Positions 1-48,166 of a DNA stretch of 48,166 nt are shown in pieces. Every line of letters starts with the position of its first letter. Position 1 is the first letter of the stretch. The notes beneath the pieces were generated by a model. It worked only from the letters and a program-made list of their open reading frames with translations. It did not search any database and had not been told where the DNA came from. The stretch is taken from contig NIVC01004371.1 of NCBI GenBank assembly GCA_002269645.1, positions 1 to 48,166 on the forward strand. Reading direction: 5' to 3'. The translations under genes and the position numbers were made by a program. The DNA comes from Macrostomum lignano (lineage: Eukaryota).

Positions 1-505
1 GAAGACGTGACAATAATTCCAGAGTGACTAGAAATGTTAATTATAGTTTCAGAGGGACTAGAAGCGTTAATTGTAGTTCTAAAGTGACTAATAATAATAA
101 TAATAATTGATTACACCCACCCAATTAGGCCAGATGTGCAACCCACAGCTCAGCCGCAGCCATTGCTCGGCGCATCTGAAGGCTGCGTACGGCTGTTCAG
201 TCCAAGGACTGGGGGGTCGCCACGCACACCCTCAATTACCCCAGCTAATGCTGGCCCACCCATTTACAGCTGGGTGAGCTGAAGCAATGCAGAGTTTAAG
301 TGTCTTGCTCAAGGAGACAAATTGTTCCAGTGGGATCGGGAATCGAACCCCCGACCTTCAAGTTGTGAGTCCGACGCTCTAACCACTAGGCTACACCCTA
401 ACAAACAGAAAGTTTAATAATAGTTCTTAGAGTGACTATAGAAAGATTACTTTTAGTTCCATAGTGACTACAAACGTTAATTTTTGTTCTAGAGTGACTA
501 GACGG
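1..505. repeat. Degenerate ~30-bp minisatellite (AGAGTGACTAGAAATGTTAATTATAGTTTC-like), interrupted by a SINE
   Basis: Recurrent AGTGACTA...TTAAT..TAGTT units at 1-90 and about 410-505, on both sides of the SINE. Confidence 0.6.
91..398 (-). mobile_element. tRNA-derived SINE with CORE-like domain and (ATT)n tail
   Basis: Minus strand starts GGGTGTAGCCTAGTGGTTAGAGC (A box) and GGTTCGATTCCC (B box). It continues CCTTGAGCAAGACACTAAAC...CCAGCTGTAAATGGG (CORE-SINE-like) and ends in (ATT)n at about 91-108. Confidence 0.8.
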
Positions 506-1068
506 GGTGCTAAAATGTTTTAACTTGCAAAAAAACGCAACTGATGCAGAAATTAGAATCTATTCTACGGCTCGTAGTATCGAGTTAATTTGGAAGTGAC
601 AGGTTCATTTTTATACAATTCGCCTGGCTTTCGAAAGGCCAATTAGCTAGCTATATGCGGACTGAGGTTGTCAGTCAAATTCACGAGCTGCTGAGCAATC
701 TGGGGAGAATAAATTTAATGGAATATTTGCCACCGACTGATGGAATTTGTTAAGAAAAAAACAATTTCGTCAGTATTCGCGCATCTTCATCTCGCTACTG
801 ACCACAGACTATCAGTAGCAATACGCGCGCACTTCATTTATAATTATAATAGAGACTTGCATATAAAATTTTCCAATCTATTAAATATCTTGAGCCGCAC
901 TCAATGCTGGCACTAATAGATGATGATAAGACTTTACAACGAATATTAAACTATTTTGTCGGCATATGTAATCACTACCAGTTAATAAAGTATTTTGTCA
1001 TTTTACAATATATATATATGAAGGCTAAATATACGCAGAAAGTCTCACATTGCGTGGAATTCACTGTG

Positions 1069-1223
1069 AGTAGTAGAGGATAACACAACTCTGCCGCAGG
1101 GAAAGCCACGGAAATTCCGTGGGCCCGGATCAGAAGGGCGCCTATGTGTTTGCATAGCTCAACTCTGCCGCAGGCAAAGCCATGGGAATTCCGTAGACTC
1201 CTAATGAGAGTACATAGGCACCT
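1069..1223 (+). repeat. Left terminal inverted repeat (155 bp)
   Basis: Reverse complement of 16881-17035 except one mismatch (1156 A vs 16948 C, i.e. G on the minus strand). Confidence 0.98.
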
Positions 1224-1680
1224 CATGGGGGAATCCGCAAGTATGCACAGAGGCGAGCTAGGGGAATCTCTAGAAATTGTGTTGAACGATTGGCAAATAT
1301 CAGCGGTATTTTATTGTATTCAGTATTATACTAATACTTTATTATATAATTTTATCGGTAATAACAAACTTCTGTAAACAAAAATAGTGGTAGCCAAGCC
1401 TCTCTCTCTCCCGCTGTCTGGGAGCTGGCGGCGGCGGCGGCTTTGTTGCTGAAAGGAGAGAGTGCTCAGTTATCAGTAGTTTTATTGCCACCCTCGACTG
1501 GGTGGGGTAAAGTTGGCGGCGTATTCAAAAGAATTTAGCGGGGCGTGCGGGAATTTAACAAGGGCTCAATACCTGGATGCGCTGATGAAATCATTGGACA
1601 TTGGGTGGCTGACTGTAAACATAGCAAAGCTGAAAACATAGCGGCTATGTTTTTATTAACACAGATTTGGTTGAAGTGGG

Positions 1681-1688
1681 TATATAAG
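1681..1688 (+). promoter_or_regulatory. TATA box (TATATAAG) of the left-end ORF
   Basis: Canonical TATAWAW motif 83 nt upstream of the ATG at 1764. Confidence 0.6.
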
Positions 1689-1763
1689 AGGCTAAATATG
1701 TGCATATGAGAAGTTTAAATTTAAATTTTATTTTAAACTAAATTTCTCATAGATTTTTAAATA

Positions 1764-2735
1764 ATGAATAAATCTCGGTGTCCATCCTACGTGCACGAGG
1801 TGTGCATCAGCTGCAATTCATGTGAGCTCGGTGGGTTAAAGCTCCATAACAAAAAAGACAGCTGCATTATAAGTCGCTGGTTGCTTTGCCACGAGTGCCA
1901 GACAACTGAGCTGTTCAATGTGCGCCGCCAAGTTCGGGCCCATAAAAATCACACCATCATTAATTGGAGCTCGCCTGATAGCATCGAACGAGCCCGCTTT
2001 ACTGTACTGGAGGCCGCCCACCGCCAGGAGCAACTCAACATGATCGAGCGTCATCGAGCCCCGGTCAGCACCCTGAGCCAGACGATTCAAGGTGTGCGAA
2101 ATCAATCTGCAATAATTTCAACTACATGTACTTTTGATTTGATTTCCGTTGCACTTGCTGCTGCAGATCAGCATCCAGCTGATGTTGCCAGCCTTCCTGG
2201 ACCTGCCAGCGTCGACTATCCAGCTGCTGCTCCTGGACCTGCTGGCATCGACCATCAAGCTGCCAGCGTTGACGTTCCAGCGGCTGGTGCTCTCAGTCTT
2301 CAGACACCGGTAAATCGCCATGACGATGATGCTGCTGCCGCTGATTTTGTTGCTCCGCCAGAATTGGACACGGCTTTCTTTGAGGAGCACGAGTTGGAGC
2401 CGGAGGAGACGAACGAAAAAGCCACGGTCGAGCAGCAGCCACCGCACAGGGCTGTTCCAGTCGCTGGAAAAAATATGGCTGGAATGATGGCGGATGCCAG
2501 CCTGTCTGATCTCCTACGAGATTTCGAACCTCATGCTACCCCACCGGTGGTACCAGAGTTTCCACAATCAGCAGGAGTCGAACCTCATGCTACCCCACCG
2601 GTGGTTCAACAATCAGCAGGAGTCCAAGCCGCTGAACCGATGGCTGCACCGTCAGTTTGCCTTCAATTCGTCCTACCGAGTAGCGTTGTGGGCGAGTACT
2701 CAATTGACTTTGGAGGGGGATCCGTATTCGCTTGA
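1764..2735 (+). CDS. Left-end accessory protein: Cys/His (B-box-like) zinc-binding N-terminus with LxCxE, acidic Pro/Ala-rich C-terminus
   Basis: 323-aa ATG-initiated ORF with upstream TATA box. Motifs CxxxH..CxxCxxC...LLCHEC...HKNH and a duplicated EPHATPPVV. Confidence 0.65.
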   Translation: MNKSRCPSYVHEVCISCNSCELGGLKLHNKKDSCIISRWLLCHECQTTELFNVRRQVRAHKNHTIINWSSPDSIERARFTVLEAAHRQEQLNMIERHRAPVSTLSQTIQGVRNQSAIISTTCTFDLISVALAAADQHPADVASLPGPASVDYPAAAPGPAGIDHQAASVDVPAAGALSLQTPVNRHDDDAAAADFVAPPELDTAFFEEHELEPEETNEKATVEQQPPHRAVPVAGKNMAGMMADASLSDLLRDFEPHATPPVVPEFPQSAGVEPHATPPVVQQSAGVQAAEPMAAPSVCLQFVLPSSVVGEYSIDFGGGSVFA

Positions 2736-3508
2736 GTAACTCTTAATTTGCTTTAGCCTGGAGTATTTTGTTGGCAAGGGAAACGAATTTTTAGCACGCA
2801 AAAAAAGTTCTACAAAAATGAGTGGACTTTTGATAAGGGGAGGAGCTCTAAAAGAAGTTAAAAACTGCTTAAATTAAATTAATCTTTTCAGTGCATGTTA
2901 CCTGTGATTTATCTCGTTGGGCTGGGCTAAGCAGTTTATCAAGCTGGAGGCTCTTTGATACCAATATTTAGTTATTAGGAGAGCAAGAATGTACATGGTA
3001 GCTTATAATGAATTATACTGCTTTCTATGCAGAAAGTTTGTAATTTAATGCTAAATAAAAGTTTCTTCTTCTAAATTATTTTCTTGCTACAAAGCCGTTT
3101 ATACCAAATACACGTTGTTTTTGCATTGTTTTTTTCTCATAATAAACATTGAATTATTTTTAGAAAAAAACGCAAACTAGACAGTAAAATAGCAAATCAA
3201 CTCGTATCGGTGGATTTGATGCTAAAAGCTATCGCATCATGGCAACCTATTCGCATTACTCGACTATTAGTTTTGATTTTGAGGTTTTTACTATCCGCGG
3301 GCTGCTTTTCTATAGCTTGGTGCTCGTTGCTAAGTCTCAATATCGCGAATAGAATAAGAGCATCTTAACTAGATTCGATCTCTACTTTGCATTTTTCTTA
3401 ATTATTCCTTTTTAAGCTAAGCATTGCCATTGGCCTTAAAATTGATCAATTCGAAGCTGGAAGCAGACAAATCTGCATCAGCATTGCCTGGCAGCCGGCA
3501 GTCGCAAC

Positions 3509-6500
3509 ATGCAGGATCCTACAACATGTTCTAGGCGAAGAGCAGGTGAAGGAGCAGGTGAGTTTTGCCACTCTGTTAATGTAAAAAATCAATTATTTTC
3601 TTACCAATATTTGAAGTGGAAAAATTTTAAACCTTCAACTCGAAATGTGTAACTAATTCAGTTTTAATTAATGCGTAATAACACCCGCCCACCCCGAGTC
3701 CGTACACCAACCCTGACTCTGCACATCCCCGTCCTCGACTCTGCACACCCCCTCCTCGACTCTTCACACCCCCTCCTCGACTCCGCACACCCCCTCCTCG
3801 ACTCCGCACACCCCCTCCTCGACTCTGCACATCCCTTCTTCGACTCCGGACACCCCACCTCGACTCTGGACACCACACCTCGACTCTGGACACCCCACCT
3901 CGACTTCGCACACCTCTGCACACCTATATCGATTGTATACATCCAAAAACACCCTCCTCGATTCTGAATACAGACATCGATTATTATGAATAGCTAATTG
4001 AGCTGGATTTATAAGCAATCATGAGACTCTCAGTTTATGTTTCTCGATTTTCACTATCTTATCTCTCGATTTTATTTTTAGGGTCTTCATGTGTTATCTC
4101 CTTGGTGAACAGTGCCCACGATGATGTACTGCAGATTCATCGCTTCGCCCCAACAGCTGACATTGATCCATTCGAGTTTCTAGACCTGGTCAAACATGCG
4201 GTTCTGCAGTATCTCGAAGTTCGTCTTGACTCCTTTGACAACTGTTCGCTAAGAGCACAAATTAAGCTAAACGTGCGCATGATTCGGGTGCAGGCAGCAG
4301 AAGCAGTCAATGTTGAAAACAAATGGATGAGTACAAATCTTTGTATGCTGGTTGATGTGCAGGAATTTGATGACTGGTGGAGGCAGCAATTTGCAGAGTT
4401 AGAGCAGAGAGTAGACGTGTACAACGCTAATGGCAGTGGATGGGCCATTGACAAAATAAATTTCTTCGACCTTTGCTCTGCCCTCGCTGTTCGAACTCCC
4501 TACTATTCGGGGCATGCGGCTGGGTTTAGTTTGCCGACTGCGCTTTTTCAAAAGAAGGCCGTCATTTCTCCTCCTAGCAGCGGTGAAAATTGCTTTGTTT
4601 ACGCGTGCCTTGCCTTTCTTCACAAAGATCACTGCCGTATTAAGAAGTCAGCTCAACGAGAATCCTCGTACACCGAATGGCTAGATGAGATTAACATTAC
4701 GGGACTGAGTCTGCCGATCAATTTGTACGATCTGTCTGCTGTCGAGGAATTAAATCCAACCCTTTGCTTCACTGTTTTCACCTGGGAGAATGAAGCTGCT
4801 GAAGTCCTCCGACAGCCAAGCGCAGCTACCATGAGAGGACGAACAGTTGTCCTGCTGATGTTTCTTCCACCATCCACGAACGAGAACTCAGCTGGTGGTC
4901 ATTGGTGTGCTGTCTCGAACATCAACAGATTGCTGAACAGTAAAGCCCACCTGTACCAGCGAAAGTGGTGTGAGCGATGTCTGCTGTCATTTCACACTAG
5001 CAAGGCGTTCGATGAGCACTGTGAAGATATCTGTGAGCCTGGTGGGATTTTTGTTCAGGAAGAACTTCCGGATGAAGATCACAATGTACTTCGGTTTACG
5101 GCGTGGGAAAAGACAATCAGCCCACCATTCATTGTGTACGCCGACTTCGAGGCATTGAATGCACCTCACACAGGGCAGCAGACTGAAGCTGGTTCGAGCA
5201 CTGTAAAGCTGACAGAGCATGTTGCCGTTGCTGCTGGTTACTTGGTGGTGCACCGAGCAGGCCTCACAGGGTTATCACCTATAGGAGTCGACAATGATGT
5301 TAACATATTTGTGAGTGAAAATCCGAAAAAGTGTGTTTCTGACTTCTTGCAGTCCCTTGAACAGCTAGCTCGAGAGGTTTATGGCTGGAACACGGAGTTC
5401 AGTCATCAGACGGCTATTAGAACGGAGGCTGCAAAGCAACGCTTCCGCGACGCTATATCGTGTCACTACTGCGGAAGCGGCTTTGATAGTGAAAGCGGAA
5501 AGCACTGGGATCATGATCACCTCAGTGGCGAATTCCGAGGTGCAGCCTGTGCTCAGTGCAACATGCAGGCTCGTCTAAAAAGGCGCTTTCTTCCTGTGGT
5601 TTTCCACAATCTAAAAGGCTATGACCTTCATCTCATTATGTCAACGGCTTTGGATCTCATGGATGGATGGAGGATTTCGGTTATTCCACAGAATCCTGAG
5701 CAGTTTGTTTCAATGAAAGTTGACTTCAAAATCGATGAGTACGAGAGGGGAGGAAAGACTAAGCCATTGTTCTTTACCATTCAATTCATTGATTCTAACC
5801 AATTTCTCAACGCCAGCTTGGCTCAGCTGATCAAGAACCTGCCAGAAGAAGAGTGCACCATCACTAGCCTGCTAAAAAGTAAGTTTCCACTGTTGTCTCC
5901 AGAAGTTTTATTCAGAAAATGCACTTTTCCGTACGACTACTTAACTAATTCAAATGTCCTTGAGGATACCGAGCTGCCAAGTAAAGAACAATTCTACAAC
6001 GTTCTGACTAAAAGCCACTGCAGTGATGAGGATTACAGGCATGCACAGAAAGCATGGCATGAATTCCAAGTTAAAACGCTGAAAGAGTACATGCTATGCT
6101 ACCTTGAGCTTGACATTCGGCAGCTCGCCGATGTCTTTGAAAATTTTCGCAAGCTCAGCCTTCGTGATGATGGCCTTGATCCGGTGCATTTCGTTTCAAC
6201 CCCGGGATTATCTTTTGCTTCAGCACTGAAGTCTCTCAAATCCAGAATCGAGCTGATTACGGATTCGCAAATGTATGCAACATTCGAGCGCGGTATTCGC
6301 GGTGGCATGTCATTTGTGAACATACACAGAGTGTCAGCCAACTCTCCAGATATTAGAAAAAATTTGGAAGCAGCTGACAATCAGACTATCTGCAATGACA
6401 ATGATGATGATGATGATGACTGTCACGACGAGGGCGCTGATCAAGCTGTTCCTACCGAGCTTCTAGCAGTAGATGCTAACAACCTTTACGGTCAAGCTCT

Positions 6501-7854
6501 TACCATGAACTTACCTGCAAATGGATTTCGCTGGCTTTCCGAAGATGAGCTACAGCTGTGGACCGAGGATCGTATCCGAGGGCTCAAAATCTCAGATCCA
6601 ATTGCTTATCTGCTCGATGTCGATCTTCTATATCCAGCAGAGATACATTCCACCACTGAAGATTTGCCTTTTGCACCAGAAAAAGAAGCACCAAAATTCA
6701 AAGAATTTCCTGCCTACATGCAACAGCTTTGGAGGCAGATTACTGGAGACAAAGCAGCCTATCGTTCGGCAGAAAAACTTCTGCTCACCTGCCATGACAA
6801 GCAGAGTTATGTGCTTCATTCGGCTATCTTGGCATTCTACTTGAGCCATGGAATGAAAATCAAACGAATTAATCGAATGATTGAGTACAAACAGGAGCCG
6901 ATATTTGCTGACTATGTTAACATGAACAGCGTGAAAAGAGCTGCTGCGACAAACAGCTTCGAGAAAGACTACTACAAACTAAAAAACAATGCGCTCTTCG
7001 GAAAAACAATGGAAAACGTGCGTAAGCGACGTGACATTCGGATTTGCACCAACACTGCAAAAGCAAAGGTGCTGGCTTCAAAACCATCCATTAAGAACTT
7101 TATCATAATTACCGACTCACTGAGCATAATTGAATTCCAGAAGACTAAGGTCAAGCTTGATCGTCCGATTTTTATTGGCCAGTGTGTTCTTGACTATTCG
7201 AAGCTAATCATGTACGAGTTATTCTACGACAAATTGAAGCCTTGGCTTGAGCAAGAGGGTGCCCGTGTTCGGCTCTGTGGTGGAGACACCGACTCGCTCT
7301 TTCTTTGCATTCAGAATATGGATGTGCAGTCGGAAGTTCTTCCACTGCTAAAAGCAAAGAAACTCCTTGACACTTCCAACTATTCACCTGAGCACCCGCT
7401 GTTCTCAAATGAATTGAAAGCTCGCCTCGGTTGCATCAAGGACGAAGGAGCTGGAGCTCGCTATCTCGAATGGTTGCTTTTGAGACCAAAGCTGTATTCC
7501 TTTCTCGCTAGCACTGCAACTGCTGAAAAGAAAAAAGCCAAAGGCATTCAAGGATGTGTTGTCAAGAAGGAGATTGCGCATAGTGATTACTTGAGAGTCT
7601 TCAATGATCTGAGTAGCATGTCCGTCATCATCCACAGGATCGCTAGCATCCAACACAGGCTATTCACGCTGCAGCAGCGAAAGTGTGCCTTAAGCATTTG
7701 GGAGGACAAGCGCGCTTGGCTTGCACCGAACTACAGTCTCCCGTTTGGCCATTTTCAACTTCTTCATCCGGAGTCGTCGCAGCTGCAACAGCACGTGAAT
7801 GCTACAGCCTCCCGAAAGCGGCGACGGGAAGAAGACTACGAATTTAATAAGTGA
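3509..7854 (+). CDS. pPolB: Protein-primed family B DNA polymerase; predicted exons 3509-3557 and 4082-7854
   Basis: ExoI YADFE, ExoII FHNLKGYD, ExoIII YLELD; Pol A DANNLYG, Pol B KLKNNALFGK, Pol C GGDTDS. vOTU-like ENCF...GHW and EndoVII-like CHYC...DHDHLSGEFRGAACAQCN. Donor CAG|GTGAGT at 3557/3558 and acceptor TTTTTAG|G at 4081/4082 join in frame (phase 1). Confidence 0.95.
3713..3915 (+). repeat. 20-21-bp tandem repeat (CTCGACTCTGCACACCCCCTC), about 10 copies, inside the predicted pPolB intron
   Basis: Directly visible tandem units. Confidence 0.9.
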
Positions 7855-8583
7855 CTGAGTATAACTTTTTATCACACGGCCTCTACACATTTTATTCTGA
7901 ATATTTAGTCTTTGGTTTCTTCAAACATATACTCGCCTTTATCCGTTTAAATTATATGCTGTCTCAATTTTGCTATCTCAGATAGAAGAAGTTGCAGCAA
8001 TTTGCCTCCCCTGTTTCACCGTAATTTTAGTGTCTTTTTGAACTTTTTGTCTGAAGTCTTAATGCTAGCTATTAATTTATTAGTAATTTTATTTCAGTAC
8101 CTTGTAACTGCACGATTTCTACTCGTAATATTAAATTGCAAAGTCAGTAAATTTAATGTATTGAAATTTTTATTGCTGAGTTTTATGTTCATTTATTAAT
8201 TTTTTAACATGATGCTAAAACATTTCTTTGCATTGCTTTTGTTGAAATTTCTTGCCTCTATCTTGTAATTTTGCGGTCCAGTTACATGTATGAGTGTCAG
8301 TCGAGTTTGATTAATTAATTTCTTCATTCACGTGTATCAATCTAAGCAATTTCGCTTTTGGCAGAACCTTTTTGGAATGGGTTCTATGCCCTTTTTCTGT
8401 TTTTGTGAGGGAGAGATCTGATTACGCGTTTTAGCTCCCAGTTTTCAATTATTCTATGCTCATTTCACCTTTAATTTTTTAGTTAAAACTTATTTTTTAA
8501 AATAAAAATAAATAATTTAAAGATGCGGTTTTCCGTAATGAATTTACGCAAACATTCAAGAACAAACGGAACACACTTTTTGT

Positions 8584-9174
8584 TTATTTTTGATAGGTGA
8601 TAAACTGGCTGATTAAACTATGTAACGTAGAAAGGTCGAAGCGCAACATGCTCATAGATTTTGCTCCACTAAGAACAAAAGAACCAGTATGAAATAACAA
8701 GCATTTACAATAACGTAATGTATAAATTAGAGCAGAGAACGACTCGGGCTCATACTCAGCGTAAGACAGTATGCCAGAGGCAGCAAGATTTGTGAGGGAC
8801 AAAGCATTGCAGAAGTTAAATTTACCATGAGCAGTAATAGTTTTAATCCGAACACAAATGGCTTGAGGAGGCAGCAGTTGAGCTGGCACTCTCCGATGCA
8901 GCATAGCCACGAAGCGACGGGCAGCCCTTTTGGCGTCTGCGTGGGTCTTGGCACCGCAGATGCTCAGTTGCCCAGTAGGGTAGAGTAGCAGAGTCACTCT
9001 GGGACTTCGCATCCGCTTGATGAGCACCCGGGGCCAGACGGGCCGGTAGATCACATGAGCCATGCTGAGAGCCAGTTCCCGTAGAGGTAGCTGAGCGCCC
9101 CTGCCACCATCCAGCCTCAGATCTACTCCGCCAACCAGATTGCTCACTCTTAGGGCTGTAGCTGGTGGGCTCAT
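8584..9174 (-). CDS. TATA-binding protein (TBP)-like protein encoded by the Polinton (196 aa from the first ATG)
   Basis: Two TBP repeats: VSNLVGGVDL...YRPVWPRVLIKRMRSPRVTLLLYPTGQLSICGAK...AARRF and IKTITAH...YEPESFSALIY...LLFHTGSFVLSGAK. These align by eye to the TBP core (QNIVS..[34 protein letters not shown] / YEPELFPGLIY..LLIFVSGKVVLTGAK). The track start at 9213 is a TTG; first ATG is at 9174. The stop lies within AATAAA. Confidence 0.9.
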   Translation of the reverse strand: MSPPATALRVSNLVGGVDLRLDGGRGAQLPLRELALSMAHVIYRPVWPRVLIKRMRSPRVTLLLYPTGQLSICGAKTHADAKRAARRFVAMLHRRVPAQLLPPQAICVRIKTITAHGKFNFCNALSLTNLAASGILSYAEYEPESFSALIYTLRYCKCLLFHTGSFVLSGAKSMSMLRFDLSTLHSLISQFITYQK

Positions 9175-9694
9175 TTCGATCGTCAACTTCTTCACCAAAT
9201 CTGCTTCTGCCAACTTTACTGCTCGTGTGCCACGGACACTGCTCGCTTCTTAAGTTGATGCAGAACTTTGGCTTAAGCCAACTGTAGTGCAGCAACGAAT
9301 TTCTCACTGCACAGCCAGTATCTGAATCTTCAGTCGAGGGTGCTCCCAAATCTTCTAGGTTATAAACCTGTCTACCAAGCAGCTCAGTCAGGAAAATAGA
9401 CTTCCTTTCCCCATTTGTCCAGATCGGACCACTGGCAATCCTCAGAATGTCTTCCGCCAGTTCCATGTACGGACGGGTTCCATCATTCCACTTAAACTGG
9501 TGCAGACTCTTTGATAGCTGTCTGTAGCAAACTCGCATGTCAGGTGAGACTCTCTCCCATGGATACGGAGGTGCGTACACATGGTGAGCAATTCGGTAGC
9601 TTCCCGCTCTGACTTGAACAACTGCCAACTCCTTCACAACAAAGTTTTTGCTTGTGCTGTTGCACGGGAATCCTTGGAAGTCAATGTAGTTCAT
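8843..9694 (-). CDS. Polinton DEDD-like (RNase H-fold) exonuclease-family protein with a C-terminal extension overlapping the TBP ORF
   Basis: IDFQGF..FVVKELAV..HHVYAPPYPW..LHQFKWNDG..YNLEDLG..CAVRN pattern typical of a Maverick conserved protein. The acidic residues are non-canonical (DxQ, terminal N). Confidence 0.65.
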   Translation of the reverse strand: MNYIDFQGFPCNSTSKNFVVKELAVVQVRAGSYRIAHHVYAPPYPWERVSPDMRVCYRQLSKSLHQFKWNDGTRPYMELAEDILRIASGPIWTNGERKSIFLTELLGRQVYNLEDLGAPSTEDSDTGCAVRNSLLHYSWLKPKFCINLRSEQCPWHTSSKVGRSRFGEEVDDRNEPTSYSPKSEQSGWRSRSEAGWWQGRSATSTGTGSQHGSCDLPARLAPGAHQADAKSQSDSATLPYWATEHLRCQDPRRRQKGCPSLRGYAASESASSTAASSSHLCSD

Positions 9695-9734
9695 GATGCA
9701 GCTTTCCCTCGAAATTTCGGAGTCAGTCCACCTT

Positions 9735-9742
9735 CTTATATA
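9735..9742 (-). promoter_or_regulatory. TATA box (TATATAAG) upstream of the exonuclease-like/TBP unit
   Basis: Lies in the 99-bp intergenic gap, 48 nt upstream of the ATG at 9694. Confidence 0.6.
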
Positions 9743-9793
9743 CTTTTCTGCCAGGCAGTTTCAGCCAGGCTGTGTTGCTCCCGTACCCCTTGA

Positions 9794-10414
9794 CTAGACT
9801 CTCCTGTTCTTTCTCCAGTTCACCCCTCTGCTGGTTGCCATTTTCTTCTTAACTGATTTACCAATAGCGGAAAGCGGAACATTAAGCTTTTTCTGCTGCA
9901 GCAAATCGATGAACTCGTTCCACCCAACTGGTTCACGCTCACATGACGAATCCCTCACTGCGTGCTGAATCAAGTCCAGTATGTTTGAGGAAGGGATTGA
10001 CGTGCCTGCGATTTCCACCTCTCCGTTTTCACAAACTCCAATCAGCTCTGGATTGGTGGACAGGATCGTCCATAGACTGCGAGCCCTGGTTTTGAATTTC
10101 TGTGGCACCGACTTGCTGATCTTCTCTTCCCAGGTGTTCATCTGGGGTGTCTCTATTTTCATCAACTTGGCTTCAGTATTTCGTGATCCTTCTTTTCCAG
10201 CGTGCTTGCGCTTGGCCAGCAAACTTTGCATTGCACTTTGATACATGGCGGTTTTCACATCTTCTGGATAATCCTCGGCATACAAGATATCATCGCATTT
10301 CTTCTGAGCCTGCTTCAAGTCAGCGTCAGTGCTAGTCTCATTTGGCTTCAAATTCTGCACTAACATCTCATACTCTGCTTTAGAAATCAGAACCATTTCT
10401 GAAAATTTGTTCAT
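9794..10414 (-). CDS. Conserved Maverick/adintovirus protein (the so-called gasderminX-type ORF)
   Basis: MVLISK..DDILY..DVKTAMY..VPQKFKTRA..NGE..I..SNILDLI..PVGWNEF..NVP pattern and syntenic position after PW. Confidence 0.6.
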   Translation of the reverse strand: MNKFSEMVLISKAEYEMLVQNLKPNETSTDADLKQAQKKCDDILYAEDYPEDVKTAMYQSAMQSLLAKRKHAGKEGSRNTEAKLMKIETPQMNTWEEKISKSVPQKFKTRARSLWTILSTNPELIGVCENGEVEIAGTSIPSSNILDLIQHAVRDSSCEREPVGWNEFIDLLQQKKLNVPLSAIGKSVKKKMATSRGVNWRKNRRV

Positions 10415-10718
10415 TTTGCTTCTTTTTCTTGACCAGCTTAAGCAGAATCGGGAGTATTTTGATGAAGCCAGCCTTTAACAAGTCTATCTTTCTTCTCTGC
10501 TGAGTAATTTTTCGAATTATCTCTTTTGACTTTGCAAGAACAGCTTTTTCATCGATCGAAAACGATAAATTGTTTTGTAAGAGATTATGACAGGCCTCAA
10601 CAAGAAAATAACGCACTTCTTTTGGACAATTTTTTATCAACAGCTGCTTGAAGCGCACGGTATATTTAGGTGACGCAAGAACCGCAAAAAGACTTGCATG
10701 TGAATCAAGCACTTCCAT
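10380..10718 (-). CDS. PW: Maverick PW protein (small basic, cupiennin-type)
   Basis: KQLLIKNCPKEVRYFLVEACHNLLQNNL...GFIKILPILL pattern; downstream of the ATPase. Confidence 0.65.
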   Translation of the reverse strand: MEVLDSHASLFAVLASPKYTVRFKQLLIKNCPKEVRYFLVEACHNLLQNNLSFSIDEKAVLAKSKEIIRKITQQRRKIDLLKAGFIKILPILLKLVKKKKQNEQIFRNGSDF

Positions 10719-10760
10719 AGCGATGAAAACAATAGCCGATAAAAAACAAGCTTCACTTTC

Positions 10761-11408
10761 TTAAGCAAATACAAGATGGGGTCGCTGGTTGGGCAAAATT
10801 CTGGCCCGCACTCGCAGCTCATCGGGAGTTGATGGGTGAAAGTCTAGGAACAGGTAGGCTCCCCTGTTCTGCGCGGTCACGTGCTTGAACACTGACAGCA
10901 GAAAGCCGGGCTTCTCTGTAAAGCACTGCCTGCCCAGTGCTGCAATCTGCAGCTGGTCTCGGGGGTTTTTCAAGATAGCTAAGTACATTACATTCAAGCT
11001 CATTGTTCGCGACTCTTTTCCCTTGAAAAATATATTCTGAGTCAGCATCACCAAAAAGCACGGCAAGTGATGTGCGATTCCTGTGAAAAAATTTCGCATT
11101 GAAGCAGAATTTGAAGTTTCCTCTATTAAGTCATCGAAAACAACCAGGTCATTGGGCCTAAGTGCTGCCTCGATGTTGGTGGGGAATCCCTGGCGCAGCT
11201 GCACACCTAGGCTGCTCAGTTCTGCATGGCCTGCCTGTGAGATCCCATAGTACCACAGAACTCTGCCAGGCTTCACATCAAACATGACGTCTCTGTACTG
11301 GATCAGGTGTTTGACAAAGGTTGTTTTTCCTGCATTGGTGGGCCCGCAGACAATCATGCAGCTTCCCTGCCTGAGGCGGATATCGTAGCAAACTCGCTTT
11401 TCTCCCAT
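10761..11408 (-). CDS. ATP: A32/FtsK-like genome packaging ATPase
   Basis: Walker A GPTNAGKT, Walker B LVVFDD, HH..C..TQN and DQLQI motifs. Confidence 0.95.
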   Translation of the reverse strand: MGEKRVCYDIRLRQGSCMIVCGPTNAGKTTFVKHLIQYRDVMFDVKPGRVLWYYGISQAGHAELSSLGVQLRQGFPTNIEAALRPNDLVVFDDLIEETSNSASMRNFFTGIAHHLPCFLVMLTQNIFFKGKESRTMSLNVMYLAILKNPRDQLQIAALGRQCFTEKPGFLLSVFKHVTAQNRGAYLFLDFHPSTPDELRVRARILPNQRPHLVFA

Positions 11409-11437
11409 GTCTAATGCATAAATATAGTTCTAGAAAA

Positions 11438-11947
11438 TCACGGACATCTTTTTCTTAAGTTGGCTTCAAACCTCTGTAAGATTCTATCATTCAAATGATT
11501 TTTTTCATTAGAGTGCAAACTCTTTAAAATACCCTCAAATGACCGATTGATCAGCAACTTTTGATAAGCAAAATAGATGCAAAACACTCCGCATTTATTA
11601 GAGTTAGCACATTGAAATCTGTTTATATTGCTTCGGAGATAAAAGCCAGTTGTTTTAATCTCTCGAAACAAATTATAAACCACAGATAAAATTTCAGGTT
11701 CCCAGCCGAGGGAGTTGAACAGCTCAATGCAATTTCCTTGCCCAGCATAGCACACCACCCAATGACCAAATGAGCCATTGTGCTGTAGTAGGATAAACAC
11801 AAACTTGTTTTCAAAGGGAATTGATCGATATTTTCTTTTTAGACTCAAAGACAATACATTTTTATAGCGTGAATGTAAAGTAATGATGAAGAATTTTCGG
11901 CAAGACAAAAATTTTCTGGCGAGATGGAGTAGTTGAATTGCTTCCAT
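11438..11947 (-). CDS. PRO: Adenain-like cysteine maturation protease
   Basis: GHW (His), FNSLG (third triad position), Q..SNKCG.FC (oxyanion Gln and catalytic Cys). Confidence 0.88.
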   Translation of the reverse strand: MEAIQLLHLARKFLSCRKFFIITLHSRYKNVLSLSLKRKYRSIPFENKFVFILLQHNGSFGHWVVCYAGQGNCIELFNSLGWEPEILSVVYNLFREIKTTGFYLRSNINRFQCANSNKCGVFCIYFAYQKLLINRSFEGILKSLHSNEKNHLNDRILQRFEANLRKRCP

Positions 11948-11952
11948 GCCAG

Positions 11953-13236
11953 TTAAGAGGAATAGTCCAGCAAAAGCTCCCGGTGCTTGGTGACCTCAAT
12001 CAGCGAGTCATACAGGCACAGAGCGATCAGGGACACCGTTTCGTCCAGAGCCTGTCGGAAGCGAATCTCCAACCGCAGGTTGCCCTCCTTCTGTCCGTAC
12101 CACAGAGCCGCTCCCTCTGGTGTGAGATCGAATGCAAACACCGTGCTGTTGTTGGAGAAGAGCTGGTAAGGGATCCACGGAACCGAGTTCGTGTGGCTTG
12201 CAGATTGACAGCTTTTCAGGTAGTGTAAGTATTCTCTTACAAAGGAATTGTTTTCAGGTGTGAAGGCACCGTGACACACGGTTTCCCCACCTTTCTTTAG
12301 AGCCAACTGGCTAAGGTTGAAGCTCTGGAACTGGAACGGGCTCGCGTGATGATGACCGTTGAATGCACGGTGGCTCACGAAGGCCAGCATGATGAACTTC
12401 GGCAATTTTCCATGAGTGAATCCTTCAATGTTTTTAGATTGAATGCCCTGGGGTAGGATGAAGTTCTGCATTTCAGTTCGCTCGATGGGATACAGTGCAT
12501 TTTGGTTTGTCAACCCCTGCTCGTGGGCCAGGCTGATGTGGGGCACCACTTTGACTCGGCGAAGATGCAAAATGCAGTGAGAGATTTCCATGCGGTATGC
12601 CGCGTTGTTTGCATTCGGGCTTCTGATGGCAAAGGCCCCATCGCTGGGCACCAGTTTGATGTGCAAGTGCAGATTGTTTAGCAGAAACACTGGGCATTGG
12701 AAAACATCGCTGAAGAGCGGTCCCGCATACTCCATCCATCGGGATTCCCTGTGGCTCTCCGTGTGCTTTTCAGCTGCCGAGTTCGGCTCCAGGAAGCCAG
12801 CAGGGTAAAGTTTTAGTTGCTGGGCATCAGATGAGCTCATTAGTGCTTTGAAGTACGCATGGTAGGGATAGAGCTGGTCTCCACCAGATACCACTCGCTG
12901 GTTAATGCTCACAATTACATCTGAGAAGGCTGTAGACAAAACAAAGTTTTCTGGGTGCACGTCACTGTCTCTGCGCTCGGTGATGATGCCATCTCCATCT
13001 CGAACATCCTCCCTCAGCAAACCCCCATCCAGTCTCACAAGGCGGCAGCGAATATAAAGAAAAGAATTAAGCAAATCAGTGTATTCATCGGCAGATTGGT
13101 GGCAGTCAAATTCAATGGGGGAGTTTGCAGTAATGGAATTTACTGGGTGAATATCAACATAAGTAGCTTTTTCAATGCAGGTTTGTAGAACAGGCGTCTT
13201 AAATAAATCAAGTCTGGGATTGAATCCGTAAGCCAT
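11953..13236 (-). CDS. PY: Double jelly-roll major capsid protein (PY)
   Basis: LDLF..P.LQT.I....VDIHPV..I....PIEF N-terminus, YP..RTE, GKLPKFI, FNG....PF.FQ.FN, FAFDLTP, GNLRLEIRF; 427 aa. Confidence 0.93.
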   Translation of the reverse strand: MAYGFNPRLDLFKTPVLQTCIEKATYVDIHPVNSITANSPIEFDCHQSADEYTDLLNSFLYIRCRLVRLDGGLLREDVRDGDGIITERRDSDVHPENFVLSTAFSDVIVSINQRVVSGGDQLYPYHAYFKALMSSSDAQQLKLYPAGFLEPNSAAEKHTESHRESRWMEYAGPLFSDVFQCPVFLLNNLHLHIKLVPSDGAFAIRSPNANNAAYRMEISHCILHLRRVKVVPHISLAHEQGLTNQNALYPIERTEMQNFILPQGIQSKNIEGFTHGKLPKFIMLAFVSHRAFNGHHHASPFQFQSFNLSQLALKKGGETVCHGAFTPENNSFVREYLHYLKSCQSASHTNSVPWIPYQLFSNNSTVFAFDLTPEGAALWYGQKEGNLRLEIRFRQALDETVSLIALCLYDSLIEVTKHRELLLDYSS

Positions 13237-13238
13237 GT

Positions 13239-13628
13239 CTATGACAGAGAGTCGAGCACGCGTTTCACAGTTTTCTTGCTGACTTTTCGCTTTCGCTTTC
13301 CTCCGCCTGCTGCATTCTTCTTTGCTTTCGTCTTCCTATTCTTAAGCTTTTTCCTACTAGCCTTGCTCGGATTTCTTTCATTGCACCTCTTATTGGTGCG
13401 ATCTCTACCAGTTGCCTTTCGGGTGTACTTCTTCTTCTTCAATCGTTTCGGACTTGCTTCAGTATTTCTTTTGCGCCTGACATTGCTATGCGTTGAGAAT
13501 GATGATGTAGCCGCTGGCGGAGGCTGGTATGTCATGATCCCCGGAAAGCTCCCACAGCCATAGAGTGCAGGCTTTTCGTGTCCTGTCCTCACCCCCGAAT
13601 ATTGCTGGATCAGCTGCTGGTAGTTCAT
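13239..13628 (-). CDS. Basic pVII-like core (genome-condensing) protein
   Basis: First ATG at 13628 (track start 13697 is TTG). Very K/R-rich C-terminal half, LYGC|G adenain-consensus site, located between the minor and major capsid genes. Confidence 0.75.
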   Translation of the reverse strand: MNYQQLIQQYSGVRTGHEKPALYGCGSFPGIMTYQPPPAATSSFSTHSNVRRKRNTEASPKRLKKKKYTRKATGRDRTNKRCNERNPSKASRKKLKNRKTKAKKNAAGGGKRKRKVSKKTVKRVLDSLS

Positions 13629-14452
13629 TGAATGCGTTTCTCCCGAATCTGAACTGTGAGCAGAACAGGGCTGAGTGTCTGGGCAATCAGTGGGCAACCA
13701 TAGATGTCACGCAGCTGAACTCGAATGCTGTGAAGAAGACTGATTCGTTGAATCGGGAAGAATATTGTTTTCTTAAATATTTTTGTTTGATAGTTGCCCC
13801 ATTCAATGCCGGCTTTCATTCCAACTGTTCTCAACAGGGAGCCCAAGTTGCAATTAGTTGACTCAACGATACTGCAGTGCACATTGATTAAGCTGGTGCG
13901 CGGGCAGCCAATGCAGTGCTCGGACACGCGGCTCCCTGGCTGGATTTTCACAGCCTGGTTTCCAAATCCCAGCCAATGCAGAATTTTGCTGGATGGGAGA
14001 AACATCTCTGCTCTCGCAGTGTTGTTGTGCACCACAGTTCGTGAGTTGCGGATTTCGAACTTCATACCGAATTCCCTGTTGCCACTACGCCCCATCAGGC
14101 CGGACTCATCAGCCTCCATCTCAGACTCCCTGTCACTCATTGCATCAAAGAATAGCGAATCAGAGTTGGCCAGCAGCTGATTCAAACGCTCCACCAGCTC
14201 CTCCACTCTAGCAAAGCGTCCGGGTTGAAGAACCAGGGCCTCATGCTCTCTTCCATCTGAGACAGTGAAGCAGTAAGGCTCGTCAACATTGAACCATGCA
14301 GCAGGCAGATGGATTTCAGCCAGACCTGCCTCATAGTCCACATTTCGATCCAAGTAAATAGGTGAAGGCAAGTAAAAATTAAAGTCACTAGGAGTACCTT
14401 CAGCATGCTCACTGTTAATCAAAATAGTTCGCATTATAATGTTAAACCTCAT
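13625..14452 (-). CDS. PX: Single jelly-roll minor capsid/penton protein (PX)
   Basis: SDFNFYLPSPIYLD..YEAGLAEIHLP..WFNV N-terminus; VHCSIVE..LLRTV..I.V.L.D..G C-terminus. Confidence 0.88.
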   Translation of the reverse strand: MRFNIIMRTILINSEHAEGTPSDFNFYLPSPIYLDRNVDYEAGLAEIHLPAAWFNVDEPYCFTVSDGREHEALVLQPGRFARVEELVERLNQLLANSDSLFFDAMSDRESEMEADESGLMGRSGNREFGMKFEIRNSRTVVHNNTARAEMFLPSSKILHWLGFGNQAVKIQPGSRVSEHCIGCPRTSLINVHCSIVESTNCNLGSLLRTVGMKAGIEWGNYQTKIFKKTIFFPIQRISLLHSIRVQLRDIYGCPLIAQTLSPVLLTVQIREKRIQ

Positions 14453-14471
14453 GAGAAGAGATGCGCAAAAG

Positions 14472-15542
14472 CTAAACCTTTCTTAAGTCTTTTTCATCCA
14501 CCCAGCCTGTCGAGTCGTAGCCGGCCCACTTCACCAGATAGCGAATTTTTCCCTTCCTCTTCTCCGTTTTCAGAATCTTCTCAATCACATACAGTCGCTG
14601 TGAGTCCGGCACCGCCTGCAGCTCATGCTCATGAAAGAGACCCCGGATCTCCTCACCCTTTATGTCCCTAATCTTGTACATGTACGGATAGTGCTTCGGT
14701 GCCCTACATACTACAGTGTACACCTCCTCACTCCAGTTGGCCTTGTATCCTTTGTGGAATAGCCTGGGTGCATTGGAAATTCTCACTGACTGCTTTTCAC
14801 TGAATTTGGGCTTCTTTGGCTTATTTACAGTCTCAATGGCTCTTCCATTGTAAAGGTTCATCCAGACCTCAGTCTCATTCTCTTTGCATACGCTAGTCGG
14901 TGCCATTTTGATGCTTCTGTGGTAAGTGTTGTTGTACGACTTGACCAGCTTTGGCAACACATCAACCCAATGCAAAGTGCTCTTGTGGGTGAAATATCGC
15001 CACATTTTGTTTTTCAAAGTTCTATTCCACCTCTCTATGATGGCTGCTTTTTGCTCACTATTAGTGGGGAATGCCAAAATTCCCTTGCTTATACAGAGCT
15101 CCCGAAAATTGGTATTGATGAACTCTTTTCCTTGATCCGTGCGGACTGTGCGTGGCTGGCGCTTTGAGCACCTCAGGATACTCTCGAATGCGAACTTGAC
15201 TTCCGCAGCTGATTTGTTTTTTAGAGGCCTGGCCCAACCAGATTTAGAGAGGACATCTATACATGTGAGAATATACTTGTAGCCGTTATTGTATTTTGCA
15301 AATGGTATCATCTCAACCAGGTCAAGTTCCCACTGATCATCAATAGCCCTAACAATGATTGGTGCCATAGGATAGCGTCTCCTAGCTTGCTTGTGCAGTG
15401 TGTACACAGGCTGCTCAGTCAGCCATTGTCCGATGCTCTTTTTAGATTCACGATTATCCTGTGTTTTCTTGAGCTCGTGCAGAAGCTTTGAGACACCCGA
15501 GAAACTGGCAGGCTGAGCAGGGTTGTAGTAGATCTTTTCCAT
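14472..15542 (-). CDS. INT: Retroviral-like DDE integrase with C-terminal chromodomain
   Basis: Catalytic triad WELDL / TDQGKEF / IERWNRTLK; YH.SIKM.P; chromodomain YVIEKIL..RYLVKWAGY..WV. First ATG at 15542. Confidence 0.96.
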   Translation of the reverse strand: MEKIYYNPAQPASFSGVSKLLHELKKTQDNRESKKSIGQWLTEQPVYTLHKQARRRYPMAPIIVRAIDDQWELDLVEMIPFAKYNNGYKYILTCIDVLSKSGWARPLKNKSAAEVKFAFESILRCSKRQPRTVRTDQGKEFINTNFRELCISKGILAFPTNSEQKAAIIERWNRTLKNKMWRYFTHKSTLHWVDVLPKLVKSYNNTYHRSIKMAPTSVCKENETEVWMNLYNGRAIETVNKPKKPKFSEKQSVRISNAPRLFHKGYKANWSEEVYTVVCRAPKHYPYMYKIRDIKGEEIRGLFHEHELQAVPDSQRLYVIEKILKTEKRKGKIRYLVKWAGYDSTGWVDEKDLRKV

Positions 15543-15811
15543 TATCAAAATCAAGCTGAATGAAAGCCTGCAAAACAATTTTTTTTAAGTTCTTTCGCGG
15601 TTTGCTCATTGAGCCACTGTTCAATGCTCTTTCAATTTTTATGCCCACCCTCTTCTCTAACTTGATGCAGCAGCTGTTGGGCAAATTGAAAAACTAGCTG
15701 GTTGGCCAGGAGCAAATAATTTTTTTCCATTTTCTCAAGAAACAAAAGTCAACAGTCTAATTTTTTCTTAAGCACAAGAACAAAGGAAAACAATTTTTTT
15801 ATGAAAAGAAG

Positions 15812-15819
15812 CTTTTATA
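15812..15819 (-). promoter_or_regulatory. TATA box (TATAAAAG) upstream of the INT-capsid gene block
   Basis: Canonical motif 277 nt upstream of the INT ATG; a TTTTGCAG acceptor at 15569-15568 lies between them. The region is AT-rich, so a chance match is possible. Confidence 0.4.
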
Positions 15820-15987
15820 TTTTTTAGCGGATAAGAAACAATAAGTTGCATGATTTTCTTAAATGGAGAGACTTAATTAAGTTTTCTGGATAAATGAGCA
15901 ATGTTAATTATAGAAATTGTTAAATGAGCCAATTTAAGTATGTCACCAGTCACCAAAGTTCTTCAAAGCACTTCTTATTCTTCTTCT

Positions 15988-16731
15988 TCACTCCTCATCC
16001 TCATTGAGGCGCAGTCTCATGGCATTCTGCCTGCGCAGCGGATATGGTTGCTTGCGCTTCCTGACGTTCTCGACCGCAGCTGCTTCAGCCCGGAAGCGAT
16101 ACCAGACTGGGTCCTGCAGCAAATCCGAATCCTGCTTTGGGATAAAGCCAGCTGCAGCACTTGTCACCGGTAGAGGCGTTGATGTGACCACTTCATCGTC
16201 GATGCGTAGAGTGCTTGATTGGACGCCCTCATCCTCAGTCTTCGCAAGCCGCATGGTGTCGTCCTTGTTGCTGTTGTCATCATCATCACCGTTTCTCTCG
16301 CTCGAAGATCCCGACTCCAGCTCATACACATCAGAAATTTGGCGTGGGGCAGACAGCTGCTCGTCGATCCATGCAGCCTGCTCCCACAGTTTTCGCCACA
16401 GAGCTGGTGCCAAGGCCACAGTGTTTCGCTTCAAAAATTCTTCGCAGCAATCTTCTGGAAGCCGTCTTAGCCAGATGATGCCGTTCTTAACCTCAACAAA
16501 CTTATCAAAACCGAGTTTGATGATCCTCTGTTGCCCGCCTAGGGCCGCCTTCACGAGAGTTCGCTTCAGTTCTTTCAACTTCTCCCATTGTCGGATGTTG
16601 AGGTTAAATCCGGGAACGCCGGGTTTTAAACTTGCTGTGCTGCCATGTCGATAAAATTTCCGAATCGCAATAAACTGTACTCCTTCATACTCTTGTACTT
16701 GAAGTTTGTAGCCTTCTCCAATATCGACCAT
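15988..16731 (-). CDS. PC4/Sub1-like ssDNA-binding/coactivator protein with a probable second degenerate PC4 domain and an acidic tail
   Basis: IGEGYKLQVQEYEGVQFIAIRKFY...PG..GFNLNIRQWEKL matches the PC4 fold. LGFDKFVEVKNGIIWLRR...TVAL...LWRKL looks like a second copy. Confidence 0.78.
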   Translation of the reverse strand: MVDIGEGYKLQVQEYEGVQFIAIRKFYRHGSTASLKPGVPGFNLNIRQWEKLKELKRTLVKAALGGQQRIIKLGFDKFVEVKNGIIWLRRLPEDCCEEFLKRNTVALAPALWRKLWEQAAWIDEQLSAPRQISDVYELESGSSSERNGDDDDNSNKDDTMRLAKTEDEGVQSSTLRIDDEVVTSTPLPVTSAAAGFIPKQDSDLLQDPVWYRFRAEAAAVENVRKRKQPYPLRRQNAMRLRLNEDEE

Positions 16732-16805
16732 TATTAATTAGTTATTACGATGTAACGGAGCGAGAATTTCAAAAATTTTATTATTTGTGAAAACAAATTT
16801 TCTGG

Positions 16806-16813
16806 TTTATATA
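16806..16813 (-). promoter_or_regulatory. TATA box (TATATAAA) of the PC4-like gene
   Basis: 82 nt upstream of the ATG at 16731. Confidence 0.55.
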
Positions 16814-16880
16814 CAAATATCTCCTATGTAAACACATGCGTCTATGTATTCACATTAGGGGGCCTACCCCTATGGAACAC

Positions 16881-17035
16881 AGGTGCCTATGTACTCTCAT
16901 TAGGAGTCTACGGAATTCCCATGGCTTTGCCTGCGGCAGAGTTGAGCCATGCAAACACATAGGCGCCCTTCTGATCCGGGCCCACGGAATTTCCGTGGCT
17001 TTCCCTGCGGCAGAGTTGTGTTATCCTCTACTACT
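16881..17035 (-). repeat. Right terminal inverted repeat (155 bp)
   Basis: Base-by-base comparison with the left TIR gives 154/155 identity. Confidence 0.98.
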
Positions 17036-17152
17036 ACTGTGTCATTGACAAGTTTCTGTGGCACAAACCTTCTTGGCATTTGCTTATTTGACTTAATTAT
17101 GAAAGCTAGCTGTGGAAGTTTTCTACTTAGTCCTTAGATGTAAACATAATTC

Positions 17153-18120
17153 TCAGTCATATAATACAGTCCCCAGTCATATAATACAGTCCTCAGTCAT
17201 ATAATACAGTCCTCAGTCATATCATACAGTCCTCAGTCACATAATACAGTCCTCAGTCATATAATACAGTCCTCAGTCATATCATACAGTCCTCAGTCAT
17301 ATCATATAGTCCTCAGTCATAATACAGTCCTCAGTCATATAATACAGTCCTCAGTCATAATACAGTCCTCAGTCATATAATACAGTCCTCAGTCATATAA
17401 TACAGTCCTCAGTCATATAATACAGTCCTCAGTCATAATACAGTCCTCAGTCATATAATACAGTCCTCAGTCATATAATACAGTCCTCAGTCATATAATA
17501 CAGTCCTCAGTCATAATACAGTCCTCAGTCATATAATACAGTGCTCAGTCATATAATACAGTCCTTAGTCATATCATACAGTCCCCAGTCATATAATACA
17601 GTCCTCAGTCATATCATACAGTCCTCAGTCATAATACAGTCCTCAGTCATATAATACAGTCCTCAGTCATAATACAGTCCTCAGTCATATAATACAGTCC
17701 TCAGTCATATAATACAGTCCTCAGTCATATGATACAGTCCTCAGGCATATAATACAGTCCTCAGTCATATAATACAGTCCTCAGGCATATAATACAGTTC
17801 TCAGTCATATCATACAGTCCTCAGTCATAATACAGTCCTCAGTCATATAATACAGTCCTCAGTCATATCATACAGTCCTCAGTCATAATACAGTCCTCAG
17901 TCATAATACAGTCGTCAGTCATAATACAGTCGTCAGTCATAATACAGTCCTCAGTCATATAATACAGTCCTCAGGCATATAATACAGTTCTCAGTCATAT
18001 CATACAGTTCTCAGTCATATCATACAGTCCTCACTCATATAATACAGTCCTCACTCATATAATACAGTCCTTAGTCATTTAACGCAGTCCTCAGTCATAA
18101 ACGCAGTCCTCAGTCATAAT
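17153..18120 (+). repeat. 18/20-bp satellite (CAGTCATATAATACAGTCCT)n
   Basis: About 50 directly visible tandem copies, mixing 20-bp units and 18-bp units that lack one AT. Confidence 0.97.
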
Positions 18121-18497
18121 TAATTGATTTCATTGCATTCTCGGCAGTCAATCTATCCATGCATAGTCAAAATCACAATGCCAACTAGCATGAGAGAGAG
18201 AGAGAGTGCAGTCTAGCTACCTCGGGGTATTAAGCGTTCAACTGCCCCGCAAAGCAAAGCATAGGTAAAGTGTAGCAAACACCTGCCGCCAGAAAATGCA
18301 ATTTTGTGCCCCACCCCCGGGTCGAACAATGTCTGGCCACCCCAAGCGCAGCACGCAGTCACAGCAAGACGCTTGTGAATAGAAAAGATGCACAGGACTG
18401 AACTGCAGAGAAATGCGCTCGAGAAAAAATTTTTTAATTCTGCATTCGTGTTAGAAAACTCTTGGCTGGCAGAAGAGCAGGTAAAAAAGTGGCTAAA

Positions 18498-21400
18498 ATG
18501 GCCGGTAACGGCAGCAGTTACGACAGAGCCGCGGTTGGCGACAGAAGTACATCAAAGGCCCCTCCGCCGTTGCCGCTGCCACCACCGCAGTATCAGCTGC
18601 AGCACCAGCAGCACCGAAAGCTGCCTGTGCCGCCGGCGCAGAGCCAGCTGCAGCAGCAGCGAATGCGGCAATATCTGGACTTGCAAAAGCAGAACATCCT
18701 AAATCAGCAAAAGCAACGACAGCAACAGCAAGGGCAAAAAAATCTTCCACACAGGAGCAGCAAAAAACAAGATCTTGAAAAGCGAAAGCAAGAGAATCTG
18801 CAAAAGCAGCAACAAGAGGATCTGCAGAAACAGCAGCAAGAGGATCTGCAAAAGAAGCGACAAGAGGATCTTCAAAAACAGCAGCAAGAGGATCTTCAGA
18901 AACAGCAGCAAGAGGATCTGCAAAAGCAACAAGAGGATCTTCAGAAACAGAAGCAAGAGGATCTTCAAAAACAGCAGCAAGAGGATCTTCAAAAACAGCA
19001 GCAAGAGGATCTTCAGAAACAGCAGCAAGAGGATCTGCAAAAGCAACAAGAGGATCTTCAAAAACAGAAGCAAGAGGATCTTCAAAAACAGCAAGAGGAT
19101 GTTCAAAAACAGCAGCAAGAGGATCTTCAGAGACAGCAAGAAGATCTGCAAAAACACCAGCAAGAGGATCTGCAAAAGCAGAAACAAGCGGATCTGCAAA
19201 AGCAGCAACAAGAAGATCTTCAAAAACACCAGCAAGAGGATCTGGAGAAGCAGCAACAAAAGGATCTGCAGAAACAGCAACAAGAGGATCTGCAAAAGCA
19301 GCAACAAGAAGATCCGCAGAAACAGCAGCAAGAGGATCAGCAAAAGCAGCAACAAGAAGATCTGCAAAAACACCAGCAAGAGGATCTGCAGAAGCAGCAA
19401 CAAAAGGATCTGCAGAAACAGCAACAAGAGGATCTGCAAAAGCAGCAACAAGAAGATCTGCAGAAACAGCAGCAAGAGGATCTGCAAAAGCAGCAACAAG
19501 AAGATCTGCAAAAACACCAGCAAGAGGATCTGCAAAAGCAGCAACAAGAAGATCTGCAAAAGCAGCAACAAGAAGATCTGCAAAAGCAGCAACAGGAGGA
19601 TCTACAAAATCAGCAGGAGGATCTGCCAAAGCAGCAGCAAAAGGAGGAGGAGCAGAAGCAACAGCAAAGCCAGCAGAGTCATCAGCAGGAGCAGAACAAT
19701 CAGCAAGAGCATCAACAGAAGCACTCATACCAGCCAATTCAGAATCAGCGACATCAACTGAATGAGCAGCAGCATATGCAACAGTGGCATTTGTGGGCAA
19801 GGTAATATTTGTGCACAATATTATAGTTCAGGTCTGAATCAGTAGGTTCTGTGCTTCTCTCACGGTTCATTTTCTGAGGAATCAAAGAACAGTCCTGCAA
19901 CCCGCATCCCGAGGGATGCAGGGATGCAGGAAGCTCGCGTAGAGCTCAAGAAGAAAATCTTGACTCCTACGATGAGCGCTGATGCTAGGCCAGGCTAGCT
20001 TTGGTTTGGTGCAATGCAATGTGTAAATTAAGTCAAATTCACTTTGCCTGCACCGAATTCTCATGCACCCTTAGGGACAAAGCCGACGCTACTCAAAGCT
20101 ACGATAGTCAGACTCAACCGCAGCAGCAGCAGGCGCCAAAAGACCTGACTCTGTACAGCATAAAGTTCGGCATCAACGTCCCCTACTCGGACGTGCGCCG
20201 GCTCGTGCAGACGGGAGCGCGGCTGCTGTACTCGCTGAAGGAATGCTCCAGAGCTGGCCGAGTCAACTGGAAGCTGCGAATGAGGCGATGTGACTCACCT
20301 GATAGCAACAGGTAAATGAGAGGAGATTTGAATCGGGGTACAGTGCATTGGCAACTAAATTACCGCCCATTGCTGCCCATTCAGCCGACTTCCCTAAGCA
20401 GACACACAAGTCAAACGCACAGCACACACTCACACAGGAGTGTACAGCAGCCCTAACTTTATTTATCCTCAGACATGTACACTTCACTTTGTCTTGAGGG
20501 TTGGCTCTCAAGGACGTTTAATTCCACGAGCAGATCCAAGCCGAGATTCCAATTAAGTCCCAAATTAATGTGACTGCACTTGGAATCGAGCCTGGGCCGC
20601 TGGCACACCAGACTATAAATTGATCTGCTTTAGGCTCGTAAAAATTAACCACGCTGACGTACGTGTCAAACAATGCTCCAAGCACAGCTTTCCCATGTTC
20701 TATTCCTATCCAATCAAGAAGCCAACCACCGTCCGGACGTGCTTCCGATCCCTACGTGTCGCTTTACCTCAAGTTCGAGCCGCAGACGTTAGCCGAGTCG
20801 GCCAGCTGCTCTGTCGAATTCGCAGTCCGCCTCGCCGGCCCCAGCGGTCGGAGCGTTGAGCGTCGCAGCGCCGGCCGTCGCCAGTTTGACCAGCGCGACA
20901 GTTGCCGCGGCTGGGCGCGCTTCGCCAGAGCTTCGGAGCTCGAGGCGCTCGCCTTTTCAATCAACGGCGTCAAACACTTGAAGCTCAGCGGCGTCCTGCA
21001 GGTGTTCGACGCGTCGCAATTTCTGTACCCAGAGCGGCGGCACAATTTCGCCAGGTGTCAGCTGGGCGCCGACTTCCGCTTGCGCGTACAGCTGGCCACC
21101 TTTCACGTGCACCGGGCGGTGCTGGCGCTCAACTCTGACTACTTTGCCGCCCTGCTGGCCAGGCCGGACAGCCTGGAGTCCCGGCAGGGCCAGGTCGTGC
21201 TCAGCGAAGACCGGATTCAGGTGAGATGTCTCAGAGTGTACAACACCGTGTTCAGTGTCTCTCAGGTAGATAGAGTTCCAGAACTTCAGTTCAAACTGTA
21301 AACCGGCGCCCAACAACCTCAGGACGTGCACCTGATGCTGCAGTTCATGTATCCGGGATACGCAGACGTTCTGGACGACGAAACTTTAAAGCCGCTGAGT

Positions 21401-22687
21401 CGTTTAGCAGCCAAGTACCAGGTGCACAGCCTTGCATGGAGCTGTATGCAGTACATTGACAGGTAATTCCCAATTTTTTTACAATTATTAAGCTTACATG
21501 TACAGATAAGATTGCCCGTGGAGTGATAGATTTTATACCTTAAAGCTTCCATCCTATTCTAAATTCTCTGTCAATCAATGCGTGCGCTCCAGCGAGAAAA
21601 GCTGAGGACACGACCCCTGCCCAAGGTTCACTAGAAGTTGCCATAGGGGTCAGACGTTCTGCATACAGTTGTCATACAACAGCACCTTCTAGTGGTCCTT
21701 TCCCTTGCCTTAGCCAATAAGAAGCGTTAATGTACAAGGGAAAGAATTTAAATGCAAAACTTTTGGTCCTGACAGCCGAGGACCAAGGCCGAACCTTAAA
21801 ACCTTAATCCCTGACAAAATCCTTGTATCTTGTACGAGTTAACCGTTCAATATAGTGATTGTAAGCACCAAATACATCTATAGAGGGTTGTAAAGTTACG
21901 ACGCTACATTTGTGATTGCATCACCAGGAAAAGTTAGCAGAACTACGTCTTACTTCAAGTGCTTTAGTTACTAGTACACTCTTGACTCTGTAAGGAAGTG
22001 GGAGTCTTTTTTTTAATATGCTTCGCTTTTATAATAAAAAGCACAATTTTTGGCTCCTACGGTAACTTTTGAAGGACACATGGATGAAGCACACAAGCGG
22101 CTGACGCACCCCAATCGCATTGAATTAATTTACAGTCCTGAAAATTAGTTACGCAATGAAGTAAACTCAACCAACGGCTAGCAGAAGCTCTGTGCTTCTC
22201 TTGTAGACATTAGTTAGAGAGGATATCCTTTTGCATTTATGGAAATATATCGATCGTCTCACACAGAGAATACCCGTTCTAATCCCCGCTACTCAGCAAG
22301 CTAGGCGAGCACCCGGCCCCAGACGCGGAACGGATTGCACTCTACTACTTTGTGTGCCAAGAGTCGCTGCAGTGTCCGGATCTGGCCGAGCAGTGTGTCC
22401 GAATAGCGGCCAGCCTGCCCTGGCGCGGTGGCCTACGCGAAGCGCGCCACTTCCGAGAGCTCGACGAGACGCGCAAGGCAGCCTTCTTGCAGGCCTATCT
22501 CGACTTCAAGGACGAGATGCAGTTTTCGACACCTGGTTCAGAACAGCTTCCAACAATGCCACCGCCACCGCCTCCGCCGACATCGGCTGTAGCTAAGAAC
22601 GCCTCCCAAAAAGCGGGCGATGATAATTCACTGTCGTCGGACACCGGGCTACCCGCAGAGGATGACGAAGGAAGTCAAACCGAGTAG
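18498..22687 (+). CDS. MATH-BTB (SPOP-like) protein with N-terminal Gln-rich coiled-coil repeat; exons 18498-19801, 20075-20311, 20719-21220, 21323-21462, 22297-22687 (857 aa)
   Basis: All GT-AG junctions are phase-compatible and total 2574 nt. MATH: NWKLRM..YVSLYL..CSVEFAVRL..GWARF. BTB: ADFRLRV..FHVHRAVLALNSDYF..DVHLMLQFMY..LAAKYQV. The exon 3 acceptor (AAG) is weak. Confidence 0.8.
18790..19625 (+). repeat. Coding 21/24-bp tandem repeat encoding (QQQEDLQK)n
   Basis: In-frame repeats in exon 1. Confidence 0.95.
20469..20596 (-). mobile_element. Degenerate tRNA-derived SINE (family 2), copy 1
   Basis: Minus strand CCCAGGCTCGATTCC (B box) ... GAGAGCCAACCCTCAAG..GTGTACATGTCTGA, shared with about 42195-42335 and 44940-45005. 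Confidence 0.5.
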
Positions 22688-22734
22688 TGCCCATGGCAGT
22701 GGCAGATCCGGAAATCCGCTAAAATTAAGAAAGT

Positions 22735-23310
22735 GGAAAGGATAGCGACGTCCCAGAGAAGAACCATGGGGAGGATAGCGACGTCCCAGAGAAGAACCAT
22801 GGGGAGGATAGCGACGTCCCAGCAAACCATGGGGGGGGGTAGCGACGTTCCAGAGAAGAACCATGGGGAGGATAGCGACGTCCCAGCAAACAATGGGGGG
22901 GTAGCGACGTCCCAGAGAAGAACCATGGGGAGGATAGCGACGTCCCAGCAAACCATGGGGGGGGGGGTAGCGACGTCCCAGAGAAGAACCATGGGGAGGA
23001 TAGCGACGTCCCAGCAAACCATGGGGGGGCGACGTCCCAGAGAAGAACCATGGGGAGGATAGCGACGTCCCAGTGGGGGGGGGGGTAGCGACGTCCCAGA
23101 GAAGAACCATGGGGAGGATAGCGACGTCCCAGCAAAGAAACTGGATAGCGACGTCCATGAGAAGAACCATGGGGAGGATAGCGACGTTCCAGAGAACCAA
23201 TGGAGGACAGCGACGTTCCAGAGAACCATGGGGAGGATAGCGACGTTCCAGAGAACCATGGGGAAGATAGCGACGTCACTGAGAACCATTATGATAATGA
23301 CGACGTCCCA
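22735..23310 (+). repeat. ~33-bp minisatellite (GATAGCGACGTCCCAGAGAAGAACCATGGGGAG) with variable poly-G
   Basis: About 17 visible units just downstream of the MATH-BTB stop codon. Confidence 0.93.
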
Positions 23311-24551
23311 TAGACGTATTAAAAAGTAGAAAGCAGAAGTTGGTGAAAGATAGTCATACGCGCACGTAGCAACCGCTTTTGGGAGCCGACAATGAATCCA
23401 CCTGGATCCGCCACTTTCCGACTGCAGCAACTCAGAATGAGACAAGATCAAGCAAGATTTAAGTCGATGCGTCATTTCTGATCTCCCGATTATTCTCTTA
23501 CGAGTACTGTATAAATTGGACATCTTTACAAATCTATATAGAATCAGAAGTCCTAAGTACATGTACCTAATCCTACATCTGCTCGTTATTAAAATCTTAT
23601 CTCGTAGACGCTGTTTAATTTTTGCTTCATTTACTGGTAGCTATTAATACTTGTAATTACCGAATGCATTCATAATCATGTAAAAGATTGATTATTGCTT
23701 ATTTCATGCCTAAATTATACAATAAAAACCGACATTGAAACACACGATACGAGACCACATTGCGCTGATAATGAGTGTAGCTCGTATGCTTCTATTGCTG
23801 ACTTTATTCACTATGATTCGACACTTTATAAAACAGATGTCTGGGGGTCATCCTTGACCATCGCAACTCTCGGCGCTACCTGAGACCCTCACCCACTGCC
23901 ACCTCTGGTGGATTTACACAGCCATTGTGAAACCGGAAATGTCAGTTAAATTTGAAGCAGCGCGAGGCCTGCTGACCCTCTCGGACAGATTTATCCAACG
24001 TTTTCAGGCCCGGAAATTTCTGAAAGCTCGCCCGCTATTTAAGGGCTACCGGGCGAGCGACCATCTATGGGCATCGACGCCTCCCCGCAGCATCCGGATG
24101 CCCGGAACCCCCTGCAGCTGAATCGCTGAATAAAATAATTTTCAACTCTAAAAATGAGCCACAGATTTACATCATTATATATCGAAAAACAAAGATAGCC
24201 TTCAGGCTAAAAGTAAAATTTGTGTATTGTTGCACAAGCAGAAGACATCAGCAATCGTGTTGGATATGCCAAATTTTTAATAGAAATAAATGTGAAAATT
24301 TACACGTACTCAAAGGCTTATGTGCCAATATTTACATTAATTTGCAGTAATCATAATTTTGTTAGCAGAAAAAAGAACAGATGCCATAGAAAAATAGAAA
24401 ATGCAACAAGCGAACTCAAGCGAACCAGGGCGCCAGGGGAAGGGTGTACAATGCTTGGATTCTGAATAGAATTAGTCACACAATTAAATACGGAGCCAGC
24501 TGTTAAAGCCCAGCTGTCACAAAGAGATAAAAGTAGTTTCTCAAGTCTCAG

Positions 24552-25010
24552 TTATTTATTGCCACCGTCAGTAAGGCGTTTCGAACGACATCGCTTCAGC
24601 CTGGACAGGAGCTGTTTCCCCCGGTGCTGCTGCTGACGTGGCCGAAGCCGCTTCAATGCGCTTGGCGGCTGCGGATTGAATACGTTCAGCTGCGACTGGG
24701 ACTGCAGCACCGCCGTCGGGGCAACGCCAGCGACTTCTTGAACTGACCCAGGCTGCTTCGGTGGTGACGGCTGCAGCGGTTTTGGGCTTAACGATTTTCT
24801 ATTTTGATCTTCAGATTGATCGATTTTTCGATAGGCGACCAGCACTACAGGCGAAGACTGGCCGTTAGCTTTCTGCATTGGCTGCGCTGCCTCAATGCGC
24901 AGCTTCTCTTTTCGACTTCGCCTTTGCCGCTGCTGCCGCTTCTTCTTTTGCTTTGATTTTGGTGCCGACGCCGCCTCCGCATAGCGGGCGCAACAGTTGG
25001 CGTCGCTTGA
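24552..25010 (-). other. Possible orphan terminal exon (basic, Gln/Pro-rich)
   Basis: GC-rich island with a TTATGTTGCAG acceptor at 25011 and an open frame to 24552. No recognisable domain and no upstream exon found. Confidence 0.3.
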
Positions 25011-25029
25011 CTGCAACATAATCAAGTAA

Positions 25030-26195
25030 GATTGGTTCTAAGAAAGGAAACTACTCTACACTATTTTTAAGAATTCTGGTAGCGATTGGTGTTTCTAAGA
25101 AAGAAAAAAACTCTACGCAGTTTCTAAGAATCACAGTAGCGATTGGCGTTTCAAAAAAAGTAAATGTTACTCTGTTTCTATGAAAGAATCATGGTAGCGA
25201 TTGGTGTTTCTAAGAAAGGAAAAACTTTACACGGTTTCTAAGAAAAGAAATACTCCACACCGTTTCTCAGAAGAAATCATGGTAGCGATCGGCGTCTGTA
25301 AAAAAGGAAAAACTCCACTGTATCAAAGAAAGAATCCTGGTAGCGATTGGCGTTTTTTAAGAAAGAATCCTATTAGCGATTGGCGTTTCTAAGAAAGAAT
25401 CCTGTTAGCGATTGGCGTTTCTAAGAAAGAATCCTGTTAGCGATTGGCGTTTCTAAGAAAGAATCCGGTTAGCGATTGGCGTTTCTAAGAAATAATCCTG
25501 TTAGCGATTGGCGTTTCTAAGAAAGAATCCTGTTAGCGACTGGCGTTTCTAAGAAAGAATCCTGTTAGCGATTGGCGTTTCTAAGAAAGAATCCTGTTAG
25601 CGATTGGCGTTTCTAAGAAAGAATCCTGTTAGCGATTGGCGTTTCTAAGAAAGAATCCTGTTAGCGATTGGCGTTTCTAAGAAAGAATCCTGTTAGCGAT
25701 TGGCGTTTCTAAGAAAGAATCCTGTTAGCGATTGGCGTTTCTAAGAAAGAATCCTGTTAGCGATTGGCGTTTCTAAGAAAGAATCCTGTTAGCGATTGGC
25801 GTTTCTAAGAAAGAATCCTGTTAGCGATTGGCGTTTCTAAGAAAGAATCCTGTTAGCGATTGGCGTTTCTAAGAAAGAATCCTGTTAGCGATTGGCGTTT
25901 CTAAGAAAGAATCCTGTTAGCGATTGGCGTTTCTAAAAAAGAATCCTGTTAGCGATTGGCGTTTCTAAGAAAGAATCCTGTTCGCGATTGGCGTTTCTAA
26001 GAAAGAATCCTGTTCGCGATTGGCGTTTCTAAGAAAGAATCCTGTTCGCGATTGGCGTTTCTAAGAAAGAATCCTGTTAGCGATTGGCGTTTCTAAGAAA
26101 GAATCCTGTTCGCGATTGGCGTTTCTAAGAAAGAATCCTGTTCGCGATTGGCGTTTCTAAGAAAGAATCCTGTTAGCGATTGGCGTTTCTAAGAA
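25030..26195 (+). repeat. 32-bp satellite (TGGCGTTTCTAAGAAAGAATCCTGTTAGCGAT), about 26 near-perfect copies with a degenerate 5' zone
   Basis: Directly visible array at 25365-26193; older diverged units at 25030-25365. Confidence 0.97.
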
Positions 26196-26712
26196 CTGCC
26201 TTAGAACTGCCTACCTACATTGTTCAAGTTATAAGCAAATAAATAATTAAATTCCATAGCCAGAATATGCCAATCAACTGACTTAAAAAAATCAATGCAA
26301 ACAAACAGGGATTGTATTGTTGAATAATAAATTAATATTGCGCAATATCTTTCACTAATACACACACAAACCCGCGATACAAGTTTAAACAAAAAACCAA
26401 TAAAGACAGACTAAAACCGCACTATACAGTGCAATGCACAAGAATTATTATAGGTACAAAAATTATTATTCAACGAAGCGGAACAGACAAATACGGAAGA
26501 AATTCGAGCCTGGGACTGACTTATAAACAGTTTTAGGAATGAAAACATAACACATACTGACAACAATAGCAACAATAACACTAAGCTTTGCTTTCACTTT
26601 AATATATCGCATCATTCGCAAACCCCTGGAAAGCAGAGAAGCAGTTTTACCAAGCCAATCAATGCACTGTATTGATTAATTAGCAGTCTAAAGACCACTG
26701 CGGCACTGAAAG

Positions 26713-28124
26713 CTACGCATTGGCCTCCTCGCAGGCGTCAACCCAGTCGCCGTAGACGTCTATAGGCTCGGACAGGTAGTTAATGTTGGTCTGGAAGTCT
26801 TCCAGACAGACCCGGCAAGAGATTGAGCCGACGCCGGCTGCTCGATTCCTGATGATGATTTTGGGCCAGAATTGAAGCTTTTTCATGGTGGCTGGTTTAG
26901 CAAGCTTTTAAAATGGGAATTATGATGTTACAATCCATAGTTCAATGATTAGAGATCTCAGGTATCAGGAACGCGAAATGCGTTGTAGGAAAATTCACGT
27001 ATGAAACGTGAAAGCTGCTCATGAGATCTCGCATGAGAAACGAGAAGTACACTTGTGAGATCTCACACAAGAAACGGGAAATATCATACACCCAAGAGAT
27101 CTCAGATGAGAAACGTGAAATACAGCCCATAAGATCTCAATGAAAAGCATAAAACACCCATTAGATCTCACTTGAGAAACGTGAAATACACCCATGAGAT
27201 CTCACTCACATAAGAAACGTGAGATACCACACACTGCCATTAGAAACGTCAATACCACACACCCAAGAGATCTCACATGAGAAACGTGAAATACACCCAT
27301 GAGATCTCACTCACATAAGAAACGTGAAATACCACACACCTAAGAGATCTCACGTGAGAAACGTGAAATAAACCCATGAGATCTTTAGTGATCTTAGCTC
27401 GTACATGAGAAACGTGAAATACACCCAAGAGATCTCACTCACATAAGAAACGTGAAATACCACACACTGCCATTAGAAACGTGAATACCACACACCCAAG
27501 AGATCTCACATGAGAAACGTGAACTACACCCATGAGATCTCACTCACATAAGAAACGTGAAATACCACACACCTAAGAGATCTCACATGAGAAACGTGAA
27601 ATAAACCCATGAGATCTTACATGAGAAACGTGAAATGAACCCATGAGATCTCACTCACATAAGAAACGTGAGATACCACACACTGCCATTAGAAACGTCA
27701 ATACCACACACCCAAGAGATCTCACATGAGAAACGTGAAATACACCCATGAGATCTCACTCACATAAGAAACGTGAAATACCACACACCTAAGAGATCTC
27801 ACATGAGAAACGTGAAATACACCCATGAGATCTTACATGAGAAACGTGAAGTACACATGTGAGATCACACAAGAAACGGGAAATATCATACACCCATGAG
27901 ATCTCACATGAGACACGTGAGACACAACCGTAAGAGTTCAATGAGATCAAAGTGCAAAGCGCAATGCAAAGGGGTCTTTAAAGTGCACATTCAGGTACAC
28001 ACACTTACATCTTGACTTCGCAAGATTTCTCGTGATTGCAGAATGGACAATTGAACTGCATGTCCAGCGGCATAATGGCCTTCTGCTTTGGCGGCGGCTT
28101 CCTAGCCTTCCTTCGGCGGCCCAT
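26713..28124 (-). CDS. ELOF1: Transcription elongation factor 1 homolog (Elf1/ELOF1), exons 28124-28009 and 26848-26713, 83 aa
   Basis: [32 protein letters not shown]|[44 protein letters not shown]; canonical GTAAGT/CAG splice sites, phase 2. Confidence 0.97.
26950..27930 (+). repeat. Complex higher-order satellite built on GAGATCTCACATGAGAAACGTGAAATACACCCAT (~34 bp), inside the ELOF1 intron
   Basis: Variant monomers recur with a period of about 216-233 bp. Confidence 0.9.
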
Positions 28125-30489
28125 TTTAAGTAGTTTAGACTTGCAGCTGGAGTAGAAAAAATGCAATAAAAGGGCAATGAGTATAAAAGTAAGCACAAGT
28201 TTCACAGATTACTGCACTTGAAGTGAAATTGTCTACTGCCTATGAAATTCTGAGCACCTTTGAGCAATTGGCTTACGCCTTCATCTTGCTATGTTACTAA
28301 ATTGCTTTTTTGTCATTCTAGCTTTGAATAAATTCTCAAAGTCCGCGGACGCGCGCCAAGAATCACACACTTTGCGCGCCGAGCATAGCAGATCTAGGGG
28401 CAAGCGGGTAGACAGCGGGAGTAACCATGACTGAGTTGTCTTGTCAGCGAATAAGTAGTTTAATTCTGCACTGTTTGTCTAGTTTTATTAAATAAACTAT
28501 GACCAACGGCAACTTGTCTAAGCTGTCTATCTCATTGTCTTGTAACTTATTAATTCAGCCAACAAGCAGCTTACTTTTTTTCACTTAGCAGAAACTTGCA
28601 GTTGCAGAAAATTTGCAACACTTTGCATGCCTCCTCACCTTGGCCTGTAGATTGGCTACAATTATTAAAATGTTATTCAATCTAAACTGGCTGTGACAAA
28701 TTGGCAGCTTTTTAATGCTGTGCAAGTGATAAAGGACTTGGGCAATTTGACATAGCCAGAGGGACAGCACAAGCAAGTTACCCTTTAACATTGTCATATC
28801 TATGTGGCACCCTCTAAGTGTATGCTTCCCCTCTGCCTCTAGTGCACCACCCCTGTGGCATGCCACCTCTTTGCCCTTCTGGCATGCAGCCCCTTAGCCC
28901 CTTTGGTGCCAACACTTTTTAAAGCATGCTAGATAGCCATTAATAAAAGTGTCACTTTTTAATTATGCTCAAGAAACAATCTTTGTAATTAGGCAACTAG
29001 TTTGATTAGTTATAGCAATTTTAATTAATTAAAAATCCTAAGCTTACTAAATAAATTTAATTGCAATAAATTTAAATTTAGCCTAGCTTGCTACTTTTGT
29101 GACATTGTATTTAGTATTCTTATCTTAGATATAATTTTTATAAAGTTAAAAAAGTATATATTATGGCATTGCTTTGCTCTGATTGTTGATATAAAGGCTA
29201 GACTTGAGTTTTTTTGTATAATCTATAGAAAAATGTCTAAAATCTATAAAAACTTCTTTTAATAATAAGCTATTTGATATTGATTGGGACTCTATGCCTT
29301 TAGAATGACTAGGCCCTAACTGATATTTGGCTAGTGTGCTAGTTTATATTCAATAATTTTTATTTTTCAAACTATAGATTATTTATATTATAATTCTAAT
29401 GTTAGGTAATTGTAAAATAAAATGGATAGGCCTAGGCCTATTTCTTTTAATTTTATCTTATAATCACCTATATATTATTTCTCCTAGGCCTTACTTAAAT
29501 TATTATATAACAAAAGTGAATAGGCCCTATATAACCTTTGTTATTAGTTTTGCTATGATTAATACTAATTCATATTAGATATGAATTTTGAAATGCTAAT
29601 ATATAAGAATTAAATATAGGTAATTTATATAATATCTTTTGATAAACAATTTCACTTTTGTCATTAATTTTCAACAAGGATTATAATAACAAAACTTAGT
29701 AAAATCAAGATTATAAGTAGTCACATAGCCAGAATTTTTTATAGAGAGATACAACTAGTTTTAGTAAGACTATTGCTTTTTATTAGTATTGTATAAGGTA
29801 GGCCTAACTTTTATAAAAATTGTATGAACTATCGACTATACCCATAGCTAGCATAGCCTTATAGCCATAGGAGAGATACATCTCCTTATTCCCCTTTGCC
29901 TAGCCTTTCCCTTATACCACTGATTATAAATTGAAAGAATACTTTATTTATTCTTATTTGAATTAACTATTGCTAGGGCCTACTACTAGCCTATTGATAT
30001 TGAATAAGTTTTTCTAATTCTATCTTTCTAAATTAACAGGCCTAGGCTTATATATTGTCTAGGCCTATAATATAAGAATCCTCCTAATCTAACCATTTAT
30101 TTACATTTGCAGATAAACCATTAAGACATAAATTTAAATTGCATCTTAGTTTAGAATCTAGACATAACATTTCTTCTTAGTTAGGGCCTTTTCATATTGC
30201 TTGTTCTAGTTCTAGAACTAGGGGCCTAGATCTAATTTGTGAAGTAAAATTTTGTCTCCTAGGCCTAAAGTAGGAGAGATAATGGATATATAAGCTATAA
30301 TAATAAAGTTATAGCAATCTTCCAGTTTGTTTCGCAATATTATGTTTGAGTTTGAAATGATATGTCAACATAATGACACACTAGAAAACGATACCTATGG
30401 CCAAAAGGGATACAAAATAGAGTCTAATGAATAACAGTAACAATTAAGGGGTAGGCCTAGAAAACAAAGTTACAAAGGATAATAATGCA

Positions 30490-30723
30490 CTACGCTACCC
30501 AATACAACACAGCGCCAAATGCTGCGCTAGGATATAGGCAATGCCATAGAAACTCCTCAAGATATAGTTCAAAGAGGGCATTGGATATACTATGCATATT
30601 ATAGAACTTTAGCTTAACTAGTGCCCACAATCCTTCTATTGTGTTGGTATGTACTGTGGCATCGTAGGGGTTGACAAAATGGAGCCGATGATTCATGATG
30701 GTGTGGTTGGCAATTTTGGCCAT
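30490..30723 (-). pseudogene. Merlin/IS1595 (ISXO2-like) transposase fragment
   Basis: H..MNH..HFVNP....HTNTIEGLWALVK...LYLEEFLW C-terminal signature. Confidence 0.75.
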
Positions 30724-31313
30724 AGACTATTACTGTCACTGTTACTGTTACTGTTACTCCTCTGACTCTATTTTGCATCCCTTTTGGCCATAGACTGAGA
30801 CATCATTTTCTGGCATGTCATTATGTTGATGCACCATTACAAACTCAAAACTAGGCCCTAATATCACAAAACAAACTGGAAGATTGCCAAAGTTGTAATT
30901 ATTGAATGGCAATAGCCAAGCAAGAAAGTGAAAATTGTGCAAATTGAGGCTGTTAAAGCAGTCAAACAATTAACAATGTTAAATAGCTATAGGCCTACTG
31001 CTTTTTTTTCTTGGAAGATCTAAACCAATTCTGGTTCTGAAATTGGTATTGGTAATGTGAAAAGCCTCTTGCTCTTAATATTTGTTTTTATTTTTTTATT
31101 TTACAAATTTAGCCTAGGCAAACTATGAAATAGGCTCTAAAATAAAACCTCCCAATTCAAATAGGTCTTAAAAAGAAAACTAGGCATATGACGTCCATAT
31201 ATTAAGAACACTTGACTTTTAACACTTTATTTAAGTTGAAATTAAAATAAAGTACGCGCTAACTTCTTCGAAAGAGGCTGTAAGCCAATTGGTCCAGCTC
31301 AGTATTTCTCATT

Positions 31314-31573
31314 GGGCCTTTTCATATTACCAATTCCAGAACCAGAATCGGTTCGGAATTCCAAGAAAAACAGCAGTATAACTATTAAACTCTGTTAATA
31401 TTTGACTGCCTTAACAACCTAACTTAGCACAATTTTTTACTTTCTTTTTGGCGATTGTCATTCAATAATAAAAACTTTATAGCACGTATCTCCCTCTAGT
31501 TATGGAGACAAAAAGTTTTACTTCACAAATTGGTTCTGGTTCTGGTACCAGAACAAGCAATATGAAAAGGCCC
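31314..31573. mobile_element. MITE (PIF/Harbinger-like), 260 bp
   Basis: Perfect 15-bp TIR GGGCCTTTTCATATT / AATATGAAAAGGCCC flanked by ATT on both sides. A related end is at 31025-31067. Confidence 0.6.
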
Positions 31574-32110
31574 ATTCATTCGCGTACACAAAACGTATTG
31601 ACCGCTTCCGAAGCCGAGAAAAACGTGTCCTATAAGCCTACGTGTGATTGTGACACTGATGTCCAGCTCATAGCTGAGGCTTCCGAAAGGCTCCGAGGCA
31701 TAGGCCAAATTTCAAAAAAGGCCGGACACACGTCAAAAAATGGCCACGTATAACAATGTTTCAATTTTGTACATGCACAGCATAGTCACCGTGTAGATGA
31801 AACAAAAAATGCGCGAAAAAATCTATAAAAACTTTTAGTAAAAGTTAAAAGCGAATGTTTTATTCCACGCAACAAATGCATATGCTTTTGCATTTCAAAT
31901 ACAATGTCAGCTGTCCCGCCATTCAACTCAAACATTGTTTGTTAACTATTGATAAAATAAAATACTGTAATATTATAGGCCTATCTATCATCTATTTGCC
32001 AAAGCTAGGCCTACTCTTTGCCAAGACTACTTTTGATAAAACTACCTAGGGCAAAAAGTCTGTCAAGATCATGCAAGATGTGTTAGAAGGCAGAAGCTAT
32101 CCTACAATAC

Positions 32111-32237
32111 AATATTTGGGTATCTTCAAGTTTCGTTCGTTTAATTCCAACACCCACCCCCCCCACCACCCTTGAATAGAGGGCGAAATAATTCCGGAAA
32201 TAATTAAACGAACGAAACTTGAAGATTGCCCAATATT
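32111..32237. repeat. Short inverted repeat / MITE-like hairpin
   Basis: About 36-bp arms, AATATTTGGGTATCTTCAAGTTTCGTTCGTTTAATT and a near reverse complement. Confidence 0.65.
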
Positions 32238-32427
32238 TTTATATGCTATGCCAGGCCTATATGCTATATTTTATACTCTATATGCTACTGGGTTAGGTAT
32301 GCTAGGAAAAAAGCATTTTTGTACAAATTTACTAATTCAAAATGTAGGCCTACTCATAACTTTAAATTTCTAAAAAACTATTATGTTTCAATTCTATAAA
32401 AATATTTTTATATAGTAGTGGCTCAAC

Positions 32428-35400
32428 CATAGACCAATAAGTATAATAACTAAACTGCGCATGTGGGGCAACAAATGTGTGCCTCTTTCCAAGTAGGAAA
32501 AATGGCATCCCAGCTCCCACAGTCCTACCCCCTCACAATTTTTGGCTTCCTTTCTCTTCCTACCTTTGTCATTGGGCCCGCTGAATTAATTGTTGCCTTT
32601 TGCCATGGAACATGGATTGCTAACCATTTAACCAACTTTATGTGCAACTAGCAATTTAACAGTTTAAATCTAATATTATTTTTTTATTTATTAAAAACTA
32701 AAAAACCATACAAAAACACTTGCAGACAAAATGAGACCTTTTTGTTGTTGCTGATAGCATAGAAGCAGTAATAAAAGTAAATAAATAGCTCACCTGGTTT
32801 CAAATATACTAGGCCTATAGATTAAGAAATATTGCTGCTCAAAGTAGTCTCTGCCTCCTTCCTAGTCTTCTTCCTGCGCAAGAAAGTTCTTTAGCTAGTT
32901 TTTTCATTCTGATCTTTATAAAGAGCTCAGCCATGACTTGAATTAAATGGAGCTTGTGCGACTCAATGCCGCTGCTTGCAGATGCTAAATGTGAGTCAAG
33001 CTCAAGGAACAGATTGCTCAACATGCGTAGTCTCGTGAACTGCTACGTCACTGGAGAATTGGCTATTATAGTTGACACGTCGAATAACAGACTCAGTACT
33101 GAGTAGCACACAGAAGACATCGCTGCTAGGAAAAATCAAGCCGCCAGTCAAAGCTGCCTTGCATGGAGCACATTTGACAACTTTCAACATGCTTTGCACA
33201 ATTGCTCTGGCAATATAGTACACAATAGACTGGCAAATCTCACAATTAGATGCATTCATACAATGCTAGATGTGAAACAAAAAATTATATGGGTTTTTCC
33301 CATATTATCGTTTCCTTCTGCCAACAGTTCAGGAAGACAACGAACAATGGACCTCGATAGTAACTTTCTCTGTGTGATCTCTAGAGTCACATTCTCAAAC
33401 TTCAGGCGAGGATCTTTCCTCTTCAATCAGTATATTTTAAAAGCTAGCACACTGTACGCGAGCAACGAGGAATAGGAGCAGTAGGGAGAGAGAGTGGGAT
33501 TTCGAGGCCCAATAGGCAGTGTCGGTCAGAGGTTGTGCATGCATCACGTGAGGGTCGCATGGCTGGGCTTCTTGCTCACCAATCATCAGGACTATTTTTA
33601 GGCATGCAGATCTTGTGCATCTAGGGAGTTGCTACCAAGGCTGGATGCTTGTTCACGCATCACGCGCGTGTTGGCTGATTTCTCCCATACTCTTGCTAAC
33701 GGCGCCTTTGTTTCACTTCAGATGGATTCAAGACTCAGTCCCATATCATTCTAAACTTTCATCTTCCACTGCTTCTGTGCTGATTCAGCTTATGATGGTA
33801 GGCATGACAAGGACAGTTGAATGGTGGCATCCTGCTGCTTCACATTCGGGCTGACAGACTGGAGAATCCCATCTCCAGCATGCACCAGCAGCTGCCTAAA
33901 TGCTGAGCAAAACTGCTTTGGTATCAAGTTGTGGTTCCAGCCATTTTGAAGCCTGACTGCATTAAAGAATAGTTCTAGAAAGTCCTGAGATAGCTTGTAA
34001 GTGCAAAGAAAAAAATAATTAGCCAGTTGAAAATAAATACTTGGCAAGTGCAATAATGGCATGGCAATTGGTGATGAAGCCTAAAAATCCTGTCTTCTTT
34101 GCAGTGTCAACAATTTTGCATCTAGCTGGAGTTTCTAAGCTCTTGAGAAGCTGGATCGAGTCAGTGAAGAAGTCAATCCAGTCAGACTGGTTGTCAGCTC
34201 TTAGGGCCATTTTAGCCCCATAATTTACCAGTCGCTTCGAGTTGAACGCATTGAACAGATCATTCATGTGCTCAATAAAATCTGCTGTCACTAATACATT
34301 GGAATGATCAAATCCTACCAAGCCTTGCTTGTGCACCTGTCGTAATGAGTCAGCCACCGACTTACTAAAAAGTTGTGACGCCAAATAAACTTTCATCTTT
34401 AAATTAGCAAAGTTAATGTGATGCCTGCTCAGCTTATTGCCCAGTCTGTGTCCATGGCTCTCCTGTACTTGCTACAACATGCACACATATTTTGAATCAA
34501 TATTTCCTTTGTCTGTCCAAACAAATGTTCCCAGGGACTGCCACTGGTTTTGAATCAGCTTCAACATGTGCGGCACATCCAAGAAGGCTAAAACCTGAAT
34601 GCTAGGATCATAGGGGTGTGGGAAAAAGGCAACTATCTCATTGGGAGAGCTTATTCTGGCACCAAGAAGCTTGATTGCTTGAATATTGTTCTGAGTGCCA
34701 TCGCATGTAAATGATGAGGCAATAACGCCAACTTGGTAGAGCCGCTGGATTGATTCCTCTACAACACTTAAAAGAAATTCGCCATCAACTCTGCTCACTA
34801 GAAAATATTCTAAAGGTAGCTTCCAATAGCTCTTGAGACCCACTGCCATCACTACCAATGCTGAAGTTGCATCCTGATCAGTTGACTTACCATTGCCTTT
34901 GTCAACATAGCCAAAGAACCTGCCTTCATTTGAATTCCACTCAACCATCACTTCCAGTGACATTTCACTGACATTCCAGTGACTAAAACATTGCAGTAGT
35001 CAAAGGATTGGTCATCATTGGAGCTGCGTCACCAAGAAAGTTGTTGAAAGGCTTGGTCACAAAATCCTGGAAAGCATTTCGCATTTGAGAGCCATCTTCA
35101 AAGCAAAGCTAGATGCGGAAGCTGAAAGTACTGTCTCATATACGCATAGGCCTTCGGGCTGTGAAAGTGCAATATGGAGGCGAATTTCTGCACTTCGTGG
35201 GAGAATATTCTTGTCCTCTTAGTAATCTTGCTTGGCAAAATGCTGCTAAGCAGTGAATCGGAAATCAAGAAGTTCAGCCGAGATTCAGCAGCTTCATTCA
35301 AAACACATTTGGCCCTTAACTCTCGAATCACATCTTTCAGGGTCTTGGCTCTTTGTTTAATTTGCCTATGCTTTGAGCGCACTGATCAAATTTTGCGGTA

Positions 35401-36558
35401 CTTGTTATGGAGCAACCGCCTTAAGATTTCAACAGCCTTTGCACTTTTCTTGAACCAGCTATGAGTAGATAGAAGCCTTCTGTATCTGCGCCAAAGATTT
35501 TTAAGTGCTCTTACCTTCTTGTTGAATTCTTCTCTGGGCACGCAGTTAACACGCCCTTAACTCTCGAATCACATCTTTCAGGGTCTTGGCTCTTTGTTTA
35601 ATTTGCCTATGCTTTGAGCGCACTGATCAAATTTTGCGGTACTTGTTATGGAGCAACCGCCTTAAGATTTCAACAGCCTTTGCACTTTTCTTGAACCAGC
35701 TATGAGTAGATAGAAGCCTTCTGTATCTGCGCCAAAGATTTTAAAGTGCTCTTACCTTCTTGTTGAATTCTTCTCTGGGCACGCAGTTAACATGGATGTC
35801 CGGTCCAGGATCTTCATCTTCCTTGGCAGCCACTGGAGCTTCCGGCTCGCTGCTCTCTATTGATTTACAAAATGCAGCGAAATCAACTTTGTGAGCTGCG
35901 GCTGCAGTGGCAGTCTTCCATTTCTTCTCAGCTTTTGGCTGCAGATGGTCAGGGAACGTTGGGAAGATAGAAGGAATGACATTTGGATATAGCTGTCTTT
36001 TGACGCTAGGCAAAAAGCCTGCAAATTGCTCTTTAAAGCAAGATTCCTCAAAATGCATTGAGCAGACTTGCGTGGATGGCGATGGCTCAAAATATTTTTT
36101 CTCAATGCTATCAGCCACTTTTTCCTCATTTCCTTGTCTTTTGGAAAAGTATAAAAGGACACTCCCACCAAAGACATTGCTGAGTTGTTCGAGCAGCCAG
36201 CAGTGCAGCAAAAGCTGCCGTAATTTCCTTTTCTTTTCCTCGGAAATTTAAAAAAAAGATTCAGGTTGTTCTTCCACTTCGTTTTTAAGAAATTATTAAT
36301 TTTTTAATAACTTTGCTTAGCTGTTTGAAGTTAGTATAGCATTGTTATTGTGGTCCCCAAGCCGCATTAATATACATGTTAATTTAAAAAAGGGCAAAGT
36401 GCAGACAGCTAAAGAAGGGCCAGTCTTCCCCAAGCCAAAAATATCAATCGTTTTGGGCTGGGGTAGAGAGGACCATTTTTTGCTTTGTCATTTTGTCAAA
36501 AAACAAGCCCAGGCAAGCAATGCTAGATGCGCAGTCTAGTTATACTTATTGGTCTGTG
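32428..36558 (-). mobile_element. Decayed P-element (THAP + THAP9-like transposase), 4,131 bp
   Basis: TIRs CA(T/C)AGACCAATAAGTATAAC..ACTGCGCAT; 8-bp TSD GGCTCAAC at 32420-32427 and 36559-36566. THAP motifs (CxxxGCSN..FYTFPKD..W..VCSMHF..VIPSIF). Transposase fragments with SPKAY, CDG, DVPHMLK, MKVYLASQLFS and SQDFLE, broken by frameshifts and stops. Confidence 0.9.
35312..35793. repeat. 241-bp tandem duplication inside the P transposase
   Basis: GCCCTTAACTCTCG starts at both 35312 and 35553; the copies are near-identical. Confidence 0.92.
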
Positions 36559-37614
36559 GGCTCAACATTCAATGACAATAGTATATCCAATTTTTTTGTC
36601 ATAGGATTTCTGCACTATCTCTAAATTATTTACAACTTTAATATCAATTTGAAAATTTGTCCAAATATGTGCCAGAAATTAAATATTAAAATGTATAATA
36701 TTATCTTAAAAAATAGCTTTAAAAATAATATGCCTTTTAGAAAAACCTAATATTCTAAAAACTATTACAATGATTTAATATTCATATTCATAAATTTTTT
36801 CTTCAAAAGGTAGCTAAACAATTTAACTTAATGAGTTATTGATGTAGTAGGCTAGGCTTAGTTTAAATATAGGCTATAGCTATCTTCTATTTATATAGCT
36901 ATTGATTTTTTGCTAGGCTTATAGACTTCTAAACTGTATAACCAAATTATAGCAAATTTTGTATCCACTTGTAAAGACAATTACGCTAACCTTTATTGTT
37001 TGCCTCTCTATTTATCTGGCCTAAGTATAAAAAAGGTTTAAAATTGACTAACTTTTGGTTGCTATAAGTTTGATCTATATAAAACAATTTACTTTAAACT
37101 TGACACAATTATTTATTGACTTTTTTCTATCTAAATATAATTTTTAACTATAATTAAAAAGCATATAAAGTTTGACTGTTTTCCTAGTATTTATGCCACT
37201 TACCTACTCATTTCTCCAGACCAACAGTCAGGCAATAAGGCTGAGTATAACTAGAAATGTACAGTATTCTTGAATAACTTTTTTGCTTTCTGTGTATAGT
37301 AGGCTATAGATACTAGAATAGCTATGACACTTACCACACTTTAGTCAAAAAATATAATCTACAGTCTATTTAAGGAAAGAGGATAAGGAAGGTAGCAATA
37401 AATATATTGGCAAATGTCAAAAAAGGCCAGAGGAGAGAAAAGAGAGGAGAAAGGAGAGATAAGAGTAGAGAGGAGATAACAAAGAAGAAAGACAAGAGTA
37501 GAAAGGAGCAAGAAAAGAAGAATGATGAGAAAGTATAGAGGAGTAAGAAGAGGGAGAGAAAAGAGATAAGAGAGTAGAGACAAACAATAACAGAATACGC
37601 AGTTAGCATCACGC

Positions 37615-38438
37615 GGCGTGTGCCACGTCAACTTGTTGCTTGAGCACTCTGTCAGCGTCCAGGTTTCGGCGTTGTACAGCAGGATGGTCTCAATCACTGC
37701 CTAGAACAATGCTGCCCTCTGGCGGTCAGGTAAGGCCTCGGACTGCAGGACTGCCCTCACAGAATGGTGACGCCGCAAATCCTCGTGTATGCCAGGAACC
37801 AGACCGCCGAGGTAGACGAACTGCTGACAATGCGGAAGCTCTGTTGCCTGTCCATCAGCGACTTGGCACAAAATTGCAGCCTCGATGTCGTCTGGCACGC
37901 AGAGCACAACAGTCTTCTGCGTGTTGACCACCAGGCCGACACTCGCCGCAACAGTAACTAGCTTGTCCAGTGATGCAGATCCTGGCTCTTTGGAAAGTCA
38001 TCGAGGAAGCACAGATACGCCAGTCGATCCTGATTGTTATCTTCATAGATTTCAAGAAGGCATTCGACTCGGTCGTCAGGTCTGCGCTCCCAAAGGTGCT
38101 CCGTGCGTACAACAACGTGCCAGAGCAGCTGATTTCCACCATCATGTCTATGTACCGTGATACGAAAGCTGCTGTTTCAACACCGGACGGCCTATCGGAC
38201 TTCTTTGACACATCCTTCGGGGTGCTTCAGGGAGATACACTTGCGCCGTTCCTGTTCGTTCTGGTGCTTGACTGAGTGCTGCAGACAACTCTTCCTACCA
38301 ACAACGGCGGCTTTCTGTTGCGGCAACGCGTGAGTCGACGTCAACTGGAAAGGCGGCCGAGTGGGCCTGGCTATGCCGACGATCTCGCCCTGCTGTCCTC
38401 AACTGTCGTGGGCGCTTAGCAACAACTGGACAAGCTAG
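37615..38438. mobile_element. RTE-like non-LTR retrotransposon RT fragment with internal inversion
   Basis: Plus strand 37971-38438: FIDFKKAFDSV, GVLQGDTLAP, YADD (frameshifted). Minus strand 37970-37615: VGLVVNTQKT, FVYLG, ETILLYNAETW. Confidence 0.85.
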
Positions 38439-39099
38439 AGGCAAAGAGGAGAGAGAAAAAATGAGAGGGAGAAAAGAGGGCACCCCAATTTCAAGCATTG
38501 ACACAGTGAAAGGACACATGAAAGTTAATTTGGTAAATTTTTCATTAAGGCAAGTAGAGTAAAGTTTTCTCGCGCATGTTGCTATCAATATTTAAAGGCA
38601 ATAATGCCAGGAAGGAAAAGTCAATAAGAAGAGAAAGAAATAAAATATTGTAAGTACATAAAACAGTATGCAAGCCAAGTACATGTACAATAGAAGTCAG
38701 GGACTCAAAGAAGTATAAATTGATGGCTTAAAGTAGAATACAATAGTACACACATCTTACAAACCCTGAGCAGAGAAATGTTGCATAGAAAGAGTTCCAG
38801 TGCAACACACATGGGGCCAGAGTCAACAAAAAAGTGCACACAATAGCAGAGCAGCAAAAAAATCATTAAGTACTGGTAAAAGGAGCAAAAATAATATCAA
38901 ACTAATTGGCATGTTTGAGCTGGCTATGGCAGAGCAGCTCCGGGGGATGCTGCCCTTGGTGTAGGCAGGCAGCACCAGGGCCTCAGTGTTGTTCTAGCCA
39001 GTCCCTCACCATGTCAACCAGGGCATTGGAGTCACACAATGAAGCAAAATCAGCGAGATGGCCGATTGTGCAGCATGCTAGCCAGCTTGTTTTGCACTA

Positions 39100-40310
39100 T
39101 CCAAGAATTAGGTTGTCAAGACATTGATCAGCTTGGCTTCTTGGCACTGACACTGTCTTTGGCCTTTGGTCCTGAGCCGTCCTGAGTCCACATGCCAGTG
39201 AAAGCAAAGCCTGCCAGACTGTGGCCATTGCTGGTAAAGTGGTAGACGACCAGAGTGTTGCGGAAGTGCCAGATGTAACCAATGTGTATCAGCATGTGGC
39301 CACGGATGCTGTTGGTTGTCTTGCCAACAGACCATATGATTGCACCAGCAGCAGAATATAGCTGCAATGAATCCTCTGATAATTAGTTGAACCAATTTGG
39401 CAGCTAATCCAGATTCCAGGGCAGATGGAGGTGAACCTGGTGACTGGCGTGTGCTTGCAGAGCCAGGCCAGGTTGCACGGCAAAAAGTCAAATTCCCACC
39501 TAGCTGGATAGAAGCCCAGCTTAGTCAGCACATCATACTTGATGGTATGGAGGAAATGCTGGCTATAGCTTTGGTGCTATACCAGATTCGATATCATCCC
39601 TTTTCACTTTTTGCCATGGCACTGCATGCATCACCATTTGAGGCTACCTACCGACTTTGACTGATACTGATTTTCCACCGCGAGACTGTTGTCACTGTCA
39701 TCATTGTTGTCAACTTCCTCTGGATTTGCTTCTTTGTCATTACGAGCTAATATACTGTTTCTTGCACTTGAAAACGACGGAAATTGCAGTGGCACCATTG
39801 TCGTCATTTTGATCCTCACAGTCTTCTTCCACTTCTTCCTCATCAATGCGCTGCCACTTGCATTTACGAACCACCAAAACTGCATTTGGATGTGCAGTAG
39901 AAGTGTTGAAGAGTTCATCAAAATCTTTGCGCCTGTCGCATCACTCGCATAGTTGGGCTATTTTTTGTCAACAAATTTGCCAACAAAGCGGAGCTCCTTT
40001 AAATGGCAATTAAGCCTTGGTCACCAGAAGCTTGAGCTGCCGGTAAGAGACCAGTCCTTGAGACTGGGATAAAATGTTATTTCAGCTGTACAAACATCTG
40101 TGAGTTGGCTTGGCAACAAGTAGGGCTCTTTTGGCGACAGATAACTAGAGCCGATGTTGTTAACGATAAACTTTGAAAAATTGTTTATGAATGTTGTGTT
40201 TAATTTGAAGTCTGAACCCTTTTTGGGGTGCCTTTGCGGATCTTGAAGGGCCTCATATAGATCGTTCATTTGAGGAAGTGAGTAATACTGAACTGTGGCT
40301 GGCAACAATC
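39100..40310 (-). pseudogene. Heavily decayed transposase-like relic, possibly MULE/NOF-FB type
   Basis: Scattered DATG, AMAKSE, xDF and RIHCSYILL motifs in changing frames; weak. Confidence 0.3.
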
Positions 40311-40811
40311 AAGGCAGGGGCAGCCTTTGCATACTTCTTCTCAAGTGTACTGTGTGCACATTCATTATGTGGCTGTGACCCAGTGCTACAACAGTGCATT
40401 ATTGTATCTGCTGCACTGTAGTCCATACTTGTAACAAGTTGCTTTGCCTTGTCATTCTCCGACTCCAGGGTCCAGATAGCACTAGTTTAGGTACCTAGGT
40501 ACTACTGAATGTCCATGCCATCGAATACCTGAACTAGTGCATGCAGTGTTGGCCAATTGATCAACTTTTGCTTCTACTTTTGCTTCTACTATCAACTTCA
40601 GCTACCCACTCTTAAGCAACGCACATCAAAGAAATAAATAAATATTCAGTACATTCTGAATATGGTAGTGGCATTCATTACCAAGATACCCACTCCACTT
40701 CATGGAACAATACTTCAATCTAGCGAACTTTATTTTTCTGATCATGCAAAGAAATGTTTAAAACTGATATAATGTAGAGTTGATATAATTAAACAATTTA
40801 TTTTCGAACTC

Positions 40812-41775
40812 ATGATGTTGCTTCAGGCTGCAGCGCCAATAGCGATTCAGCTGCGCCGTCATCTCACTTGCACGGTGCTTGGCCGGCCAATCTACTATGA
40901 GCAGGTTGGCACCGGACCGCGCCGAGTCCTCCTGCTCCCCGGCGCTCTTGGCAGCTGCGCTACCGATTTTCAGCCTCAGCTGAAGGGCCTGAATCGTGAA
41001 AAATACACTGTTGTGTGCTGGGACCCGCCAGGCTACGGCCACAGCCGCCCACCGGAGCGAGACTGGTCAGAAAAAGGTGGCGAGTTCCTTCACTCAGATG
41101 CTGAGCACGCTTTGTCGCTGATGAAGCAGCTGGGTCTGGCTCCATTCGCGGCAGTTGGCTGGTCCGACGGCGGCAACACGGCCATGCTGACAGCTCTGCT
41201 CGGCAGCCCGTCAACTGTGGACCGGCTGGTGTTGTTCGGCTGCAACTCCTACGTGTCGCCCGAAGACGTCAAGCGGACCGAAGCGATTCGCGACCTGTCC
41301 AAGTGGAGCGACAGAATGCGCGGCCCATTCGAGGCTGTCTATGGGCCGGACCGGTTCCGCAGCTTGTGGGAAGAATGGTGCAAAGCCTATTTAGGTTATC
41401 CCAATGGGGGCGACATTTGCAGTCAACGCTTGGCAGAAATTCGCGTCCCAACTTTGGTTGTGCACGGCGCAGGGGATCCTGTGGTGAGTTTGGCGTCTCT
41501 TAGTCTGCTTGTGATATGGGTTCCGTTAGGCAGGATGCCTAGACAAAGGCAGTAAGACAAGAATCCTAGGCGGAGGCCGGAGTTTCTTATATTTTACGCA
41601 GTACCTCAGGTAGCATGGAAATGCCAAATTACAGGTGGACCCGATTCACCACAAGTTTCTGCACTCTAACATTGCCGGGTCTCGGCTGGTTGTTTGGCAG
41701 GACGCCAAGCACAATTTGCACCTTCGGCATCCAGACAGGTTCAACAAACTACTGGAGGAATTCCTTGACGAGTGA
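40812..41775 (+). CDS. BPHL: Valacyclovir hydrolase / biphenyl hydrolase-like alpha/beta hydrolase; exons 40812-41483 and 41635-41775
   Basis: LLLPGALG, WDPPGYGHSRPP, GWSDGG (Ser), HGAGDPV|V (Asp), KHNLHLR (His); in-frame GTGAGT/CAG intron; N-terminus resembles a mitochondrial presequence. Confidence 0.92.
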
Positions 41776-42194
41776 TGCAGAACACCGGCACCTGTCGATT
41801 AGGTGAATTTGACTAACCCGAAAAAATTTGGTGTTATCATATTTTCATTCACAGTTCATTCATCTGTCATTGCTAGACTTTTTTATTTAACTATCTTCTA
41901 ATCGCCCGGTTGTAACAGTTAGCTAAACACAAAATTCACTTTCTATTTAGATTCGATCCGAACAACAAAAACGAGCTGCTAGCTAACAATTTCTGTGTAA
42001 ATAAATGCATAAAATTTAAAGAAAGTTTTTTGTTTGTTTAGAAAAGATTGGTTTCTTCAATAACTAACTCTTAATTTATGCAATTCTTGTACCATTTTTG
42101 TATCAAATTCGGGTACATGCGGTTAGCAGTATTAAAGTCTAGATAAACTCACAATTCAATCAATTCAAACAAATGTCAAGCAGACAGCGTCAAA

Positions 42195-42335
42195 ACCCAG
42201 GTTCGATTCCCATGTGCGTGGCCACATTAGTGACTGGCAAGTTTAAATGTGTCAGAAAATTGACCTGGGGCTTGTGCGATTCGCGCCAATTGAAGGCTAA
42301 CCTCCAAGGTACAGAGTGTGTACATGTCTGACATT
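42195..42335 (+). mobile_element. Degenerate tRNA-derived SINE (family 2), copy 2
   Basis: CCCAGGTTCGATTCCC B box; TTGTGCGATTC..AAGGCTAACCTCCAAGGTACAGAGTGTGTACATGTCTGACA. Confidence 0.5.
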
Positions 42336-42413
42336 AGTCGAGCATGCGAGCATTAGTCCCTCGCATCTTTAGTGAAGTATATGCGTATGAAGTATGTAGT
42401 GAAACATGCTTGG

Positions 42414-42555
42414 GCGCAACCTAGGGATTCACCCGGCCGTTTCTTTTGGCAACACACACATTGGACGGAATAGTAGTCACGTGACTGCTCTCAGCCAATA
42501 GCGACTTACATGTGTGTGTTGCCAATAGAAACAGCAGTGATTCCCAAGGTTGCGC
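42414..42555. mobile_element. MITE-like inverted repeat
   Basis: Outer arms GCGCAACCTAGGGATTCAC / GTGATTCCCAAGGTTGCGC; inner arms TTGGCAACACACACA / TGTGTGTGTTGCCAA; central GTCACGTGAC palindrome. Confidence 0.6.
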
Positions 42556-43169
42556 ATGTATGAAAGTTAACAAAGTCTTGAAGTCGTAACTCTACTTAAA
42601 TTTCAGCTTTTTATTAAATTGTTTTTTTTCCCACTCGGACTGGCACTGCCTGCCTATGTTGATATATTTTTAGTAACAATTAGTTAAAATATGAATCAAG
42701 GGTGTACTTTATTAACCATTCGTAATATAGAATAGACAATTTAAAAAGTAATAGAGAAAAGTAGCTGTTTTAATAACATTTCTAAAACAAATTGAAAGTT
42801 ACCGTATCTAAAGTGTTGGAATTAAAGGATAAACAGTAAGTAAACACGGGAGTGCAGTATTGCAGTTATGTGGAATGTACACGAGAGCTTCTAGAATTCA
42901 AACGTGTAAAGAAATGAGTTGAAAAAATTGCCACTAAAACAAGACTAGAGAATGTAGAAATTTAATAAACTACACAGAGATATATTGCCTTTAATGTTGC
43001 CAATGCATTTGACGATAAAACTAGGTTAAAAAGATAAAAAAGACAATAAAGTGGAGATTGCACAAAAAAGCAGAACAGATTCCTATGGAATCGAAGCCAA
43101 ATTGTTAATTAATGTTAAATTATGAACAACTCAGCTGGATTTCGTACTCAATCTTGCCGTAGCGAGAGC

Positions 43170-43239
43170 TCACATCACGTACCGAGGATCTTCTGCAGCA
43201 GTGCTGTCAAATCCCATTGGCAGGCTGCCAGGAAATAGT

Positions 43240-43279
<40 letters not shown>

Positions 43280-46200
43280 GCGGATCCGAGACTGGAACGG
43301 CGAACGCTTGGTGTGACGACCGTTTGACAACTTCGCCCCATTCGTCTGCAAAGCAAGCGCAAAATGAATTGATAAGGCGAATTCCTTATATGGAAAGTAC
43401 AGTATGTTAATTCTAAGACTGGAAAAAGATAACTCTGTGAAGGACTGATAAGGAAGTAGCCGCACTTAGTGAAGAACTGATAAGGAGGCAGTGGCACTCT
43501 GTGAGGGACTAATACGGAGGCAGTGGCACTCTGTGAAGGGCTGATAAGGAGGTAGCCGCACTTAGTGAAGAACTGATAAGAAGGCAGTGGCACTCTTTGA
43601 AGGACTGATAAGGAGACAGTGGCACTCTGTGAAGGACTGATAAGGAGTCAGCGGCACTCTGTGAAGGACTGATAGGGAGGTAGCGGCACTCTGTGAAGGA
43701 CTGATCTGATAGGGAGGTAGCGGCACTGTGAATGCCTGGGGATGGTAGAGACAACGTCCTCCTATAAAACGCAGGCTCACTTCGTTCTTGTCTGCGGTTG
43801 CGCATCTGCCGTTTGAAGATTAGGACGGCAACAAAGACCAGTATGGAGAATCCGATCACGCAGGCTGAAATGCAGTTGGAAGGCTTTTTAATAAAGGCAG
43901 GTAGAGAACTTCGGGAAGGTACTTTTGTACTTCAACCTGCAGACAAACTGAGCAATCCCCTCCGTACGGAACAAAACCCGGAGCTGGGAATCAATGTGAC
44001 TTCTAAATATTTTTTCCACTTTCTTTCTAAACTCCATGGAGCAGAGGCCTAAATAAGGAACCACAATGACGGGACTACGATCCGGCTCGGGGTTTTGTTC
44101 CGTACGGAAAAGACCGCTCAGTTTGTCTGCAGGTTGAAGTCCCGTGTTCCTGGACATCAACCAACATCACCTAGAACATCACCTACATTGGTAACACTAA
44201 GCGACACTTGTACACAAGGGTTAAGGAGCATTGGATTAGAAATTCTGCCATCAATGAGCACCTTCTCACGTGCAACTCCTGCTGCAATATGAACTGTTGT
44301 GATATGTTTAAAGTTATCGTTTCCTGTAGCAAAGAAAACAAATTGAACATTCTCGAGGCTATGTACATCAAGGCTCAGAAACCAAGTTTGAACAGCCAGT
44401 TAGCCATGGGGGGTGCAAGCCGCCAACTCAATGTGTTTTAGCTACGTTGGCAGTCTCGTTGAACTTTATTTAGGTTTTCTTTCTCTTGCTAACCGGACTG
44501 GACTGAAATTGATTTGCACTTGGCATTGTACAGTCTTCATTTCTTAAATAAAATATATAACTTGGTTCTGTGTGATTAATTGACGCGTCTGCCCTGAAGA
44601 TGACCGATTGTGGTCGAAATGCATTGGCAAAACTAAAATGTTGATTTTGAGTTTTCTCTACCATGCAGGAAGGGACACTGGCCTGCCTAAATTTTCTTCA
44701 TGTTTGATGTTTAGTCTCGTCCAATTCTCTTAACTTACAACAGATCTTCTCACAAATTTTGATAAAAGGCTTCAACTTCTCTTTATTGCAATCATTACGA
44801 GTACCTGTCACCTTTAAAAGTTGACTTTGAAATTTGACAGGGTTCAAGGCAGCAACTATGACGCGCTACGACCCTTGGTTTGATTTTATGAAAGGCCAAA
44901 TGAAAAGTCATTTAAGAGCCTGTGCGCAAAGATTGGTTTCGGGGTTGTTGTGCGATTCAAAGCCATGAGAGCCAACCACCAAGGCACAGAGTGGACATGT
45001 CTGACAGTTAAAAAGCCAGGGCTATTGTACACCCTGTGTGAGCGTGTAACTGTGTGTAGCTGTAGCATCAGTCCTATCAAAATTTGAAAGAATGTGCTCA
45101 GAAACTCGCCTATCTGTTGTGTGCAAACGAAAGAACTAGACTAAACATGCACAAAATTTCGGGTAGGGCAGTACAAAAAGAGGCCTCCCCGATTTGAAAC
45201 GCCAATCAAGTTGTGCATGCCAGCGGGGCGGCTCACATAGCACCATGACGATGAACACTGGCAGTGTCATATTGGCGATGCGGCCAGTGCAGGAATAAGC
45301 GAATTCGTCCGAATTATCGTAGCAACTATCGAATCCGTCGCACACAAGCGAATCGGGTAGACAGCGGTAGCGGTAGTGCCAGCAGCTGAAGTAGCCAGTC
45401 GGACAAACAAAGGAGGAGCCGCGCAGAAAGCTGCTCAGAGTGACATCGAATGCATCCTGGCGTTGTACAGTTCGTTTGGGATCATCCGGATTATAGGACA
45501 GCATGATCTTCTGCGACGGGCCTTTGGTCTCGTCAAAGTGCAGATCGGGGCATTTCTGCAGATAGTTGGTGCAGTTGCAGCTCATCAGCGGCAGCGGGTC
45601 GGCTGGCACACGGACCTCGGAGCCAATCCACTCGTCTGGCACTACATCCATGCGCCAGCCAGTGAACATGTACACTGTGAAGGTTGGGCAGCTTTGACCG
45701 ATTCTGCGCAGGTCGACTTTGTTCAAGCGTACAGCGATGTACAAGTTTGGATCTGGTGCTTCAAAGTACATTGTGCAGTTAAAATTGGAGACTATTGGAC
45801 CATTTGTAACACGGAATCCATGGCCTCGCCTTGTGGTGTCATAGCAGGAATCCATTTTAACTGTGTTTTGAAAAAAAACATTAAAGAATCAAATTAATAT
45901 TATACTATATAGTTGTTAAATTATATCGATCAATAGTTGAATGATTAGTTAATATAAAAGTCCTAATTAAAAGTAAAAATTAAGAAAAACTTATATCATT
46001 CTAAAAAATGCTATTTTAAGTAGGATATAAAATAGATCTTATAGCATGAATAGATTTTAATACATTTTATCTAGTACCATTATTTTTGTAATTTATATAA
46101 TTTTATGTTATCATATATATCAAGGCGGAAGGCCTTTTTGTTTCAATAGATGGAATGGCAGCGAAGAGTTTATGCTGCTTTGTGCGTGTATTTATATATT

Positions 46201-47249
46201 TACAAACAACACCAGATAGAGGGGCCAAGCCAAGGGAGGTGCAAAACAGGTGGCATGGCGTGATTGGCTATGCCAACCCCCTGGCTTAGGGAGCCAGCTA
46301 GCGTGGTGCGCAACCACCCCACCTCAGCTAGACAGAGGTTGGGGGGGGTTTCCAGTGTGGCTGCACTGGTGCTGCCAGTCACGTACAGTCTGGCCGCCAC
46401 AATATCATCATTATTATTGTATTCTGCTTGAATGTATCTACCTATCATTCATATAAGACATTTAGGCTATATCTATGATGGCAATCTAGTATACCTATAT
46501 ATTAACAGTGGCGCAACCAGGGGGGGGGGGGGGCGGTCACCCCCCTTAGGCGGGGGACCGAAAAAAATCAAAGGGGGGACCAAGCGAATTTTCGCCAAAA
46601 ACAGAGCCACCCCTCCACCGCCCCCCCCCTCCCGGACTTTACCCTCAGAATCCGCCCCCCCCCCTTGAAAAATTTCTGGTTGCGCTACTGTATATTAATT
46701 TCTTTTTTTAAATGGTTATTTTATATAATATTAGATGAAATTCAGCTTTTATCTTTTTTTAAATACTTTCTCATACAGGACTTGCTTTTTTCCTTTATTA
46801 ATATATAACTCTTTATCTCAAAGTGAGCAAGTCTAGTTTAAAAAATCATCATTTATATCATTGTCATAAATACTAAATAGGACATAAAAGCTTTTATGCT
46901 TTAAGTAGTTAAAACATAAAATATGTCAAAAGCTAATTGGACATGCTTATAAATCTAAGTAGGCCTAGGCTGAATTATTTAATAAAATATACACTCAAAT
47001 ACAAATATTTAAAAAATTATACTTAAATAACTTCAGCTAAAAACTAAACAAATGGGCCTTCTTGAACTTTGGGTAGATATAGTAGTGCTATTAATATATA
47101 TTTATGATGTCATATGACAAAATATAAAGCGTATAGACCACTAAACTTAAAAACATGAAATGAAATTTCTTACCTTCAGCAGTAAACGAAATTACAATTT
47201 GAGGAAGGTAAACGACTACCAACATTAAACTGATGCACAGGCTGGCCAT
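43170..47249 (-). CDS. Single-pass membrane protein: signal peptide, CUB-like domain, LDLa repeat, TM helix, poly-Q cytoplasmic tail; exons 47249-47174, 45860-45237, 43864-43781, 43345-43170 (319 aa)
   Basis: All introns are GT-AG phase 1 and total 960 nt. Signal MASLCISLMLVVVYLPQIVIS; LDLa CPTGYFSC..RCLPDSLVCDGFDSCYDNSDE; TM LPVFIVMVLSCVIGFSILVFVAVLIF followed by KRQMRNRR. Confidence 0.78.
43430..43725 (+). repeat. ~32-bp minisatellite (GGCACTCTGTGAAGGACTGATAAGGAGGTAGC) in an intron
   Basis: About 9 visible units. Confidence 0.85.
43888..44650. mobile_element. Penelope-like element fragment (RT thumb plus GIY-YIG endonuclease) with inversion
   Basis: Plus strand TYIGNTKRHLYTRVKEH..SAINEH..LNILEAMYIKAQKPSLNSQ; minus strand VVPYLG..FRKKV..VLFRT. 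Confidence 0.85.
44590..44629 (+). ncRNA. Minimal type I hammerhead ribozyme of the Penelope terminal region
   Basis: TGCC-CTGAAGA-T-GACC-GATTGT-GGTC-GAA-ATGCAT-T-GGCA: stem I TGCC/GGCA, core CUGANGA and GAAA, stem II GACC/GGTC, palindromic stem III AUGCAU. Confidence 0.75.
44940..45005 (+). mobile_element. Degenerate SINE (family 2) 3' part, copy 3
   Basis: TTGTGCGATTC..GAGAGCCAACCACCAAGGCACAGAGTGGACATGTCTGACA. Confidence 0.45.
46506..46690. mobile_element. hAT-type MITE, 185 bp
   Basis: 15-bp TIR CAGTGGCGCAACCAG / CTGGTTGCGCTACTG (1 mismatch); 8-bp TSD TATATTAA at 46498-46505 and 46691-46698. Confidence 0.88.
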
Positions 47250-48166
47250 CTTTTAACTGCAATCGAAAGAAATTCTGAATGCCTCTAAATTGTTATATAA
47301 AAATTGCTACACCAAGGTTAACGACATATGTCACTAACTATACGTTTGTTGATATGCCCCTGGCTAGCTGACCTAAGTATATACAATTAACTTCCCGAAA
47401 ATAGAATAAAATGAATTAACGCTAAAGCGATACTTAAACTTTGTGAAAACATTACATTACTCAGAAGCTACATAAATAAACGATATAAAACTTAGCAGAT
47501 GGGTTAAAAACCAAGTAAATTAGATTACCGATTTAATAATTGCAATGATTTGTTTTACTAGGTAATAACGAAGCTTGTTGCTTTGGTTCCAGATTCCTAG
47601 CCAAAAATTGTTACTGCTTTTGGTAAAAGGCAGGCCTAATGTTCACCTTTTGATATTAATTACCTTTCTTATACCTCTATTAGTATTAATAAACCATTTT
47701 ATTTTGAAAAGTAGAATTGTCTTAATACACCAAAACCGACGCGATGCTTGTGTGTTGCAAGTGAACTCTTTCACTACTAGCAAGTCAGCATCGAAACTTA
47801 TATGGGAAAACTGCAAGTTTTTCGGATCAGGCTTTAGCCTATTTTTATGTTTATAATTTCATATCCAACATCTCAGTGTAACTCGTCGTATGCAGGCTGT
47901 AGCGTACGTGCCTAAAATCATGAAAATGGCAGAGCTCTATTTTATTTTTCTTAGCTTGATGACTGCAAGGACAACTTAAGTTACTTGTTGTATATAACTT
48001 GAGTAGTCCTTGAATGACTGTGTAGCAAAATGCTTAATCCAATGATAAAATAGATTCATAAAATTATGAGCCAGAGTTGTGGCATTTTTAAAATTAATAC
48101 GAGCTCGAATCCTAGTTTTCTAAACGAAAAACTTTATTAATGGAATAGCTAGCTAAAAGAAAGGCA

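What the first reader, a model, noticed from the sequence alone, without database searches (positions are those of the whole stretch)
8584..9174. A Polinton/Maverick encodes its own TATA-binding protein
Seen: an intact, intronless 196-aa ORF with both TBP saddle repeats lies inside the TIRs, at the end of the minus-strand gene block, and its stop is embedded in AATAAA. Established: TBP homologs occur in large NCLDV genomes, but they are not part of the standard Polinton set (pPolB, INT, ATPase, PRO, PX, PY, PW, PZ), and Polintons lack an RNA polymerase. I do not recall a Polinton TBP being described, but could not check the literature. Inference: a ~16-kb virus supplying a divergent TBP could redirect host Pol II/III preinitiation to viral promoters (a late-gene switch, analogous in concept to herpesvirus vTBP), or act as a dominant-negative on host transcription.
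Basis: partly seen in the sequence, partly recalled or inferred. Interest (0 to 1): 0.92.

Follow-up and report, generated by a model that had tools for sequence, protein, structure and literature searches.

The report
Maverick TBP with matching promoter box
A recently mobile 16-kb virus-like Maverick element carries its own conserved TATA-binding protein with a changed DNA-reading surface, and its capsid and packaging genes sit behind a shared variant TATA box, which suggests the element redirects the host's RNA polymerase II to its own late genes.

Summary
Confirmed. Window 9174-8584 (-) is an intact 196-aa two-lobed TBP (Pfam E 5e-26; model Z~19 to solved TBPs) inside a complete 15,967-bp Maverick with TIRs and a 6-bp TSD. 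It is not a recent host capture. It has 94 full-length open copies at 75-100% identity and dN/dS about 0.1-0.3. A second family, about 35% identical, holds it in the same place, and both fall in a clade apart from host TBP and TRF2.

Six DNA-contact positions carry the same non-canonical residues in all 11 clade sequences aligned, while both TFIIB glutamates are kept. A box, Y-W-TAAGAA, lies on the sense strand 12-150 nt upstream of most capsid, packaging and TBP genes in both families. It was not found in stretches of two other Polinton-type families, which show no TBP.

Best reading (0.55): an altered-specificity viral TBP recruits host TFIIB and Pol II to late promoters, with positive feedback on its own gene. 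Binding, start sites and expression are untested.

Novelty is partial. Starrett 2021 labels a TBP on one adintovirus-like map, and this scan noted Polinton TBPs in two other genomes, one with its own box.

The parts
1063..1068 (.). left target-site duplication ACTGTG
   Evidence: empty site with one copy in L043
1069..1223 (+). left TIR, begins AGTAGT
1681..1688 (+). canonical-type TATA (TATATAAG) about 80 nt before ORF1; candidate host-TBP (early) promoter
   Evidence: role inferred
1764..2735 (+). ORF1, 323 aa, Cys/His-rich N-terminus, upstream of PolB (where adintovirus 'Oncoid' genes lie); no family hit
4021..7854 (+). protein-primed family B DNA polymerase with endonuclease VII domain, 1277 aa
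   Evidence: PHROG DNA polymerase E 7e-10; Pfam Endonuclease_7; PolB motifs by eye (recalled motifs)
8583..8588 (-). AATAAA overlapping the TBP stop; likely common 3' end of the minus-strand block
8584..9174 (-). viral TBP, 196 aa, core only, both lobes; derived DNA face (P48,R49,Y65,S71,C73,T112,T114,S147), TFIIB glutamates E142/E144 kept
8843..9694 (-). ORF283: Maelstrom/DEDD-like N-domain (lead only) plus a tail overprinted on the TBP N-lobe and kept open in both families
9247..9254 (-). Y-W-TAAGAA box, 80 nt before the TBP ATG (36 of 36 family-A loci)
9733..9740 (-). box 46 nt before ORF283, inside GTATATAAGAAG (34 of 35 loci)
9794..10414 (-). ORF206, conserved in both families, no family hit; no box upstream (0 of 33 loci)
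10380..10718 (-). ORF112, small basic protein with amphipathic C-terminus (cupiennin-like class by recall)
   Evidence: class recalled
10758..10765 (-). box 47 nt before ORF112; overlaps the ATPase stop, and the non-coding GAA after the stop is kept in all subfamilies tested and in family B (8 of 8 family-A loci)
10761..11408 (-). A32/FtsK-type packaging ATPase
   Evidence: weak Pfam Pox_A32 E 0.011; position
11438..11947 (-). adenain-type maturation protease; no box upstream
   Evidence: Pfam Peptidase_C5 E 0.003, below cut-off
11452..11459 (-). box 51 nt before the ATPase
11953..13236 (-). major capsid protein candidate (double jelly roll)
   Evidence: ESM Atlas 0.98 to a cluster with PF21738 in 24% of members
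13239..13628 (-). basic 129-aa protein, candidate DNA-condensing core protein
   Evidence: role inferred
13339..13346 (-). box 110 nt before the MCP (107 nt in family B)
13625..14452 (-). penton (minor capsid) candidate
   Evidence: position and size only; no profile hit
13770..13777 (-). box 149 nt before the basic protein (140 nt in family B)
14472..15542 (-). rve integrase with chromodomain
   Evidence: Pfam rve E 2e-12, Chromo
14480..14487 (-). box 35 nt before the penton candidate
15765..15772 (-). box 230 nt before the integrase ATG and 42 nt before a decayed copy of the integrase 5' end
15856..15863 (-). box in the PC4-integrase spacer
15988..16731 (-). PC4-domain protein (Pol II coactivator / ssDNA-binding fold), also beside TBP in family B
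   Evidence: Pfam PC4 E 4.8e-7
16806..16813 (-). canonical TATATAAA about 80 nt before PC4; candidate early promoter
   Evidence: role inferred
16881..17035 (-). right TIR
17036..17041 (.). right target-site duplication ACTGTG

Best explanation
The element makes a minimal, altered-specificity TBP that acts as its late/intermediate promoter-recognition factor. Terminal genes (PC4, ORF1) have ordinary TATA boxes and are read first by host TBP/TFIID. Viral TBP then binds the variant box Y-W-T-A-A-G-A-A ahead of the capsid, core, ATPase, integrase-region and Maelstrom-like genes and ahead of its own gene (positive feedback). It bends the DNA with the retained C-lobe phenylalanines and recruits host TFIIB and Pol II through the two retained glutamates. 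Transcripts probably share the AATAAA at the TBP stop. Shown: gene, fold, conservation, residue pattern, and the box's strand, position and conservation. Inferred: that the box is a promoter, that viral TBP binds it, TFIIB contact, and timing.
For: (1) Kept by selection. 94 of the 150 listed matches are full-length, stop-free copies at 75-100%. dN/dS is about 0.11-0.29 in the N-lobe for diverged pairs and 0.06-0.27 in the C-lobe where dS is estimable. 80 of 98 capsid-gene matches have a TBP match downstream. (2) Old. Family B (MCP 41% identical) has TBP in the same place with the same overlap. A, B and six database proteins form one clade (SH-aLRT 95, quick tree) apart from host TBP and TRF2. 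(3) Fixed new DNA face. At the 16 DNA-contact positions listed in PMC12529657 Table 1, the window protein keeps 7 and changes 9. F99P, A100R (a neighbouring position outside that list), F116Y, V122S, T124C and N159T are identical in 11 of 11 clade rows; F190 and F207 are kept and P191 is lost in 11 of 11. P191 is what favours T at box position 1, matching the C/T seen there. V122S faces base 6, where the box has G (contact recalled). (4) E186/E188 are kept in 11 of 11. Giant-virus TBPs have diverged there and carry their own TFIIB (PMC7221094); no TFIIB match appeared among the element's ORFs. (5) The box. There are 9 sites on the sense strand of the 8.3-kb block, 0 antisense and 0 in the 6.6-kb ORF1-PolB part; Markov mean 0.7, and 0 of 300 simulations reach 9. 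7 of 9 lie 10-150 nt before an ATG (p 2e-4); in family B 6 of 6 do, with 0 antisense (p 1e-4). It is kept in subfamilies whose flanking genes are only 63-72% identical, including in non-coding bases, while look-alike CTTAAGC sites are lost. It sits in different reading frames. There are 0 sites in 19.8 kb from two other Polinton-type families with no TBP match in those stretches.
Against: No binding, start-site or expression data. The pattern was drawn up after seeing upstream regions of both families. The blind k-mer scan of family A alone (top 6-mer CTTAAG, nominal p 2e-4 among 3174 words) does not survive correction. Only the diverged family-A sites and the family-B integrase, penton and basic-protein sites are out of sample. 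Wild-type TBP has been crystallised on single T2 and G6 TATA variants (PDB titles 1qna, 1qn5), so host TBP may read the box. Protease and ORF206 have no box (0 of 33 for ORF206). Family B's TBP has TATAAAAG rather than the box, and its ATPase and protease have none. The family-B penton site is only 12 nt from the first ATG. One intercalating Phe is replaced by Pro, which could weaken binding. The control families are two partial stretches with about 2.2 sites expected, so zero shows no enrichment, not depletion. Families A and B are related, so they are not independent cases.
Confidence: 0.55

Rival explanations
1. Supply booster. The box is a weak TATA that host TBP also reads. Viral TBP has no real specificity switch and simply provides TAF/Mot1-independent TBP in cells (germ line, stem cells) where host TBP is limiting or bound in TFIID.
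For: Wild-type TBP binds single T2 and G6 variants (titles). Family B's TBP gene has a canonical TATAAAAG. Family B lacks most of the H2 basic patch, the region that TAF1, Mot1 and TFIIA contact (PMC7221094 section 12).
Against: It does not explain why six non-canonical residues at or beside the DNA contacts are invariant across proteins only 30-50% identical, nor why G6 is kept in both families.
Confidence: 0.2
2. The box is a promoter or processing signal read by something else (a host factor, the PC4-domain protein, a 3'-end or translation signal), and TBP has a separate DNA-bending job in replication or packaging.
For: Genes are tightly packed, so upstream of one gene is the end of the previous one. 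Four sites lie at or within about 25 nt of an upstream stop. The block has few AATAAA signals.
Against: The TBP, MCP and basic-protein sites lie deep inside open upstream frames, where a 3'-end signal would cut them. TBP keeps TFIIB glutamates that a structural role would not need. The box has the shape of a TATA variant.
Confidence: 0.15
3. Decoy or dominant negative. The protein binds DNA poorly and titrates host TFIIB (or Brf1), damping host transcription or anti-transposon responses.
For: F99 is replaced by Pro and N159 by Thr while the TFIIB glutamates stay. Host TRF2 also lacks intercalating Phe residues.
Against: The DNA-facing residues are invariant rather than drifting, and F190, F207, N69, V71 and L114 are kept. 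It leaves the box unexplained.
Confidence: 0.08
4. Neutral passenger: a recently captured host TBP retrocopy carried along by the element.
For: The gene is intronless, and the host TBP core is also encoded in one open frame.
Against: About 28% identity to host TBP, purifying selection, a separate clade and the same position in two distant families.
Confidence: 0.02

Closest known systems
Mavericks/Polintons (adintoviruses; Starrett et al. 2021, PMC8502044)
   Same: TIRs with AGT ends, 6-bp TSD, pPolB, rve integrase, ATPase, protease, capsid genes. The labels MAEL and SSDBP occur on their maps (suppl. Fig. S2) and may correspond to ORF283 and PC4. 'TBP' is an abbreviation in the Fig. 5 legend for MELD viruses with adintovirus-like PolB.
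   Different: The paper gives no analysis of that TBP: one mention in the main text, and I could not see which virus bears it. No TBP label in the text read from the Fig. S2 animal maps. No promoter box is described in the passages read.
Beta/gamma-herpesvirus vTBP (KSHV ORF24, with TATTWAA late promoters; PMC12529657, PMC7498053)
   Same: A virus without its own RNA polymerase uses a TBP with a more polar DNA face and a variant TATA box for structural genes; V122 and T124 are also replaced by polar residues.
   Different: ORF24 is a large multidomain protein that lacks the TFIIB glutamates, binds the Pol II CTD directly and needs five other viral activators. The Maverick protein is a bare 196-aa core that keeps the glutamates, so it should use host TFIIB. 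Probably independent origins (inferred; ORF24 was not in the tree).
Nucleocytoviricota TBPs (PMC7221094; BFVD hits)
   Same: TBP fold in a dsDNA virus (best E 9e-11, 14% identity).
   Different: They have diverged at the TFIIB positions and pair with viral TFIIB (and, by recall, viral RNA polymerase). This element shows neither, and its sequence is closer to cellular TBPs (24-29%) than to these.
Cellular TBP and TRF2/TBPL1 (host copies L031, L032)
   Same: Two-lobed saddle, rmsd about 2 A; TFIIB stirrup.
   Different: No N-terminal extension; 9 of 16 DNA contacts changed; outside both host clades in the tree.

Membership tests
TBP family (PF00352) | two TBP repeats forming a saddle | tested here: met
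TBP family (PF00352) | aromatic residue at L5.1 of both lobes (yeast F116, F207; mapping of L5.1 to these numbers inferred) | tested here: met
   Y65 and F161; aromatic in both, Tyr in the N-lobe
canonical eukaryotic TBP | four intercalating Phe and the N69/N159 pair | tested here: not met
   F99P, F116Y and N159T in 11 of 11 clade rows
canonical eukaryotic TBP | acidic TFIIB-contact pair in the C-lobe stirrup | tested here: met
   E142/E144 in 11 of 11
canonical eukaryotic TBP | basic patch on helix H2 for TFIIA/TAF1/Mot1/Brf | tested here: inconclusive
   partly kept in family A (K82, R86, R87, R94; R141 lost), mostly lost in family B; exact signature positions not mapped
TBP family (PF00352) | binds and bends a TATA-type box | not testable with these tools
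   needs EMSA, SELEX or a structure
Maverick/Polinton | long TIRs with AG/AGT termini and 6-bp TSD | tested here: met
Maverick/Polinton | protein-primed PolB and rve integrase | tested here: met
   PolB class rests on a PHROG hit and recalled motifs
Maverick/Polinton | packaging ATPase and adenain protease | tested here: met
   weak Pfam hits below cut-off (E 0.011, 0.003) plus gene order
Polintovirus/adintovirus | double-jelly-roll major and single-jelly-roll minor capsid proteins | tested here: inconclusive
   MCP has an Atlas lead to PF21738; penton by position only
Polintovirus/adintovirus | virion formation | not testable with these tools
   none
herpesvirus vTBP/vTA system | N-terminal Pol II-CTD-binding domain and loss of the TFIIB glutamates | tested here: not met
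   196-aa core only; glutamates kept
herpesvirus vTBP/vTA system | variant TATA box ahead of structural genes | tested here: inconclusive
   a box is present and conserved; promoter function not shown

The most novel reading that the evidence does not exclude
Animal Mavericks have evolved a one-protein orthogonal transcription switch. It pairs a bare TBP whose DNA face has been retuned (V122S for G6, loss of P191 for Y1) with its own promoter box. It plugs into host TFIIB/Pol II and amplifies itself, giving a 16-kb integrated virus a late programme without a polymerase or activator complex. The gene also serves as the swap point between capsid cassette and polymerase module, so working TBPs are assembled from lobes of different lineages.
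Probability: 0.4. Interest if true: 0.85.

Novelty: new variant of a known kind. Interest (0 to 1): 0.72.

Why it matters
How Mavericks switch on their capsid genes, and so whether and when they leave the chromosome as viruses, is open (my knowledge; the searches listed no paper on it). A matched TBP and box makes this testable with one small protein and an 8-bp site. It would be the simplest known viral takeover of Pol II initiation, simpler than the six-protein herpesvirus system. It would also be a natural altered-specificity TBP for studying TATA recognition or building orthogonal promoters.

Tried and rejected
Searches that found nothing:
- Related loci: none in viral contigs or metagenome contigs. 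The genomic context of database homologs P0003-5, P0007, P0045 and P0158 is therefore unknown; that they are Maverick genes is inferred from the tree.
- Sequencing runs: no RNA holder listed.
- No PDB sequence hit for the PolB C-terminal part.
- No NCBIfam or PHROG hit for ORF1, ORF206, ORF283, MCP or penton.
- No earlier scan notes for this genome or for this sequence.

Literature. Ten searches of the held library listed no paper analysing a Polinton TBP or such a box; subscription journals are mostly not held. The TATA-variant crystal paper was not held, so base-by-base contacts other than P191 are recalled. Starrett's supplement is cut at 4 million characters, and its slides and Table S1 were not seen; they may name the TBP-bearing virus.

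Ideas rejected:
- CTTAAG palindrome as the motif: the CTTAAGC sites before ORF206 and at TBP -103 are lost in diverged copies.
- A full-length ORF283-TBP frameshift fusion: one subfamily has a stop directly before the TBP ATG.
- ORF283 as the constrained frame in the overlap: dN exceeds dS in its tail for most pairs.
- A shared initiator downstream of the boxes: none seen by eye.

Limits of single calls. The careful tree did not finish; the quick tree is cited, built from 96 rows after keeping 82 of the 147 other library proteins. In one search, two of the ten family-B start coordinates (ATPase, TBP) were off by a few bases; none of the six counted sites depends on them. A few rows were cut from view. 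No complex prediction was sent, because a TBP-TFIIB pair would pass by likeness to solved structures.

Full report
Observation. Window 9174-8584 (-) is one open frame of 196 aa. It has both TBP repeats (PF00352, E 4.8e-26) and matches solved TBPs by sequence (best E 1e-14). An AF2 model from a 19-row alignment that included cellular TBPs has pLDDT 93.6 and aligns to archaeal, yeast and human TBP at Z about 19 and rmsd 2.0-2.4 A. The stop lies in AATAAA.

The element. TIRs of 155 nt, AGTAGT ends, a 6-bp duplication and an empty site with one copy of it define a 15,967-bp Maverick. The plus strand carries ORF1 and pPolB. The minus strand carries, in order, a PC4-domain protein, integrase, penton candidate, basic protein, major capsid candidate, protease, ATPase, ORF112, ORF206, ORF283 and TBP. 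It is recently mobile: of 28 matches to the left end, 26 start at or just inside the TIR rather than in this flank (40 of 163 candidates scored). The named relatives of the TBP, at 83-98% over their matched parts, come from the flatworm Macrostomum lignano, so the host is probably that species or a close one (inference).

Conservation. The genome search gave 151 matches (150 of 227 candidates scored). Of the 150 listed, 94 are full-length and stop-free at 75-100% identity, 10 of them identical in protein. Of 98 capsid-gene matches, 80 have a TBP match downstream on the same strand (both lists are top-scoring subsets). Among 11 copies chosen to span subfamilies, dN/dS is about 0.11-0.29 in the N-lobe for diverged pairs (up to 0.46 for near-identical pairs with few changes). 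In the C-lobe it is 0.06-0.27 where synonymous sites are not saturated. A second family (B; MCP 41%, integrase 55% identical) has a TBP about 35% identical in the same order after ORF283, with PC4 beside it, in 17 near-full-length open copies. Host TBP (three places, 218 aa) and a TRF2-like gene are separate. In a quick ML tree, families A and B plus six database proteins form one long-branched clade (SH-aLRT 95) outside both host genes; long-branch attraction cannot be excluded. Recent neutral capture is refuted.

The protein surface. I took the 16 DNA-contact residues from Table 1 of PMC12529657 (passages read) and mapped them through the host TBP (yeast numbers for those motifs partly recalled). 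The window protein keeps N69, V71, L114, F190, L205, F207 and V213. It changes F99P, A101V, F116Y, V122S, T124C, N159T, V161T, P191S and T215S. F99P, F116Y, V122S, T124C, N159T and the neighbouring A100R are the same in 11 of 11 clade rows. None of the 8 other rows has P99, Y116, S122 or T159; P0045 and P0158, not in that alignment, have Thr at V122. The changes cluster on the N-lobe and central strands, which read the 3' half of a TATA box (recalled). The two TFIIB glutamates are kept in 11 of 11. PMC7221094 (abstract, passages and sections 7, 12, 14 read) reports that viral TBPs have diverged at these positions and come with viral TFIIB; KSHV ORF24 lacks them. So this TBP is built to use host TFIIB (inference).

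The box. Upstream regions share Y-W-TAAGAA. In the window there are 9 sites, all on the sense strand of the minus block and none in ORF1-PolB (Markov mean 0.7; 0 of 300 reach 9). The host flank has 14 in 31 kb over both strands, so the word is not rare in host DNA. Seven of the 9 lie 35-149 nt before an ATG (TBP, ORF283, ORF112, ATPase, MCP, basic protein, penton). The other two are in the spacer before integrase, one of them 42 nt before a decayed copy of the integrase 5' end. Across family-A loci the box is present before TBP in 36 of 36, ORF283 in 34 of 35, ORF112 in 8 of 8 and ORF206 in 0 of 33 (many loci are near-identical, so these are not independent). It survives in subfamilies 63-72% identical in the flanking proteins, in different frames and in the non-coding bases after the ATPase stop. 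Family B has 6 sense and 0 antisense sites in 8.9 kb, each 12-140 nt before a start; its TBP has TATAAAAG instead. Two other Polinton-type families in this genome (9.9 kb fetched from one copy of each) show no TBP match and no site in those stretches; about 2.2 were expected, so this is weak. The pattern was fixed after seeing some family-B regions, so only part of this is out of sample. PC4 and ORF1 have canonical TATATAA boxes about 80 nt upstream.

Mechanism. Most likely (0.55), host TBP starts the terminal genes. Viral TBP then reads the variant box, recruits host TFIIB and Pol II, and drives the morphogenesis block and itself, with transcripts ending at the conserved AATAAA after TBP (36 of 38 loci). 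Loss of P191 fits the free first base, and V122S would make room for G6 (recalled contact). Against this, wild-type TBP binds single T2 or G6 variants (titles), protease and ORF206 lack the box, and nothing here shows binding or transcription. The rivals are a plain supply booster (0.2), an unrelated box (0.15) and a decoy (0.08).

Two further features. ORF283's tail is overprinted on the TBP N-lobe in the same relative frame in both families. It has no stop in 9 of 9 copies tested, where 3-6 are expected (P 0.004-0.019 in family A, not independent; under 0.001 in B). Yet its residues are not conserved, so openness itself seems selected, perhaps to stop the longer mRNA from making TBP or to shorten its 3' UTR (speculation). 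Second, identity between copies breaks sharply near codon 115. Among 11 copies there are 3 N-lobe types that follow the capsid cassette and 8 C-lobe types that, where tested, follow pPolB. The doubly coded N-lobe has about half the dS of neighbouring genes and probably serves as the last homology for module exchange (inference).

What is known. Starrett et al. 2021 (PMC8502044; passages, section 3.4 and part 1 of the supplement read; figures not visible) list 'TBP' in the Fig. 5 legend for MELD viruses with adintovirus-like PolB, with no discussion. Herpesvirus vTBP is the functional parallel (PMC7498053, abstract only; PMC12529657, passages). Ten searches listed no analysis of a Polinton TBP or its promoter box. 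This scan noted Polinton TBPs in two other genomes, one with a TATAAAC box that is absent from the TBP gene itself (unchecked). Here the TBP gene has the box, and no look-alike of this sequence was found among the notes.

Verdict. The gene is real, conserved and functional in all likelihood, with a specific and testable promoter partner. It is a new variant of viral TBP-driven transcription, not a first sighting of TBP in this virus group. Interest 0.72.

Noticed in passing
window 8843-9174: ORF283's tail is overprinted on the TBP N-lobe and kept free of stops in both families although its amino acids drift.
   Followed up: partly
window about 8830 (TBP codon ~115); L015-L040: Repeated module exchange inside the TBP gene: the N-lobe goes with the capsid cassette, the C-lobe with pPolB; 8 C-lobe types against 3 N-lobe types in 11 copies.
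   Followed up: partly
window 15988-16731; L033:2364-2801: PC4-domain gene in both families with a canonical TATA box; could be a Pol II coactivator working with viral TBP or the replication ssDNA-binding protein (152 matches in the genome).
   Followed up: partly
window about 15650-15730: Decayed duplicate of the integrase 5' end with its own box 42 nt upstream, suggesting the integrase was replaced by recombination.
   Followed up: partly
L046:3182-7779, L047:870-4926: Two other Polinton-type families have TAAA(A) or an A-run directly before nearly every ATG (13 starts listed), recalling poxvirus-type TAAATG late promoters (recalled) or an A-rich start context; possibly a different, helper-dependent expression strategy.
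   Followed up: no
L033/L041 (G000:C738), L044/L045 (G000:C291): Family B copies differ in their polymerase: only a fragment in C738, a frame-broken longer piece in C291, while TBP and the promoter boxes stay intact; possibly non-autonomous.
   Followed up: partly
G000:C654:77274-79697, G000:C2162:179776-182199: Short (about 2.4 kb) TIR-bounded derivatives of the window's family that appear to keep only the ends and the PC4 gene.
   Followed up: no
window 9794-10414: ORF206 ends differently from most sister copies (their match stops at residue 197), perhaps a sequencing indel in this contig.
   Followed up: no
window 3706-3914: 20-21-nt tandem repeats between ORF1 and pPolB; family B has similar C-rich repeats near one end.
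   Followed up: no
window 18498-19805: Host-side Q/E/K-rich 24-nt tandem-repeat ORF of 435 aa, plus other minisatellite arrays at 17.1-18.0, 22.7-23.3, 25.1-26.3 and 27.1-27.9 kb.
   Followed up: no
window 33000-36200: Decayed minus-strand ORF pieces that look like a THAP/P-element-type transposase (by eye, recalled), with an exact 240-nt tandem duplication at 35312-35792.
   Followed up: no
window 40812-41555, 45136-45855: Host gene exons: alpha/beta hydrolase and an LDL-receptor class A domain protein.
   Followed up: no
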